From Candidatus Hydrogenedentota bacterium (GTDB taxonomy: Bacteria; Hydrogenedentota; Hydrogenedentia; Hydrogenedentales; SLHB01), in NCBI GenBank assembly GCA_045863335.1, contig BTVY01000008.1:32001-96000 (forward strand): a DNA stretch of 64,000 bases. Direction: 5' to 3'. The translations under genes were made by a program, and so were the position numbers. Below, piece after piece: positions 1-64,000 of this stretch. The notes under the pieces are model-generated. The model was given only the letters and a program-made list of their open reading frames with translations. It was not told the DNA's origin and did no database searches. Every line of letters begins with the position of its first letter. Position 1 is the stretch's first letter.

Positions 1-203
1 TCGGGTCCGGCCATGGTGGAGACGGCGCAGTGCCGGTCGCGGCCGCGCCACCCAAAGAACCCGCGAAGTGACGACCGTTCGCAATACCGGTAATCAGGTT
101 GCGGACAGAATTGGTACAGAAGCTTAAGCGCCGCCCCTTCGTAGTGATCGATTTGAAGTCTGGTAGTGCCTTGCGATCCAATCAGACATCGGAGACCGAA
201 ACC

Positions 204-1367
204 ATGAATTGCTTATCACACACGTTACGATTGTTCCTCGGGCTTATTCCGCTGGTCACAGGATCCGCCCCAGCACAAGAAGGTACGTCGACACCAACCG
301 CCGTTCGCGGCGATATGGTCATGGCCCGTGCGGACCACGCGTGGATGTCGCAACAGATCAACGAACCGTGCATCCTGCCCAACCCCAAAGTGCCAGGAAG
401 GCTGATCATGTTCTACTCCGCGGTGTCGGCGTCGGATCGCGTCGTCGCGGCGGTGGGCAAGGCGTGGGCGGATGCGAGCGACCCGTTCACCTGGTATCAG
501 GACGAGGCCAATCCGATCTTCGGTCCCGGCGAGACCGGTTGGGATTCGAGTACGATTCGCATCGATGCGGTTCTTTACATCCCGGAAGAAGACGCCTATT
601 ACATCTACTATTCCGGAACGACGGGTGGCGTGCAGGATCACATCGGGCTGGCCATCTGTCCGGCCGGAGCCGATGGCTACACCGATGTGACGCCCGGGAA
701 CATCGTGCGCTACGGCGACGCGCCCGTGCTGGCTCCGGAACCCGCCGCGCCGTACCACGAAGACATGGCGTCCCAGTCCGCCGTCCTGCGGGAATGGAAC
801 GAGGAGGCAAACCGCTGGGACTGGTACATGTATTACTCCTACCGCGGCAAAGACGGCGTCCTTCCCGGCATTCGCCTCGCCACGTCGCAAGACGGCAAGA
901 ATTGGACGCGCCACTTCAACGAGAACGATCCACGCGGGATGGGGCAGATCTTCGAATCGGTGCCAAATGCCTATTACGAATGGCACCAGATCTTCAAAGT
1001 CGACAACACCTACGTTCTCTGTATCGAAGTCGGCGTCGAACATGGCGTCCGCTGGCGTCCGGCACTCGCCGTCAGCACCGACCCCATGACAGGGTGGACC
1101 CCGCTCGACGTGGATACGGTGCTGCAAACGAAATGGGAGGGACTCTACCGCGACGACGCCATGTACCACGTCGCCACGCCCGCCTTCTACGAGATCGGCG
1201 GCCAGTGGTATCTCTTCATCCAGGCCTGCGGCCGCCCCGCCAACGACAACTACATCGACGGCGGCTGGGAAATGTGGGGCGTCGAGTGCAACCGGAAGAT
1301 CCCGACCATACCGGGCTGCGCGGATGTGTTTATCCCCGGGCTGCCTTCACCGGCCACCGGTAAATAG
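204..1367 (+). CDS. Secreted five-bladed beta-propeller glycoside hydrolase-like protein (GH43/GH32/GH130 clan-like)
   Basis: N-terminal signal peptide; repeated blade motifs (EPCILP..MFYS, NPIFGPG..GWDS, YIYYSG...IGLA, YMYYS...IRLATSQDGKNW); GGAG 10 nt before ATG 204. Confidence 0.6.
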   Translation: MNCLSHTLRLFLGLIPLVTGSAPAQEGTSTPTAVRGDMVMARADHAWMSQQINEPCILPNPKVPGRLIMFYSAVSASDRVVAAVGKAWADASDPFTWYQDEANPIFGPGETGWDSSTIRIDAVLYIPEEDAYYIYYSGTTGGVQDHIGLAICPAGADGYTDVTPGNIVRYGDAPVLAPEPAAPYHEDMASQSAVLREWNEEANRWDWYMYYSYRGKDGVLPGIRLATSQDGKNWTRHFNENDPRGMGQIFESVPNAYYEWHQIFKVDNTYVLCIEVGVEHGVRWRPALAVSTDPMTGWTPLDVDTVLQTKWEGLYRDDAMYHVATPAFYEIGGQWYLFIQACGRPANDNYIDGGWEMWGVECNRKIPTIPGCADVFIPGLPSPATGK

Positions 1368-1485
1368 CGCGCCTGGCGCAGGGGACCAGAATGCTTGCCG
1401 CCACTCGTTGAGCAAAACAAACGCGAGGCGGAACACGCTCAGAATGTTCCGCCTCGCAAGTTCCAATTCTAGCTGTTGTGCCGCT

Positions 1486-2403
1486 CTACTGGTGCATGGT
1501 CCGGCGCAGGGCGATGACGCCCGCACCCAGGCATAGCGTCCCCAGCAAGACTAATCCGACGAGGCCCGAAGCCGGAACCGCGCCAACGTCGACTACGTCC
1601 AAGACGGCGGCATTCGAGGTTACCGACGCCGGCGTCGGAGTAGCCGAATCGGTAACGACGCACGTGTACGATCCCGCATCGCTTAATTGAGCGTTGGTAA
1701 TCGTATATGAGGCCGAATCCGTGCCTACGTCGGTTACGCCCTTCTTCCACTGGTAGTGAAGAGGTGCGGTGCCATTTACGGCCACGACGGTTAGGGTTCG
1801 ATTCTGACCGACAAGGACAGTACCGCCCACCGGGTGGGTTGTGATGGTCAGTACATCCGGCGTCAAGGCATTGGCGACGAATTGTGCCTTGACACCACCA
1901 GCGTTCGTGTACTCCTGGAGGTTGGTGAGTCCGTCACTGTCAGCATCGCCGGTCGTTCCCACCGCGCTTCCGGCGCTGACGGGGGAACCCGGCATCGCAG
2001 CTGCGAGACCGAGGCCGGTCAGCGCTGCCAAGACGTAGGCGTTGTCTCCTCGCGTGAGGCCGCCCGCCAGGATATTCTGCACGGCCGTCCCCGCCTCTGC
2101 GCCGTAAACTCCCGCGACCGCAGCCTGAACCGGGGCCAACGACGCAAGGTTCGTGGTCCACGCCGTCGATACGGCGCCGTTGGTTGGTTCGCCCGTGTCC
2201 GCTAGAATGGCCGCGATCAACGCGTAGGCAACCGAATCAACCATGCCGTCCCCATCATTGTCCGACGTGAGGTTGTACCCCACGAGGCTCAATGTCGGGT
2301 TCGAGAAATACGTGTCAAAATCGACGCTAATCTGTGCGGACGCACCGGGAGCGAAGCCGAGAAAGCAAGCCCCCAACACCACGATTACCAGAGCTTTCTT
2401 CAT
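1486..2403 (-). CDS. Secreted Ig-domain protein with IPTL-CTERM-like C-terminal sorting tail
   Basis: Signal peptide MKKALVIVVLGACFLGFAPGASA; DxDxDG Ca-binding motifs (DNDGDG, DADSDGLTNLQEY); Ig-like domain YQWKK...DAGSYTCVV; tail VPASGLVGLVLLGTLCLGAGVIALRR; AAGGAG RBS. Confidence 0.75.
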   Translation of the reverse strand: MKKALVIVVLGACFLGFAPGASAQISVDFDTYFSNPTLSLVGYNLTSDNDGDGMVDSVAYALIAAILADTGEPTNGAVSTAWTTNLASLAPVQAAVAGVYGAEAGTAVQNILAGGLTRGDNAYVLAALTGLGLAAAMPGSPVSAGSAVGTTGDADSDGLTNLQEYTNAGGVKAQFVANALTPDVLTITTHPVGGTVLVGQNRTLTVVAVNGTAPLHYQWKKGVTDVGTDSASYTITNAQLSDAGSYTCVVTDSATPTPASVTSNAAVLDVVDVGAVPASGLVGLVLLGTLCLGAGVIALRRTMHQ

Positions 2404-2773
2404 TTTGGACAACTCCTTCGTTGAACTATTGTGATGCCACTATCCCCAACATTGCTCAGTCCCCTCTAAAACCAAGTCGCACGCAGGCGGGGTTTCCCAA
2501 CCGCCCGCAGCTCTGACTTACGCAATTGCACCCTCGAGCGAGCAGAACGCGCCCTGCGAAACGACAACGACGAATACCCCCGCTTCCGACTCGGCACGAA
2601 CGAATATGCACCTGTCCGGCGTGCACGGAACTACAGCCCTGGATCAAAGGTATTTTGAAACTCCACGCCGCGGTCGAATCCACCCTCTCCCCAAGACGAG
2701 TACTTGGCTTTCAACGCGCTCCCTCTAACCGACCGGTCCTCATTCGCACATAACCCGGTCCGCCAATAGAATC

Positions 2774-2803
2774 ATAATATTCTGGGTTTCCATTTTTTGT
2801 CAA
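2774..2803 (-). promoter_or_regulatory. sigma70-type promoter (TTGACA-N18-TATTAT) upstream of the Ig-CTERM gene
   Basis: Consensus -35 and near-consensus -10 on the minus strand; implies a ~360 nt leader. Confidence 0.45.
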
Positions 2804-3140
2804 TAGGGCTTTTCGCTTATTTCATGGATACCTCATACTTGGTACTCCAGCCTTGTGGGCCATGATGGGCGATTCGTGGCTCCCGGCCACGCCGGATTGC
2901 GCGGAGACGCGTTTGCAAGGACAATGGGGGGGAATGGCTCCCGGCGGATGGCTAAACCATTTGGAGCTACAAGCACATCCAATGGATTCGGGGCCCGCGA
3001 CAGCCGTTCAAAGGCGAAGGGTCGTCATGCCGGGCGCGACAAGGCGGCAGATTTGCGCGGGAATCCTCGCCGGCCGTGGAGGGCGGGTCAATGCAGCGTA
3101 AGGGCTTTCGCCAAAGGCGATTAGGGGGGAACTCTTGAGT

Positions 3141-3872
3141 ATGAAGCGCGGTATCCCGTTTCTCTGGATCGCCGCCATCTATGGTTCTCTGGCGTTCCTG
3201 CCCCAGACGCCAATCTGGAAACTCCAAAGTGAACTCCACTGGAACTATATCGGTCACATTCTGTTCTTCCTTCCGCCGCTCGCCGGCCTTCTCCTGAACC
3301 GCCGGAAGGTAGATTTGTATGGACTGCGCACGGACCGGTTCGCCGAATCCGCCAAAGTCGGCCTGGTATTCGCCGCCTTGCTGATTACCTTCCCGCTCGC
3401 CGCCGACATCGCCTTCGGCACACTGACCCTGAGGCCCGAACTTCGCGGTCAGGTTGCCCAATCGATCTTCTATTTCCTGGTCATGGTTGGTGTCGCGGAG
3501 GAACTGCTCTTCCGCGGGTACTTTCAGGGCGAACTCAACGCCCAATTCACGAAACGCTACCGGTTCCTCGGCGCATCCATCACGCACGGATTCTGGATCA
3601 CCGTGGTCGCGTTCACCGCATGCCATATGGTTCCCGGCGTTTACATGCCGGAGGCGTGGGAGATGGTGTACGTCTTCGGAGCATCAATCCTGTTTGGTCT
3701 GCTCCGCGAATGGACCCAATCGCTCGCCGCGCCGATCCTGGCCCACTTCGGCCTGCTCGTTCATCGCTACCTCTTCGGTATGAGCCTGCCCGCAGGCCTC
3801 GCCACCGCCATTGCCTGGTTTCTCGCGTTCTGGTTCCTCGCCAAGACACTCGAAAAGCGTCAGACAACTTGA
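3141..3872 (+). CDS. CPBP family intramembrane glutamic endopeptidase (CAAX protease/Abi family)
   Basis: EELLFRG motif, FTACH and LAH histidine motifs, multiple TM helices. Confidence 0.85.
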   Translation: MKRGIPFLWIAAIYGSLAFLPQTPIWKLQSELHWNYIGHILFFLPPLAGLLLNRRKVDLYGLRTDRFAESAKVGLVFAALLITFPLAADIAFGTLTLRPELRGQVAQSIFYFLVMVGVAEELLFRGYFQGELNAQFTKRYRFLGASITHGFWITVVAFTACHMVPGVYMPEAWEMVYVFGASILFGLLREWTQSLAAPILAHFGLLVHRYLFGMSLPAGLATAIAWFLAFWFLAKTLEKRQTT

Positions 3873-4072
3873 CCCCGCAAATCGTTTGGAGTGCAGATTG
3901 CGCTGAGGCGTGACTGCTTATTCATAGGCCAGTTCTCCACAACCTGAGACCCATCGACGATTTGCGTTGCCAGGGGCAGCAATAGAAGATCCGGGCTACT
4001 TCCTCAATTTTGAGAATAGGCAGTCACGCCCCAGCGTGACCGCGCTCCACAATGGGTTATGCGCCGCGCTCG

Positions 4073-4101
4073 CATATTGCGCCATCTTGCCCGTTTTGCG
4101 A
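4073..4101 (+). repeat. Direct repeat copy 1 flanking the ParE/TIGR02574 TA module
   Basis: CATATTGCGCCATCTTGCCC (4073-4092) is identical to 4708-4727; similarity continues ~10 bp. Confidence 0.85.
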
Positions 4102-4110
4102 CGCAACGCG

Positions 4111-4404
4111 TCATCGTCGACCGCGCCAATACTCCGGCCGGCGGCTATGGTGGGCAACCGCGAGAATGCGAATGCCATCGTCATGGACCGAGTAGACGAT
4201 TGAGAATGGAAAGTGCTGAAGATTCAAGCGCCGTCTGCCATTACGCCAAAGCGCGCCAAGGCGGGGATGGCGCAACAGCAATTCGACGCAGCGCTCAAAC
4301 TCAGCCAAGAATGCCCTTGAAAAACTTCCTCCTGCATGTTCGCGATAGTACCGCGCTGCGGCCCGGAGATCTTCTTCCGCCTCCGGATGCAACGTGAACT
4401 TCAT
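4111..4404 (-). CDS. Type II toxin, RelE/ParE family
   Basis: HPEAEEDL...YY...G..F and FPFSIVY...IRILAVAHHSRRPEYW pattern; 4-nt overlap with the antitoxin. Confidence 0.85.
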   Translation of the reverse strand: MKFTLHPEAEEDLRAAARYYREHAGGSFSRAFLAEFERCVELLLRHPRLGALWRNGRRRLNLQHFPFSIVYSVHDDGIRILAVAHHSRRPEYWRGRR

Positions 4405-4625
4405 TCGAACTCCACCTTGAGCCGCGCCAATGCTTCGGGACCTGAAACCGCCGAAACCGCGCCGCTTTCAATCTCCGCGTTGCGCCGCTCCACCTCGGTT
4501 GCCCAGGCCTCTTCTACTTCGGGATCGACCTCCAGACTCGATATGAGCCGCTCGATGAGGCGAGCCCGATCGTCCTGGGACAGGTTTAGGGCTTCCGCCT
4601 CAATGACCTCGCGTGAAAGTGGCAT
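4401..4625 (-). CDS. Addiction module antitoxin (TIGR02574-like)
   Basis: ALNLSQDDRARLIERLISSL...AWATEVERR..EIESG pattern; immediately upstream of the ParE-like toxin. Confidence 0.85.
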   Translation of the reverse strand: MPLSREVIEAEALNLSQDDRARLIERLISSLEVDPEVEEAWATEVERRNAEIESGAVSAVSGPEALARLKVEFE

Positions 4626-4707
4626 TTCAATTCACCTCCAACCGGAGCACGAACAGCTCCGCCATGCTCTTCACTTCGCCACTCTTAGATATACCAGATT
4701 TGCCATC

Positions 4708-4737
4708 CATATTGCGCCATCTTGCCCCGTTCTGCTA
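4708..4737 (+). repeat. Direct repeat copy 2 flanking the TA module, overlapping the likely promoter of the UroD-family gene
   Basis: CATATTGCGCCATCTTGCCCCGTTCTGCTA; contains TTGCGC and TGCTAT promoter-like elements. Confidence 0.8.
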
Positions 4738-4748
4738 TCCCTATTCCC

Positions 4749-5837
4749 ATGACCTCGAAGCAACGCGTCGTCGCCGCCTTGAACCGGCAACCCGTCGACC
4801 GGGTTCCGGTGTTCATGTGGTTTCATCCATCCACGACACGGCGCCTCGCCGCCCTCCTCGATATCCCGCCGTACAAAGTGGGGGAGGCCATGGGCAACGA
4901 CATTGTCCAGGCCTGGGTGAACAACAACCACGCCATGGAAGGCATCGTCCACGAACGCGACGGCGAATCCCACATCGACGACTGGGGCATCACCTGGACC
5001 AAGGAAGGCGAGTACAACCAGGTCACTCATTTCCCGCTGGCCGGTCTCGATCGTGACGCGGTGCTCGCTTACGAGTTCCCGAACGACGCGCAGGAATCCC
5101 TTCTGGCCAACATGAACCGCGTGATGCCATACGCGGACGACTTCTACGTCGGCGTCGACGTGTCGCCCTGCGCCTACGAGATGTACTGGCGTCTGCGGGG
5201 TATGGACCACGCGCTCCTCGACCTCGTCGCTGACCCCGAACTCGCCGATACGATGCTCGGCCGTTGCGCCGATTTCGCGGTGGAGTTGTCGGTGAAGGCG
5301 CTGGACCGCATTGCCGTGGATTGGCTGTGGACCGGTGACGACGTGGCAGGGCAGCAATCCATGATGATGAGTCCCGACTGCTGGCGCGACCTCATCCGCC
5401 CGCACCTGCAACGCGTGGTCGACGTGGGCACGGCCAAGGGTCTGCCCGTCGCCTACCACAGTTGCGGCGCGATCCGGCCCATCATCCCCGATCTCATCGA
5501 AATGGGCATCGGCATCCTCAATCCCGTGCAGTGCACCTGCCCCGGCATGGACCCCCTCGAACTCAAGCGCGAATTCGGCGACCACCTCGCCTTCATGGGC
5601 GGTGTCGATACCCAGTACCTCCTGCCCAACGGCACCGCCGGCGAAGTTCGCCGCGCCACCGCCCGCCTCCTCGAAGGCATGACGTCCAACGGCGGCTACA
5701 TCCTCGCAGCCTCCCATACCGTCCCCCCCGAAACCCCGGACGACAACCTCTTCGTCCTGTACGAAGAAGCGGGGATTAGCCGGGAAGAAATCTTAGACCG
5801 CGCGGCTGGCATTCGGAGCAACGTAACCGTGTCGTAG
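4749..5837 (+). CDS. Uroporphyrinogen decarboxylase (URO-D)/methylcobamide methyltransferase-like family protein
   Basis: MTSKQRV..AL...PVDRVP start; DDWG, TGDD, HSCG, GGVDTQ, GGYILAASH motifs. Confidence 0.8.
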   Translation: MTSKQRVVAALNRQPVDRVPVFMWFHPSTTRRLAALLDIPPYKVGEAMGNDIVQAWVNNNHAMEGIVHERDGESHIDDWGITWTKEGEYNQVTHFPLAGLDRDAVLAYEFPNDAQESLLANMNRVMPYADDFYVGVDVSPCAYEMYWRLRGMDHALLDLVADPELADTMLGRCADFAVELSVKALDRIAVDWLWTGDDVAGQQSMMMSPDCWRDLIRPHLQRVVDVGTAKGLPVAYHSCGAIRPIIPDLIEMGIGILNPVQCTCPGMDPLELKREFGDHLAFMGGVDTQYLLPNGTAGEVRRATARLLEGMTSNGGYILAASHTVPPETPDDNLFVLYEEAGISREEILDRAAGIRSNVTVS

Positions 5838-5876
5838 AGCATGTTTCAGAAGCGCGATATCAACTTCGCAACGGAT

Positions 5877-5949
5877 GTAGCGCAGGCGTCCCCGCCTGCA
5901 TTCTTTGGGGTACAGTCCATGACTTTGCAGGCGGGGACGCCTGCGCTCC
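5877..5949. repeat. REPIN-like inverted REP doublet (GTAG/GGAG-type REP)
   Basis: GTAGCGCAGGCGTCCCCGCCTGCA (5877-5900) and an inverted copy (5926-5949, 23/24 identical); each has an internal hairpin; lies between convergent genes. Confidence 0.8.
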
Positions 5950-6005
5950 ATTCATTCCACATTTCGTGGATTGGTAAAAGCATTTTTGAAGTGCTACAAG
6001 TGCCC

Positions 6006-7544
6006 TCACCGCACACGCAGTATCCGCTTCCCTTCCCAAGTCTGCCCGAACATGTCCGTCGTCCGCACGGTCACCGTGTGCGTCCCCACGGGCGGATTCG
6101 CCGGTAACGTGCCCTTCCACATGTGATTCGTTTCGCTGGGGTAGTCCATCTTCCATCCGAAGACTTCCTCGTTCAGGAACTCGTTTTGCTCGTGCATGCG
6201 CAGGCATTCGGGATCGATGGCGCGGGTTTGCTCCAGCGCATTCCAGTCGCCGTCCTTGCCGAACTGCATCTCCACCGTGGACCGCTCGGACCCCGCGAAC
6301 ACGTTGACGAGGATCTCCGTCTCCGCGGCATTCGCCTGTTCCACGTCGTCGGGCAGGTAGATGTTCATCTGGTAATCGGCCGGACGCCGCGCGGCCTTGA
6401 ACACGACGCGGTACTGATTCCCATCGAAGTGGACGTATGAATACCCGTTCGGCGCGCCGTCGTTCATGGTGGCGTGGGGGATACCCACCTCGTCAAAGGT
6501 CCCGCACCACCAGGAGCCACACACGGTCGCGTGGACGAGATGATGGTGCGGCTCCGGACCCGGCCAGCCCATGTCTTCGCCGAGCAGGAAATTGAACTGC
6601 TCGTGCGCGTGCGCGGAGATGGTGAATGTATGCGGGTGCTCCGCGAGAATCGCGAACATCTCGTCGCGCCCATGGCAGCGCACGATGGGGATGTGCATCG
6701 TCATGACGATGAGCTTGTCCTTGGGAACGGTGGCGAGATAACTTTTCACGAAGGCCAGTTGGTCCTCCGTAAACCGCCCCTCGTACTTGCCGTCCGGTTT
6801 GAAGTACACATCGTCCATGACGAGGTAGCAGACCTTCCCGTATTCGAAGGCGTAGCTGCCGGGACCGTAGAATCGTTCGAAGGTCTCGTCGGAATGGTCG
6901 TCGCCGCCGGACCCGCGGTTGTTGTCGTGGTTCCCGAAGGTGTTGTACCAGGGCACGCCGATCTGCGCGATGCTCCCGTTGATCTCGGCGAAGAGGTTCA
7001 CGTCGTCCGCGACGATATCGCCGAGCGAGATCCCGAATTTCGCATCGGTCCCGATGCATTCCTCCACCACGTCGTGGGTGATGAAGTTCACCTCGCGCAA
7101 TCCCCGCGCCTGAGGATCGCCAAAAAGCAGGATCGAATACTGGTCCGGCTCGTCCCGCTTGTACAGCGGAAAATCAATGGAGGAGGGGAGAAGGCCCGTC
7201 GGCGCAACGCCTTTCGCCTCCAGTTCCGGCGATCCGGCCGGTTTGTGGATGTAGAAGAACTGGGGGATCTGGTCCTCGTTGACCGGCGTCATCCAGTCCT
7301 CCGGCTTCACCACGAACAGGATCGTGTCGTCGTCGACCGGCAGGGTCCAACGCCCCTCGGCGTCCGTCTGAACCACGTCCCGCCCGTTCGACACGCATAC
7401 CCCTGGAATGCCTGTTTCTCCCGCATCGCGCACGGCGTTCCGGTTCGCATCGTCGTACACCACACCCGTCGCACTGTCCTGCGCAGTTGCCGCGAGCGCG
7501 AAACCAACGGCAAGCAATGTCCCCCATATCGCGAGAATCCGCAT
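6006..7544 (-). CDS. Secreted calcineurin-like metallophosphoesterase with N- and C-terminal accessory domains
   Basis: Signal peptide; GDPQ, GDIV, GNHD, HIP, AHAH motifs; N-terminal GVVYDD.N.N..D.GE.GIPGV.VSNG; C-terminal DGAPNGY. Confidence 0.85.
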   Translation of the reverse strand: MRILAIWGTLLAVGFALAATAQDSATGVVYDDANRNAVRDAGETGIPGVCVSNGRDVVQTDAEGRWTLPVDDDTILFVVKPEDWMTPVNEDQIPQFFYIHKPAGSPELEAKGVAPTGLLPSSIDFPLYKRDEPDQYSILLFGDPQARGLREVNFITHDVVEECIGTDAKFGISLGDIVADDVNLFAEINGSIAQIGVPWYNTFGNHDNNRGSGGDDHSDETFERFYGPGSYAFEYGKVCYLVMDDVYFKPDGKYEGRFTEDQLAFVKSYLATVPKDKLIVMTMHIPIVRCHGRDEMFAILAEHPHTFTISAHAHEQFNFLLGEDMGWPGPEPHHHLVHATVCGSWWCGTFDEVGIPHATMNDGAPNGYSYVHFDGNQYRVVFKAARRPADYQMNIYLPDDVEQANAAETEILVNVFAGSERSTVEMQFGKDGDWNALEQTRAIDPECLRMHEQNEFLNEEVFGWKMDYPSETNHMWKGTLPANPPVGTHTVTVRTTDMFGQTWEGKRILRVR

Positions 7545-7571
7545 AGCAAACCTCCCTGGATCGGTTGGTCA

Positions 7572-7589
7572 TCTGTCAAGATTTTCAGT
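7572..7589. promoter_or_regulatory. Candidate operator TCTGTCAAGATTTTCAGT (CTG-N10-CAG)
   Basis: Shares AAGATTTTCAGT with the recA operator; ~28 bp upstream of the phosphoesterase start. Confidence 0.35.
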
Positions 7590-7764
7590 CAGTTTAACTC
7601 ATAGCGTCGTAAGCGCTTCTGCGCCCAGCTCCGGACTTGGCGATTGTATCAAGCCCGGCAATTGTGCTCTACTTAGTACGGTACCGTGCGTTTCAAGGCT
7701 GAAGATGGTGACGGATGGCTCTCTGGGACAAGGGGCCTTTCCGTCGATGGCAGGGAGAGGGTCA

Positions 7765-9135
7765 ATGCCCACACAGCGCAAGAAACGGGTCGGAGCCATG
7801 CTGGTTGACGAGGGTCTCATCCGTGAGGATCACCTGATCCAGGCCCTCAATCGGCAGAAGAAGGAAGGCGGCAAGTTCATCCAGAACCTCATCGCCCTGG
7901 AATGCGTCAAAGCCGAGGACGTCACCGATTTCCTGGCGCGCCGGCACCACCATCCGCACATCGAGATCGGACAGTTCGGCGTCCCGGAGGAAGTGCTCTC
8001 ACTCGTTCCTCGCGATTTCGCCATCCGCCACGAGGTCTTTCCCCTCGACCATGCGGGGTCCACGCTCACGCTCGGCATGGTCTGTCCGCTGGATACGGCG
8101 ACCATCGACGAATTGGAGGCACACTCCGGCCTGCACGTCATGCCGGTCCTGTGTTCGGGCGCGGATCTCAAGGCGAGCATCGAACGCTGCTACGGCACGG
8201 AACCAGCGAACGGGCAGGAATTGGCGACGCTGGAACCGGAGGCCATCGGAAGCACCTTGCGTCTCGGCGGCATTCCTACCGTCATCAAACAACTGAGCGC
8301 CTTACCCGCGCTGCCCGTCACGGTCCGGAAAGTCCGCGAGGCCATCGACGACCCGGAAGTCTCCACGCACGACGTCGGCACGATCATCGCCACCGACCCT
8401 ACTCTGGCCGCCAAAGTGCTCAGCATCGCCAATTCGCCGGCCTTTGGTTTCCCCAACCAGGTGACCTCCATCCACCTCGCGGTATCGCTGCTTGGTATGG
8501 AGGAAACGTATTCGGTGGTGCTGTCCGCTTCTGTGGTCGACCTTATGACGGGTTCAAAGGCCTTTGACTATCGGACCTTCTGGGTTCGGTCCATGCTCTG
8601 CGGCACCTTGTGCAAGATTGTGGCGCAACGGGCAGGTTTCGGGACGAAGCCCGGGATCTTCACGGCAGGACTCCTTCTCGACATCGGCCGCCTCGCCTTA
8701 ACAGAAGTTGCCCCGCAACGCTACGCCACCATCGACCGCAGTCTGCGCGGATCGGATCTCGTCGAAGCCGAAGAACAAGTCCTCGGCATCGGCCATCCCG
8801 AAGCGGGGTATCTCCTCGCCTCCGCATGGGACCTGCCCGACGAACTGGGGGAGACTATCCGCCTCCACCACATGCCCGAATACGCAACGCTGAACCGTGA
8901 GGCCGCTGCCATCGCCGCCATCGGAAACACGATGGCCTACCTCGCGCCCGAAGAGTACGAGGACCCCAGCGCCCTTTCTGTACCCTGCGCACGTTACCTG
9001 ACCGATCTGCAGATCGCCGATGAGGCCATCATCGAGATGTTCGACGAGATGAAGCGCATCCTCAAGAGCGAGTTCCTCCTCCAACGCCGCTGGGACGGTG
9101 ACGCGCGTCAAACCGCGGGCAAGGATGCTTCCTAG
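7765..9135 (+). CDS. MshEN (T2SSE_N)-HDOD domain signal transduction protein
   Basis: N-terminal RVGAMLVDEGLIREDHLIQALNRQ and a PilB-N-like domain; C-terminal HDOD (LPALP, DPTLAAKVLSIANS, AGLLLDIG, HPEAGYLLASAWDLP, IRLHH). Confidence 0.8.
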   Translation: MPTQRKKRVGAMLVDEGLIREDHLIQALNRQKKEGGKFIQNLIALECVKAEDVTDFLARRHHHPHIEIGQFGVPEEVLSLVPRDFAIRHEVFPLDHAGSTLTLGMVCPLDTATIDELEAHSGLHVMPVLCSGADLKASIERCYGTEPANGQELATLEPEAIGSTLRLGGIPTVIKQLSALPALPVTVRKVREAIDDPEVSTHDVGTIIATDPTLAAKVLSIANSPAFGFPNQVTSIHLAVSLLGMEETYSVVLSASVVDLMTGSKAFDYRTFWVRSMLCGTLCKIVAQRAGFGTKPGIFTAGLLLDIGRLALTEVAPQRYATIDRSLRGSDLVEAEEQVLGIGHPEAGYLLASAWDLPDELGETIRLHHMPEYATLNREAAAIAAIGNTMAYLAPEEYEDPSALSVPCARYLTDLQIADEAIIEMFDEMKRILKSEFLLQRRWDGDARQTAGKDAS

Positions 9136-9191
9136 ACGACGCCGAAAGGCCGCCGGACCGTCCCCAACCGCCTCGCGAGTGAAATCGGGTA

Positions 9192-9241
9192 TTGACAACC
9201 ACCGTTGACTGTGCTTCAATATGACTGAATTTAGTTTCAGT
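9192..9241 (+). promoter_or_regulatory. sigma70 promoter plus palindromic operator ACTGAATTTAGTTTCAGT upstream of the dinB-family gene
   Basis: TTGACA 9192-9197, N17, TTCAAT 9215-9220; palindrome ACTGAA-N6-TTCAGT 9224-9241. Confidence 0.6.
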
Positions 9242-9286
9242 ATTTTGTGGCACTCCAATTCCCCAAACAAGAAAACGAGGTGCGTT

Positions 9287-9781
9287 ATGGCGATTATTGA
9301 CGGCATGATTCAGGAGTTCGAACACGAAGCAGCCGGTACCCGCAAGGTGCTGGAACGGGTCCCGGAGGATAAGCTCGGGTGGAAACCTCACGATAAATCC
9401 ATGTCGCTTGGGGACTTAGCCTGTCATATTTCCGACACGGCCAGTTGGGTGCCCACCACCATGAAAGAGGACGAATTTGCGTTCAGTATGGACGGCTACG
9501 AGCCATACAAGGCGGCGTCCACGAAACAACTCGTAGAGGATTTCGACAAGCGGGTCAAGGAAGCCGTCGACGCGATGAAAGGCACTCCTGACGCGGACTT
9601 GATGAAGACCTGGAAAATGACCATGGACGGACAAACCATCATCGACATGCCGCGGGGCGCCGTGCTCCGGAACTTTATTCTGAACCACGCCGTCCACCAC
9701 CGCGCCCAACTCGGCGTCTACCTCCGCCTGCTGGATGTTCCCCTGCCGCAAGTCTACGGCCCCACCGCCGACGAACAGTAA
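9287..9781 (+). CDS. DinB/YfiT-like family (damage-inducible) protein
   Basis: WKPHDKSMSLGDLACHI and NHAVHHRAQLGVYLR motifs; GAGG RBS. Confidence 0.85.
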   Translation: MAIIDGMIQEFEHEAAGTRKVLERVPEDKLGWKPHDKSMSLGDLACHISDTASWVPTTMKEDEFAFSMDGYEPYKAASTKQLVEDFDKRVKEAVDAMKGTPDADLMKTWKMTMDGQTIIDMPRGAVLRNFILNHAVHHRAQLGVYLRLLDVPLPQVYGPTADEQ

Positions 9782-9856
9782 GAGAGAGAGCATTCCTCCT
9801 GCCCAACAGCCGTGGAGAGGTCGCCAAACGCCCCTCTCCACGGCTGCCCTCATTTT

Positions 9857-9936
9857 GGTATCGCTATCGGGATCGGTATCGCTATCGCTATCGAGTTCGG
9901 AAGGACCTTCGATTCCGATATCGATCCCGATTTCGA
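9857..9936. repeat. Inverted arrays of ATCGNN hexamers (palindromic intergenic repeat)
   Basis: ATCGCT-ATCGGG-ATCGGT-ATCGCT-ATCGCT-ATCGAG, then the reverse-oriented array GATTCC-GATATC-GATCCC-GATTTC. Confidence 0.7.
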
Positions 9937-10010
9937 CAACGCCAAGTCGCCGCAACTGGTGCAACATGATTCGTGGGTCGAGTTCTTGGCAATGCCGTTT
10001 TGAGGTTAAT

Positions 10011-11081
10011 CTACTTTCCGTGGTAGTAGTCGATACTTACCCGACGATTCAGTTTGCGGTTTGCTTCACTATCGTTGGGCACCGCCGGTTGGGTGTCTCC
10101 ATAAGCTTTCGTGGTGATGCGGCTGCCGTCGATACCGTGCTCGATCAGATACGACTTCGCCGCGTCCGCGCGTTGCTGGCTTAGCGCCATATTGAATTCA
10201 GGCGATCCGAGGTCACAGGTGTGACCATTCACAACAACGTAACCAGTGGGATCCTTCTTCAGCATGTCTACGTATCGATCCAGTTCTACCTTACCTTCCG
10301 GCGTGATTACGGCTTTGTCCTTGTAGAACAGGAACTGCGGAAACCAGTCCCAATGACGCACTACTCCAGCGTGTCGTTTCGCCTCTACGGATTTAAAAAA
10401 AATCTCCCGCACCATCGCCGCCATGCCCTCAGGCGAACTCACCTCAGCCGCCTGCCAGGCTTGGCCGCAACTCGTCGACGTCGCCATCTTCTTGAGCAGC
10501 CGTCGGCCGGATTTGCTGTACCCGACGTTCACGGTATAGATGCAGAGCGGCCCGATGTGGGGGTAGGCTGCCGCTTCACAGGCCTCGATCACCCGGTCGT
10601 GAGGATGGGTGCGTCCGTCGGAAAACACGATCAACGCGGCGTTGCCGTCGTGGGTTTCAAACTCGCTCCGGGTCGCCAGCACCGCTTCGTTCAGAGGCGT
10701 CAGACCACCGAGGTAAGTCAGGTTCGCCGCGCAGTCGCCGAGAACACCCAAGTTCCCCTCACCCAGTGACACCTGCGTCCAGTCCGCTTGAGAATATCCG
10801 GCGAACGAATAGAACCCCATCTGGTAATCCATATCCGGCATCGCCGCGACGAAGGCCTCCAACAACGCCTTCTCCTGTTGGAAGATCTCATTCTCGTCCG
10901 TCGACCCCGTCACATCGGCCAGGATCAGCACGTGGTCGACCTTCAGCACTTCGTCGGGCTTGGGCACAACGCGGGTCATCTCGAACGGTTGCACCTGCGT
11001 CGTCACCGTCTGGCACCCGGCCAGAACAAGCGCGGTCACAGCACTGCAGGTTGCACACACAACGCGTTGAACGGAGTTCAT
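10011..11081 (-). CDS. vWA + OmpA-like peptidoglycan-binding lipoprotein (paralog 2)
   Basis: Lipobox LAGC; MIDAS-like DVTGS/TPL/FSDG; OmpA GHT..G..EFNMALSQQRA..NRRV; GGAGG RBS. Confidence 0.85.
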   Translation of the reverse strand: MNSVQRVVCATCSAVTALVLAGCQTVTTQVQPFEMTRVVPKPDEVLKVDHVLILADVTGSTDENEIFQQEKALLEAFVAAMPDMDYQMGFYSFAGYSQADWTQVSLGEGNLGVLGDCAANLTYLGGLTPLNEAVLATRSEFETHDGNAALIVFSDGRTHPHDRVIEACEAAAYPHIGPLCIYTVNVGYSKSGRRLLKKMATSTSCGQAWQAAEVSSPEGMAAMVREIFFKSVEAKRHAGVVRHWDWFPQFLFYKDKAVITPEGKVELDRYVDMLKKDPTGYVVVNGHTCDLGSPEFNMALSQQRADAAKSYLIEHGIDGSRITTKAYGDTQPAVPNDSEANRKLNRRVSIDYYHGK

Positions 11082-11317
11082 TTCGCAACCTCCAAAAGTT
11101 GTTTCGACCCTGTTCCCACTGCCACAAAACCGGTGCAAACATCCTCGCATAGTCACACAGCGCGCGACAGCCTCCGGCTCTCCCCGGCCAGAGAAGCGCG
11201 AATGCATAATCGCGGCCGTGGGGATTCCCTTTGACTCTCCCCACGGCCGAGGAATTGTTGAAGTTCACGTGTGGTCACACGCAACCTGTATTGATATGCC
11301 CGTCCAACGTTCTTCGA

Positions 11318-12370
11318 TCAATCGACGAACTTATACCGTATTACCGCGCGGCGGTTCAGTTTCCGGTTGGGTTCCCCGGAGTTTGGAACCGCCGGACGGG
11401 ATTCACCGTAGGCTTCTGTCGTGATGAGACCGCCATCGACACCCTGCTCAATCATGTACGACCGCACGGCATCGGCACGACGCTGGCTCAAATCCATGTT
11501 ATACGCTGCGGCTCCAAGATCGCAGGTGTGCCCTTCGATAACGACATAATCGAGGTTTTGTTTTCGGAACTCCGCAACGGCCCGATCCACCGCGGCTTTG
11601 CCTTCCGGTTTCAGCACGGCCTTGTCCAGGTCGAACAACACCTCGCTCGGCAGCACCATGGTGCGCTCTTCAGGCTCCGGACCGGGGGCGAAGAATATCT
11701 CCCGCACCATCGCCTCCATACCTTCGGGCGTGCTCACTTCGGAAGCCTGCCAGGCATGGCCGCAACCCGTCACTGTTGCCATCTTCTCGAGCAGCGCCTT
11801 ACCGGACTTGCTGTAGCCCACATTCACCGTGTAAATGCACAGCTCGCCCATGTGCCCGTACGCCACTTCCTCGCACGCCTTCAACACGCGCTCGTGCGGA
11901 TGCGTCCGGCCGTCGGAGAACACCAGCAACGCGGCGTGCCCGTCCCGTCCTTCAAACTCGCTCCCCGTAACACGAACGCCCTCATGCAACGGGGTCGTTC
12001 CGCCGAGGTATCGCAGGCCGGCTGCCGCCCCGCCCAGGTCCTCCAGGGTGCCCGTCTGCAGCGGCACATACATCCAGTCCTCCTGGGAGCCGCCCGCGAA
12101 AGACCGGAAGCCCATCTGGTAGTTCAGGTCCGGCATCGCCGCGACAAAGGCTTTAAGCAGACTCTTCTCCTGGCGAAATACATTGCGTTCACTGGTCGAC
12201 CCGGTGACATCCGCCAGGATCATGATGTGGTCAACCTTAAGGACCTCGCCTGGATGCGGCGCTACCCTCGACATCTCAAAGGTTCGGACACGGACGGTCT
12301 GGCAACCGGACATAACCATTGCGGCCAGCGCGCAACCTACGGTACAAAATGCGAGACGTGAGTAGATCAT
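11318..12370 (-). CDS. vWA + OmpA-like peptidoglycan-binding lipoprotein (paralog 1)
   Basis: Lipobox MSGC; DVTGS/TPL/FSDG; VLFDLDK, GHT..G...YNMDLSQRRA..NRR. Confidence 0.85.
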   Translation of the reverse strand: MIYSRLAFCTVGCALAAMVMSGCQTVRVRTFEMSRVAPHPGEVLKVDHIMILADVTGSTSERNVFRQEKSLLKAFVAAMPDLNYQMGFRSFAGGSQEDWMYVPLQTGTLEDLGGAAAGLRYLGGTTPLHEGVRVTGSEFEGRDGHAALLVFSDGRTHPHERVLKACEEVAYGHMGELCIYTVNVGYSKSGKALLEKMATVTGCGHAWQASEVSTPEGMEAMVREIFFAPGPEPEERTMVLPSEVLFDLDKAVLKPEGKAAVDRAVAEFRKQNLDYVVIEGHTCDLGAAAYNMDLSQRRADAVRSYMIEQGVDGGLITTEAYGESRPAVPNSGEPNRKLNRRAVIRYKFVD

Positions 12371-12643
12371 GGCTCCACCTCCAGCAGTTTTTCTGAGGCC
12401 CCTGTCCCTGCTTGCCTTCGACTTGTGGGTGTTTCCTACTCCATGATAACACATAAAACGGGATTTCTGACGAGCCGAGGAGTGGGCCAGATGGGCAATG
12501 CTGCCCCGGTACACCAATCGGACTCGGCACACCGCTCATCCCCAGGCACCGTGACGGACGAAGGAAGAGTCACCTGGGTTGTCCTCTGTAGGGTATTCCG
12601 CTATTCTCGGTTTCGCAGGTTGTCAACGAAGGAATCATCCGCA

Positions 12644-13291
12644 ATGGACATCGTCGCACTGCTGGGCGCCGTCATGGGTTTGGGATTCATCTCGGGCATC
12701 AATCTTTACGCCACCATACTGGCGATCGGCCTCGCCCTGCGGTTCAACCTGTTCACGCCGCCGGAGTATTTGCAGGAGTTGACGGTCCTCGGCCACCCCT
12801 ACGTCCTCATTCCGGCGGGCATCGCATTCGTCGCGGAATTCTTCGCGGACAAGATCCCCTGGGTCGACAGCATGTGGGACTCGTTCCACACCTTCATTCG
12901 GCCCATCGGCGCCGTCGTCATCCTCGCAGCGGGCGTGACGGACCTGCCGCCCGCCGTGGAAGTCGGACTCGTCATCCTCTGCGGAAGCGTGGCCCTCCTC
13001 AGCCACTCCACCAAAGCAGGTACCCGCGTCGTCGCGAACCACAGCCCCGAACCCTTCACCAACACCCTGCTCAGCCTCGCCGAAGACGCCATCACCTTCA
13101 TCGGCGCGTGGCTGCTGTTTTCGCACCCGATACTGCTGTTCTGCATCGTGTTGGTTTTCGTGCTCGCGGCCCTCTGGATACTTCCGAAACTCTACCGGCT
13201 CATCCGCCGCCAGATCGGCCGCGTCCGCGACGTCTTCCGCAACGCCTCCCGCCGGATCCGCGGGCAAGACCCAATCGGCGAGCAGCCGTGA
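12644..13291 (+). CDS. DUF4126 family membrane protein
   Basis: SGINLY, EFFADKIPWVDSMWD..HTFIRP, SPEPFTN..LSLAED motifs. Confidence 0.85.
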   Translation: MDIVALLGAVMGLGFISGINLYATILAIGLALRFNLFTPPEYLQELTVLGHPYVLIPAGIAFVAEFFADKIPWVDSMWDSFHTFIRPIGAVVILAAGVTDLPPAVEVGLVILCGSVALLSHSTKAGTRVVANHSPEPFTNTLLSLAEDAITFIGAWLLFSHPILLFCIVLVFVLAALWILPKLYRLIRRQIGRVRDVFRNASRRIRGQDPIGEQP

Positions 13292-13376
13292 ATGCTTATC
13301 GTGGCGGAGCATGACCCCCAAGAAAACTGTGCAGGCGGATAACCAGTCGGTGTAGCGATGATGGTGGATGTGCCAG

Positions 13377-13781
13377 CTATTCGGATGGAGACGTAATCGC
13401 TGGCACGGGAAGGGGACCGGCATCCCAGAAGCCGTTGGTTGACCACCCCGGCTCGTCTCCGCCGAAATCGTACGTCACGTAAGGGCGCTCAGGTCCCCAG
13501 CCGGGACCGGTTCGAATTATGAAGTAGCCGTCCGATCCGTCGCCAGGATTGTAGTAGTCGACGATGGGCTTTTTCGGGAGAAAGTCCGGCACCAAATCTT
13601 CGAGTTTCGCGGGAAGCGCCCCGTGTTGGGACATGTAGTCAAACAAGGCCTGCGCGATGTACTGATGTTCTTCCGCCGCGCGAATATGCTTTTGGTGCCC
13701 ATGCCGGTAGTAAAGGGGCACAAACACGACCGGCAACAAGACCGTCACCACCACTAGCTCGACGACGCGTGCTCTTTTCAC
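13377..13781 (-). CDS. Hypothetical protein with pseudopilin-like features
   Basis: N-terminal RARVVELVVV hydrophobic helix; GALPAKLEDLVPDFL motif; GTGA overlap with the vapC stop. Confidence 0.5.
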   Translation of the reverse strand: MKRARVVELVVVTVLLPVVFVPLYYRHGHQKHIRAAEEHQYIAQALFDYMSQHGALPAKLEDLVPDFLPKKPIVDYYNPGDGSDGYFIIRTGPGWGPERPYVTYDFGGDEPGWSTNGFWDAGPLPVPAITSPSE

Positions 13782-14206
13782 GAAGACGCGTCTTCCGCAT
13801 CGGCCATAGGGTCAACAATTGCGACATCCCCGAAGTAGTCACGCCGAAACCGGCGGTCGCGCGTGAGCAACCGATCGCACTGTACCTTCGCGTGTGCCGC
13901 GATGAGGAAGTCCGCAATCACGCGCTTACGATCCCCACCGCGAGCGCGATACTGGCCCCACAGTTCACCCGCCAGTGTAGCCGCATTGCGGTCCACGGGA
14001 AGAAAGTCGATCCTCATTGAAACCATTTGATCGTACAATGCCTGTCGAGTAGAAAAGAGGGCTGTTAATTCCGCCCACACCACATCGCACACGACCAAAC
14101 GGCCATGCTTGGAACTACGTCTGATCGCTTGGGCGGACTGCAGCCCGTAGCGTTCATCGGCTCGGAAGATGTCGATCAGTACGCTCGTATCCACTGCGGT
14201 AATCAT
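13778..14206 (-). CDS. vapC: Type II toxin, VapC/PIN domain
   Basis: VDTSVLID, VWAEL, ADFLIAAHA, LLTRD PIN motifs. Confidence 0.85.
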   Translation of the reverse strand: MITAVDTSVLIDIFRADERYGLQSAQAIRRSSKHGRLVVCDVVWAELTALFSTRQALYDQMVSMRIDFLPVDRNAATLAGELWGQYRARGGDRKRVIADFLIAAHAKVQCDRLLTRDRRFRRDYFGDVAIVDPMADAEDASS

Positions 14207-14424
14207 ACGTCGCCGCGAAGGTCCGCCAAGATCTCATCAGTGGATTTGTCGAGCTTAAGGCAACCCCAAGCTTTGGAAACCGGGTCTTCCGGCGAAATCT
14301 TCTCCGCGCTAATAACGCCATTCTCTTCCCGAATCTCCAGTACCATTCCGGCAGTAAGCCCTAACCGATCTCGAATTGCCTTAGGTATGGTAATTTGCCC
14401 ACGCTCGCCTACGGTCGTCTTCAT
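14203..14424 (-). CDS. AbrB/MazE/SpoVT family antitoxin
   Basis: TVGERGQITIPKAIRDRLGL..G motif; ATGA overlap with the PIN gene. Confidence 0.85.
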   Translation of the reverse strand: MKTTVGERGQITIPKAIRDRLGLTAGMVLEIREENGVISAEKISPEDPVSKAWGCLKLDKSTDEILADLRGDV

Positions 14425-14440
14425 ACTGTTCACCTCAAGG

Positions 14441-14469
14441 AATATGTATTCTCGCCATGTATTCATATT
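14441..14469. promoter_or_regulatory. Probable TA autorepression operator
   Basis: AATATG...CATATT inverted repeat with an internal ATGTATTC direct repeat, just upstream of the antitoxin RBS. Confidence 0.45.
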
Positions 14470-14641
14470 CTAACGCACATACCAGGCTCCGCACAAGACG
14501 GATTTTGGCAGCGAAACTCTTGAGTCCCCCTCCGCAAGTTTGCGGAACGCGCCGCTTTCCGGTATTCTTCTGCCTCCCCAGCGTTTCCTGAACTACTTTA
14601 AAGCCCCGCACTTAGCGGGGTGCGATGCCCAGAACGGAGCG

Positions 14642-16384
14642 ATGACCACCATGCGAATGAGCCATCTCGTTGGAATGCGGTATAAGGAACGGCCTGCGGA
14701 AGCCGTGTTGGAAAGCCACGCCTTTCTCCTGCGCGGCGGATACGCCCGCCAGGTCGCCAACGGCATCTATTCGCTCCTCCCGCCGGGATTCCGGGTCATC
14801 CACAAAATCGAGCAGATCGTCCGTGAAGAGATGGACCGCATCGGCGGCCAGGAAGTCCTCATGCCGGTTGTGCAGCCACGGGAGCTGTGGGACGAATCCG
14901 GCCGCTACACGAGCGTCGGCTCGGAACTCTGCCGCTTCAAGGATCGCACGGGCCACGAGATGGTCTTAGCCATGACCCATGAAGAAGGCGTCGTCCACCT
15001 CTGCCGGAACGAGATCAACAGCCACACCCAGTTGCCGTTCATGGTCTATCAAATCCAGACCAAGTTCCGGGACGAGCCCCGCTCCCGGGGCGGCCTGATC
15101 CGCGTGCGCGAGTTCACGATGAAGGACGGGTATTCGTTCCACCGGACCCAGGAAGACCTCGAACGTTACTACGAGGACTGTTATCAGGCCTACCACCGCA
15201 TCTTCGCGCGGGTCGGGCTGCCGGAAGTGGTCGCCGTCGCGTCGGACACCGGCATGATGGGCGGCAAAGTCGCCCACGAGTTCATCCTGCTGACGGAGGT
15301 GGGGGAGGACACCATCGCCACGTGCCCCGAGGCGGGGTACTACGCCAATCTGGAAGTCGCGGAAGGCGTGATCCAAGGATATCCCGCAGACCCGCTGCCA
15401 CTGGAGAAGGTCCATACCCCCGGCAAGAAGACCATCGAAGAGGTCGCCGGATTCCTGGGCGTCCCCACGCACCAGACCGCCAAGGCCGTGTTCTACGATT
15501 CCGACGCCGACGCCAAGCCGGTCATGGTCATCATCCGCGGCGACCGCGATGTAAACGAGATTAAGCTGGCGAAAGTGCTCCAGGTGATGCCGACGCCGGC
15601 GTCTGACGAACGCATCTCGAAGGCTGGGTCTGTTCCCGGTTACGCGTCACCCATGGGACTCGACCCCACAAAATGGCGCCTCGTGGTCGACCACACCGTG
15701 GCCCAATCCAACAACTTGGTAACCGGCGCCAACGAAGTTGACTACCACTACAAGAACTTCAATCTCGACCGCGACCTGCCCGGCATGAAGACGGTCGACA
15801 TCTGCGCTCTTCAGGACGGCGACGGCCTGCCCGAAGGAAAAGGAACGATTACCCTCCAGCGAGGCATCGAAGTGGGCAACATTTTCCAGTTGGGGACCAA
15901 GTATTCGGAGTCCATGGGAATGACGTACAACGATGAGAACGGCAAATCCTGCGTACCCATTATGGGGTGCTACGGCATTGGTATCGGACGCCTTATGAGT
16001 TCCATCATGGAAGTTCACCGCGACAAGTTCGGCCCCAAATGGCCCATGTCAGTGGCACCATGGCAGGTCCACTTGAACGCCCTGAAAATGGAGGCCCCCG
16101 GCGTCCGTGAAACGTCCGAAAAACTCTACACTGACTTATTGGCCGCCGGGATCGAGGTGCTCTTCGATGACCGGGACGGACGCCCCGGCGCGCAATTCGC
16201 GGATGCGGATCTGCTCGGCGTGCCGATCCGGTTCGTTGTCAGTGAACGCAACCTCGCGGAAGGCAAGGTCGAGTGGAAGCGCCGCGACACCGGCGAATCT
16301 GGGACCGTTGCGGTAGATGATGCGGTGAACGCAGCGAAAGAATGGATCGCCACTGCGTTAAGCGATATCCGGGCAAAGGCGTAG
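14642..16384 (+). CDS. proS: Proline--tRNA ligase (with INS editing domain)
   Basis: QIQTKFRDEPRSRGGLIRVREFTMKDGYSF, GIEVGNIFQLGTKYS, MGCYGIG. Confidence 0.97.
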   Translation: MTTMRMSHLVGMRYKERPAEAVLESHAFLLRGGYARQVANGIYSLLPPGFRVIHKIEQIVREEMDRIGGQEVLMPVVQPRELWDESGRYTSVGSELCRFKDRTGHEMVLAMTHEEGVVHLCRNEINSHTQLPFMVYQIQTKFRDEPRSRGGLIRVREFTMKDGYSFHRTQEDLERYYEDCYQAYHRIFARVGLPEVVAVASDTGMMGGKVAHEFILLTEVGEDTIATCPEAGYYANLEVAEGVIQGYPADPLPLEKVHTPGKKTIEEVAGFLGVPTHQTAKAVFYDSDADAKPVMVIIRGDRDVNEIKLAKVLQVMPTPASDERISKAGSVPGYASPMGLDPTKWRLVVDHTVAQSNNLVTGANEVDYHYKNFNLDRDLPGMKTVDICALQDGDGLPEGKGTITLQRGIEVGNIFQLGTKYSESMGMTYNDENGKSCVPIMGCYGIGIGRLMSSIMEVHRDKFGPKWPMSVAPWQVHLNALKMEAPGVRETSEKLYTDLLAAGIEVLFDDRDGRPGAQFADADLLGVPIRFVVSERNLAEGKVEWKRRDTGESGTVAVDDAVNAAKEWIATALSDIRAKA

Positions 16385-16433
16385 TCCAACCCCGCCGCGT
16401 AGCAGGTTGCAGCGCGTAAACCTCAACGCGTGC

Positions 16434-17117
16434 TTATAGGAAGTCCTGCAACGTAAGATTCTTGGTTTTTTTTGGCGCGACCGCTTCGCCCTCTGGTGAA
16501 GCGGATACCGAACGCCGAACCGCTGGTCGCCGGGGCGCGTCGTCTTCGAGCGAACGCGGTGGTCCTGCGGGTCGAAGCTGGCGCGCCGTGCCGGGTTTGT
16601 CATCCGCCGCCCTCAGTTCTGCGAGCGTCGGGATTGCGTCAGCCAAGAGGCCCATCACCACGATCAAGTTCGGCTTGTCCTCCAGTTTGACCTCTTCACT
16701 GACAAGCCGTACCAGTTTATTCCCGCTCGCCACTGACACTCTCGACGCGTCGGCACCCAACGTTGTGGTTCCTTCCGGGGCTTGTTTGCCAGCGCTCGTT
16801 ACGAGATAGGCAATGCCGCCATCGCGCTCGTAAAAGCTCCCGGAAGACGCCAACCACTGCGCGACGTGATCCCGGCAAAGGCCGCGCGCCGTATCTGACG
16901 CTACCCGTTCCGCCTTGTTTCTTTCATCTTCCTCGATAGGAACGATGACTTTCACCACGAGAGACTTGAGGGTGCCGTCAGGGTTGGTCTTAACATTGGA
17001 GACTCCGTCCGGAAGCGCGGTCGCCGCGTCCAGGGCGTCGCTGTCCTGAGCCCAGGCTGTCATGCAGAACGCGCTGGCTAACAACACCACACCCAACTGA
17101 AGTACCCGACCGATCAT
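16434..17117 (-). CDS. Hypothetical secreted protein
   Basis: Signal peptide ending AWA; GAGGGG RBS; basic low-complexity C-terminus. Confidence 0.55.
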   Translation of the reverse strand: MIGRVLQLGVVLLASAFCMTAWAQDSDALDAATALPDGVSNVKTNPDGTLKSLVVKVIVPIEEDERNKAERVASDTARGLCRDHVAQWLASSGSFYERDGGIAYLVTSAGKQAPEGTTTLGADASRVSVASGNKLVRLVSEEVKLEDKPNLIVVMGLLADAIPTLAELRAADDKPGTARQLRPAGPPRSLEDDAPRRPAVRRSVSASPEGEAVAPKKTKNLTLQDFL

Positions 17118-17294
17118 TGCACCGCCCCTCCGTTCACGACCCGAATACGATCTCGGTTGATTTGACACCTTGGGTTCTGGAGTTAGTATAAGGGAATTCT
17201 CTGGTTTTGTCATTAGTCGCGACACGCGCACGAATGTCGCCCGGAGACGCAATTTCTCATCCCGTGCCGGCCGGCACCGACCCGCCGATTCGCA

Positions 17295-17323
17295 TTGACA
17301 ACCAAGTCCGTGTTCACTATCTT
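17295..17323 (+). promoter_or_regulatory. sigma70 promoter TTGACA-N17-TATCTT
   Basis: Consensus spacing upstream of the GH32-PL1 gene. Confidence 0.55.
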
Positions 17324-17379
17324 CGTTTCGGATCACGGGACCTGGGCGGTGAATCCACCTTTGGGGAGAGCTTTACGGT

Positions 17380-20300
17380 ATGCCAATCAAAATAAGGGCG
17401 GGCCTCGTGTGCCTCGTTTTCGTTGCAGCTTCTGCCGCGCATAACATAATTGTTATAGCAGATTTCGAGGGTGCCACCTACGGATCATGGGAGGTAGAAG
17501 GGGAGGCCTTCGGCGCCGGCCCAGCGCGCGGGACGTTGGATGGACAGATGCACGTCTCGGGCTTTCAAGGCCAAGGCTTGGTCAATTCTTTCCTCGGCGG
17601 CGACAGCCCCACGGGGAGGCTCCTGTCACCGCCCTTCTCGGTCCAACACCCGTTCTTGAACTTCCTCATCGGGGGCGGCATGCACCCCGGTGAGACCTGC
17701 ATAAACCTGCTCGTTGACGGCCAGGCCGTTCGCACTGCGACCGGACCCAACGACAAACCCGGCGGGACTGAGGCGCTCAAATGGACCTCCTGGGATGTCG
17801 CGGAGTTTCGCGGTAGGGACGCGCGCATTGAGATCGTCGATGAACGAAGCGATGGCTGGGGCCATATCAACGTCGACTACATCCACCAAAGCGAGCGTTC
17901 CGACCCGGAAGTCGTGCGTCTCTCCCGAACCATCACCGCGGATACGAGGTATCTGAACCTGCCCGTCAAAAACGGCGCGCCACAGCAGGTCGTCACGGTG
18001 GAGGTGGACGGCGCGGTCCAGCGAATGTTTACCATCGAACTCGCGGCCGGAAAACCCGATTTCTGGGTGTTTCTGGAACTGGAACCCTTCCGGGGCAAAA
18101 CAGTCACATACCGTACCGAACGATTCGAATACGAAGAATCGATCGGCAGCGGCTTCGATGCCATCCACGCGTCTGACACGTTTCCTGGCGCCGACTCGCT
18201 GTATCGTGAAACGTATCGGCCCCAGTTCCACTTCTCGTCGCGCCGCGGCTGGAACAACGACCCCAACGGCCTCGTCTACTACGACGGTGAATGGCACCTC
18301 TTCTATCAGCACAATCCTTACGGCTGGAGTTGGGGCAATATGACTTGGGGCCACGCGGTCAGCAGCGATCTTGTCCATTGGACCGAAATCGGCGACGCGA
18401 TTCACCCCGATGAACTCGGCACCATCTTCTCCGGATCCGCAGTCGTCGATACTCACAATACGACGGGATTCAGATCCGGTGACGTAGATCCCATCGTCGC
18501 CGCATACACCTCCGCCGGCGGCACGAACGCCTTCTGGTCCGAAGGCCAGCCTTTCACCCAGTCCATCGCCTACAGCAACGACCGGGGCCGCACCTGGACC
18601 AAGTACGAGGGCAATCCGGTACAAGGGCACATCCGCGGCGACAACCGCGATCCGAAAGTCTTCTGGCACGAGCCTTCCGGGCAATGGGTGATCGTTCTCT
18701 ATCTTGAAGAGAAACGTTTTGGCTTCTTCACGTCGTCCGACCTGAAATCCTGGCAGTTGCAGAGCGAGATCGCGGGGTTCTACGAGTGTCCCGAACTCTT
18801 CGAACTTCCAGTGGACGGCGACCTCGACAACAAGAAGTGGGTCCTGTACGGCGGGGCAGGGGACTACATGATCGGCGACTTCGACGGCAAAACATTTACC
18901 CCGGAATCCGAACTCATTCGCTACAGCAATAGCGACTTCTTCTATGCATCCCAGACCTATAACAACGTGCCAACGGCCGATGGCCGCCGAATTCAAATCG
19001 GTTGGGGACGTATCAACATACCCGGCATGCCGTTCAACCAGATGATGACCTTTCCGGTCGAACTCACGCTCCATTCGACGGACGACGGCATTCGGATGTT
19101 CGCGTTACCCGTTGAGGAAATCGAGCAACTCCGCTCGCGGGTATATCAGTTCGAGAACCAGCCCATCGTGCCGGGCGAGAATCTGCTCAAAGAAATTCAA
19201 GGTGAACTCTTTGACTTGGAAGCGGAGTTTAGGATTGGCGATGCAGATCGAATCACGCTTGTCGTGCGAAACACGCCCATCATATACGACGCGGCCAATG
19301 CCAATCTCACCTGTGGCGATCGCGAAGCGCCCATGCCCGCCGACGACGGGATCATTCGATTGCGCGTTCTCGCTGACCGCACCTCCATCGAGATCTTCGG
19401 CAACGACGGCGCGGTGTACCTGCCGGTCGGAGTGATTCTCGATCCCGGTCAACGCAGCCTCGCACTTGACGCTGTCGGAACCGGCGCGGTAGTGGAATCG
19501 CTATCCGTCTACGAACTGAAATCGGCTTGGCCGATGCCGGAGAGCGCGGCAGAAGCGCCGCGCATCGTGGGACCGGAAACGTATGTGATCCTTGCCGACG
19601 GCGAACGGGTCACCTCGTTGGGGAACGGACATGTGAAACTCGAAGGCAACCTCTTCGTACTATTCGACGGACGAATCGCGCCCCACGAGAACACCTCCGT
19701 CGCGTTGTTTGCCTCAGACACCGGTTCGATCGGCGGCTCGTTCGACAATGTGGTCCTTCCCGACGATTGGTTGTGTGACATCGACTATGTCACCTCACCG
19801 CCCAACGTGGTCTTGAGCAACTTCCGGCCCGCTCGCGCGCCTGCCTTCCCCGGCGCAGAAGGCTTCGGGAAATACACCGTCGGCGGGCGCGGAGGAAAGG
19901 TCATCGAGGTGACCAACCTGAACGACGACGGCCCCGGCAGTTTGCGTGCCGCCTGCGAAGCGGAAGGTCCGCGCACCGTAGTCTTCCGCGTCTCCGGAAC
20001 GATCCCACTGGAATCCGAACTCGAGATCGAGAATCCCTACATCACCATCGCGGGACAGACCGCGCCCGGCGACGGCATCTGCATTAAAAACTACCAAGTC
20101 AAGTTTAGGACGAATCACGTCATCATGCGCTACCTACGTTTCCGTCCCGGCGATGAAGCGGGAGTAGAGCAGGACGCGTTCAGCGGGGAAGGGGATCACA
20201 TCATCATCGATCACTGTTCCGTCAGTTGGGGAGTGGACGAAACGCTTTCCATCAATAAAGCGTCAAACCTCACCGTGCAATGGTGCATGGTCACGGAAAG

Positions 20301-21099
20301 CCTAACCAATTCGATCCACAAGAAAGGCGCCCACGGCTACGGCGGGCTCTGGGGCGGACCCGGCGGGTCGTTCCACCACAACATCCTCGCCCACCACACC
20401 AGCCGAAACCCGCGCGCGTCGGGCAATCGCGACTCCGGATTGCTCGACTTCCGCAACAACGTAATCTACAACTGGGGTTTCAACAGCGCCTACGGCGGCG
20501 AACTCTGGCCACGCAACTGGATCAACAACTACTACAAAAGCGGCCCAGCCACTTCCGAAAACGTGCGCGACCGCATCTTTCTCCAGAAGCATCCACGCGG
20601 CAAAATGTACGCGGACGGAAACTTCGTCCATGGTTTTCCCGAAATCTCGGCCGACAACTGGGCCGGTGGAATCGATTTCGCCGAAGACGGCGAAGCCAGC
20701 GAAGAAACCCTGCGCGTTCGCGACGCCTACACAGTCGCTCCTGTGACGACGCATCCTGCGGCGGAAGCATTCTCGCTGGTACTCGATCAAGCGGGCGCGT
20801 CACTCCGTCGCGATATGGTAGACACCCGTATCGTAGAGGAGATCCGAACCGGTACGGCGCGCTTCGGCGAAACCTACAAGGGTGGGGGAAAGGGGATCAT
20901 CGATTCCCAGTCCGCAGTCGGCGGCTGGCCGGAGCTTCGTTCGGAACCCGCACCCAGCGATGCCGACCATGACGGCTTGCCAGATTCCTGGGAGACATCC
21001 AATGGGCTTGACCCCGCGAATCCAGACGACGGCTCGGCTGACCGCAACAACGACGGCTACACGAATCTTGAAGAGTACCTGAATGGGCTGATTCCCTGA
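17380..21099 (+). CDS. Secreted GH32 levanase/fructosidase fused to a PL1-type pectate lyase
   Basis: GH32 WNNDPNG, RDP and ECP motifs; then AFPGAEGFG..GGRGG..VTNLND.GPGSLR, IIDHCSVSWGVDE, RNPR; C-terminal DxDxDG repeats. Confidence 0.85.
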   Translation: MPIKIRAGLVCLVFVAASAAHNIIVIADFEGATYGSWEVEGEAFGAGPARGTLDGQMHVSGFQGQGLVNSFLGGDSPTGRLLSPPFSVQHPFLNFLIGGGMHPGETCINLLVDGQAVRTATGPNDKPGGTEALKWTSWDVAEFRGRDARIEIVDERSDGWGHINVDYIHQSERSDPEVVRLSRTITADTRYLNLPVKNGAPQQVVTVEVDGAVQRMFTIELAAGKPDFWVFLELEPFRGKTVTYRTERFEYEESIGSGFDAIHASDTFPGADSLYRETYRPQFHFSSRRGWNNDPNGLVYYDGEWHLFYQHNPYGWSWGNMTWGHAVSSDLVHWTEIGDAIHPDELGTIFSGSAVVDTHNTTGFRSGDVDPIVAAYTSAGGTNAFWSEGQPFTQSIAYSNDRGRTWTKYEGNPVQGHIRGDNRDPKVFWHEPSGQWVIVLYLEEKRFGFFTSSDLKSWQLQSEIAGFYECPELFELPVDGDLDNKKWVLYGGAGDYMIGDFDGKTFTPESELIRYSNSDFFYASQTYNNVPTADGRRIQIGWGRINIPGMPFNQMMTFPVELTLHSTDDGIRMFALPVEEIEQLRSRVYQFENQPIVPGENLLKEIQGELFDLEAEFRIGDADRITLVVRNTPIIYDAANANLTCGDREAPMPADDGIIRLRVLADRTSIEIFGNDGAVYLPVGVILDPGQRSLALDAVGTGAVVESLSVYELKSAWPMPESAAEAPRIVGPETYVILADGERVTSLGNGHVKLEGNLFVLFDGRIAPHENTSVALFASDTGSIGGSFDNVVLPDDWLCDIDYVTSPPNVVLSNFRPARAPAFPGAEGFGKYTVGGRGGKVIEVTNLNDDGPGSLRAACEAEGPRTVVFRVSGTIPLESELEIENPYITIAGQTAPGDGICIKNYQVKFRTNHVIMRYLRFRPGDEAGVEQDAFSGEGDHIIIDHCSVSWGVDETLSINKASNLTVQWCMVTESLTNSIHKKGAHGYGGLWGGPGGSFHHNILAHHTSRNPRASGNRDSGLLDFRNNVIYNWGFNSAYGGELWPRNWINNYYKSGPATSENVRDRIFLQKHPRGKMYADGNFVHGFPEISADNWAGGIDFAEDGEASEETLRVRDAYTVAPVTTHPAAEAFSLVLDQAGASLRRDMVDTRIVEEIRTGTARFGETYKGGGKGIIDSQSAVGGWPELRSEPAPSDADHDGLPDSWETSNGLDPANPDDGSADRNNDGYTNLEEYLNGLIP

Positions 21100-21127
21100 T
21101 CACAGGTCCGTGTGCGTCCATGTCAAT

Positions 21128-21167
21128 AAAAAGAAGCGGGAGCCTCACCGCCCGGTGAGACTCCCGC
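21128..21167 (-). terminator. Intrinsic terminator of rpmB
   Basis: GCGGGAGTCTCACCG..CGGTGAGGCTCCCGC stem followed by TTCTTTTT on the minus strand. Confidence 0.75.
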
Positions 21168-21191
21168 AAAAAAATTCAGCTTGGGATGACC

Positions 21192-21446
21192 TTACGAGGC
21201 CTTGCGAACCTTCGCCGGGGCTTTCGTAAACTTGCCTGCCTTGATGTACCGGGCACACACCCGAACGCGGCGCACCGTGCCGTTTTCGTCGACAATGCGG
21301 ATTTTCTGCAAGTTCGGCTTCCAGCGGCGTTTCGAGATGCCGGTAACGTTCTGGCCGATACCACCCTCACGCTTGGCTTTACCGCGCCGAATCACGCGCT
21401 TGCCCACGCGGGGTTTCTTTCCACTGTAATCACAAACTCGAGCCAT
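21192..21446 (-). CDS. rpmB: 50S ribosomal protein L28
   Basis: MARVCDYSGKKP..G, long-insert type, KRRWKPNLQ; promoter TTGAAA-N17-TAGACT at 21544-21572. Confidence 0.95.
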   Translation of the reverse strand: MARVCDYSGKKPRVGKRVIRRGKAKREGGIGQNVTGISKRRWKPNLQKIRIVDENGTVRRVRVCARYIKAGKFTKAPAKVRKAS

Positions 21447-21689
21447 GATATTCTCCTGGTCGTTTCACGGGCGCACCCGATGAGTCTTCGAAGAGGTCGT
21501 TGGGGCGCCGGACCGTAGCTTACTCACATGCCAAAGGCCCGTTAGTCTAGCATGTGAAGGGTTCTATTTCAACTTTTCGATGACGCTAAAATCGAACGTC
21601 TCAACGACCTGCAACGCAATGGACCTCGAGGGGATTCACTGTAGTACATCGAGTTTCACGAAGCGGATCGATCTACTCCAAGGAATCAG

Positions 21690-22571
21690 ATGAAACTCCA
21701 CGATTTTCCTGCGCGACTACGATTCGCGGTCCCGGCGGCGCTGCTGGTCGCATGCGTTTCCGGCTGTGCTGGGCTGGGCAACCAGGTCCAGCGCGCACCG
21801 TTGCCCCCCGGCGCGCCCGAGGCCGAGACCATTGTCGAGGCCCTATCCGCCAATGATGCTGCCATGCAGAATTTCCGCGCGGCGGGAACCTTCACCCTTG
21901 AATCCCCGAAACTGGAGGCCGTCGAACGGTTTCCTACGGGCACCATCGCCTTTCGTAAGCCGGATGAGCTATTCGTGGAAGGCCGGCTGGTCGTAGGCAT
22001 CATCGCCTTCCGGCTCGTCTCGATCGGCTCCGAGTTTCTTATCGAGTTCCCGCGCAAACGCGACCCGGACGAACGCTACTTCTACCGCCTCGAAGGCGAG
22101 ACCCTCGAAAGCGTGCCGTTCAGCGTGTCCCCCGCCGACGTGGCCCGGGAAATGTTTACGCCGCCCGATTGGTTCTCTTACGATCGGGGTCAGATCCGGG
22201 TCGTCGCATACGACCAAGAGTCCCAAACGGCTACCCTGGAACTGGGTCCGCGACGGCGGCCGGAGCGGCGGCTCACCGCGCAGGGCCTGCCGTGGGTCAT
22301 CGTGCGAAACCAGCGCCTGGGACCCGACGGGGAAGTCATTTCCGACACGGCGCTCAGCGACTATCACGAAATTGACGGCGTTCGCTTTCCAGCTTCGGTA
22401 GACGCCCAGTTTCCCGGCGAGCAATCCCGAATGACCTTTGAAATGCGTAACGTTAGAATTAACACCGATCAGGTCACCGACGACCTGTTCACGATCAAAT
22501 GGCGGCCCAGCAATGTCGAACAGCCTCTCTCAGATGACGCCGGCGGAAATCGCGGCGTCCTTGAACCTTAA
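21690..22571 (+). CDS. Lipoprotein, LolA/LolB-like fold (DUF4292-like)
   Basis: Lipobox VSGC; C-terminal DY..IDGVRFP..V and LF pattern typical of LolA-like proteins. Confidence 0.55.
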   Translation: MKLHDFPARLRFAVPAALLVACVSGCAGLGNQVQRAPLPPGAPEAETIVEALSANDAAMQNFRAAGTFTLESPKLEAVERFPTGTIAFRKPDELFVEGRLVVGIIAFRLVSIGSEFLIEFPRKRDPDERYFYRLEGETLESVPFSVSPADVAREMFTPPDWFSYDRGQIRVVAYDQESQTATLELGPRRRPERRLTAQGLPWVIVRNQRLGPDGEVISDTALSDYHEIDGVRFPASVDAQFPGEQSRMTFEMRNVRINTDQVTDDLFTIKWRPSNVEQPLSDDAGGNRGVLEP

Positions 22572-23550
22572 ACCCTTCCAGGGAAAACAGATCTTCCGCT
22601 GGATTCACCAGAAGCGCGTCTTCGATTTTGACCGCATGAGCGATCTGTCCAAAGACTTGCGCGCCCGGCTCGCGGAGGGTTTCTCCGCAAATCAGCTCGA
22701 ACTGGTGCGGGTCTCCGCGTCGCCCCGGTCGGAAGGTACCCGAAAGGCACTCTTCCGTCTGGCCGATGGCGAAACGGTCGAGTCTGTCCTCATCCGGGAT
22801 CGGGAACGCAGCACCATCTGCCTTTCCACTCAGGTGGGCTGCGCCGTCAAATGCAGTTTCTGCGCCACGGGCATGTCGGGCTACTCGCGAAACTTGACGC
22901 CGGGCGAGATCGTGGAGCAGGCCCTCTATCTCCTGCGCGATGAAGACCTGGGGGAGAGGACCCCCAATATTGTCTTCATGGGGATGGGGGAGCCGTTCCG
23001 GAACTATGACGCGACCGTTGCCGCCATCCACTTGTTGATGAACCCCGATGGACTTGGGATTGGCGCGAGGAAGATTACGGTGTCCACTGTCGGCGAGGTC
23101 AAGGGCATCGAACGGTTCAGCCAGGAGGATTGGCAGGTTCGGCTCAGTGTATCGTTACATGCCGCGAACGACGCGACACGAACCAAACTGATTCCCCTCA
23201 ACAAGAAATATCCCCTGGACGTCCTGCTTGCGGCAGTGCGCGCGTACGTGGAACGAACGGGCCGGCAGGTCACGTTTGAGTGGACCCTGCTCGACGGCGT
23301 CAACGACTCACGGAAGGATGCTCAGGAACTCATTGACGTAGTGCGGACCGTAAAAGCCAGCGTTAACCTGATTCCGTACAATCCGGTTGCGGGTCTGGGC
23401 TTTAATCCGCCACCCCTGGACCGTTGTGAAGCATTTCGCGACGCACTGGTCAACGCCGGTGTCACAGCTACGCTTCGCAAGGAGCGGGGACAGGATATTG
23501 ATGCCGCGTGCGGGCAGCTCCGTCGGCAGCACGTTGAACTGGCATCTTGA
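22513..23550 (+). CDS. rlmN: Dual-specificity RNA methyltransferase RlmN
   Basis: CLSTQVGCAVKCSFCATG radical SAM motif, MGMGEP, SLHA, DIDAACGQL. Confidence 0.95.
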   Translation: MSNSLSQMTPAEIAASLNLKPFQGKQIFRWIHQKRVFDFDRMSDLSKDLRARLAEGFSANQLELVRVSASPRSEGTRKALFRLADGETVESVLIRDRERSTICLSTQVGCAVKCSFCATGMSGYSRNLTPGEIVEQALYLLRDEDLGERTPNIVFMGMGEPFRNYDATVAAIHLLMNPDGLGIGARKITVSTVGEVKGIERFSQEDWQVRLSVSLHAANDATRTKLIPLNKKYPLDVLLAAVRAYVERTGRQVTFEWTLLDGVNDSRKDAQELIDVVRTVKASVNLIPYNPVAGLGFNPPPLDRCEAFRDALVNAGVTATLRKERGQDIDAACGQLRRQHVELAS

Positions 23551-23560
23551 CCCACGCGGC

Positions 23561-24295
23561 TTAGTGCCGCTCCCGATCGGGTGACTGGTCCCATTGGGCG
23601 TCGTCGCCGAGTTCCGTCTCGAGAGCGAGTTGCAACGCATTGAGTTTCCGCTCGACTTCAAGTCGAACGCGCTCAACCTCTTCGGGAGATGCGTCTTGTG
23701 CCGCGGCGATGGGTTCACCAAACGCACAGACGATGTGCGAGAACGGCTTCGGCAGCACCATGCGGTCCCAGGACCGCAAGCGCCAGCACGGGGATACGCC
23801 AAGTACGAGTGGGATGATGGGCGCCCCGGTCCGGCCTGACAATATCGCCACACCCGGCTTCGATTCCCGTCGCGGTCCTCTCGGACCATCCAGGGTGATT
23901 CCGACCGTGACACCCAGTCGTAGCGCCTTTTCCAACTGCTCAAGCGCTTCACGACCCCCGCGGCTGGAGGACCCCCGAACCGCATGGATTCCAAATGGCT
24001 CAATGACGCGTGCCGCAAGCTCACCGTCGTAGCTGTAGCTGGTTAATGTATGGTATCCGGTATTTCGCTGCGTCCAGATCGCAAGGGGAAGCACCTCGTG
24101 CCAGAACGCAATGATCACACCGCCATGGCCCTCTTCCAACTTTTGTAAATTGCCTAAATCCCGTACGTTAACACGACAGGTCAGGCATAGGACTCTGTAG
24201 AAGAAAGAAAAAGCGAACGAGATTATAGATAGAGTAAGTCGCTGCTTTAAGGTAAAACAAACAGGACTTACGTACTCCAGATCGGCATGTCTCAA
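23561..24295 (-). CDS. Lysophospholipid acyltransferase family protein (DUF374)
   Basis: AFWHE, S.S.DGE, VRGSSSRGG, DGPRGP, SWDR...PKPF. Confidence 0.85.
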   Translation of the reverse strand: MRHADLEYVSPVCFTLKQRLTLSIISFAFSFFYRVLCLTCRVNVRDLGNLQKLEEGHGGVIIAFWHEVLPLAIWTQRNTGYHTLTSYSYDGELAARVIEPFGIHAVRGSSSRGGREALEQLEKALRLGVTVGITLDGPRGPRRESKPGVAILSGRTGAPIIPLVLGVSPCWRLRSWDRMVLPKPFSHIVCAFGEPIAAAQDASPEEVERVRLEVERKLNALQLALETELGDDAQWDQSPDRERH

Positions 24296-25167
24296 TGGTA
24301 TTCCATGCCCTTTAAGAGCTGCCAGACAACGCGCGTGCGAGGCGTGGGGAGGGCAGACTGCTGTGCGCGTCGCATGATCTCACCGCTTATGGCGTCAATT
24401 TCGGTGCGTCGCTTGGCTCGAACGTCCTGCAACATGGAAGAGATGTTATCTTTCGTTTCCTCGCAGGTGGCTTCGGCGACTTCGACCAAGCTCTTGTCGA
24501 ATCGGTAACCTTCCGTGCAAGCTACCTTTACGGCTTCAACCACCAAGTCGCGCATGAGTTGGCGCGCTTCCGGAATTTCAAGTATCTTGCCATTCGGAAT
24601 GTCCAACAAACCGGTGATCGGATTGATCCCGGCATTCACCGCCACCTTTTCCCACACGGCCTGGCCAGGAGACTCGGTCAGGTCCAACGCAAAACCCGCC
24701 TTCTCCAATGCGCGAGTAGCCGTGTCGACCGAACAGGAAGTCCAAGCGCCCAGACGCGTCGTTCCCGAGGCGGCATGCCGAACGTGTCCTTCGTCAAGCA
24801 GCGTTGACGCCTCTGTCGTGACGCCAACCAGCAAGTTCGCACTGCCCACCATGGAACAGAGTGTTTCAATGTTACCCAATCCATTTTGAATGGTCAGTAC
24901 AGCACTTCGCCCATTTATTCCTAATGAGCTTGTAGAATATGACTTTACACATACAATGACAAGATCTTGCCCGCCTGGAACACTTGAAACAACCTTGACC
25001 TTCTGCGTCTCCGCACCGGTTGCTGTTTCGACCGTTATCCCCTTAGAATTCAGTCGAGTCGCTCGGTCTGAATGATGATCCACAAGGGTAACATCCACAC
25101 CCGCCTTGGCAAGGCGAGCTGCGTAAAGACATCCCATGGCTCCGGGTCCGATGACTGAGATCTTCAT
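24292..25167 (-). CDS. panE: 2-dehydropantoate 2-reductase
   Basis: GPGAMG, CVKS, QNGLG, WEKVAVNAGINP, SSMLQD...RRTEID. Confidence 0.92.
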   Translation of the reverse strand: MKISVIGPGAMGCLYAARLAKAGVDVTLVDHHSDRATRLNSKGITVETATGAETQKVKVVSSVPGGQDLVIVCVKSYSTSSLGINGRSAVLTIQNGLGNIETLCSMVGSANLLVGVTTEASTLLDEGHVRHAASGTTRLGAWTSCSVDTATRALEKAGFALDLTESPGQAVWEKVAVNAGINPITGLLDIPNGKILEIPEARQLMRDLVVEAVKVACTEGYRFDKSLVEVAEATCEETKDNISSMLQDVRAKRRTEIDAISGEIMRRAQQSALPTPRTRVVWQLLKGMEYH

Positions 25168-25204
25168 GGTCTTAATTCCCCACCCCCATGTCGGATTGAG
25201 AGTC

Positions 25205-26071
25205 TCATTCCTCCGCTAGCGATTTGACGAAGCAGTCCTCAAACCCCTTGACCTTCCGCATTGCATCGCGAGCGGACTCTGCCGCCACGCGATCCTTGTA
25301 CTCTCCCACCAACGCGCGGACATGTTTACCATCCGTGGACGGGACGAGATTCACGGTGAAGTCGGTCGCTTTTTCAGTATCATCCTTGAATCGTTTGGCT
25401 CGGTCGAGGTTGTTCGAGTCGAAGGACGCCACTTGAATCGTAAATGGCCCTGCCGCGGAGGTCGTCGCGGGTTGCGACGTTTCCACGGGATCTGCCGGTG
25501 AGGAGGTCTCGGCTGGCGTCGGCTCTGGTTCCGTTGTCGCCGTTTCAGGCGCGGCCGGTTCTACAGGCATAGCCGGGGTAGCCGGCACCGTCGCGGGCTG
25601 GGTCACAGGCGGCGCTTCCTTTGCCGCGGTTTGTGTCGAAGTCTCCGGATTAGGCGTGTCCGGTTTCGTTGACGTAACATCGTTGCGGTCGCGCCGGGGT
25701 GGTGGGGCGGGGATGTACTTTGCATTCGACTCGCTGCGTCTTGCCGACGAACCCGATGCCCCAGTAGAACTTCCAGTCTTCTCCGATTCCGCCGGCAACG
25801 TGACGGGCCGCGGCGCAACCTGTCTGCCTTCGCCCTGGGACGCCGCGGTCCCCGCAGGCACTCGCTCCGGAATCTCAGCGGATTCTGAGTTCGACGCCAC
25901 CGGAGCGGAACCCGAATCGCCGGTGAACCGCTGAACCAGGATGCCCGCGATAAAGAGCGCGCACATCAGCAGCAGCAACGCACAGATCGCCATAACGAGC
26001 TGATAAGAGGAAAGCTGGAGCGCGGGTTGTTCCTTGGAACCCCGCGCGCGATTTCTATTCGGATTGCCCAT
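25205..26071 (-). CDS. SPOR domain protein (DedD/FtsN-like)
   Basis: Single TM helix, Pro/Thr/Ser-rich linker, C-terminal FTIQVASF...RALVGEY SPOR domain. Confidence 0.8.
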   Translation of the reverse strand: MGNPNRNRARGSKEQPALQLSSYQLVMAICALLLLMCALFIAGILVQRFTGDSGSAPVASNSESAEIPERVPAGTAASQGEGRQVAPRPVTLPAESEKTGSSTGASGSSARRSESNAKYIPAPPPRRDRNDVTSTKPDTPNPETSTQTAAKEAPPVTQPATVPATPAMPVEPAAPETATTEPEPTPAETSSPADPVETSQPATTSAAGPFTIQVASFDSNNLDRAKRFKDDTEKATDFTVNLVPSTDGKHVRALVGEYKDRVAAESARDAMRKVKGFEDCFVKSLAEE

Positions 26072-26618
26072 GTTCGGTCAGCGCCACTTCCTCGGGTTGC
26101 GCGGCCTCTTCGTTCTCAGCCGCCTCCAATGCACTCAACTGCTCAACGAGCCGCGTACGGCCCTGTTCCATTTCCGCAAAGGTGAGATTGGGGTCCCTCA
26201 CTTCGATCAGCCGATTGTTAATACGGTCCGTAAAAAGGGCAACGCGACTGTCTCCATCGCCTTCGGCTGATTCCTTCACATGCCGGAAGACTTTTTGCCG
26301 ACGCAACAACTGGGCGGCGAGAAACGCCTTCGCCAACTCTACCCGATCGGTTGACTCCACCGCATCGTAAAAGAGCTTGCGCAGCGGCGAATACGCCTCT
26401 TCTGGTTCCTGTTCGGCCACGCGGGGATCGATATACTCCGTTTCCCACACGGCCAGGGCGCTGCTCGCCATTTCAGGTTGAAAAGACTCGCGGGCGAAAT
26501 CGAGCCGCACCAAGGCCTGGTTTTCAATCTTCACCATGGACACGACGGTTTCACCATGCTCGAACGACCGTTCGGTCGCCGCGCACTCCCGTCCAGGTTT
26601 GCCAATTCGAATTTCCAT
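26055..26618 (-). CDS. Conserved hypothetical protein
   Basis: Tightly packed in the operon; C..T.R.F..GE...S...R.D N-terminus and L.QLLRRQK motif. Confidence 0.65.
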   Translation of the reverse strand: MEIRIGKPGRECAATERSFEHGETVVSMVKIENQALVRLDFARESFQPEMASSALAVWETEYIDPRVAEQEPEEAYSPLRKLFYDAVESTDRVELAKAFLAAQLLRRQKVFRHVKESAEGDGDSRVALFTDRINNRLIEVRDPNLTFAEMEQGRTRLVEQLSALEAAENEEAAQPEEVALTEHGQSE

Positions 26619-26624
26619 ATGAGA

Positions 26625-29600
26625 CTACTTGCTACTCCCCGATGATGCGGGCTTTCTCGCTCCAACAATACCCCCACCAATTTTAAGCAGATCGACCAGT
26701 ATTTTTCTAGGGGCGTCGATTACGCGAAATGCTTCGTTCGCCGCTTCCAGGGCTCCGCTCACCAACGTTACGTGTACGGGGGGCGTTTCCGCAAGGGAAC
26801 TCACGGGTTTGAACGTAGGCCCGGAAAGCGTAAAGGCCAGTTCGATATCCTGCTGTGCCAGACGATGCCCCTGCACGTTGAAGTTCTCCGCGAGCAGGGG
26901 AATGCGTTCCGCCGCGTCGGGCGTAACGGCAATCTGAATACCGTAGTTCATATCGCCGTCGGTGACGAATTGCCCACTCGCCTGCATGCGCATCGCGTCC
27001 GAGGTCAGTTCGATACGTGGCGTTCGCACCACATCTTTCTCGAACTCCACATCGGCTTCAAGCGACGAAAACTTCAACGAAGGCGGGAGGGAAGAGACCT
27101 CGGAAGATTCCATCTGCTGCTCCAACATGGCCAGCAGGTAGTCGGCACTGAACTGCCCTTCGCCCATCGTGAAGTACCCTTTGCCTTGCAAGGTTCCGGG
27201 ATCGTCGCGATCCTGGGAGTAGGCGATCTTGCCGGACATGTTTCCCCGGAACACGTGGGGCAGGTCCAGCGTATCCATCATGTACGCCGCCGGGATGCCT
27301 TCCCAACTCGCTTCCGACTCGAACGAATTCTGCTTCCGATGGCTTATGTAGGACCCGCTGACGCGGCCCTCGTCAACCACGGCTTCGTAATGGCGCAGCC
27401 CGACTTCGGTCAGCGTGGCGAACCCTTCGCCGTTGAAGTTCGTGCCACGCCACGGCGGGACCGTTAACTGCTCCGCTGCGATCCGGTACGTCCAGCGCCG
27501 ATCCACGGGGGGATACTTCTCGAAATCCCGCTCGAGCGGCGCGAACCACGTTCCACCCCGTATGGGAGGAGTCTCGCCGGATTCCACGTGAATCGTCAAT
27601 TCTCCGGTCTCTTCTGACCCGCTGGCCATCCCGCCTTCGAGACGGACGCCTTTCAGCGCGATAGGAACTTCGCTCGTGTCTGCCTGAAGCGAGATCCGAT
27701 CGATGTCGCAGGTGAACCGGGAACGCCAGCCATCGGGGCTGGCTTCATCCCGCTCCCAGACGTAAGTGCCGTTCGACCCTTTTCCTCCCGTAATGGTGTA
27801 AGGGAGCGGGAGGCATTTGCCTACGGACACCACGTCCACGGACTCCGACCGCGCCTCCGCCTGTTTCAGGCGCCATTTCGCGCCGTCATGATACAGGCTC
27901 GTCGTGCCCGCGAGTTCTGTTCCCGCGATGAGGCCTTGGATCGTGCATTCGACGGACCGGCGAGGAGTGAACGTGCCCGTAACTTGCCCGTTGGCGCCGA
28001 TACCGACGGGCTTGAGAAACCACCAGCGATACCCGATCTCCGTCTGAGTCGCGTCGATATCCGCCTCGAACTCGACTTTCTTTTCGGTGAACTTCACTTT
28101 CGCGTTAATCACGCCGCTTCCCGCGAGTTCCGCGTTGCGAATGGTGCTGGCAAGTTTCGAGTCCTCGATGGCGGTCAACGACCCGGCGACCGTGGCGCTT
28201 CCTGTCTTCGTGTCGAGGTCGTAGCTCCCGGTTAACATCATGGGCTGCCCCATGAACGTGGCATTGAGCGGGTTGACTTGGACCGCGCCCGCTTCAAGCG
28301 TCACCCGCCCGGCCAGCCCCGTTGCCTCCAGCCCCGTGGTCTTGTGCACGATTTTGCCGTCGAGCACAGGGATCGTTCCGCTGGGCTGTTTACTTTCGGA
28401 GTCCCACGCCACCTCAAATCGGCCCAACCGAAGCTCGCCCCCCGGATAGGTTGAATTGGCAGGCCGGAACGTCATCGCCCCGCCTTGCGCAGCGGCCACC
28501 GTCCGGATGACGGGGTTCTCGGTTGTGCCCGTGAGGGTCAACATGCACTCTTCCAGTTCATCGACGGTGTACTCGATTTCGCCAAACTGCTCCAGGCGAT
28601 CTGCCAAAACGGAACTCAGGATTTCGCGTACGGGCAATCGGGAAGATGTGAATGTCAGGTCCAGCACGGGCACCTCATTGCTGAATGCAACGGAGCCACT
28701 GAGGTTTCCTGCCAACGTTTCGGTATCCGCGCTGGCCATACTCAACCGCAGCGTGCGGGTATCCGGGTGGTACGTCCCGTAGGCACTCAGCGCCCCTGTC
28801 ACAGGGGGCAGATAATCGGGCTGGTCGCGCACTTGAAGGTCTTCGAACAATGACTCCAGAGACAGGGAGATCGAGCCATTCTCGTTGCCGGCGAGCCGGG
28901 CAATTGGCGCCGCCGAGCCGGTCCGTACAATGCGCTGGCTGGCGGGCAGGAACACATTCACGTCCTCGGCGGATATCTCATCGCACTGAATCCGCAAGTC
29001 AAAGCTCGTTGCCGACGAGTACTGAACGTCGATGTTGAAGCCCTTGTCCTCGTCGCCGGCCAGATCCCCGTCGATCGTGCCGGTCACCGACGACGACCCG
29101 GTGAGCCTCGCGATGTCGAGATTCAGCGAAGTCAGCTCAAGTCGGGTATCGCGGACTACGTTTTCCACGACGAGGGTACACCCCGAACCGGTCAGTCGAA
29201 AGGGGATTCTTGAACCGGCACGTTCGCTGCCAGACGGTACGTCTGGCGAGAACCAGGGATTGTCCGGGTCTCTACGAACACGAAACGCCGCACCGTCCAA
29301 CCGGATATGCTCGACCGAGATATCACCCGCCAGAAGGTCCAGCAGATCGATGTAGACGACCGCTTCGGGTGCGGTCACGTGGAATTCGCCGTACGAAGCC
29401 GTCGGATATCGCAGTTCAACCCCCTCCGCCCGAAGCCCGCGCAGTCCGAACGCAGTGACCTCTTCGACTTCCAGGTGGGCACCCGTACGGGTGCGAGCCG
29501 TTTCCAGAAGAACACCCCGCAACCCCTCAAGACGGTATTTGGCATACAGGGCGCCACCGGCCACGACCGCAGTCAAGACCAGCAGACCCACTAACCACAG

Positions 29601-29639
29601 TCGGGAATAGCGGGACGTCGCGACGTTCGACTCGTCCAT
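26625..29639 (-). CDS. AsmA-like (YhdP/TamB-type) periplasmic protein
   Basis: N-terminal TM anchor, long beta-taco-like repeats, C-terminal LSGPTFKP AsmA_2-like end. Confidence 0.7.
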   Translation of the reverse strand: MDESNVATSRYSRLWLVGLLVLTAVVAGGALYAKYRLEGLRGVLLETARTRTGAHLEVEEVTAFGLRGLRAEGVELRYPTASYGEFHVTAPEAVVYIDLLDLLAGDISVEHIRLDGAAFRVRRDPDNPWFSPDVPSGSERAGSRIPFRLTGSGCTLVVENVVRDTRLELTSLNLDIARLTGSSSVTGTIDGDLAGDEDKGFNIDVQYSSATSFDLRIQCDEISAEDVNVFLPASQRIVRTGSAAPIARLAGNENGSISLSLESLFEDLQVRDQPDYLPPVTGALSAYGTYHPDTRTLRLSMASADTETLAGNLSGSVAFSNEVPVLDLTFTSSRLPVREILSSVLADRLEQFGEIEYTVDELEECMLTLTGTTENPVIRTVAAAQGGAMTFRPANSTYPGGELRLGRFEVAWDSESKQPSGTIPVLDGKIVHKTTGLEATGLAGRVTLEAGAVQVNPLNATFMGQPMMLTGSYDLDTKTGSATVAGSLTAIEDSKLASTIRNAELAGSGVINAKVKFTEKKVEFEADIDATQTEIGYRWWFLKPVGIGANGQVTGTFTPRRSVECTIQGLIAGTELAGTTSLYHDGAKWRLKQAEARSESVDVVSVGKCLPLPYTITGGKGSNGTYVWERDEASPDGWRSRFTCDIDRISLQADTSEVPIALKGVRLEGGMASGSEETGELTIHVESGETPPIRGGTWFAPLERDFEKYPPVDRRWTYRIAAEQLTVPPWRGTNFNGEGFATLTEVGLRHYEAVVDEGRVSGSYISHRKQNSFESEASWEGIPAAYMMDTLDLPHVFRGNMSGKIAYSQDRDDPGTLQGKGYFTMGEGQFSADYLLAMLEQQMESSEVSSLPPSLKFSSLEADVEFEKDVVRTPRIELTSDAMRMQASGQFVTDGDMNYGIQIAVTPDAAERIPLLAENFNVQGHRLAQQDIELAFTLSGPTFKPVSSLAETPPVHVTLVSGALEAANEAFRVIDAPRKILVDLLKIGGGIVGARKPASSGSSK

Positions 29640-29652
29640 ACTACGCAGGGAA

Positions 29653-30714
29653 TCAACTGCTGGCGTTCGTTTCGGCCGGAACCTCAGCCGCCGGTTCGTC
29701 CGATTCGATCCAATTGAGCCCCTTCTCCTTGATTATTTGCGTTCGGAGCTTCTCGGAGATTTCCGGGTTGTCCCGCAAGAACTGGCGGGTATTTTCACGC
29801 CCTTGGCCCAGATTCTCACCGTTCATGGAGAACCAGGCGCCGCTCTTTTGAATGAGCTTGCTTTCGACGGCCAGGTCCAGCAGGTCTCCCTCCCGGGAAA
29901 TGCCCTCGTTGAACAGTATATCGAATTCCGCCTGGCGGAAGGGAGGACCCATCTTATTCTTCACGACCTTCGCCCGAACCCGGTTACCGACGTCCTGGTC
30001 TCGCTCCTTGATCGTGGCGATTCGGCGCACGTCGATCCGCATACTCGAGTAGAACTTCAGCGCGCGGCCTCCGGTGGTAGTCTCCGGGCTGCCAAACATG
30101 ACCCCAATCTTCTCACGAATCTGATTGATGAAGATGACCAGGGTCTTGGAACGGCTGATCGACGCCGTGAGTTTCCGCAGGGCCTGCGACATCAGGCGGG
30201 CCTGAAGACCTACGTGGGTATCACCCATTTCGCCCTCGACTTCGGCCTTCGGAACCATCGCCGCTACCGAGTCAATGACGATCACATCCACCGCGTTGCT
30301 CCGCACGAGCGTTTCGCAGATCTCCAGGGCCTGCTCCGCCGTATCCGGCTGCGATACCAAGAGGTTATCGATATCGACGCCTAACCGGGTCGCAAAGGTG
30401 GGGTCCAGCGCATGCTCCGCGTCGATAAAACAGGCGATGCCGCCGGCCTTCTGTGCGTTCGCAACCACATGGAGCGCAAGGGTCGTCTTACCGGACGACT
30501 CCGGGCCAAATACCTCGACCACACGGCCGCGCGGCATCCCGCCCACGCCCGTGGCAATATCCAGCGAAAGACTGCCTGTGGATATGGCAGGTGCGCGCCG
30601 ATCAAAATGATCATCTCCAAGTCGTACCAGCGTGCCGCGACCAAACTGCTTCTCGAGTTGTGAAACCGCGATATCCAAGGCCTTGCCCTTCGGATCGGTC
30701 TTCGTGTCAGCCAT
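29653..30714 (-). CDS. recA: Recombinase RecA
   Basis: [44 protein letters not shown]. Confidence 0.99.
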
Positions 30715-30734
30715 CGGAGTTCTCCTTCAGAGAT

Positions 30735-30787
30735 ACTGAAAATCTTTTCACTTTCCGTATACTACACACAGCCCCGCGCTCTGTCAA
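30735..30787 (-). promoter_or_regulatory. recA promoter (TTGACA-N17-TAGTAT) with palindromic operator AGTGAAAAGATTTTCAGT
   Basis: -35 at 30782-30787, -10 at 30759-30764, operator at 30735-30752 covering the predicted +1. Confidence 0.7.
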
Positions 30788-31543
30788 GTAGTATTCTCAG
30801 CAGGAAATCGAACCCCTCCATTCTAGTCTCTTCCATGACGAAAGTCCAAGCTATTCGTGGTGACCCCATTCGCAACCATTTGCTCGGCCGATATCTGGAA
30901 CTAAGCCCCACAGTTCCGCAATCACGTCATCGGCGCAGCGTGGGAGGGCGGAAGGGCTTACGCGGGCGCTGGGTCATCATACAAACGAGCTAGTTGATGT
31001 GAAATCCCCTCGCAACGTTTGCGTTTCCTTTGTTTCTCTAATCTATTTGCAAAATATCCGTAATTCGTACTCCAAGCTGAAAAAACTGAATCCATGGGTA
31101 TAGTTCACACGACTAACGTTAAAGAAGACGCAGCCCAATCCTTTCCATGAAAGCCGACGTAATTACATGGCAATATTGGGAAACAAAGATGGGTAATGCA
31201 TGAATTACTTTTTCTCGTTTAGGCCCAATAGTAACATGAATCATAATAAGAATCCTCTTCACATAAGTCGAATGACTGAGAAATACCTAGTCAAATATAC
31301 GCTAACGTAAATAAACTACCTTGTAACTCACTATGGCGCTTATTCATGACCCGGGTCAGTATGCAGGTATTCCTTAAGTACGCCATTTACTGGCGTTAAT
31401 TTATCTGATTGCGCACAGACACTTGAGCGGCGTTCTGGCGTCCCGCCCAGAATTGATGCTGCGTCTGGCCGCCCGAAAAACGGGTCCAGGGACGGCAGTG
31501 GTCCTAGTTCGAGGTAATAGCGGCGATTGCGTGAACGGTCCAA

Positions 31544-31572
31544 TTGACACCGCAATAGGGAGGTGATAAAAT
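31544..31572 (+). promoter_or_regulatory. tRNA promoter TTGACA-N17-TAAAAT
   Basis: Near-consensus elements with extended -10 TG, 16 nt upstream of the tRNA. Confidence 0.75.
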
Positions 31573-31588
31573 ACCGCTTGCCTTACGA

Positions 31589-31664
31589 GCGGGATTAACT
31601 CAGTTGGTAGAGTGCCAGCTTCCCAAGCTGGATGTCGCCGGTTCGAACCCGGTATCCCGCTCCA
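31589..31664 (+). tRNA. tRNA-Gly (anticodon CCC)
   Basis: GCGGGAT acceptor stem, anticodon arm CCAGC-TTCCCAA-GCTGG, GTTCGAA T-loop, encoded CCA, 76 nt. Confidence 0.97.
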
Positions 31665-32194
31665 TTTCTTCATCTACCAATTCTGTTGCTCCGTAGCCGT
31701 CTCCGCCAAGCGGCGCTCGCGACGCCAGACCCTCCGTATCACGTGACGCATTCAAACAAGCGTCCGGCATAACCCGCCATCGTCTGATCGTCCGACCATG
31801 CGCCGCTATCCTGGGGAGTGGAGGAGATCTGTCGTCGGCCTGACCGCGGGACTTCGAGCCAACCAACGAAGCGCGCATCCACCGCGACGGGACGCAGGCA
31901 ACTCGAGTACGCCAACACCAAGCACGTATTCTCGCGTCACTCCGCGTAAATTATCTCGCACACGCAAAATACGCTGCGCGATGCAAATCATCCGGGAAGA
32001 TGAATGCTGCGACTTTTCGCAACGCCCAAACCACTGAAAACCCCATGTAGTTCTATACGCTGAAGACACAAATGAAGTCGACACAGGCCTGTCAAAGAAT
32101 GAGTTAGGCGAGATAGCTCACACTGGACGTCAGGTTTAGATATGACAAGTAGCGCCGTACGGAAAGCCGCAGCCCGCCATTTTGCAGCCTCAAT

Positions 32195-32222
32195 TTTGAA
32201 CATAATATATATTATCGGACGT
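32195..32222 (-). other. dif: dif-like XerC/XerD chromosome dimer resolution site
   Basis: ACGTCCGATAA-TATATA-TTATGTTCAAA: 11-6-11 layout; XerD arm matches E. coli TTATGTTAAAT at 9/11; intergenic. Confidence 0.85.
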
Positions 32223-32355
32223 TATATTGACCAATGACCGCGCAATCGACGGGAGAATCGGGTTGGCCTCTGGCCACTCCCAGGGTCACTTTTCGCCGAC
32301 ATCCCCTTCCGCCAGATCCGGCCCCGCCATCAAGCGAAACTCGGGATGCCGGGAC

Positions 32356-32658
32356 CTACGACTTTCCTTTGATTACGGCGAGTGTTTCTTTGAGGGCCTG
32401 AGCGAGGCGCCCCAAGGCTTGCAGACAATCTTGCTCATCGGCGTCTGCCTCGGACTCGGCGCGGGCTAGTTCAACGGCGAAGGTATATGCTGTCTGGAGC
32501 GCGAAGGCCTGGGTATCGATCCTGGGGCTGGACTCCTCGATTTCCCCGAGGCGCTGGTTGACCCGGCCTACGATGCGGAGCGTCGTGGCTTCGTCTCGAT
32601 AAACGGGAACGGTGACGGTCTTCCCTCCCATCTTGACTTGCAAAGTGGGATTCTTCAT
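32356..32658 (-). CDS. zapA: Cell division protein ZapA family
   Basis: V.MGGK.V.V...VNQRL.EI...ALQTAY..A.EL pattern; conserved position after pheT. Confidence 0.7.
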   Translation of the reverse strand: MKNPTLQVKMGGKTVTVPVYRDEATTLRIVGRVNQRLGEIEESSPRIDTQAFALQTAYTFAVELARAESEADADEQDCLQALGRLAQALKETLAVIKGKS

Positions 32659-32951
32659 GGCCGAAACTCGTTTCGGAGGGATTTCACGCTGCCCAGGAGC
32701 ACCTGAAGGGAATTTCGAAGTTCCTCTACACGCGTCCGGAGGCGCGAATTCTCCTCCTGAAGTCCCGCGATTTCTTCAGCGGATCGAGTTAGTGTCGCCA
32801 ATTCTTTACGTTGACGCCATTGCTCTTTCTGCATTTCTTCGTGGCGCTCGCTGGCGACATCGATTTCTTCGACGGCGGATACCGCAGCCGCCCGGAGCTG
32901 GTCCATCAGGAGCGCAATCTCATCGACCTTCTCCCGAATCGAAGGTTTCAC
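32655..32951 (-). CDS. ZapB-like coiled-coil protein
   Basis: Heptad coiled coil (LQEENSRLRTRVEELRNSL); between pheT and zapA with 4-nt overlaps. Confidence 0.55.
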   Translation of the reverse strand: MKPSIREKVDEIALLMDQLRAAAVSAVEEIDVASERHEEMQKEQWRQRKELATLTRSAEEIAGLQEENSRLRTRVEELRNSLQVLLGSVKSLRNEFRP

Positions 32952-35341
32952 CGCAACTGGGCCTCGAATTTATCCTGCAAGGTGCGCAGGATCTTGTCCC
33001 AACTCTTTTGAGTATCCTTGTCCGTCAATGTCCGATCTGGCGACTGGAATACCAGCCCCAAGGCAAGGCTTTTCTTTCCCTCGGGCACTTGTTTCCCGGT
33101 GTATACATCAAAGATTTCAATGCGTTGCAGGAGCTTGCCGGCGGCGGCCCGAGCCGTCTCCAGCACCTCGCCTGCCGGCACGGCTTCGTCGAGGACCACG
33201 GCCATGTCGCGTAGTGACGGCGGGAAGACGGAGACGGCCTCGAAATGCTCATCCGCGCGGACACATTTCAATAGAGGTTCAAGGGCCATATCCATCACGT
33301 ATACGGGCCGCTCGATGTTGAACCGCGCGGCTACGTCGTCATTGATCTTCCCCAGCGCACCAATCGACTGTTCGTCATACAGTAACGCGGCCGCATGGCC
33401 TGGTTCGAATGTGGCTTGCTCTAGCGATTGGAGGATTAGCGAGACGCCGAAGAAGCTGGCGACTGACTCTCCAATACCCTTCAAATCGTAGAAATCGGCG
33501 GTGCGCGGCTCGGCGCTCCAGTGTCTGCTCCCCCGTCTTCCCGCGAGCGCGATGCACAGACGCGTGGGCTCATCCGGCAACTCTTGGCCCTCAGAAATAT
33601 AGACCTTCGCGATCTCGAACAGGCCGACGGACTCCACCCCGCGTCGCAGGTTTGTCGACACGGTTTGAAGCATGGCCGGGAGAAGGCTTGCGCGCATCCC
33701 GGCGTGATTCTCTGAAAGCGGGTTCTCGAGGAGGATCATCCGGGAGGCTTCCTGCTCCAGGCCCGCCGCCACCGTGTCAGACTGCGAGGCAAAACTGAGG
33801 CTCATCATCTCGCATAGCCCAATTCCAGCGAGGAAGTGCTTCAGCTTCCGCAACGTCTTTTCGGCGGGCGCATAGACTTGTTCCGTCTTTCGCACCCGGG
33901 GTAAGCTGGAAGGTATTGTATCATAGCCATGTAATCTGGCCACTTCTTCGATAAGATCAGCTTCCTGAGTCACATCGTACCGCCACGACGGAATAGAAAC
34001 ATTACATGAATCGACTTGTGATTTCTCAATACCGAAGCCCAACGACTCCAAGTACCTATCCTGCGCATCCGGTTCCACCGCGCCACCCAACAGGGCGTTG
34101 GTTCGGGCGTAACGTAGCGTCACCGTCCGCGCTGGCGCGCGTCCGGGATACTCGTCCAGGACACCTTTCGCGCATTTCGCCCCCGCGAGTTTCTCGATAA
34201 GTGCCGCGGCCCGATCCAGGGCAAAGCGCGCCATCTCCGGATCGGCGCCTCGCTGGAACCGGGTCGAGGACTCGGACTGCAGCCCGAGCGCCTTTGATGT
34301 GCGCCGGACAGATTGCGGCTGGAAGTAGGCGCTTTCCAGGAACAGGGTCGAGGTATCCTCGCCAACTTCCGAGTCGAATCCGCCCATGACACCGGCAACC
34401 GCAACGGGATTTTCCGCGTCGGCGATGACGAGCATGTGTTCTTCGAGAGAACGCACCTGTTCGTCAATTGTTTTGATCGTTTCACCTTGTTTCGCTCGAC
34501 GCACAACAATCTTATTCTGCAATAACTTATGATAGTCGAAGGCGTGAAGCGGATGCCCCGTTTCCAGCATGACATAGTTCGTAATGTCCACGATATTGCT
34601 GATTGCGCGCTGTCCGGCGTGTACAAGCCGCTGCACCATCCACAGCGGAGAAGGTCCAATCTGCACATCGGTGAGTACACGGCCCGTGTATCGCGGGCAA
34701 AGCTCCGTATCTTCGATGGTCACGCTGGAAAGGTCGCCGACGGGTCCCCCAGCTTCCCCGACGTTGGCATCCGGCAAGATCATGCGTGTACCCAGTGAGG
34801 CCGCAAGTTCGCGGGCGACCCCAATCATTCCTGCCCAGTCGCCCCGGTTCGGCGTGACCTCGATTTCCAGGATTACGTCGTCTAGCCCCAACAGCGGGAT
34901 TGCGTCGGCGCCGATTGGCAAGTCTTGGGGTAGAATGAGGAGTCCGTCATGGTCCTGGCCAAGCCCGAGTTCCCGCGCCGAACACATCATCCCTTGGGAC
35001 TCGACTCCGCGCATCTTCCGGCGCCCGATGGCGAATCCGCCGGGGAGGGTGGCGCCGACCACGGCCGTTGGCACCAAGTCCCCCACTTTCATGTTCTTGG
35101 CCCCGCATACGATTTGGAGGGGGTCATCCTTCCCCACGTCGGTCTGGCATACCACCAGCTTATCGGCATCGGGATGGGGCTTTATCTCGAGAATCCGGCC
35201 GACCCAGACCTCGCGCACCTCGGCGCCTGGCCGCTCAATGGACTCAATTTCCAGTCCGAGGAGGGTGAGACGGCGGGCAAGCTCTTCTGGATCCAGGTCG
35301 AATTCGACCAGTTCTTTTAACCAACGATAGGAAATCCGCAT
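32948..35341 (-). CDS. pheT: Phenylalanine--tRNA ligase beta subunit
   Basis: MRISYRWLKE, HPDADKL, VCGAKN, TPNRGD, DLIEEVARLHGY, C-terminal FDX-ACB domain. Confidence 0.97.
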   Translation of the reverse strand: MRISYRWLKELVEFDLDPEELARRLTLLGLEIESIERPGAEVREVWVGRILEIKPHPDADKLVVCQTDVGKDDPLQIVCGAKNMKVGDLVPTAVVGATLPGGFAIGRRKMRGVESQGMMCSARELGLGQDHDGLLILPQDLPIGADAIPLLGLDDVILEIEVTPNRGDWAGMIGVARELAASLGTRMILPDANVGEAGGPVGDLSSVTIEDTELCPRYTGRVLTDVQIGPSPLWMVQRLVHAGQRAISNIVDITNYVMLETGHPLHAFDYHKLLQNKIVVRRAKQGETIKTIDEQVRSLEEHMLVIADAENPVAVAGVMGGFDSEVGEDTSTLFLESAYFQPQSVRRTSKALGLQSESSTRFQRGADPEMARFALDRAAALIEKLAGAKCAKGVLDEYPGRAPARTVTLRYARTNALLGGAVEPDAQDRYLESLGFGIEKSQVDSCNVSIPSWRYDVTQEADLIEEVARLHGYDTIPSSLPRVRKTEQVYAPAEKTLRKLKHFLAGIGLCEMMSLSFASQSDTVAAGLEQEASRMILLENPLSENHAGMRASLLPAMLQTVSTNLRRGVESVGLFEIAKVYISEGQELPDEPTRLCIALAGRRGSRHWSAEPRTADFYDLKGIGESVASFFGVSLILQSLEQATFEPGHAAALLYDEQSIGALGKINDDVAARFNIERPVYVMDMALEPLLKCVRADEHFEAVSVFPPSLRDMAVVLDEAVPAGEVLETARAAAGKLLQRIEIFDVYTGKQVPEGKKSLALGLVFQSPDRTLTDKDTQKSWDKILRTLQDKFEAQLR

Positions 35342-35342
35342 G

Positions 35343-36350
35343 TTAGAACTGCTCCAGGAAGCGTACGTCGTTTTCGTACAAGTAGGTGATGCTGCTGATC
35401 CGGTGGCGGACCATGGCGATGCGGTCGACACCGAGTCCAAAAGCGAATCCCGTATATTTCTCGTAGTCGTAGCCGGCGTGCTTGAACACTGCAGGATGGA
35501 CCATACCGCAGCCCAGGATCTCCATCCAGCGGGACTGCGTGGATCCATCGGGCGCGGTGCTCGTCCACAGGATGTCCAGCTCGGCGGATGGCTCAGTGAA
35601 CGGGAAAAAGTGTGGTCGAAACCTCATCTGCACGTCTTTTCCAAATAGTCGATGGATGAAGTGCATCAACGTGCCCTTGAGGTCGGCGAAGCTGACTCCT
35701 TCGTCCACCAACAGGCCCTCAATCTGGAAGAACATGGGGCTGTGAGTTGCGTCTGCGTCCACACGGTATACCTTGCCCGGTGCGACCACCGCGACCGGCG
35801 GCTTGGCGTTTTCCATAACCCGCATTTGCACTGGAGACGTGTGCGTACGCAATACGACGCCCGGCTTTACGAAAAAGGTATCGTGAAGGTCACGCGCGGG
35901 ATGGTCTGCGGGAGTGTTCAGGCTGTCAAAGTTGTAGTACTCCGTTTCGACCTCCGGTCCGGTGGCCACCTGGAATCCCAATTCGCTGAAGATATCGATG
36001 ATCTCCTCCGTAACTTGGGTGATGACATGAAGATGCCCGGTCGGTGGCCTGCGCCCGGGAAGACTGATGTCGGGACGGTCCCGACGGGCGGTCCCGGCTC
36101 TTTCCTGGACCTTGAATTCGGCGGCGCGGGCTTCGATGGCGTCGTTGAGTTCGACCTTCAATAGGTTTGCGGCCTTGCCTAAGGCGGGCCGATCTTCCGC
36201 AGACGCTTGGCTGACGCTCCGGAGGATGCTGGTGATGGCGCCCTTCCGTCCGAGAAATTGAATGCGCAGTTCCTCGATTCGTTGTGACGAATCGGCTTCC
36301 GCGATTTCGGCGAGCGCTTTGGTTCGGAGTTCTTCCAACTGCAGTTTCAT
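35343..36350 (-). CDS. pheS: Phenylalanine--tRNA ligase alpha subunit
   Basis: HPARDLHDTF, LRTHTSPVQ, FPFTEPS, GFAFGLG. Confidence 0.98.
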   Translation of the reverse strand: MKLQLEELRTKALAEIAEADSSQRIEELRIQFLGRKGAITSILRSVSQASAEDRPALGKAANLLKVELNDAIEARAAEFKVQERAGTARRDRPDISLPGRRPPTGHLHVITQVTEEIIDIFSELGFQVATGPEVETEYYNFDSLNTPADHPARDLHDTFFVKPGVVLRTHTSPVQMRVMENAKPPVAVVAPGKVYRVDADATHSPMFFQIEGLLVDEGVSFADLKGTLMHFIHRLFGKDVQMRFRPHFFPFTEPSAELDILWTSTAPDGSTQSRWMEILGCGMVHPAVFKHAGYDYEKYTGFAFGLGVDRIAMVRHRISSITYLYENDVRFLEQF

Positions 36351-36365
36351 GTAGATTTTTCCTGA

Positions 36366-37025
36366 CTATTCAAACAGTGCGGAGCCGACTCGGACCTCTG
36401 TGGCACCTTCTTCAATCGCGATCTCGAAATCTGAGGTCATCCCCATGGAGGCAACGGGCAAATCATTGGAACGCGTCAGCTTCTGGAGCCCGATAAACGT
36501 GCTTCGGATGAGCTTTTCGTCGTCCGTCAACGGAGCCATAGTCATGAGACCGCGGACCCGTAGGTTGGGCAGGGTCAATGCCAAATCCAACATCTTCGGG
36601 AGAGCTGCCGGCTCCACCCCGTGCTTGGAGCTTTCTCCCGAGACATTCACTTCTACAAGCACGTCAAGGACCTTCCCCTCTTCTTTGGCTTTGCGATTTA
36701 GAATCTCCGCAAGCTCGGCACGGTCGACTGAATCGATACGCTGAAACAGCCGGACGGCCGCAGCGGCCTTTCGGCGCTGGAGGTTGCCGATCATGTGCCA
36801 CACGATATCGCCCGGTAGTGTTGCGGTTTTCGACTCGGCCTCGGGAATCCGATTCTCACCGAAGTGGCGGACCCCGAGGTCGTAGAGAACGCGCACATCG
36901 GAGGCGGGACGTCCCTTCGTAACCGCGACCAACGTAATTGAATTGGCCTGTCGTCCAGACCGTTCAGCGGCAGCGGCGATTCGTTGCTTTAGGTCAATCA
37001 GTCTTGTCTCGATACTGCTGCTCAC
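36366..37025 (-). CDS. yggS: PLP homeostasis protein (YggS family)
   Basis: LVAVTK, FGENR, WHMIG.LQ..K, GLMTM, SMGMTSDFEIAIEEGAT.VRVGS. Confidence 0.93.
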   Translation of the reverse strand: MSSSIETRLIDLKQRIAAAAERSGRQANSITLVAVTKGRPASDVRVLYDLGVRHFGENRIPEAESKTATLPGDIVWHMIGNLQRRKAAAAVRLFQRIDSVDRAELAEILNRKAKEEGKVLDVLVEVNVSGESSKHGVEPAALPKMLDLALTLPNLRVRGLMTMAPLTDDEKLIRSTFIGLQKLTRSNDLPVASMGMTSDFEIAIEEGATEVRVGSALFE

Positions 37026-37199
37026 TGGTCCGCTTCGTCCCCGCATTTGGTCGAGACATGGTAGTTCCGCCGGTCACGGGAATCAAGCCGAGAATGCGGT
37101 ATCACGGCTTGCTGAACCACGGTGTTATGCATACACGGCGCGTGCGGTGGGGCGCATCGCATCGGGGAGTAACCCTCGTTGCGAGGGGAGATTTCACGG

Positions 37200-39023
37200 C
37201 TATGCAGCGGGGGGAGTATAAAGTCTTGAAGCCAAAGCAGGTTCTGCGGAGTCGATCCGGTACCAAGCGTCTCCGGCCTGGAGAACGATATCCCCGTCAA
37301 GTTCTTCTATGGGTTCGCCAGCCTCGGGGTGCTCGTAGATGAGTTCGTACATTTCCGCGGAGCCCCGCTGGATGTCGATAACGGTTTCGCGTGCCTCGCG
37401 GGCGGATTCGTACCAAGTCCCATCATTAAACTCATATTGTTCACCCTGGTAGGTCTTTGGTAGATGGCGAACATACTGTTCCGAGTTGGCTTCGCGATCG
37501 AGTTGACTCTGTTCGGTCGCCGCCAATGGCTCGTTCGCGGCGAGTTTTGTATCCAGCATCAGACGGGTGCACTCATCCCAGAACTGATCGCTTGCCCAGC
37601 GGGCTCGGTCAAAATCGACAATCGCTTCGACGTAGCGTTCCTGCTGGACTTTCTCACGTCCGCTCAGCACGAGCATCCGGGTCAGTGCGTACATTTCGTC
37701 GCCGCCAGACTCGTCGACGATTCCCTGCCAATACTGTCGCGCTTCTTCGTAGCGTTGGGCCTCGATCTCACGGGCTTCCTGCGCCTTGGCCGACCACTCG
37801 CGAGCCTGCTCTTCATCCCCCTGTTCGGAGGCAAGGGCAGCGCGATCTTCTGCGGCCCGGGCCCGTACCGAAGCCCAATTCGCATCTCGTTCTTTGATTG
37901 CCCCATCCATAAGCTGGATGAAACGGGGTGAGAACTTGTTATCGGGCTGCCATTCCAGATAACTCTCCCATCCGGCTTTGGATTCTTCGTAGCGACCCAC
38001 TTCCCCGAGTTGCCGGTAGAGTTGACGCCGAACCCAGCGGTCGTGGTCCAGGCGAATCGCCTCGGAGAGGTACTCGATTCCCTTCGGAATGTTCTCCAAT
38101 TTCTCCTCGTAGATCCCAAATCCCAGATCGAAGTAGAGTTTGTAATTCCGGGGATTCTTCCGAATACCGTCTTTCAGGAACTCCACGCCGGCATAGTAGA
38201 AATCTTCGCGCTCCCCGACCCAATCTTGGTATTCGGGTTTGTAGGTGCGCAACTCGTAGGGCGTGAAATCCAATTGCGCCGTGATGTTGTAGGCAAGGTG
38301 CCAAGCGCCGACCAGGAATGCGTCGATAAACGTCGGGTCCAGCGTTACCACGGTTCGCATCATGGGGATCATTCGGTGGACGGAACCTTGGTGCCAGAGT
38401 TTGTCGACCTGGAGCCAAATGAGGTTCGCGGCCATCTTACGAAAACCGAGAAACATGTTTGCAAGACTGATGGAGGTGCCCCGTTCCTCGTAGAGGCCGG
38501 AAAGATTGAATTGGGACCCGGAGCTTGTCAAACGGCCATCGCGCAGAGCGGACACAAAATCTGCGCGTAACGGAGCGAGCTCGTTACTGCGGGCCATTCT
38601 CCACAGTTCCCAGTCTCGTCGCTCTTGCTCTTCGCTTTCAATTTGCCCCCGCTCTTCCTCACCGCCTTGCATTTCGGCGGCTTCGAGCGGCGCGGATGTG
38701 TAGCGGACGACTTTCGGGAAGGGTTCTCCGTCCTTGTCATAGTCCGATTCCGCCACCGGAACGTCGTCGAGAAAGACTTCACTTTCCTCGACCAAACGCT
38801 GGAAAAGCTGAATGTCGACTTCATCCGCCCGGTCTTGCGAATCGGGCTGAATGACCGTTCCCGGGATACCGAAAATGCGAACCTGGGTGCAAGCCGAGAG
38901 AATCCAGCGGTAGAATCGCTCGCTATCGCGCAGATGATCGAGACGCCGTCCCTGCAGCGACGCGACCGCGAGGACTGCAATGACGACCAGCCCGATTGCC
39001 AGATTTGGAAACTTCTTAGACAT
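37200..39023 (-). CDS. Membrane-anchored TPR-like protein associated with an ABC transporter (PilG-like)
   Basis: N-terminal TM; LGFRKMAANLIWLQ...LDPTF...GAWHLAYN...FLKDGIRKNP motif; helical repeats. Confidence 0.55.
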   Translation of the reverse strand: MSKKFPNLAIGLVVIAVLAVASLQGRRLDHLRDSERFYRWILSACTQVRIFGIPGTVIQPDSQDRADEVDIQLFQRLVEESEVFLDDVPVAESDYDKDGEPFPKVVRYTSAPLEAAEMQGGEEERGQIESEEQERRDWELWRMARSNELAPLRADFVSALRDGRLTSSGSQFNLSGLYEERGTSISLANMFLGFRKMAANLIWLQVDKLWHQGSVHRMIPMMRTVVTLDPTFIDAFLVGAWHLAYNITAQLDFTPYELRTYKPEYQDWVGEREDFYYAGVEFLKDGIRKNPRNYKLYFDLGFGIYEEKLENIPKGIEYLSEAIRLDHDRWVRRQLYRQLGEVGRYEESKAGWESYLEWQPDNKFSPRFIQLMDGAIKERDANWASVRARAAEDRAALASEQGDEEQAREWSAKAQEAREIEAQRYEEARQYWQGIVDESGGDEMYALTRMLVLSGREKVQQERYVEAIVDFDRARWASDQFWDECTRLMLDTKLAANEPLAATEQSQLDREANSEQYVRHLPKTYQGEQYEFNDGTWYESAREARETVIDIQRGSAEMYELIYEHPEAGEPIEELDGDIVLQAGDAWYRIDSAEPALASRLYTPPAA

Positions 39024-39028
39024 CGTGA

Positions 39029-39871
39029 CTACAGTTCCTTGCGACGGAAAATCCAGTACGCCATGAGGTATCCGGCGAGTGCGTAGACAAGACCGTAGGC
39101 GATGATCTGAGAGAACTGGACGTCCCGCGGAGGGTCGTTCGGCTGGAGATACAGGATCTGATCCTTCAAGTCGAAGTAGCGGAGATTCGGGAGAACGTAG
39201 AACAAGCCAAACGCGATCTTCCCGATCATGGCGTCCAGGAATTGTTCCGTTTGCCCGGCCCGGTCATAGACGTCTTTCAGGTACTCCGTTAGGTTGCCGG
39301 TGACGTAGATGAAGAGGCCGGCAATCGTTGGGAGGACAGCGGAACTGGCGGTGCAGGAGATGGCAAAGGTGAACGCGGACACAATCAAGAATTGAAAGTA
39401 GGTGAGGATGATCGAATAGACGAGAAGAGTTGGCCAGACTTGCTGTTTGACATATAGGGCGAAGAAAAAGAGGCCCCCCATGAGGAGCAGATTCAGAAGC
39501 ACAATGAACTGGATCCCAATGAACTTGCCGAGCAAGTATTGAAAACGTCTCACCGGCTTCGAGAGTATGGTATACACGACTCGATTCTCGACCTCGCCCG
39601 GTACAGCCGATGCGGACGCGAAAATCGTAATGAGGACGCCGAAAATGGCGATGGTCGTGACGCAAATATCCTTGATGAGTTTCACGTCCAGATCGGCGCC
39701 GCTATCTCCGATGGTTGACTGAGTCAGAAAGGCGGTGATGAACTGGGCGCCGAAGATGAAAAGAATGCTTACAATCAGGAACCCGATCATGATCTTCTTG
39801 CGAAGACCCTCTCTCCATGTATAACGCGCGATCGTAAACGAACCACGCAAGAAACCTGCGAACCCTTCCAT
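39029..39871 (-). CDS. ABC-2 type permease (PilI-like)
   Basis: IARYTWRE, EVENRVVYTILSKPVRRFQYLLGKF, LPNL, FRRKEL. Confidence 0.8.
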   Translation of the reverse strand: MEGFAGFLRGSFTIARYTWREGLRKKIMIGFLIVSILFIFGAQFITAFLTQSTIGDSGADLDVKLIKDICVTTIAIFGVLITIFASASAVPGEVENRVVYTILSKPVRRFQYLLGKFIGIQFIVLLNLLLMGGLFFFALYVKQQVWPTLLVYSIILTYFQFLIVSAFTFAISCTASSAVLPTIAGLFIYVTGNLTEYLKDVYDRAGQTEQFLDAMIGKIAFGLFYVLPNLRYFDLKDQILYLQPNDPPRDVQFSQIIAYGLVYALAGYLMAYWIFRRKEL

Positions 39872-39874
39872 GCC

Positions 39875-40825
39875 TTAGTTCTTCCCTTCCTTCTTGATGC
39901 GGGCGTCGCCGACGATGCGCACGAAGAGTTCTTCGAGCGTTTCGCGACGAGGAGCAATACTCTGGACCGTCAGGTGGTGTCCCTTGATTCGGTCCATGGC
40001 GTCATAGACGGACATTTCGTTTGGAATTCGGAGGCAGGCGCGAGAATCGATGGCATCTTCCGCGACAATCCCGCATTCGGCCAATTGTGCGGTGGCGGAA
40101 TCCGTGATGCCGGATACTTCGATTACGACGTCGCGGTCTTTGAGCAGTTCCGAAATGGTACCGGAAGTTTGGATAACACCGTCGTACAAGATACCGACCC
40201 GATTGCTGATAAGTTCGACTTCGAGCAGTTCGTGGCTGGAGATCAGGAGCGATTTACCTTGCGATCGCAGTTGGACCAGAAGGTCGCGAATCTCCTTGCG
40301 CGCTACGGGGTCCAGGCCCGTGGTTGGTTCGTCCAGAATGAGAATTTGGGGGTCGCTCAACAGGCACTGCGCCAAACCAATTCGTTGGCGCATCCCTTTG
40401 GAATACCCCCTGAGCAATCGTTTACGGGCACGGGTCATGCCGACGGTCTCAAGGGCTTCGTCAATGCGTTTTTCCAGCGCCTTGCCGCTCAAGCCGTAAA
40501 GCTGGCCGTAGAACCGGAGTATCTCCTCCCCTTTGAGGAAGTCCGGATAGTAGGCGCCTTCGGGAAGGTATCCGATGTGGCGTTTGACACCAGGCGAGTA
40601 GATATTCTCGCTTCCCATGATTTTGATGCTGCCTGAGGTTGGAAAGATCAGCCCCAGAAGCATCTTGATCGTGGTGGTCTTCCCTGATCCGTTCGGACCG
40701 AGGTAACCGAAGATCTCTTTCTCATTGACGATAAGATTGAGGTTGGTAAGGGCGTGTACGTCTTGGCCTCCCAGGGCACCTTCGTACACTTTCGTCAGGT
40801 CTTGTGTTTCGATAACAGCCGACAC
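39875..40825 (-). CDS. ABC transporter ATP-binding protein (PilH-like)
   Basis: GPNGSGKTT, YSKGMRQR, ILDEPTTGLDP. Confidence 0.92.
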   Translation of the reverse strand: MSAVIETQDLTKVYEGALGGQDVHALTNLNLIVNEKEIFGYLGPNGSGKTTTIKMLLGLIFPTSGSIKIMGSENIYSPGVKRHIGYLPEGAYYPDFLKGEEILRFYGQLYGLSGKALEKRIDEALETVGMTRARKRLLRGYSKGMRQRIGLAQCLLSDPQILILDEPTTGLDPVARKEIRDLLVQLRSQGKSLLISSHELLEVELISNRVGILYDGVIQTSGTISELLKDRDVVIEVSGITDSATAQLAECGIVAEDAIDSRACLRIPNEMSVYDAMDRIKGHHLTVQSIAPRRETLEELFVRIVGDARIKKEGKN

Positions 40826-40926
40826 AGAATCCTACCTTTGAGGTGACGACGACGAATTCGCCCGTGGCTCTTGCGAATTCGCGACCTTGGACTTACAACG
40901 CAGGTACACTGGCAAAAGCGCCGCGG

Positions 40927-40955
40927 ATGATATCAGACAATTGGGTACCTGTCAA
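40927..40955 (-). promoter_or_regulatory. sigma70 promoter TTGACA-N17-TATCAT
   Basis: Consensus spacing upstream of the ABC operon. Confidence 0.6.
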
Positions 40956-41071
40956 CCGTCCGCAGCCAGATCTAACCGCGACTTTTCGCAGTATAGTCCG
41001 TTGGGGGACCAAAGTCTAGCTTGAATTACGTGCGCGATTGGCGAGCCGGCCCGCGGATTTCAAAAGTACCA

Positions 41072-42187
41072 TCAGAATGACCATTCGATTCCGGCACCGA
41101 CGGTCGTACGCCATTGATCGAGGTAGCGGAAAGCGGGTTCACTGTCGTAGTCTACCCGGAGGCCGAGGTTCAAACGCAGCCGATCCGCCAAGGGGTATAG
41201 GACGGTGGATTCATAGGCGCCGCGCCAGTTTCCAGCATCCCTGAGGCTTGGATAAAGGGAAACTTGTTCTTCCCAGGTGAACCGGTCGAACACATGGACC
41301 GTGTGGCGAAGGTTCAATCTCAAGCGGAGGTCCGTGTTGTCGCGCTCCAGATCGGCGGCGCGGTAATAGAGCGCGGCACGGGCGCCTTCCCACCCCGAAT
41401 CGGGGGCCCGGTCTCTCCCGAAGCGTTCGTCGACGGACCAGTTTTCGGCCTCGAGTGAGACTCCCAGCAAGCCGGTCAGTTGTTGCCGGCGCGCTTCCCA
41501 TAGCGTTTGCTCGCCTCCCGCGAAGACGGAAACCCTCGAATCGAGCAACTGATCGGCATCATGCTCGATGGCGAGCTCAATGGCCGGGCGAAGTCGCGCA
41601 TCTGGAAGCCATCGCCACATGGAGGTCACCCGCCAATGACCAAGGGTCTCGGAGTTCTGGCCGAGGGTAAAAATAGCGTCAGCGGTCCACCGATACGCTT
41701 CATGCACGGTTTCCAGCTGAAGTCGCGCATAGAGAGAGACGTAGTCGTCGTTGCCGGTAGTCGCTTGGGCACCGGTGCCCAGGGAGGCCGACACGCCGGG
41801 CAACTCGTCAGGCTGTAGTGGGGCCGCTTCTTCCACGCGCACCGGCGCCACCGACACCAGCATAGACGTCGCCACCGGATAGGGTTCTCCTTCGTCTTTC
41901 GGGATGAATCGCATTTCTCCGTCGGATGTAACCAGGCGGCCGACGCCCCTTCCCCCATCTTTGAAGACGATCTGGACGTCGCGCGTAGTGGTAATCGAGG
42001 TAACGCGTGCAAGGGGAAGGATGAGCTGGCCGGCGAGTTCGGTGCGAAACATGGTGATGCCGTCGGCGATCTCAATGAGCGTTCCCGAAAGCTGATCGCC
42101 GTCGCTAAGTGAGATAGTATCGGCAGCACTCACGAGGCCGCTTGCTAGAAGCACTGCGAGGGCAAGGCCTTTGCTGAATGTCGACAT
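41072..42187 (-). CDS. DUF481-like outer-membrane beta-barrel protein
   Basis: Signal peptide; DTI.L.DGD.LSG N-domain; TGN, YDSEP; terminal GIEWSF. Confidence 0.7.
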   Translation of the reverse strand: MSTFSKGLALAVLLASGLVSAADTISLSDGDQLSGTLIEIADGITMFRTELAGQLILPLARVTSITTTRDVQIVFKDGGRGVGRLVTSDGEMRFIPKDEGEPYPVATSMLVSVAPVRVEEAAPLQPDELPGVSASLGTGAQATTGNDDYVSLYARLQLETVHEAYRWTADAIFTLGQNSETLGHWRVTSMWRWLPDARLRPAIELAIEHDADQLLDSRVSVFAGGEQTLWEARRQQLTGLLGVSLEAENWSVDERFGRDRAPDSGWEGARAALYYRAADLERDNTDLRLRLNLRHTVHVFDRFTWEEQVSLYPSLRDAGNWRGAYESTVLYPLADRLRLNLGLRVDYDSEPAFRYLDQWRTTVGAGIEWSF

Positions 42188-42324
42188 CTTCTACGATCTC
42201 AACCCCTGTAGTCACACATCGCGATTGTACCTCAATCGGACGTATTGTGACACGCAATGGAATTCACGGGGCGCTTTCGATAGGCTCTTGAGGCCAATCG
42301 CGGTGTACTGGAAGGAGAATTTGG

Positions 42325-43632
42325 ATGCTGGAACCGGTCATTTCCAATCCCTGGGTACGCGCCGTGGCGGCGCTGCTTGCGCTGGTGCTCCTGGGCGTGC
42401 TCGTCTACATCTTGAAGCCCATTCTGGTGCCTCTGTTCCTCGCCTTCCTCGTGGCCTACATATTCGACCCGGTGGTGGACTTTTTCGAGGCGCGCAAGAT
42501 TTCGCGCATCGCGACCATCGCAGGTCTCGCAGTTGCGGGACTACTCGGGATTCTATGTGTGCCGTTGGTCGTCGTACCTTCGGTATATCACCAAGCCGAG
42601 AACCTGATCCGCTCTGCCGACACGGAAGTCACCGGCGGCAAATGGCTGGATCGGGTGTTGGAGAGGCTACCCATCGAAAGAATGGCAGCCGAACTGGAAT
42701 CGCAAACCGGCGCGGACGAATCTAACGGGATTGCCGACGGCGATGGTCCTCCGCCCGCTGCCGAGGTTGTGGAGGAGGAGGGTAGCGCAGATACCGCCCT
42801 CGACGATGCTGAGGCTGGCGGCGAACAAGCGGATGCGCCTCCAGTTGACGCGTTAAACGCCCGCGAAGTGGTGGCCCGATACATTGGGCGATTCGTGCGC
42901 GAGTCCGCGGTCCAGTTTGTCATCGGCAATTTAGGCATGGTTGCGTCCGTAGGAAAAACGGCTGGCGCAAACCTATTCAACGTATTCGCGTTACTTGGCA
43001 ATACGGTTCTGCAAGTCATCTTGTTTCTGGCGAATCTCGCGCTGTTCGCCTTTGTCGCCGGATATCTGTTGCGAGATTTTGACGGACTGGTGCGCGGTGC
43101 GCGCGAGTTGATCCCTCCCAAGTACGAAGCGAAGACGGTGTCGGTGGTTAGCGAGATCAACGATCAATTGCGGAGTTTTTTGCGTGGACAGACAACCGTA
43201 TGCCTGTGTCTGGGCGCGATGTACGCCGTGGGTTTTCTCGTGGCGCAAACGCCATTCGCAATCCTGATTGCGGCGTTTGGGATTGTGGCAAGCTACATCC
43301 CCTTCTTGGGGGTGTCCATGGTGGCGATCGTCGCAGCGACACTCACCATACTCCAGTATGGCTTTGATTGGCACGTGTTGGTCGTTGCAGCCACAATCGC
43401 CTTGGCCCAGTTCATGGAGGGGAACTTCCTCACGCCGAAAATCGTCGGTGATCAGGTGGGACTCAACCCCGTGTGGGTGATTCTGGCGATTATGGTCTTC
43501 GGGAACTTCCTCGGATTCCTCGGTTTGCTTCTGGCGGTGCCCATCGCGGCAGCGCTCAAAGTGCTGGTGCTGGAGGCAGTCGCCTATTACCGGAAGTCCC
43601 CGGTCTTCACTCAGGGTCAGGCAGACGGCTGA
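42325..43632 (+). CDS. AI-2E family transporter
   Basis: LAFLVAYIFDPVV, FLRGQ, IPFLG, EGNFLTPKIVGDQVGLNP, GLLLAVP. Confidence 0.9.
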   Translation: MLEPVISNPWVRAVAALLALVLLGVLVYILKPILVPLFLAFLVAYIFDPVVDFFEARKISRIATIAGLAVAGLLGILCVPLVVVPSVYHQAENLIRSADTEVTGGKWLDRVLERLPIERMAAELESQTGADESNGIADGDGPPPAAEVVEEEGSADTALDDAEAGGEQADAPPVDALNAREVVARYIGRFVRESAVQFVIGNLGMVASVGKTAGANLFNVFALLGNTVLQVILFLANLALFAFVAGYLLRDFDGLVRGARELIPPKYEAKTVSVVSEINDQLRSFLRGQTTVCLCLGAMYAVGFLVAQTPFAILIAAFGIVASYIPFLGVSMVAIVAATLTILQYGFDWHVLVVAATIALAQFMEGNFLTPKIVGDQVGLNPVWVILAIMVFGNFLGFLGLLLAVPIAAALKVLVLEAVAYYRKSPVFTQGQADG

Positions 43633-44489
43633 TTTTGCTGGGATTGGCCCTGAGGTTCGGACGCGCCTGACGTAAGCTGCGGCCGGGCCTGATGGCGAAT
43701 GAAGCGCCGGTAGGTGGTATCCACGATGCCGAAAAGACAATACGATGCCGCGAGCGGGAACAACACGATGGAGGGCGACCTCCGGCTGGCGTAGTCAAAG
43801 ACCGCGATGCCCACGGCGCAAAGCGCAAGCAAACGAAAGCCATTACGCGGCGCAAGTATCATCGCCTTCATCTTGTTCTTTGGGTACTGGACGGTGCTCA
43901 CCATCAGATAGGCGATCACAAGCGTCAGGGGCCCGAATATCCACACCGGGACCGTCAGCACGAAGTAGTCCGTGAACAGCACAAAGGACGCGATGGTGAT
44001 GGCGGCGGCGGGGCTGGGCAGGCCGATGAAGTACTCCCGGATTTCCGCTTGATACACGTTGAATCGCGCGAGCCTGAGCGCCGTGCAAATCACGTAGATG
44101 ATCGCCATCACAGCGCCCGTGCGGGAGACGGCGTTCTGCTCGCCGGGAAGGTAGACTTGATAAATCAGCACAGCGGGAGCCACACCGAAGGACACCACAT
44201 CGCACAAGCTATCGAGCTGTTTCCCAAATTCCGACACGCTCTTGGTCAAACGGGCTACGGTGCCGTCGAGCATGTCGAGCACGATCGCGGCGAAAATCCA
44301 GTACACAGCCCGGCTGAACTCGCCTTCGATGGCGGCGAAGATGCTCGCGATTCCGCAGTACAAGTTCAGGGTCGTGATGCCGCTGGCCAGGACGTTGATG
44401 GGCCGGCGGCGATTCGGCTTAGCGCGCCGTTTCCGGCTGCTCCGTGACGCCTTGGCGGCGGGATCGCGTTTGAAGGGGTTGCGTGCCAT
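43617..44489 (-). CDS. pssA: CDP-diacylglycerol--serine O-phosphatidyltransferase
   Basis: DMLDGTVAR...SEFGKQLDSLCDVVSFGVAP, LRLARFN; adjacent to psd. Confidence 0.92.
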   Translation of the reverse strand: MARNPFKRDPAAKASRSSRKRRAKPNRRRPINVLASGITTLNLYCGIASIFAAIEGEFSRAVYWIFAAIVLDMLDGTVARLTKSVSEFGKQLDSLCDVVSFGVAPAVLIYQVYLPGEQNAVSRTGAVMAIIYVICTALRLARFNVYQAEIREYFIGLPSPAAAITIASFVLFTDYFVLTVPVWIFGPLTLVIAYLMVSTVQYPKNKMKAMILAPRNGFRLLALCAVGIAVFDYASRRSPSIVLFPLAASYCLFGIVDTTYRRFIRHQARPQLTSGASEPQGQSQQNQPSA

Positions 44490-44497
44490 AACGGAAA

Positions 44498-45175
44498 CTA
44501 GTTCTCAGGTTTATCCACGGCGTCGGCAAAACGCGCCATAACCGTCGCGCCGCCACGCACACTTTCCCGTAGTTTAACACACACCGGGGTTCCGGGGGGG
44601 AGATAGAGTTCGGTACGGGAACCGAATCGGATCATTCCGAATCGTTCCCCCTTGGTCAGACTATCCCCGACCGCCGCACGACATACGATACGGCGAGCAA
44701 TGAGGCCGGAGATCTGACGTACGGTCACCTGGCCATGAGGGGTGCTCATGACCACCGTGTTGGCCTCGTTCACGTCGCTGCTTTCGGTCTTCATCGCATT
44801 AAGGAATTTTCCGGGGCGATAGCTGATGGATTCGACAGTGCCGTGAAATGGCGCGCGGTTGACGTGGACGTTGAAAATGGAAAGAAAGATCGACACGCGG
44901 CGGCAGGGTCCTTCGTAGTAGGGCGTGGATTCCAGGTCTTCGATAGCCACGACCTTACCGTCGGCAGGAGAAACGATGTCCTCCGACTTCTCGCTGATGT
45001 GCCTATGGGGGTCGCGGAAGAAGTAAAGCACGTAAACCCCCAGCCCCAACACGAGCAGGGATACTGCGAGTCCAAGCGGGGTGCCGCCTACAAACAGAAG
45101 CAGGATGGCACCGATGCCGATTGGTGGGCCGTAAAATGGCAGGCCTTCCCGCCAGCCGCTGAAGGGGGCGTTCAC
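44498..45175 (-). CDS. psd: Phosphatidylserine decarboxylase proenzyme
   Basis: FFRDP, SPADG, HVNRAP, RFGSR cleavage motif. Confidence 0.93.
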   Translation of the reverse strand: MNAPFSGWREGLPFYGPPIGIGAILLLFVGGTPLGLAVSLLVLGLGVYVLYFFRDPHRHISEKSEDIVSPADGKVVAIEDLESTPYYEGPCRRVSIFLSIFNVHVNRAPFHGTVESISYRPGKFLNAMKTESSDVNEANTVVMSTPHGQVTVRQISGLIARRIVCRAAVGDSLTKGERFGMIRFGSRTELYLPPGTPVCVKLRESVRGGATVMARFADAVDKPEN

Positions 45176-45867
45176 ATCAAATTCCTTTCTTTCAGACTGA
45201 CGTAACGATTGTCGCCGAACACGACGTGATCGAGCAGGCGAATCCCCAAGATGTCCGCAGCCTCGACCAGGCGGCGCGTGAGACTGATATCGTCGCGGCT
45301 GGGTTCGGGATCGCCGCTGGGATGGTTGTGACAGACGATGACGGCCGTCGCGCCTTCGCGGACTGCCTGGCGAAACACGTCGCGCGGCAGAGCAAGCGTC
45401 GCGTCGAGCACGCCGCTGGATATGGGCAGCACCTTGAGCACTTCGTTCTTGGTGTTCAGGAGGAGTGCTTTGAATTCCTCCGTCTCTTTGTCTTTGTAAT
45501 CGATCATCAGGAGCTTGACCACGTCTTCGGCAGCGGTGATCCGCGGTCGCTGATCGGCTACATGGCGGGCGAGACGTTTGCCCAACTCGATGGCCGCCTT
45601 GATTTCGATCGCTTTGACCTCGCCCAGTCCTTTGACCTGCTGCAACTCTTCGATGGACGCCCGCGCGAGGGCGCGAAGATCGCCAAAGTGCTGGATGACT
45701 TTGTCCGCTAGCGCGACCGCACCGGTCTCGCGGGTGCCCGTGCGAAAGAGCACGGCGATCAATTCGGCGTCGCGCAAGGCTTCAGGTCCAAGCCGGGCGA
45801 GGCGCTCGCGAGGACGCTCGTCCGGCGGCAATTCGCGGACGGCGGTCGAGTATTCCAGTGGTTTCAT
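45172..45867 (-). CDS. radC: RadC/JAB domain protein
   Basis: ERPRERL, HNHPSGDPEPSRDD, LLDH. Confidence 0.93.
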   Translation of the reverse strand: MKPLEYSTAVRELPPDERPRERLARLGPEALRDAELIAVLFRTGTRETGAVALADKVIQHFGDLRALARASIEELQQVKGLGEVKAIEIKAAIELGKRLARHVADQRPRITAAEDVVKLLMIDYKDKETEEFKALLLNTKNEVLKVLPISSGVLDATLALPRDVFRQAVREGATAVIVCHNHPSGDPEPSRDDISLTRRLVEAADILGIRLLDHVVFGDNRYVSLKERNLM

Positions 45868-46709
45868 GGCGCTGGCTTCCTCGCGCAAGCGATTCGTTCG
45901 ATACCGGCAAGATCGCGACGGGCCTCGGGCGCATCGAACCCCGCATCCAACAGAAGCTCACGTACCATAGCATACTGGCCCAATCCCATTTCCAGCGCGA
46001 GCAGTCCGCCGGGAACGAGGCGATCCGGCGCGCCGTCGATGATCTTCCGGATGAGGTCCAGCCCGTCAGGGCCTGCGATGAGGGCGCGGGGATCTTCAAA
46101 CAAGCGGATGTCCGGGGATAGATTGGCGTAGTCGCCTTCTTCCACATAGGGCGGGTTGGAGCAAATAACGTCGAAAGGCGGCGCGTCGGCCGGAATAACT
46201 TCAAAGAGCTCGCCCTGCCGGAACTCAATGCGGGACCCCAGCCCGTGTCGTGCTGCGTTGCTGCGGGCGAGCGCGATGGCGTCGGGATTGATATCCGTCG
46301 CGACGACGCTGCACTCCGGGGCGTTCTTCGCAATGGCAATCGCGACGCAACCGGTACCCGTACCGAGTTCGAGTATCCGCGCGGGACGGCCACCAATGTG
46401 TTCGAGCACGACCTCTACGAGATGTTCGGTTTCCGGGCGAGGCACCAACATGGGCGCGCGAACTTCGAGTTCGAGCGAGAAGAACTCCCATTCGCCAAGG
46501 ATGTAGGGCACAGGTTCATGGGCGAGACGGCGTTTCAGCAATTCGTCGAAGCCGGCCGGTTCCACCGAATCGTTAAGCCGGGCAAGCAACGCCCCTCGCG
46601 AAATCCCCAAGGCGTGTGCGAGTAGGTACTCCGCATCGGTGCGGGGAGACTCGCTGACTTCGGATAATGCGCGGGTCGCCGATTCCAGCCGCTCACGGAG
46701 CGTGGTCAT
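45864..46709 (-). CDS. prmC: Release factor glutamine methyltransferase
   Basis: PRPETEHLVE, ELGTGTG, SNPPY; downstream of prfA. Confidence 0.93.
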   Translation of the reverse strand: MTTLRERLESATRALSEVSESPRTDAEYLLAHALGISRGALLARLNDSVEPAGFDELLKRRLAHEPVPYILGEWEFFSLELEVRAPMLVPRPETEHLVEVVLEHIGGRPARILELGTGTGCVAIAIAKNAPECSVVATDINPDAIALARSNAARHGLGSRIEFRQGELFEVIPADAPPFDVICSNPPYVEEGDYANLSPDIRLFEDPRALIAGPDGLDLIRKIIDGAPDRLVPGGLLALEMGLGQYAMVRELLLDAGFDAPEARRDLAGIERIACARKPAP

Positions 46710-47788
46710 TACTCCGCGACGGCCATTTTGGCGGCACGGTCGGCATCGATGAGGGCGTCGATGACAGGCTGCAATTCGCCTTCCATCACCGCTTCCAATT
46801 GGTGAATGGTAAGACCGATGCGATGATCGGTGAGGCGGTTCTGCGGGAAGTTGTAGGTGCGGATGCGTTCGCTGCGGTCGCCGCTGCCCACCTGGCTCTT
46901 GCGGTCGGCGGATCGCTTCGCGGCTTCTTCCTCTTCCTTGTGGGCCAACAAACGCGCGCGCAGCACGGCCATGGCCTTGGCCTTGTTCTTGTGCTGGGAC
47001 CGCTCGTCCTGGCAGGCCACGACGACGCCCGTCGGGATATGCGTGATGCGCACGGCGGAGTCTGTCGTGTTCACGTGCTGGCCACCCGCGCCGGAGGATC
47101 GATAGACATCAATGTGGAGTTCGGTCGGATCGATATGAATGTCGACCTCTTCCGCCTCCGGCAACACCGCCACGGTCGCTGCAGAGGTGTGGATGCGGCC
47201 TTGGGCTTCGGTGGCCGGGACGCGCTGCACGCGGTGGCCGCCGCCTTCGAACTTGAGTTGGCTGTACACATTGTCGCCAGAAACCTGGAAGCTGATTTCC
47301 TTGTACCCGCCGACGCCCGTGGGGTTGGAACTGAGGACCTCCACCTTCCACCCCTTCAACTCGGCCAAGCGGCTGTACATGCGGAACAGGTCGGCGGCGA
47401 AAAGGGCGGCCTCATCTCCCCCGGTCCCGGCGCGGATCTCCATGATGGTGTTCTTCGCGTCGTTGGGATCCTTGGGGATGAGCAGGAACCGCAGTTCCTC
47501 TTCCAGGCGCTCCAGGACTTCGAGGACTTCGGCCTTTTCGCCCTCGGCCATGTCGCGCAATTCCAGATCAGTTTCGTCGCGGAGCATCTGTTCGGAGTCT
47601 TCGAGCCGTTTCTCGTAGCGCTCGTATTCGCGGAAGGTGTTTACCACGTCTTCGATGGTGCGCTGCTGCTTGGCGAGACGGCGGTACCGTTCCGGATCGG
47701 TTGCCACTTCTTGCGTGGACATCTCGGCCGTTAGGGTGTTGTACTCCTCGCGGACGGCAAGGAGCCTCTGGCGCATGACCCGATCCAT
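46709..47788 (-). CDS. prfA: Peptide chain release factor 1
   Basis: GGQ motif, PAT specificity tripeptide (VPATE), RTYNFPQNR. Confidence 0.97.
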
Positions 47789-47816
47789 ACGGGGAAAGTT
47801 ACCTTAGATCCAATGT

Positions 47817-48278
47817 AGATTCGAAATTCGAAACAAATCCTAACGACCGAAATTCAAAAGGAACAAATCGGCAGAATACAGGCTTGTGTGCCGCGGCGGT
47901 GAAACCTGCTCGCATCCCCCCGCAACTACTGGCCGCTGGGAAACATCCCCCTTGATCCCCCTTCGAAGGGGGAAAGTCTGCAACGCGTCGCGTTGCGCGG
48001 GGATTAGCGGCCGCCTGCGATCGGAGCGACACGGCCGGAACCACCGGTAACCTTGGTTACGCGCCATTCCCCCTTTGAAGGGGGATCAAGGGGGATGTTC
48101 TTCAGGCACGCAACAGCGACTGCACAGATCACTCGAAACATTAAACTGTGATGGGACACGGCAGGCACTCGGCGATCACCCTGCGCCCAGACCCTAACCA
48201 ACAACCCGAACGCGTTCCGGTCATTCCAATTTCGAACCTTCGAAGTTGTTTCGGATTTCGAAATTCGAATTTCGGGTT
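47817..48278. repeat. Element with inverted heptamer-rich arms (TTCGAAA/TTCGGAT units) enclosing a REPIN-like insert
   Basis: Left arm TTCGAAATTCGAAACAAATCC; right arm TTGTTTCGGATTTCGAAATTCGAATTTCGG, its reverse complement. Confidence 0.65.
47940..48102. repeat. 163-bp REPIN/MITE-like element, copy 1
   Basis: ~35-bp terminal inverted repeats GAAACATCCCCCTTGATCCCCCTTCGAAGGGGGAA ... TTCCCCCTTTGAAGGGGGATCAAGGGGGATGTTCTT. Confidence 0.85.
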
Positions 48279-48292
48279 TGGCACCCGCGCGG

Positions 48293-48496
48293 CTAGTTCT
48301 TCCGGCCGTACTTCCGGTTGAAGCGGTCGACGCGGCCTTCGCTGTCCACGAACTTCTGCTTGCCCGTGTAGAACGGATGGCAGGCGGAACAGATTTCCAC
48401 GTTGATCGCCGGCTTCACGGACCGGGTCTCAAAGGTGTTACCACACGCGCAGGAAACCTTGGCCGTAACGTATTCGGGGTGAATGCCCTTCTTCAC
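48293..48496 (-). CDS. rpmE: 50S ribosomal protein L31 (Zn-binding type A)
   Basis: [22 protein letters not shown]; AAGGAG RBS before GTG. Confidence 0.96.
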
Positions 48497-48672
48497 TTCT
48501 CGCTCCTTCAAATCCGCCTCGCGAGTGCCGCGGGCGCACAGGTGTCATGGGGGCTGCAAACCGTTGAACGGCAGAATATACCACATGTGCGACACAAGGC
48601 GCAAATTCGTCACACAATCTTGTCAAGACTCGTTCGAAATGTCCTCTGTGTTTAGGAGTCAGCCAGAGCGGG

Positions 48673-48689
48673 TTATCCACATATCCACG
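48673..48689 (+). promoter_or_regulatory. Perfect DnaA box TTATCCACA plus overlapping degenerate ATATCCACG
   Basis: Match to TTATCCACA in the rpmE-flgL intergenic region. Confidence 0.35.
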
Positions 48690-49028
48690 GCCCAAGCGGA
48701 GCGCTTCCAGCCGTGGCTCTCGTCGGGGCGGTGGAGATGCCGGTAACCCGGGGTCTTCTTGAGTTTACTCCTTCCTGGCCTTTGTATCGGTGTCCGCGGA
48801 CATCAACGTCCGGTTTTGGCGCCCTGGAGTCTGGAGTGGATTGACAGTCGCCAGATTGACGGTGCAGGGCTTGGCGACAAGTGGCCGTTGCGATTCGAGG
48901 CGCGGTTTCTACGGCCGTGCCATCTCATGGTAAGCGCCCTCCCCGGCGGGCCGATGAGGTACTGGCGAGACGCGCTTGCAGACGTCCCTCCGCTGACCTA
49001 TGAATCAACTAAGTGCGGGTCCTGCGCT

Positions 49029-49943
49029 CTACCCGAGGAAATCGAGCAGACTGGGTTGGATGACGCGGGCGCCGGCGCTGAGAGCGGCTTGAAAGGCGTT
49101 GCTCTGGGTGTTGAGGTTGATGATGACCTCGGCGAAATCGGCGTCGATGGAGTCGGAGAGCAGTTCCTCCAACTGGACCTGGAAGTCTTCGATCTCGGTT
49201 TCGGTACGGTCGAGCCGGTTCTGGACCGCGCCGACGCGGGACTGGGCCTGGCTTAACTGCTGCCGCGCGGTTTCCAACTCGGTTAAGCGGGCATTCTGCA
49301 GACTGCCCTGGTCGCCGGCGAGCAGGTTGTCGCGAATGTCGATGAGGGTCTGGAAGATGTCCTGACTGCCTTGAAAGACCGTCGAACCGACCTCGTTGGT
49401 CGGTACGGTCAAACCATCGGAGACGCTGACGAGGATAGGCTCCGTGTTGCCCTGGTACGTCACGGCGGTGATGTCACCGTTGACGTCGCGGGTCACGTCG
49501 AACGGCTGGGTCGTCGTGCGGGTGCCGCCAAAGATGTAGAGGTTTCCCGTCTGATGGTTGGCCGTGTTGACCGCGGCCTCGAGAATCTGATTGATCTCTT
49601 CCGCGATAGCATCCAGCGCAACCTGGTCGTTGGTGCCGTTGGCGCCCTGGAGTGTCAGTTCGCGCGCGCGCAAGAGATTGTCCGTCATGGTTTGGATCGC
49701 CGTGACCGTCTCTTCGAGACGCGGACTGACGACGGAGATATTGCGGAGATACTGTTCGTTCTTGGCGATGGTTGTGCGCGTGTTGATCGCGCGCCGCGCA
49801 TCGATGGGGTTGTCGGACGGCGAATTCACGCGCAGCCCGGTCGACAGTTGCGTCTGAAGATCGAGAATGCGGCGGCTCTGGTTCTGAATGTTGGTAAGCG
49901 CCCGCTGCGCGATGATGCCCTGTGTGACCCGCAAGATCCCCAT
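49029..49943 (-). CDS. flgL: Flagellar hook-associated protein 3
   Basis: RVTQ..., QLSTGLRVNSPSDNP, YIFGG, YQGN, C-terminal SLLDFL. Confidence 0.92.
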   Translation of the reverse strand: MGILRVTQGIIAQRALTNIQNQSRRILDLQTQLSTGLRVNSPSDNPIDARRAINTRTTIAKNEQYLRNISVVSPRLEETVTAIQTMTDNLLRARELTLQGANGTNDQVALDAIAEEINQILEAAVNTANHQTGNLYIFGGTRTTTQPFDVTRDVNGDITAVTYQGNTEPILVSVSDGLTVPTNEVGSTVFQGSQDIFQTLIDIRDNLLAGDQGSLQNARLTELETARQQLSQAQSRVGAVQNRLDRTETEIEDFQVQLEELLSDSIDADFAEVIINLNTQSNAFQAALSAGARVIQPSLLDFLG

Positions 49944-49951
49944 GATACCGC

Positions 49952-50458
49952 CTAGCCTCGCTGATCCATCAAAACGGGATTGCCGCCCTGGCCCGCAGGA
50001 GCGGTGCCGCGGTCGCTGTATCCCTGTTGGTGATGCTGGTGCTCTTGCCTCAATGCCCGGATGAGATCGTCCGTGACGCGTTTTGAATGGCGCGTGACCT
50101 TGGCATTCGCGCGGACCGCGACCCGGATGCGCTCCACCGTTTCGCGCAATCGCTGCTGCAGCTCCTGCAGCCGCGTCTTCCAGGGTTCGGGACTGGCGTC
50201 GATCAGATGCGTCATGGTCTGCTGCTCGGGTTGCAGTCCAAAGTGATTGACGATGGGGCGAAGCGTTTCGATGCGTTTGGATTGCGCCTGAATGGACTCG
50301 CGAATGAGGATTTCGAGGGCGCTGGTTCGCGCGGTCAACGCGTCGAGATCGCGCGTGAATACGGCTTCCCGCTGAGCGTTGCAGACCGCGAGGACATTCT
50401 CCTGCCGCTCCACCTCGTCATCCAACAGGTCGCACAACGTATCCATCAATGCATCCAC
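49952..50458 (-). CDS. flgN: Flagellar export chaperone FlgN
   Basis: Helical, L..E...L, N motif, C-terminal Y..RG...DQRG; position in the flg operon. Confidence 0.7.
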   Translation of the reverse strand: MDALMDTLCDLLDDEVERQENVLAVCNAQREAVFTRDLDALTARTSALEILIRESIQAQSKRIETLRPIVNHFGLQPEQQTMTHLIDASPEPWKTRLQELQQRLRETVERIRVAVRANAKVTRHSKRVTDDLIRALRQEHQHHQQGYSDRGTAPAGQGGNPVLMDQRG

Positions 50459-50506
50459 GCGGTAACCCTCCGTTCTATTCGTTTATCGGCACGCGCGCGG
50501 ATTCAC

Positions 50507-50857
50507 TTAACCCGGCTCCGGCGCGGCCGCCGAGGTCCCTGCAAGGATCTGGTTCCGCAAGGATTTCTGCATGTTTTGGATGTGCAGTTGTTCTTCCATG
50601 ACCTTCGCGATACCAAGCTGGCCGCTCTCCGCGATCTTTCCCGCAACGATGTCATTGAACATGTCGCGCTGGAAGTCGGACTGAAGTCCCCCGTCGAAGA
50701 GTCCATCGCGCGGAACGGTCTTCTGCATTTCCTGGAGCAGCATGTACGCGAAGAAATGCTCCATTTCCTGAAATGCCGCGGCATCGCGGGACGCCTGTTG
50801 CAGCGCCGCGCCGGCCCGTTGGATGAATGGCGACGTTACCGGGTTGACGTAGAGCAC
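50507..50857 (-). CDS. flgJ: Rod-binding FlgJ (short form, no muramidase domain)
   Basis: FQEMEHFFAYMLLQEMQKTVP...FQRDMF...GQLGIA; follows flgI. Confidence 0.75.
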   Translation of the reverse strand: MLYVNPVTSPFIQRAGAALQQASRDAAAFQEMEHFFAYMLLQEMQKTVPRDGLFDGGLQSDFQRDMFNDIVAGKIAESGQLGIAKVMEEQLHIQNMQKSLRNQILAGTSAAAPEPG

Positions 50858-51978
50858 TACATGATCTCCAAGTCCGCGTCCATGGCGCCGGCATCGCGCA
50901 GGGCCTGGAAGATGGAGATCATGTCGCGCGGCGTTACCTTCAACCGGTTCAACGCGCGCGCCACCTCGGCGGCGGAGGTGCCATTGACCGGCATGAGCGC
51001 GCCCGGCTCCTCCACCGCGAGCAGGTCCGTTGTGGCGGTGGTTACCGTTTCGCCTTCGCCGAAAGGCTCCGGCTGGCTGACCTCCGGCGTGATGGCCACT
51101 TCGATGGTGAGATTGCCGTGGGCGACCTGGCAGGGCTTGATCATGACTTCGCCGCCGACCACCAGGGTTCCGGTGCGTTCGTTGATCACCACGATCGATT
51201 CCAGATCGGCTTCGACCTCGATGTCTTCAACTTCCGCAATAAAGCTGATCAACCGGGTCTGTTCCGGCTCGGGAATTCGCACGAGAATGGTACTTGCGCT
51301 CAGCGCCGACGCGGAGGCGGGTCCGAAGGCCGCGTCGATAGCCGTTCGGATGTTTTCCGCCGTGCGGAAATCTGCGCGTTTCAGTTGCAGCACGATGCTT
51401 TCGCCATCCGTGATGGTCGAAGGAATCTCGCGTTCAATATAGGCGCCCATGGGAACGCGGCCGGCCGTTGTGTGGTTCTTGCGCACGGCTGCGGCGCCTC
51501 CTCCCCCGCCGGCTTCCGCGTTGAAACCGCCCACGGACACGGGACCTTGGGCGAGCGCGTAGACCGTGCTTTCCGGGCCGGCGGTGCCGGGTCCGTAGAG
51601 GTACGTTTCGGTGAGCGTTCCGCCTTCGAGGCTTTCGCAGTCGCCGATGGAACTGACGCGCACGTCAATGCGGGTGCCTTCTTTTGCGAAGGCCGGAAAG
51701 GTGGCGTCGACGAGAACGACGGCGGTGTTTTCGGAAACGAGATCGACGAACTTCTCAACCTCGATATCGAAGCGGTCGAGCATGCGGAGTTGCCGGCGGA
51801 CGGCATCGGCGTTCGAGTCGCCCGTGCCCGCGAGGCCGACCACGAGACCGATACCCTTGAGCGGGTTGCCCCGCGCGCCCTGAATCTCGCAGAGATCCTT
51901 GATACGGGCCGCATGCGCCGCGGTCAACGACGCTGTCAGGAGGATGATTCCAACTCGAAAGGCCAGATTCCGCTGCAT
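50857..51978 (-). CDS. flgI: Flagellar P-ring protein
   Basis: RIKD, GIGLVVGLAGTGD, SLEGGTL, VINERTGT.V.G, I.QAL..AGA. Confidence 0.95.
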   Translation of the reverse strand: MQRNLAFRVGIILLTASLTAAHAARIKDLCEIQGARGNPLKGIGLVVGLAGTGDSNADAVRRQLRMLDRFDIEVEKFVDLVSENTAVVLVDATFPAFAKEGTRIDVRVSSIGDCESLEGGTLTETYLYGPGTAGPESTVYALAQGPVSVGGFNAEAGGGGGAAAVRKNHTTAGRVPMGAYIEREIPSTITDGESIVLQLKRADFRTAENIRTAIDAAFGPASASALSASTILVRIPEPEQTRLISFIAEVEDIEVEADLESIVVINERTGTLVVGGEVMIKPCQVAHGNLTIEVAITPEVSQPEPFGEGETVTTATTDLLAVEEPGALMPVNGTSAAEVARALNRLKVTPRDMISIFQALRDAGAMDADLEIM

Positions 51979-51992
51979 GTTTTCCCTCGCCA

Positions 51993-52625
51993 TCAATACG
52001 GTGAGAACCAGTCCAGGAACCGCGTGATCAAGCCGCGCCGCTGGTTGTTCCACAGTGGGCCGCGTCCCTTCAGTTCAACCACGGCGTTTGCGATTCGCGT
52101 CGAATCAATGGAGTTGTCGGGAGCCACATCACGCGCGCGCGCAATGCCTTTCACGAAGATTCTCGAGTCTTCCCGGTTGACCGTCACGGTCTTTTCGCCT
52201 TCCAACGCGATGTTGCCGTTGTCGTGGACTTCCGTCACGGTGCAGGTGATCGTGGTAATCAAACGGTTTTTCCGTTGCGTGTTGCCCGTCGTGCGTTGCT
52301 CGTTCTCCGTGCCGATTTGCCAGTTGGGCAACTTCCCGGCGGTGGTGATCCCAAAGCCGTCCGGTTCCGGCGATATGAGGAACGAGTTGTCCGATTCGTT
52401 CGCTTCGGACTGGACGTCCGACTCCTTCTTCGTATTCGTATTGGCGTCGGTCTGCGCTTCGATGGATTCGCGAACGAGGACGGTGATGATGTCTCCCACC
52501 TCGAACTTCTTCTGCTTCAGCGATACGAGCGTCCCTTCGCGGGCCACCTGTTGGGTGAACAAGGAATCACCCATGGCCGTGACGCACGGCATGAAAGCGA
52601 CTAGTACCACGAGTCCTATACGCAC
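51993..52625 (-). CDS. flgH: Flagellar L-ring protein
   Basis: VGDIITVLVRE, V.EV..NGN...GEK, G.AR.DV..DN.I.S.RIANA, terminal FSPY. Confidence 0.88.
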   Translation of the reverse strand: MRIGLVVLVAFMPCVTAMGDSLFTQQVAREGTLVSLKQKKFEVGDIITVLVRESIEAQTDANTNTKKESDVQSEANESDNSFLISPEPDGFGITTAGKLPNWQIGTENEQRTTGNTQRKNRLITTITCTVTEVHDNGNIALEGEKTVTVNREDSRIFVKGIARARDVAPDNSIDSTRIANAVVELKGRGPLWNNQRRGLITRFLDWFSPY

Positions 52626-52680
52626 AGGTTTGCTCCCTTCTTGCGCCCACGGTTCGGGGACTGGTCCGAACTCAATTCAA

Positions 52681-52843
52681 GAAACATCCCCCTTGATCCC
52701 CCTTCAAAGGGGGAATGGCCGCAACGCTTTGCGTTGCGTCGAGAAGTTTCCGTGACGTCGCATTGTGATTCGGCATGCACGACATTTGAGAATTCGAACT
52801 TGAGCGACTCCCCCTTTGAAGGCGGAGCAAGGGGGATGTTCTT
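52681..52843. repeat. 163-bp REPIN/MITE-like element, copy 2
   Basis: Same terminal inverted repeats and length as 47940-48102; inserted between flgA and flgH. Confidence 0.85.
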
Positions 52844-52884
52844 TCGCACGATGACAGAATTTTCTTTATCCCGTTGCTTCATAA

Positions 52885-53844
52885 TCAATTGACCACGACC
52901 ACGCCGTCTTTGCGGACGACGCCCTGGAATTCTTCTTTAGAGTCCAAATTGACGCAGGTGATGAGATCGCCTTCGCACCCGTTCATCAGCGCGCGGGCTT
53001 GGGAACGGATGACGAGTTTCCCCGCTCGCGCTTCGACCGTAACGGGCTGGTTGCGTTTGATGAGTTGGCGCGGCATGAGTTGACGGCTGGTGATGACCTG
53101 TCCCGGGAAGATCGTGCTCCGCGCGACCTGCCCTACCGCGTCCCCGGTGCTTTGCAGCACGTTGCCGCGCATCTGCGACATGGCGCGTTTCTCCAATTGA
53201 AGGTCTGCGACCGAAATCAATGAGCCCCGCGGTATGTCCGTCGCGGCGACGAGGACTTCGGTGTACGCCTCCACCTGCGCGCGGACCAGCACGGTTCGTT
53301 TTACTTCCCCGTCCACCGTGACCTCGCCGCGGAACACGCCGGGCCCCACCCAGCGGTACTGGGGATTGGGCCACCACCGGACCTCGACGAGCCCATCGGG
53401 CACGACCAGATTCTGCGTTGGCGCAGCCACGTCGATGGTCGCCTCATCCAAGGCCCAGGGCATTTCACCTTCGATAAACGTGCGGAGGTCGGTGGCGAGC
53501 ATGTCCGACGTGATCTCTGAATAGAGCGTGGTGGCGACCACCGACCCAGGCCCTTGGAGTTCTACAGCGTCCGCGGTGAAGCCCGCGTTCTCGATGCGCG
53601 ACCGCACGAGGCTCGCGTCGAGCCGCTTCGAGTCGCCGGGCATAGCGGCGTTGCCAATCTCGATGCCGGCCAAGGCATCGGCGTTCTCGCCCTGCACGTC
53701 CGCCACGTCGCCCAAGGTCACTGCCGGACCCTTCACGTAGGCCTCGGTCTTGAGCATGACCGTATCTGTATCCGCTGCTGCGACTGCCGCGATAGCGAGC
53801 GCCACTGCGATTCCGCTCATTGTTCTCAGGGGTGTCATGTTCAT
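52885..53844 (-). CDS. flgA: Flagellar P-ring formation chaperone
   Basis: Signal peptide, SAF domain (VAATDIPRG..I), C-terminal G.EGD.I...NLDS. Confidence 0.85.
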   Translation of the reverse strand: MNMTPLRTMSGIAVALAIAAVAAADTDTVMLKTEAYVKGPAVTLGDVADVQGENADALAGIEIGNAAMPGDSKRLDASLVRSRIENAGFTADAVELQGPGSVVATTLYSEITSDMLATDLRTFIEGEMPWALDEATIDVAAPTQNLVVPDGLVEVRWWPNPQYRWVGPGVFRGEVTVDGEVKRTVLVRAQVEAYTEVLVAATDIPRGSLISVADLQLEKRAMSQMRGNVLQSTGDAVGQVARSTIFPGQVITSRQLMPRQLIKRNQPVTVEARAGKLVIRSQARALMNGCEGDLITCVNLDSKEEFQGVVRKDGVVVVN

Positions 53845-53859
53845 CGAGTCATTCCCCTA

Positions 53860-54651
53860 TTACCGTCTCACGTTGTTGGCGACTTGAAGCATCTCGTCGG
53901 AAGTCTGGATGACTTTCGAGTTGGCCTCGTAGGCGCGCTGCGCGATGATCAGGTTCAGGATTTCTTCCACGACCTGGACGTTGGAGTTCTCCAGAAATCC
54001 CTGCGCCAGCATGCCGTTGCCATCAAGACCTGGTTGGCCGGGGATCGGCGGTCCGGAGGCCTCCGTTTCCAGCAGGATGTTGTGGCCGATGCGCGCGTCG
54101 AGGCCGCCATTGTTGATGAAGCGCACCAATTGGATCTGGCCGAGGTTCGTCGGTGTCGCGGCGCCCTGGGTCGTCGCCTCTACGATACCGTCCTGGCCGA
54201 TGCTGACGACAACGGCATCCTGCGGAATCGTAATACCCGGAGTCAGCGGGAATCCGTCCACGGTCACCAGCGTACCGTTGTTGTTCACGCGGAAACTGCC
54301 GTCCCGCGTGTAGCCGGTTGTGCCGTCGGGCAAATCGACCTGGAAGAAGCCATCGCCCTCGATGGCGATATCCAGCGTATTGCCGGTCTGAATCAGGTTG
54401 CCCTGCGTAAACAGCTTGGCGACCGATCCCGGGCGCACGCCGTGACCGATCTGAATGCCTTCCGGGAGTGTCTCGCCCGCGGCTGTTTGGGTTCCCGCCG
54501 GCCGGACGGTTTCATAAAAGAGGTCCTTGAAGTTGACGCGGCTCTTCTTGAAGCTGGTCGTGTTCACGTTGGCGAGGTTGTTTGCAATGGTGTCGATGTT
54601 GGTCTGTTGCCCAACCATCCCCGTTGCGGCTGTGAACAAGGCGCGAATCAT
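53860..54651 (-). CDS. flgG: Flagellar basal-body rod protein (distal)
   Basis: MIRALFTAATGM..QQ, NNLANVNT, FLENSNV.VVEE..LI.AQRAYEANSK. Confidence 0.96.
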   Translation of the reverse strand: MIRALFTAATGMVGQQTNIDTIANNLANVNTTSFKKSRVNFKDLFYETVRPAGTQTAAGETLPEGIQIGHGVRPGSVAKLFTQGNLIQTGNTLDIAIEGDGFFQVDLPDGTTGYTRDGSFRVNNNGTLVTVDGFPLTPGITIPQDAVVVSIGQDGIVEATTQGAATPTNLGQIQLVRFINNGGLDARIGHNILLETEASGPPIPGQPGLDGNGMLAQGFLENSNVQVVEEILNLIIAQRAYEANSKVIQTSDEMLQVANNVRR

Positions 54652-54666
54652 ACCCTTAGCTCCTCA

Positions 54667-55425
54667 CTACGCCGGCGAACCGACATCGTTAATGAGTCTC
54701 CCCACCGTCTCGTCAACGGAACTGATCACCTTCTGGTTCGCCGTGTAGGCGCGCATGCCGAGAATCATGCTGGCCATCTCTTCCGGAACCTGAACGTTGG
54801 ACGCTTCCAGGCTCTCGCCGACTACCGTGGTTTCGGTGGCGGGCGCGGATTGGGCGAGCGATTCCGGGTTGGCTGCGAAGAGGTTGTCGCCCTGGCGAAG
54901 CAGGGCGCCCGGATCGGCGAACTCAATGATTCCCAGTTGCCCCGTCTGGATCCCGTCGACCCAGACGATTCCATCGCCATCGATGCGCGCACGGCCACCG
55001 GACACGTCAATACCTCCGCCGCCCGCCCCTTGCACCAGGAATCCATCGTTGGTCACAAGCTGCCCGTTGGCGTCAATGGTGAAATTGCCGTCCCGCGTGT
55101 AACGGACCCCGCCCGGAGTGTCGACGGCAATGAAACCGGGACCCATCAGGGCCACGTTCAATGGATTGCCGGTGTGTTGGAGAGGACCCGTGGAGAAGTC
55201 GGCGAAGCTCTCGATGGTCTTGAGCCCGCCTCCGGGACCGCGTTCTGCATTGTAGAGTTGCGGGGTGCCCAGCTCGCCGAGGAATACTTGATAAAACCCT
55301 TCCTGGACCGCACCCTGCCGTTTGAATCCGCTGGTGGACGCGTTGGCAAGGTTGTTGGCGATGATGGCGTGCCGTTCTTCCAGGGCGATCATGCCCGTTG
55401 CGGCAGCATACAAACCTTGTATCAT
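54667..55425 (-). CDS. flgF: Flagellar basal-body rod protein
   Basis: GLYAAATGM, NNLANAST.GFK, YTRDGNF, LEASNV. Confidence 0.88.
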   Translation of the reverse strand: MIQGLYAAATGMIALEERHAIIANNLANASTSGFKRQGAVQEGFYQVFLGELGTPQLYNAERGPGGGLKTIESFADFSTGPLQHTGNPLNVALMGPGFIAVDTPGGVRYTRDGNFTIDANGQLVTNDGFLVQGAGGGGIDVSGGRARIDGDGIVWVDGIQTGQLGIIEFADPGALLRQGDNLFAANPESLAQSAPATETTVVGESLEASNVQVPEEMASMILGMRAYTANQKVISSVDETVGRLINDVGSPA

Positions 55426-55608
55426 GCGGGCTGGCCCCCACTCCGGTTTCGAGACCCACGCTCTCTATCGTTCGACGCCACTTGGCGTTGTACTCGGAGG
55501 CCCGGCGGGCGTATTAGGGATGGTGAGATAACGTTTAGGGAGAACGTTATCTCCGCCGGGCCAACCACTCACGGTAGGCCTGCTATGGGACAGACCTGCG
55601 AGCCAAGG

Positions 55609-55625
55609 TGCAACTGCTATGCCAA
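55609..55625 (-). promoter_or_regulatory. sigma54 -24/-12 promoter of the flgF operon
   Basis: TTGGCATAGCAGTTGCA matches TGGCAC-N5-TTGCW. Confidence 0.75.
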
Positions 55626-55812
55626 TCTGCGAGCAGTGCGACTACTAAGGGTTTTACAAGGGATTTTTGGCGATTTCGCGTCTCATTCGGCCTAAGGGAA
55701 AGGCCATCCATCGGGAAAACGCTGCCGTAACCAGGAAGTTTCTGCATGGTGCGCGGGAGTTCGACCGTGGTTGTGATAATCTGTAGAGCATCCTGGTAGA
55801 AAGGAATTTGGA

Positions 55813-56421
55813 ATGACTCCAATGGCGGAAGAAAAGGCGATGCTGCGGGAGCAGGGGCTTGCGGAGCGGCGCGGCCTTTCTTTGCGGGAACGCCGTGAAA
55901 AGAGTGTCCAGATTCGGGAGCACCTGCAGCAGATGACCGAGTTCGAGCGCGCCTCCCTGGTCCTTACCTACGTCGGCGCCAAGGACGGCGAAGTCGAGAC
56001 CTTACCCCTCATCGCGGCGCTGGTCCACGCGGGGCGGCGAGTGGCCGTTCCCAGCATTGTAGCGCGCGGCTACATGATTTGGCGGCGGATTTCGGGGATC
56101 GATCAATTCTCTGGCAGCAGATTCGGGATCCCGGAGCCCCGAAAGGAATGCCCGGAAATCAAGAGAATCCCAACCGATGCGGTAATTTTGGTGCCTGGAA
56201 TTTTATACTCGCCTACTGGGTATCGCATCGGCTACGGCGGCGGGTATTTTGACCGATTTTTGAGGGATTTTGTGGGAACTTCGATCGGGGTTGCCTTTCA
56301 CATGCAGGTAAAAAATAATTTACCTGTCGCGCCTCATGATGTTCCGGTGGACCGATTGATCACGGACATGGAGATTCTGGACTGCGCCACCCTGCGCCAA
56401 GGATCACGTTTGGACACTTAG
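55813..56421 (+). CDS. fau: 5-formyltetrahydrofolate cyclo-ligase
   Basis: K..LR, EVET, FGIPEP, VPG...G.RIGYGGGYFDRFL, PHDVPVD. Confidence 0.9.
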   Translation: MTPMAEEKAMLREQGLAERRGLSLRERREKSVQIREHLQQMTEFERASLVLTYVGAKDGEVETLPLIAALVHAGRRVAVPSIVARGYMIWRRISGIDQFSGSRFGIPEPRKECPEIKRIPTDAVILVPGILYSPTGYRIGYGGGYFDRFLRDFVGTSIGVAFHMQVKNNLPVAPHDVPVDRLITDMEILDCATLRQGSRLDT

Positions 56422-57347
56422 AAGTCCGGGCGTAGCACCCTCATCGCTGCACCCACATAGTCGGCGAGAGACGTCTCGTCCGTTCCCGGAATCCAGTGGA
56501 TGCGAGGGTCCGCCCGAAACCAGGTCAGCTGGCGCTTCGCGAAGCGGCGGGTGCTTCGTTTCATGGACTCGCGGGCGTCCTCGAACGTGCCGTGTCCCTC
56601 GAGATAGGCGGCGAAATCCCGGTAGCCAAGGGAACGGAGCCGCTCGATCGCGTCCCTGTACCCCGCGTCGAGGAGTTGCTGCACTTCATCCACAAATCCG
56701 TTGGCCAGCATCTGGTCCACACGCAGATCGATCCGGCGGTACAGGACATCGCGAGGAAGATCGATGGCGATCTGAACCGCGTTCAGCGTAGCGCCCTGTT
56801 GCTGGTGCTCCTTATGAAAACTAGTCAGGGTCCGCCCGGTCACTTCGTGCACCTCGAGCGCGCGGACGATCCGCCGGAGGTCGTTCGGCTGGATCAGGTC
56901 CGCGTAGGCGGGGTCCGTGCCCTGAAGGCGCTCGAAGAGCGGGGCAACTCCGTGCTTCTCCGCCTCGTAGTGAAGGTGTTCGCGGATGGCGTCGTTGGCG
57001 GGTGGACCCTCGAAGAGCCCATCAATCAAGGCGCTAACATACAGGCCCGAGCCGCCGACGACAACCGCGATCTTCCCGTACCGATTCAAAGATTCGACGA
57101 TAGGCCTCGCCAGGCGTTCAAAATCCCCCGCCGAGCACGGCTGATCGGGCTTCAGGAACCCTACGAGATGGTGCGTCACACGCGCGCGATCTTCAGGAGT
57201 TGGCGCCGCTGTGCCAATCTCCATGCCGGCATACACCTGCATGGAATCCGCGGAGATGATCTCGGTACCGAGGCGTTCTGCAAGTTCCACAGCGAGAGCC
57301 GTTTTGCCGGAGGCCGTCGGACCCACTACAGCCAGTACCGATATCAC
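56418..57347 (-). CDS. miaA: tRNA dimethylallyltransferase
   Basis: GPTASGKT, SADSMQVY, GGSGLY, TRRFAKRQLTWFR. Confidence 0.96.
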   Translation of the reverse strand: MISVLAVVGPTASGKTALAVELAERLGTEIISADSMQVYAGMEIGTAAPTPEDRARVTHHLVGFLKPDQPCSAGDFERLARPIVESLNRYGKIAVVVGGSGLYVSALIDGLFEGPPANDAIREHLHYEAEKHGVAPLFERLQGTDPAYADLIQPNDLRRIVRALEVHEVTGRTLTSFHKEHQQQGATLNAVQIAIDLPRDVLYRRIDLRVDQMLANGFVDEVQQLLDAGYRDAIERLRSLGYRDFAAYLEGHGTFEDARESMKRSTRRFAKRQLTWFRADPRIHWIPGTDETSLADYVGAAMRVLRPDF

Positions 57348-59218
57348 TGCCGTCTCCGGAAGCTCTTTTCCATTTGGACTTGAGTCAGTTCCGTAATGAT
57401 AGGCCGGCCATGAGGGCAGGTATAGGGCGGACGCATGCGGCGGAAACCATCCAGCAGTTCGCGGCGTTCCTGGGGTGAAAGGCGGTCGCCGGCCTTGACG
57501 GAACCGCGGCAGGCCTCAACGGCGAGACGCAGCACATCGGCGAGAAAGTCTTCCCGGTTGAACAGATCGCCCTGCGCGAGTTGGTCCAACACCCGATAGA
57601 TCGTGTCGGGCACGCGCGACTCTTCGTACAAATGGCAGATGGCGGTGACCTGGTAGGTGCCGCCGCCAAAGGGCTCAATCTCGATCCCCAGTTTCGAGAA
57701 GAGATCAAGATTGGATTCGAGCAGCTTCGCATGGGAGGGCGGCGCGTCCACCAACAGCGGCACCGCGAGTTGCTGTGCCTGGTAGTCGTGGTCTTCAAGA
57801 TCGGCCCGGAGCGCGTCGTAGGTCAAGCGTTCGTGGAGCGCGTGTTGATCGATAATAAGCAGCCGGTCATCTTCCGGTACCAGCAAATAGGTGTCGAACA
57901 ACTGCATGGGCGCGTCGCCGATGGCGCCCATGGGGCTGTATACCGCGGAAGGCGCGGCAGACTCGAAGTCATCGCTCGTGTCCGAGCTTTGGATAAGAGT
58001 TTGCACCGGCGGCGTATAGCGATCGAGTGGGTTTGTTTCGGCGGCTGGGAGTCTGTGCTCGAAGGGAATTTTGTCCGTTTGCGCTTCGACGAAGTCGCTG
58101 AATCTTGCGCGCGGTTCCGGGAGTTCTTGCGGAGCGGCAGGCGACGTCGCGCAGGCCTCTTGCCGGGGCGCGGGCCGAGGCTGTTGCAGGAATGCCGGCT
58201 GTTCGGAGCGGTGAAGTTCCGCGAGGCGGTCGCGAACCACCTGTCGTACCGCATCTCGTGCCGCGCGCTCATCCCGAAAGCGAATCTCGCGCTTGGACGG
58301 ATGAATGTTCACGTCGACCAGGCGCGGATGGACGTCCACCAGCACCATACCTACAGGATGACGGCCGACGGTGACCAGCGACCGGTAGCCGTCCTCGAAA
58401 CCGTATTGCAGCGACCGGTTCACGACGGGGCGTTTGTTGAGAAAGAAGAATTGATGAGAACGCTGCGACCGAGTTAATTGCGGCGTCCCGATGAGGCCTG
58501 TGAAACGAAATCCTGCAAGCTCTGCGTCGAGATCGACGAGGTCCTTGAGGAAGTTCAATCCCCAGATGAGCGCGACCCGCTCGCGCAACGAGGCGCGCTC
58601 GGGGATATCGAAAAGGGTCTTATCGTTGTGCGTCAGCGAGAAGGCCACCCCCGTTTGCACGAGGGCATGACGCTGGACGATGTCGATGCACTGGCTCAAT
58701 TCGGTGGTGATGCCGCGAAGAAACTTGGCGCGAACGGGGGTATTGAAGTACAGGCGGTTGACGGTCACCCGGGTGCCGCCCGGCGCAGCCGAATGTTCCA
58801 CGTCCCGCAGGACTCCGCCTTCGACGCGAAGCCGGGTGCCCGAATCATCACGATCCCGCCGGGTGACCAGTTCAAACTTGGACACGGCAGCGATACTGGC
58901 AAGGGCCTCACCGCGGAAACCCATGGTGGAGATGTTGTCGAGATCGTCTGCCTTTCGAATCTTACTTGTCGTGTGACGCTCGATTGCGAGGAGCGCGTCC
59001 TGCTCGGACATACCGTGGCCGTCGTCGATTACCTCGATCGTGCGGCGCCCCGCAGCGACCAGGCGTACCTGAATGCGTGTGGCTCTGGCGTCGAGCGCGT
59101 TTTCGACCAATTCCTTAACCACGGAAGCCGGCCGCTCAACGACCTCGCCCGCGGCGATTTTGTTCGCCACGTTCTCGGGGAGGACGCGCACGCTGGGTAT
59201 GGCCGTTTTTGGACTCAT
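57344..59218 (-). CDS. mutL: DNA mismatch repair protein MutL with endonuclease motif
   Basis: IAAGEVVERPASVVKELVEN, GFRGEAL, DQHALHER, CPHGRP. Confidence 0.97.
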   Translation of the reverse strand: MSPKTAIPSVRVLPENVANKIAAGEVVERPASVVKELVENALDARATRIQVRLVAAGRRTIEVIDDGHGMSEQDALLAIERHTTSKIRKADDLDNISTMGFRGEALASIAAVSKFELVTRRDRDDSGTRLRVEGGVLRDVEHSAAPGGTRVTVNRLYFNTPVRAKFLRGITTELSQCIDIVQRHALVQTGVAFSLTHNDKTLFDIPERASLRERVALIWGLNFLKDLVDLDAELAGFRFTGLIGTPQLTRSQRSHQFFFLNKRPVVNRSLQYGFEDGYRSLVTVGRHPVGMVLVDVHPRLVDVNIHPSKREIRFRDERAARDAVRQVVRDRLAELHRSEQPAFLQQPRPAPRQEACATSPAAPQELPEPRARFSDFVEAQTDKIPFEHRLPAAETNPLDRYTPPVQTLIQSSDTSDDFESAAPSAVYSPMGAIGDAPMQLFDTYLLVPEDDRLLIIDQHALHERLTYDALRADLEDHDYQAQQLAVPLLVDAPPSHAKLLESNLDLFSKLGIEIEPFGGGTYQVTAICHLYEESRVPDTIYRVLDQLAQGDLFNREDFLADVLRLAVEACRGSVKAGDRLSPQERRELLDGFRRMRPPYTCPHGRPIITELTQVQMEKSFRRRQ

Positions 59219-59405
59219 GAAATCACCTGTGGCCGTATCTTAGTCGAGGCTTCCCCGGTCAGGCAAACGGGACGCAGGGAAGAGGCCTACGGGATGGGTT
59301 CACGCGAACTTACTTGGGGACGAATCGGACAAAAAGCGTTGGGCCTGTCCGAAGACAGGCCCAAGAAATCATCTCTACGATAGGGACGAAACGCGCGAAC
59401 GGGGA

Positions 59406-59822
59406 TTAGAGCGTGTAATCCAACGTCACGTAGATTTCGTCGCAGGAAACAACCTGATCGAACGTGATGCAAAGGTTGGTCGTGTCCAGTTCCACTTCCG
59501 AAAGGATGACGGTGGAGTTCTCAACACAATCTTCCTTGTCATCGAAGATCGCCCGGATGTCGTAGGTACCCGGGGAATTGTTCGGAATCACGCCCTCGCC
59601 GCCGGGCAGCACGCGCTCGCCGCCGGGAAGGTCGTTCGGACCCCACGACGGGGAGCCGGAAGTCACAACGTTTACTTCGGTCAGATCCAGGAACGTGTCA
59701 TTCTTCAAGCAGATCTTCAGCTTGATGAATGCATTCAGGAGACCGGGGCAGCCTACCATCAACGGCAGGGCGACACCGGCCAAGAGTGCCAACGTGGCAA
59801 TACGACGGACCTTTGGTGACAT
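59406..59822 (-). CDS. Small lipoprotein of unknown function
   Basis: Lipobox MVGC; AAGGAGG RBS; SWG.N.L...PG.YDI motif. Confidence 0.65.
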   Translation of the reverse strand: MSPKVRRIATLALLAGVALPLMVGCPGLLNAFIKLKICLKNDTFLDLTEVNVVTSGSPSWGPNDLPGGERVLPGGEGVIPNNSPGTYDIRAIFDDKEDCVENSTVILSEVELDTTNLCITFDQVVSCDEIYVTLDYTL

Positions 59823-60369
59823 GTGCGTTTCCTCCTTTTCTGCACCCTACACAACTGCGTTCAATTACTGAACAACCACATCATACTCTAGGGGTACCCG
59901 CGAATGCAAGCGCCCCTCATCTGTACCGCTAATGGTACGATCCTCACTGGCTCCCCCCACAAGTCCTTGTGGGAGTGGCCACTAGAGAGACTCGGGCCTT
60001 CGGCTTTACCATCAGCCTGTACACAATACCCAATCTTCGGACATATGTTACCAACAATTCTTGGAAAACACAAGGGGTAGTGGTGGGTACGAAAAGTCAC
60101 CCTGTCTCTTGGTGTCCTTCCTGCCCTCTACCGTATCAGACAGCCTCGGTCGAGACACGCCCCGATGACCACACCTATCTTAGGCCGAATCCGCCTGATT
60201 GTCAAGTACCAGTTCCCTAGTTCGGCCATTCCTTTTTTCCGTGCCGGTGCGCGCCAGGCCCCGGGTCACCCTCCGGTCCCGATCACAATTCGCAGTGGAA
60301 AACTCGGTCTCGCCACCGCATAATGGGCGCCCTTGTGTCTGCATTTCGCAAAGTTGGGGTTATTCGCCG

Positions 60370-61800
60370 GTGTTGAGGTCGTATTTCGGTTGGGGCGTGC
60401 TGGCCGCGGTCTGTTTGGGAATGGCGTTCGCTGTGCGCCCGGCTCCACCGGGCTCTCCGGAAGAACGCGAAGCCATTCGCGAGGGCCGTACGGTCGTTCT
60501 CTATTGGGACCGCCATTCCGGCCACGAGCATCAGGCGCGCGTCGAACTCATCGCCGAGTACAACCAATCCCAGGGGGTTGAGGATGGCGTGTACGTGCGC
60601 GCCCTCCCCATCGGCTACAACGTGTTGATGGAGAAGATGCTCACTTCCATCGCCGCGGGTAGCCCCCCCGACATTTGCAGTATGGATACGGCTATCCTCG
60701 CTCAACTCGCCGCCCAAGGCTGCTTCAGCCCTCTGGGTGACTTTATCGCAACCGAACCGGAATTGCAGGAGGACCGCTTTCTCCCACACGCGTGGCGCAT
60801 GGTTCATTTTCGGGGATTCGACGCGGCGAGTGAACGTTGGGTAGAAGACACGTGGGGGATTCCGACATCGACAGATACCTACTGCCTGCTATGGAACAAA
60901 GACGCGTTCCGCAAGGCGGGTCTGGACCCCGAGCGTCCACCACAGACGCTGGACGAGTTGGAAGAGTATGCAGCGAAACTGACGGTGCACGGCGATACGG
61001 GAATCGAACAGTTTGGTTTCGTGCCCTGGTTCCCCTGGGATCTCACGCACATGTGGGGAGGGCTGTTTGGGGGAGAATGGTATGACCCGGAGACCGGGGC
61101 CGCGACGTGCGCGGACAACCCCGGGATTATTGCCTCGCTCGCCTGGCAGCGCCGTTTCGCTATCGATCCCAACGCGTCCGAGCAGTCCCCCATCGCAATC
61201 GATCCCGCGCGCACCCAGTCCTTTGAGCGAATGGGCGCGTACCAAAGCGCCAACAACCCCTTCTATACCGGCAAAGTCGCCATGATTGTCGAGGGGGAAT
61301 GGCAAGTGACCTTTACGGCAAAGTACGCGCCTGATCTCGATTGGGGCGTCGCGCCCATACCCCAGCCGGAAGGCGTGGAACCCTTGATGTACGGTCCCAC
61401 GTCGGTCGCGGACGCGATCCCCGCCGGAGCGCGCCATCGGGAAGCCGCCTTGAAATTCCTGCGCTGGTTCTACCGGACCCGGCCCGACGGCAGCCCGTCG
61501 CCCGCGAGCGATTACAGTCTGGCGATCCACAACATTCCGCCGCGGCGCGCGGAGGCCATGCACGAACGGTTCACGGGCAACCCAAAGTTTAAAGTCTTTG
61601 TCGAGGGCCTCATCGACCGCGAGGTCGTGCAATATCCAGTCAATCCGGTTACGCAGTTCTTTCTCGATCAAATGTCGAGCAACCGCGAGTACGTCATCCG
61701 GTACGAAAAGACGCCGGAACAGGCGGCGCGCGACATCCAGGACGTGGCCAACGCCGCTCTGAAAGACGATCCCTATATTGAGCCGGAGGTGGCCCAATGA
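60370..61800 (+). CDS. Carbohydrate ABC transporter substrate-binding protein (start uncertain)
   Basis: AGSPPD, WGIP....L.WNKD.F.KAGLDP..PP.T.DEL, FYTGKVAM..EGEW. Confidence 0.85.
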   Translation: MLRSYFGWGVLAAVCLGMAFAVRPAPPGSPEEREAIREGRTVVLYWDRHSGHEHQARVELIAEYNQSQGVEDGVYVRALPIGYNVLMEKMLTSIAAGSPPDICSMDTAILAQLAAQGCFSPLGDFIATEPELQEDRFLPHAWRMVHFRGFDAASERWVEDTWGIPTSTDTYCLLWNKDAFRKAGLDPERPPQTLDELEEYAAKLTVHGDTGIEQFGFVPWFPWDLTHMWGGLFGGEWYDPETGAATCADNPGIIASLAWQRRFAIDPNASEQSPIAIDPARTQSFERMGAYQSANNPFYTGKVAMIVEGEWQVTFTAKYAPDLDWGVAPIPQPEGVEPLMYGPTSVADAIPAGARHREAALKFLRWFYRTRPDGSPSPASDYSLAIHNIPPRRAEAMHERFTGNPKFKVFVEGLIDREVVQYPVNPVTQFFLDQMSSNREYVIRYEKTPEQAARDIQDVANAALKDDPYIEPEVAQ

Positions 61801-62690
61801 CGCGCGTGGAACGACGCAATACGCGAAACGCGCTGCTCTTCGCGTCGCCCTTCGTGTTGGGGTTCTTTGTCATCTACGCGTATCCCCTCGTGATGACCTT
61901 CGTGTTTAGCTTGCAGCGCTACAACGTAATCCGGCCGCCCGTATGGATCGGCGCAGACAACTACCATCGGCTCTTGTTTGAAGATCCGCGCTTCTGGAAG
62001 GCGCTGTACAACACGCTCTACTTCACGGCATTCTCCGTGCCGCTCGGGCTCGCGCTGGCGCTCGGACTGGCCATGTTGCTGAGTCTCAAGGTTCGCGGCC
62101 AGGCGATCTACCGGACCATTTTCTTTCTTCCCACCATCGTGCCCATCGTGGCCTCCTCGGTATTGTGGTTGTGGGTGCTGAACGCCCAGAACGGATTGTT
62201 GAATACCACGATCGAAGCGATCTTCGGCGTTCAAGGTCCGGGGTGGTTGGCGGACGAACACTGGTCAAAGCCGGCCCTCATACTCATGAGCCTCTGGAGC
62301 GTGGGCGGTCCTATGGTGATCTTTCTGGCAGGTCTGGCGGACGTGCCGCAGTCCTTGTACGAAGTGGCGGACATCGACGGCGCCGGGCCCTTCCGGAAGT
62401 TCCGCAACGTGACGCTGCCCATGATCACGCCGGTGATTCTGTTCAACCTCGTGATTGGGCTGATCAATTCCTTTCAGTACTTCACGCAGGTCTATGTGAT
62501 GACGAACGGCAAGGGCGAACCCGTGGACTCGACTATGTTCTACGCCTTGTACCTGTACCGGAATTCCTTTTACTACCTCGACATGGGCTACGGCTCGGCC
62601 ATGGCGCTCATCATGTTCCTGGTCATTCTGGCCGCGACCGTTGGCGTCATGATCTCCTCTAAGCGCTGGGTGCACTACCATGGCGACTAG
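61797..62690 (+). CDS. Carbohydrate ABC transporter permease
   Basis: FLAGL.DVP..LYE.A.IDGA EAA loop. Confidence 0.92.
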   Translation: MTRVERRNTRNALLFASPFVLGFFVIYAYPLVMTFVFSLQRYNVIRPPVWIGADNYHRLLFEDPRFWKALYNTLYFTAFSVPLGLALALGLAMLLSLKVRGQAIYRTIFFLPTIVPIVASSVLWLWVLNAQNGLLNTTIEAIFGVQGPGWLADEHWSKPALILMSLWSVGGPMVIFLAGLADVPQSLYEVADIDGAGPFRKFRNVTLPMITPVILFNLVIGLINSFQYFTQVYVMTNGKGEPVDSTMFYALYLYRNSFYYLDMGYGSAMALIMFLVILAATVGVMISSKRWVHYHGD

Positions 62691-63672
62691 ACCCGTCTAT
62701 CGACTTTTCGCCCACGCCATGCTCATCGCGGCTTCATTGTTGTTTCTCGCGCCCTTCGCGTGGATGGTCTCGACTTCGCTGAAACACGAGTCGCGCATCT
62801 TCTCCAAACCGGGCGAACCACCCCAGTGGATTCCGAGGACCGATCGCCTCGACTCGAACGGAAACCAGTTGGTCACGTGCCAGGGTCAGACCGCCGTCAA
62901 TCTGGGCCGGAACGAGGACGGTCGTTACACCTTGAACCTCGATGGGTTGCAAGTATCGGCGTCTGCGGAAGAGTTCGTGGCGCAACAGGAGATCGAACTG
63001 CACTGGGAGAATTACGCCGAGGCCTTTCGCATCATCGACTTCCCGAGAAACCTCCGCAACACGCTCTTCGTCTGCTTCACGGTAGTCATCGGCACGGTGC
63101 TGTCGTGTTCGCTCGTTGCCTACAGCTTTTCACGCATCGAATGGCCGGGAAGGGATCTGTGTTTCATTCTGGTGTTGGCGACCATGATGCTCCCCTATCA
63201 GGTGATGCTGATTCCGTTGTTCGTGCTGTACAAGAATCTCGGCTGGACGGGGACCTTTAAGCCATTGATCGTCCCCGCCTTTCTCGGAACGCCGTTCTAC
63301 ATCTTTCTCCTGCGTCAGTTCTTCATGGGGATTCCGCAGGACCTCAGCGCCGCCGCACGGATCGACGGGTGCAGCGAATTCGGCATCTACGCGCGCATCA
63401 TCATGCCCTTGTCGAAACCCGCGCTGGCTACCACCGCCCTGTTCATGTTCCTTTTTCAATGGGGCGATTTCCTCAATCCCCTTGTTTTCCTTCAGGACGA
63501 CCGGCAATATACCCTCGCCCTTGCGTTGCAGCAGTTCCAAAGTCAGCACGAAAGCCTTTGGGGTCCCCTGATGGCCATGTCGACAGTCATCACGGTTCCG
63601 GTGATCCTGTTGTTCTTCCTGACCCAGCGCACGTTCATCCAGGGGATCACCCTGACCGGCCTCAAGGGGTAG
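62680..63672 (+). CDS. Carbohydrate ABC transporter permease with extracytoplasmic insertion
   Basis: FLLRQFF.GIP.DL..AARIDG EAA loop; FIQGI..TGLKG end. Confidence 0.92.
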   Translation: MATRPVYRLFAHAMLIAASLLFLAPFAWMVSTSLKHESRIFSKPGEPPQWIPRTDRLDSNGNQLVTCQGQTAVNLGRNEDGRYTLNLDGLQVSASAEEFVAQQEIELHWENYAEAFRIIDFPRNLRNTLFVCFTVVIGTVLSCSLVAYSFSRIEWPGRDLCFILVLATMMLPYQVMLIPLFVLYKNLGWTGTFKPLIVPAFLGTPFYIFLLRQFFMGIPQDLSAAARIDGCSEFGIYARIIMPLSKPALATTALFMFLFQWGDFLNPLVFLQDDRQYTLALALQQFQSQHESLWGPLMAMSTVITVPVILLFFLTQRTFIQGITLTGLKG

Positions 63673-63727
63673 TCCGCCGGGATTTCGATACGCGCGCCGG
63701 CCACGTAATCCAACGATTGGAGTGCAC

Positions 63728-64000
63728 ATGTCTGAAATAGAATTCATCCGCGCCACCCTGGACGAACTGGCGGTGTTCGTGCGGCAAAAATACGCCATGC
63801 GGGAATCCCTTTCCATGACCGCCAAGGGAGAGCCCAACGACCTCGTCACCGAGGTGGACCTTGCGGTGCAGGAGGAGATCCAAAGGCGCATCGAGAAGGC
63901 TTTCCCTGGGGACGCCATCGTGGGCGAAGAGAACGGCATGACCGGGTTTCCGGAAGGGGACGACACGCGCGCCTGGGTCATTGATCCCATTGACGGCACC
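63728..64000 (+). CDS. Inositol monophosphatase family protein (partial, runs off the window)
   Basis: Read by hand: DLVTEVD, GEE, WVIDPIDGT motifs; absent from the ORF track because it is truncated. Confidence 0.88.
   Translation, partial: MSEIEFIRATLDELAVFVRQKYAMRESLSMTAKGEPNDLVTEVDLAVQEEIQRRIEKAFPGDAIVGEENGMTGFPEGDDTRAWVIDPIDGT

Follow-up and report, generated by a model that had tools for sequence, protein, structure and literature searches.

A dif site at a GC-skew switch of origin polarity in a family of Hydrogenedentota

The chromosome dimer-resolution site dif and the GC skew disagree in the family of Hydrogenedentota studied here, reproducibly and heritably. GC skew is the standard guide by which origins and termini are placed in new genomes; the terminus that it indicates is normally confirmed by dif. 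In the 64,000-nucleotide stretch of DNA that was analysed (the window, part of the 165.6-kb contig C8), a predicted dif lies beside a switch of the + strand from C-rich to G-rich. Since a genuine dif is found at such an origin-polarity switch in several relatives, the skew rule fails in this lineage, and the comparisons below show that GC skew in the family departs from the usual origin-to-terminus pattern. The genome (G000) is a draft metagenome assembly of 105 contigs, all genomes compared with it are likewise metagenome assemblies (G025 in about 40 contigs, G012 and G051 in about 10 each), and genes were predicted with a home-made caller. The best relative of its RecA, at 80% identity, comes from a metagenome-assembled genome that bears the name Hydrogenedentota.

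The site occupies positions 32195..32222 and is oriented on the minus strand, where it consists of two 11-nt arms, ACGTCCGATAA and TTATGTTCAAA, flanking the 6-nt spacer TATATA. The + strand reads TTTGAACATAATATATATTATCGGACGT, the reverse complement of the 28-mer named in the original prediction. Like the classical XerCD/dif sites described in the part of PMC2731167 consulted, it is 28 nt long with an 11-6-11 architecture and the inner palindrome ATAA ... TTAT, occurs once, lies between genes and is poor in G+C, with 7 G or C among its 28 bases in a genome whose GC is 0.60. Allowing up to three mismatches, the 28-mer has one match in the 6.75-Mb draft genome and its reversed control none; the 23-nt core is single-copy in 42 of 54 family genomes (41 of the 53 relatives), again with no control matches. 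As in classical systems, conservation among relatives is stronger in the XerD arm, and recombinases of the XerC/D type are encoded. XerD is found at C4:111236-112099 (346.1 bits, cut-off 329.6), and a second Xer recombinase on C13, which scores 293.1 bits on the XerD model, is probably XerC-like. An FtsK-gamma domain is also encoded (106 bits). We regard the 28-mer as very probably the XerCD/FtsK dimer-resolution site of this chromosome, because it is unique, its core is single-copy in the family, Xer recombinases and FtsK-gamma are encoded and the word GGGGGAG, described below, converges on it.

The position of this dif relative to the skew is unlike that of classical sites. In the Proteobacteria surveyed by Carnoy and Roten (2009), the median distance between dif and the maximum of the cumulative GC skew is 7,277 bp, according to the part of that article consulted (PMC2731167); the present dif is instead found 6 kb from a local minimum. 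The cumulative-skew maximum is a correlate of dif and not part of the recombination mechanism. Our literature searches found no description of a dif at a skew minimum, for which per-genome distances may sit in supplementary files, and none of skew in Hydrogenedentes.

The dif site lies in a 1,641-bp gap between recA (29653..30714, minus strand; Pfam RecA, 452 bits) and the cell-division gene zapA (32356..32658, minus strand; Pfam ZapA, 42.3 bits, cut-off 23.8). This is the gap of about 1.6 kb said to hold only tRNA-Gly, and ARAGORN indeed places there a tRNA-Gly(CCC) that points toward dif (31589..31664, + strand), the sole tRNA of the window. To the right, the Pfam-annotated block from pheT to prmC and prfA (32948..47788, mostly minus strand; pheT at 32948..35548 and prfA at 46709..47788, both minus) also points toward dif, as does a proS-like gene to the left (14540..16384, + strand), so that the predicted orientation of these genes toward the site was borne out. 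GC drops to 0.53-0.54 at 30-33 kb of the window, and one stretch of the gap is AT-rich, with a GC of 0.35 in its lowest 200 bp. Besides the recA leader, tRNA-Gly and dif, a comparison with the congener G025 found no conserved element in the gap, and the AT-rich stretch is thus among the parts that differ. While recA adjoins dif in G025 and G051 and lies 14 kb away in G032, the pheT-prmC-prfA block is syntenic beside dif in G025, G051, G032, G053 and G001.

The switch from C-rich to G-rich that had been noticed from hand counts is confirmed by the computed profiles. In 2-kb windows the first 35 kb or so have a negative skew, and at 38-59 kb most windows are positive, with exceptions to the positive right-hand skew at 47-49 kb, 51-55 kb and 59-64 kb; along contig C8 it is negative at 10-70 kb and positive at 70-165 kb. 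The GC3 skew shifts in + genes and in - genes alike, and the switch is therefore independent of the coding strand. After strand correction, the GC3 skew of the + strand is -0.107±0.018 over the 60 kb to the left and +0.053±0.017 over the 60 kb to the right. The 2-kb windows, the local cumulative-skew minimum 6.0 kb to the right of dif and the top jump statistic of the contig (at C8:70000, window position 38000) together place the switch zone at 32200..38500. By GC3 skew, the strand running toward dif is C-rich on both flanks, that is, the + strand at 1..32194 and the minus strand at 38500..64000, where the + strand is G-rich.

The same switch occurs at dif in four other assemblies. Against the flank values of -0.107/+0.053 in G000, the congener G025 gives -0.122/+0.242 and G007 -0.113/+0.106; G023 has a right flank of +0.275 and a left flank that is negative in raw skew only, and G036 a left flank of -0.105 and a right flank that is positive in raw skew only. 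The switch is common to two congeners, and in 7 of 14 genomes, representing five genera, the cumulative skew reaches its local minimum no more than 6 kb from dif. Measurements of 26 family flanks, which come from relatives and are not independent samples, gave 16 in which the strand running toward dif is C-rich, 7 in which it is G-rich and 3 with values near zero. Both sides were measured in 11 genomes, and the canonical G-to-C pattern is seen on both in none of them. A dif at a C-to-G switch is abnormal, as had been suspected. At least six other genera (eight genomes) lack the switch at dif and have one sign across it or a value near zero on one flank. Wherever the switch is present, third codon positions of the G-rich strand are enriched in T as well, a signature of the ordinary type. 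We have little doubt that the switch is real and conserved.

Furthermore, the skew behaves as a property of position. Four-fold sites of G000 and G025 are identical at 0.438, against 0.331 by chance, which places them about 84% of the way toward saturation, and the genes beside the G025 origin have a skew residual of -0.206 that falls to -0.034 in their orthologues scattered elsewhere in G000. As the switch is kept despite near-saturated four-fold sites and skew is lost on relocation, skew here must be positional and maintained, not inherited with the DNA. In G025 the residual declines with distance from dif (0.277, 0.137, 0.076 and -0.022 over 19-67, 67-143, 143-260 and 260-355 kb), and the G000 orthologues of these graded genes have residuals in the same order. 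Right beside dif, in the first 20-40 kb, the skew of G025 and G023 is weaker than at 45-70 kb, unlike the flank of the origin.

A short G-rich word provides an independent polarity. The E. coli KOPS motif is GGGNAGGG, and known KOPS sit on the G-rich leading strand. Copies of GGGGGAG and TGGGGGA across the window (1..64000), counted by strand, run toward dif from both sides. On contig C8, TGGGGGA occurs +10/-2 to the left of dif and +3/-15 to the right, and GGGGGAG +7/-1 and +4/-15 (Fisher p=0.0025). When 14 genomes are combined and the counts limited to 100 kb from dif, GGGGGAG occurs +97/-16 to the left and +27/-129 to the right (Fisher p=1.5e-30), so that 226 of 269 copies point toward dif, and it converges in all 14 genomes. 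Like KOPS, this is a short G-rich word on the strand reading toward dif that flips exactly at dif in a genome encoding the FtsK gamma domain; unlike the E. coli KOPS, it has a different sequence and lies on the C-rich strand near dif. We propose GGGGGAG as a candidate KOPS-like, FtsK-orienting word, which would offer a means of orienting contigs in this uncultured group that does not depend on skew. An E. coli control, centred on position 1,590,250, which we take to be the dif coordinate, gave KOPS counts of +9/-0 to the left and +1/-3 to the right and skews of +0.003 and -0.052; the dif core used as a query had no match in the retrieved sequence, and this coordinate served as the midpoint.

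Genome-wide, GGGGGAG occurs about once per 9 kb (783 copies in contigs of at least 30 kb), and its strand bias varies by contig (chi-square 118 over 53 contigs). The skew of the motif-bearing strand takes both signs (mean +0.009, sd 0.089), and skew and word polarity are uncorrelated across the genome (rho -0.04). Around dnaN the shorter word GGGGGA diverges clearly within 50 kb in two of three genomes, with divergence in G000 confined to the left flank (right flank +12/-11); GGGGGAG shows no flip within 95 kb of the origin candidate in G051.

The origin itself most likely lies elsewhere. As had been stated for the neighbourhood of the site, dnaA, dnaN and parB are absent from it; they are on contigs C19, C5 and C29, respectively. 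Two long paralogues with DnaA domains are also present (open reading frames of 775 and 927 aa). Genome-wide, DnaA boxes form clusters in only two places, the surroundings of the dnaN gene on C5 and the end of C19, and oriC is likely the dnaN locus flanked by DnaA boxes on C5. This candidate lies at a C-to-G switch in all three genomes compared (G000, G025 and G051), and the leading strand near the origin is therefore G-rich. Together with the motif-strand mean near zero, this leaves the lineage-wide form of the earlier suggestion of a C-rich leading strand unsupported, while a local form near dif stands with the 16 of 26 flanks. In G000 the 100 kb to the right of dif contain no origin, nor do the 335 kb on the opposite side in G025, and the two genomes are heavily rearranged around the origin. 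The dnaA gene was rejected as an origin marker in relatives, as it lies in uniformly negative skew in G032 and in patchy skew in G036; dnaN with DnaA boxes worked.

The switch at dif belongs to a wider pattern, in which skew changes sign on many contigs and upward jumps are sharper than downward ones. Genome-wide, 13 positions have a jump statistic above +0.2 and none has one below -0.2 (maximum +0.25, minimum -0.17). The skewness of this statistic is +0.61 (contig bootstrap 0.20-0.89, with none of 500 resamples at or below zero) and still +0.50 without C5 and C8, a moderate asymmetry. Of the three top upward jumps, one is that of the dnaN/DnaA-box origin, another that of dif, and the third is on C1, at about 108-110 kb in G000; this third jump is also present in G025, at C24:241 kb in a collinear region, and the polar word does not flip there. 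Another of the top jumps, at 150 kb on C6, falls at a synteny break or at contig ends in all three congeners examined. An Rfam search of the gaps at the C1 and C6 jumps gave no matches.

From these patterns we infer that the switch is neither an oddity specific to dif nor a lineage-wide reversal of mutational bias, and that it is one of a few sharp, conserved upward jumps in an irregular, sawtooth-like skew. Skew would then still record fork direction in the normal way, the leading strand being rich in G and T. Averaged over evolution, forks would travel outward from a zone at each of the sharp upward jumps and would meet at points scattered through the regions between jumps. Segregation polarity, comprising the KOPS-like word, dif and FtsK, would be kept separately and might disagree with the direction of replication. 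The most likely mechanism, to which we give a probability of roughly 40%, is that the chromosome has several outward-replicating initiation zones, by analogy with cyanobacteria of irregular skew. More tentatively, the family may replicate from a few fixed, conserved zones, the dnaN origin and another a few kilobases from dif among them, with the segregation terminus uncoupled and locally opposed. We know of no precedent for an initiation zone at the place where segregation ends. Against initiation from several zones, no origin-like element is conserved beside dif, and the at least six other genera lack the switch there. The asymmetry between upward and downward jumps is only moderate, with the C6 jump at a synteny break or contig ends, and the weaker skew right beside dif in G025 and G023 does not resemble an origin flank.

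Two known systems invite comparison. In cyanobacteria with irregular GC skew and separate dnaA and dnaN, multiple origins are reported in the part of PMC7198777 consulted. The present genome resembles them in irregular GC skew, irregular gene-strand skew and a dnaA apart from dnaN. It differs from what that part describes in that DnaA boxes are clearly clustered at dnaN, where the skew jumps sharply, and in that its jumps are few, sharp and conserved between species, one of them at dif. In Thermococcales and Sulfolobus, according to the sections of PMC4640148 consulted, genomes are highly rearranged, cumulative skew fails as an origin or terminus marker and dif is found by sequence; the same sections cite work on an archaeon with three origins, in which dimer resolution is separate from termination. 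Here, too, skew is not usable as an origin or terminus marker and dif was found by sequence. On the other hand, those archaea, as described there, have Orc/Cdc6 origins and XerA, whereas here the skew is locally strong and dif lies at a jump of origin polarity.

Several other explanations were weighed against initiation from several zones. One, which we consider unlikely, is that replication starts only at dnaN and terminates near dif, and that the sign of the asymmetry depends on position, the leading strand being G-rich near the origin and C-rich near the terminus; it amounts to a local version of the C-rich leading strand of the original prediction. The C-rich strand toward dif in 16 of 26 flanks, the absence of any genome that is canonical on both sides, the fading of the inverted skew with distance from dif in the G025 residuals and G000 orthologues, and a polar word whose polarity at dif is canonical in every genome examined are all consistent with it. 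However, it leaves unexplained the third jump (C1, on C24 in the congener), where the word does not flip, as well as the sharper upward jumps and the genome-wide patchwork of two signs. The literature searches yielded no precedent, and we know of no mechanism by which skew would change sign along a replichore.

Somewhat less probable still is a historical mosaic, in which rearrangements and a wandering fork-meeting point left old patches of skew and dif lies at a patch boundary by chance. The heavy rearrangement between G000 and G025 around the origin, the sign changes on many contigs and the position of the C6 jump fit such a history, as does the single skew sign across dif in six genera, which is expected where forks meet tens of kilobases away. 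An inversion, however, moves skew and polar words together and therefore cannot make them disagree, and here the words point correctly to dif while the skew is reversed. A mosaic also sits poorly with a switch shared by congeners whose four-fold sites are nearly saturated, with the loss of skew in relocated genes and with the collinearity of the dif and C1 jump regions in G025, and it predicts upward and downward jumps of equal sharpness, contrary to observation.

Improbable, in our assessment, is a process specific to the terminus, in which forks meet near dif and re-start outward through fork-fusion over-replication or recombination-dependent restart, with the consequence that outward forks synthesise most of the DNA that is inherited around dif. 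The G- and T-rich leading-strand signature on the strands pointing away from dif is as this scheme requires, and the rounded switch of G025 and G023, with skew rising over the first 30-60 kb, fits scattered start points. It would require outward synthesis in most generations, however, and leaves the third jump, away from dif, unexplained. Loss of RecG causes a phenotype of terminus over-replication in E. coli. As a cause here such a loss is ruled out, since all 54 family genomes have a RecG match at E<=0.001, and 40 of them, every genome of genus g1 included, have one above the curated cut-off.

That dif sits beside a replication origin, as had been offered as one reading of a Xer site at oriC, is very unlikely. 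The polarity of the switch is that expected at an origin and the gap contains an AT-rich stretch, but this stretch is not conserved in G025, the gap conserves only the three elements named above, and the polar word converges here and diverges at the dnaN locus. Contig C8 carries no DnaA-box cluster, dnaA, dnaN or parB; four scattered one-mismatch DnaA boxes lie at 25-40 kb of the window, and within 5 kb of dif there is one box in G000 and between zero and three across 14 genomes, without enrichment.

An assembly artefact, whether a chimeric join or a strand flip at dif, would be conceivable in a draft metagenome assembly of 105 contigs and is the least probable explanation of all, given the same switch at the same site in four other assemblies. 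The order recA-dif-pheT is collinear in three other assemblies, collinearity of the dif region with G025 reaches at least 100 kb, and contigs from three other studies span the sequence on the tRNA-Gly side of dif, dif itself and zapA; a chimeric join is therefore not supported. Among the listed contigs from other runs none crosses the tRNA-Gly gene, where they stop at 31572 and resume at 31624-31635, a break that is expected because this tRNA is common to several organisms.

The disagreement has practical consequences. A tool that locates origins by skew would report one at dif here, and an assembly check that relies on skew would mark correct assemblies as wrong. If the jumps are initiation zones, natural multi-origin replication in bacteria would extend beyond cyanobacteria, and segregation polarity carried by a KOPS-like word, dif and FtsK could be maintained independently of fork direction. 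If replication is instead ordinary, the family would provide a natural case of a replication-linked mutational asymmetry that changes sign along a replichore, a case relevant to the long-standing question of how GC skew arises.

Gene orientation was dropped as an independent marker of the leading strand, since neither skew nor word followed it: the fraction of + genes carries no signal of strand-corrected skew (rho -0.04), and 49% of genes are co-oriented with the polar word (576 versus 602). The convergence of genes on dif, which had been read as a sign of a terminus, is for the same reason a weak one. Among tRNAs, 15 lie on the G-rich strand against 13, and 11 run with the polar word against 5.

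The dif-like 28-mer lies at window positions 32195–32222 on the minus strand; read on the plus strand, the site is TTTGAACATAATATATATTATCGGACGT, which matches the originally given 28-mer in reverse complement. It sits in a 1,641-bp gap bordered by recA (29653–30714, minus) on the left and zapA (32356–32658, minus) on the right, beyond which follow pheT and, further along, prmC and prfA, all on the minus strand. The gap also contains tRNA-Gly(CCC) (31589–31664, plus). The source genome is a 6.75-Mb draft of 105 contigs with a GC content of 0.60, and its RecA finds its best relative in a Candidatus Hydrogenedentes MAG (80% identity). In a comparison with the congener G025, conservation within the gap is limited to the recA leader, tRNA-Gly and the 28-mer. 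The leader upstream of recA (30715–30790) includes TATACTGAAAAT, is kept in both genomes and may be a regulatory site. An AT-rich stretch between recA and tRNA-Gly (31000–31400; 200-bp minimum GC of 0.35) showed no conservation in G025 in the same comparison and could be what is left of an insertion.

The 28-mer has a single match in the source genome at up to three mismatches (reversed control, 0). At the same tolerance it occurs in one copy each in 13 of 53 family relatives, while its 23-nt core is present in one copy each in 41 of them (42/54 with the source genome; control matches, 0). Of the XerC and XerD pair whose presence the original prediction proposed to check, XerD is encoded with a score above the curated cut-off (346.1 bits), alongside a second Xer recombinase (293.1 bits). 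An FtsK with a gamma domain is encoded as well. A scan for dif-directed words brought out GTGGGGGA/TGGGGGAG, G-rich words that stood out against a C-rich background and are among the most strand-polarised in the genome, though their counts are low. The orientation of GGGGGAG flips at dif in every genome that could be examined. Within 100 kb of dif, the pooled counts of 14 genomes are +97/−16 on the left and +27/−129 on the right (P = 1.5 × 10^−30), and the source genome alone gives 7/1 versus 4/15 across dif (P = 0.0025), the behaviour also shown by FtsK-orienting polar sequences (KOPS). In Escherichia coli, with dif at what we take to be its coordinate, the control word GGGNAGGG gives +9/−0 on the left and +1/−3 on the right, with skews of +0.003 and −0.052, respectively. 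Within 50 kb of dnaN, GGGGGA is directed away from that gene on both sides in G025 and in the family relative G051; in the source genome this holds for the left side alone.

Uniqueness, core conservation, the encoded Xer and FtsK-gamma proteins and the converging word bear out the proposed dif assignment. We conclude from these sequence features that the 28-mer probably functions as dif and that chromosome polarity converges on it. As a recombination site, it would add an unremarkable new case to the XerCD dif family, all testable defining sequence features having been found. What it lacks is only the usual correlate, a position at the cumulative-skew maximum; across 161 proteobacterial chromosomes, the median distance reported between dif and that maximum is 7,277 bp (PMC2731167).

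Along contig C8, which contains the window, GC skew stays negative over 10–70 kb and is positive over 70–165 kb, with a local cumulative minimum 6.0 kb to the right of dif, so that the predicted C-to-G switch, of origin polarity, is real. Genes called with a home-made codon-usage caller (4,656 genes, 84% of the genome) were used to split GC3 skew by gene strand; it shifts across dif in plus-strand and minus-strand genes alike, and the strand-corrected values are −0.107 ± 0.018 on the left and +0.053 ± 0.017 on the right. G025, whose stretches were picked for holding features of interest, is collinear with C8 across dif over at least 100 kb and shows the same switch more strongly (−0.122 ± 0.065 on one side and +0.242 ± 0.015 on the other). 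In the congener G023 raw skew rises to +0.21 on one side of dif, and the switch recurs in two further genera, represented by G036 (−0.105 on the left, positive raw skew on the right) and G007 (−0.113/+0.106). Furthermore, contigs from three other studies' runs cover tRNA-Gly, dif and zapA. A chimeric join is thus unsupported, and the switch is not an assembly artefact.

All the genomes compared, the source genome included, are metagenome assemblies, and the relatives are non-independent as samples. Seven of 14, belonging to five genera, have their cumulative minimum no more than 6 kb from dif, and one (G032) has its cumulative maximum at dif. The strand directed toward dif is C-rich on 16 of 26 flanks in 15 genomes, G-rich on seven and near zero on three. 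Both flanks were measured in 11 genomes, none of which has the canonical pattern on both; six keep one skew sign across dif, which fits a fork-meeting point tens of kilobases off dif. In genomes with the switch at dif, third positions on the G-rich strand are rich in T as well, the ordinary leading-strand signature. In G032 (contig C106, 498800–512900), dif and the pheT–prfA block are inverted relative to recA, so that the block and recA lie to one side of dif, and the orthologues of that block have GC3 skew opposite to those of the source genome.

Neither explanation first offered for the switch, a lineage-wide C-rich leading strand or a dif adjoining oriC, holds as stated. DnaA-box clusters in the source genome occur only flanking dnaN on contig C5 (93.8–96.3 kb, with AT-rich spacers) and at the end of contig C19, which carries dnaA; the two genes are thus separate. 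The dnaN locus is itself a C-to-G switch in the source genome (−0.092/+0.099), G025 (−0.187/+0.025) and G051 (−0.022/+0.086), and the leading strand near this likely origin is therefore G-rich, as usual. On the other hand, C8 contains no DnaA-box cluster, dnaA, dnaN or parB, as the original prediction had observed for the window, and no origin lies within 100 kb of dif on one side (source genome) or 335 kb on the other (G025). The converging genes taken to suggest a terminus are a weak argument, as gene orientation is uninformative in this genome: 49% of genes genome-wide are co-oriented with the polar word, and tRNAs split 15 versus 13 with respect to the G-rich strand. On C19, three DnaA boxes fall within 22 bp (110886–110908) at the extreme end of the contig, and dnaA at its extreme start. 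Two additional long proteins with a DnaA ATPase domain are encoded at C14:23458–23931 (open frame of 775 aa) and C69:4950–5396 (927 aa); a second such paralogue (709–1,068 aa) was found in all five relatives searched and a third in four.

Across the whole source genome, strand-corrected skew has a single mode around 0, with sign changes inside many contigs. It correlates neither with gene strand nor with polar-word orientation (rho = −0.04 for each), and the word-bearing strand has a mean skew of +0.009 (s.d. 0.089). In 36 orthologue pairs between the source genome and G025, identity at four-fold sites is 0.438, where composition would predict 0.331, and yet the switch is retained in both species. 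Origin-side genes of G025 have a residual skew of −0.206, and their orthologues dispersed over other contigs of the source genome one of −0.034. Between genera, orthologues in the dif-linked block have opposite GC3 skew with unchanged orientation relative to dif. The reversed skew weakens with distance from dif, G025 residuals being 0.277 (19–67 kb), 0.137 (67–143 kb), 0.076 (143–260 kb) and −0.022 (260–355 kb), with the same trend in the source-genome orthologues (0.122, 0.030, 0.036 and −0.013). Skew is position-dependent and maintained, not transported with the DNA.

The jump statistic (strand-corrected GC3 skew, 30 kb right minus 30 kb left, the sign of which survives a contig flip) is asymmetric: 13 positions exceed +0.2, and no position is lower than −0.2. 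The statistic has a skewness of +0.61 (contig bootstrap interval 0.20–0.89; all 500 resamples above 0) and of +0.50 without C5 and C8; downward transitions are more diffuse than upward ones. Among contigs no shorter than 80 kb, the strongest upward jumps occur at C5:94 kb (the origin, 0.25), at C1:110 kb (0.23), at C8:70 kb (dif + 6 kb, 0.21) and at C6:150 kb (0.19). In the three congeners examined, the jump on C6 falls where synteny breaks or contigs end. The C1 jump, comparable in size to those at the origin and dif, lies in a gap (C1:107859–108719) between a YcxB-like gene, which ends a run with pepA, folD and a MiaB-like gene, and small HTH and accessory-type genes. This region is collinear in G025, where the same C-to-G jump occurs at the orthologous place (contig C24, ~241 kb) and GGGGGAG stays on one strand (20 versus 5). 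Sharp upward jumps are thus conserved in the genus at no fewer than three places, namely the origin, dif and this third site. A dispersed repeat of ~165 bp on C1 (~102004–102176, 103772–103940, 104400–104567 and 109564–109726) has dozens of matches, in both orientations, in G025 and the congener G026 at 70–97% identity, and resembles a genus-level family of palindromic miniature elements.

Sharp, fixed upward jumps and diffuse downward transitions would result if replication started at fixed sites and forks met at scattered ones. Multiple origins have been reported for cyanobacteria with irregular skew and with dnaA and dnaN encoded apart (PMC7198777), as they are here, and a separation of dimer resolution from termination for archaea (PMC4640148). 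On these grounds, together with the sawtooth shape, the best reading is that forks may travel outward, when averaged over evolution, from a small number of zones including the neighbourhood of dif; the polarity of the KOPS-like word and dif would be upheld separately by segregation (probability roughly 0.4). The main rival, ordinary replication in which the sign of the mutational asymmetry varies with position, we consider unlikely. A historical mosaic of rearranged skew patches seems quite unlikely, because an inversion moves words and skew together and such relics cannot yield dif-directed words on the reversed-skew strand. Re-initiation specific to the terminus is improbable, RecG being present in all 54 genomes. 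Given the absence of origin features from C8, a dif at oriC is very improbable, and the collinear switch in G025 and the bridging contigs make an assembly artefact scarcely credible. To our knowledge, canonical polar-word convergence at dif, a reproducible origin-polarity jump there and a genome-wide sawtooth form a new combination, one not found described in our literature search.

Rearrangement between the source genome and G025 is very uneven along the chromosome: the 195 kb around the G025 origin (C10:309001–504542) map to ~19 source-genome contigs in blocks of 5–20 kb, whereas the dif region is collinear.
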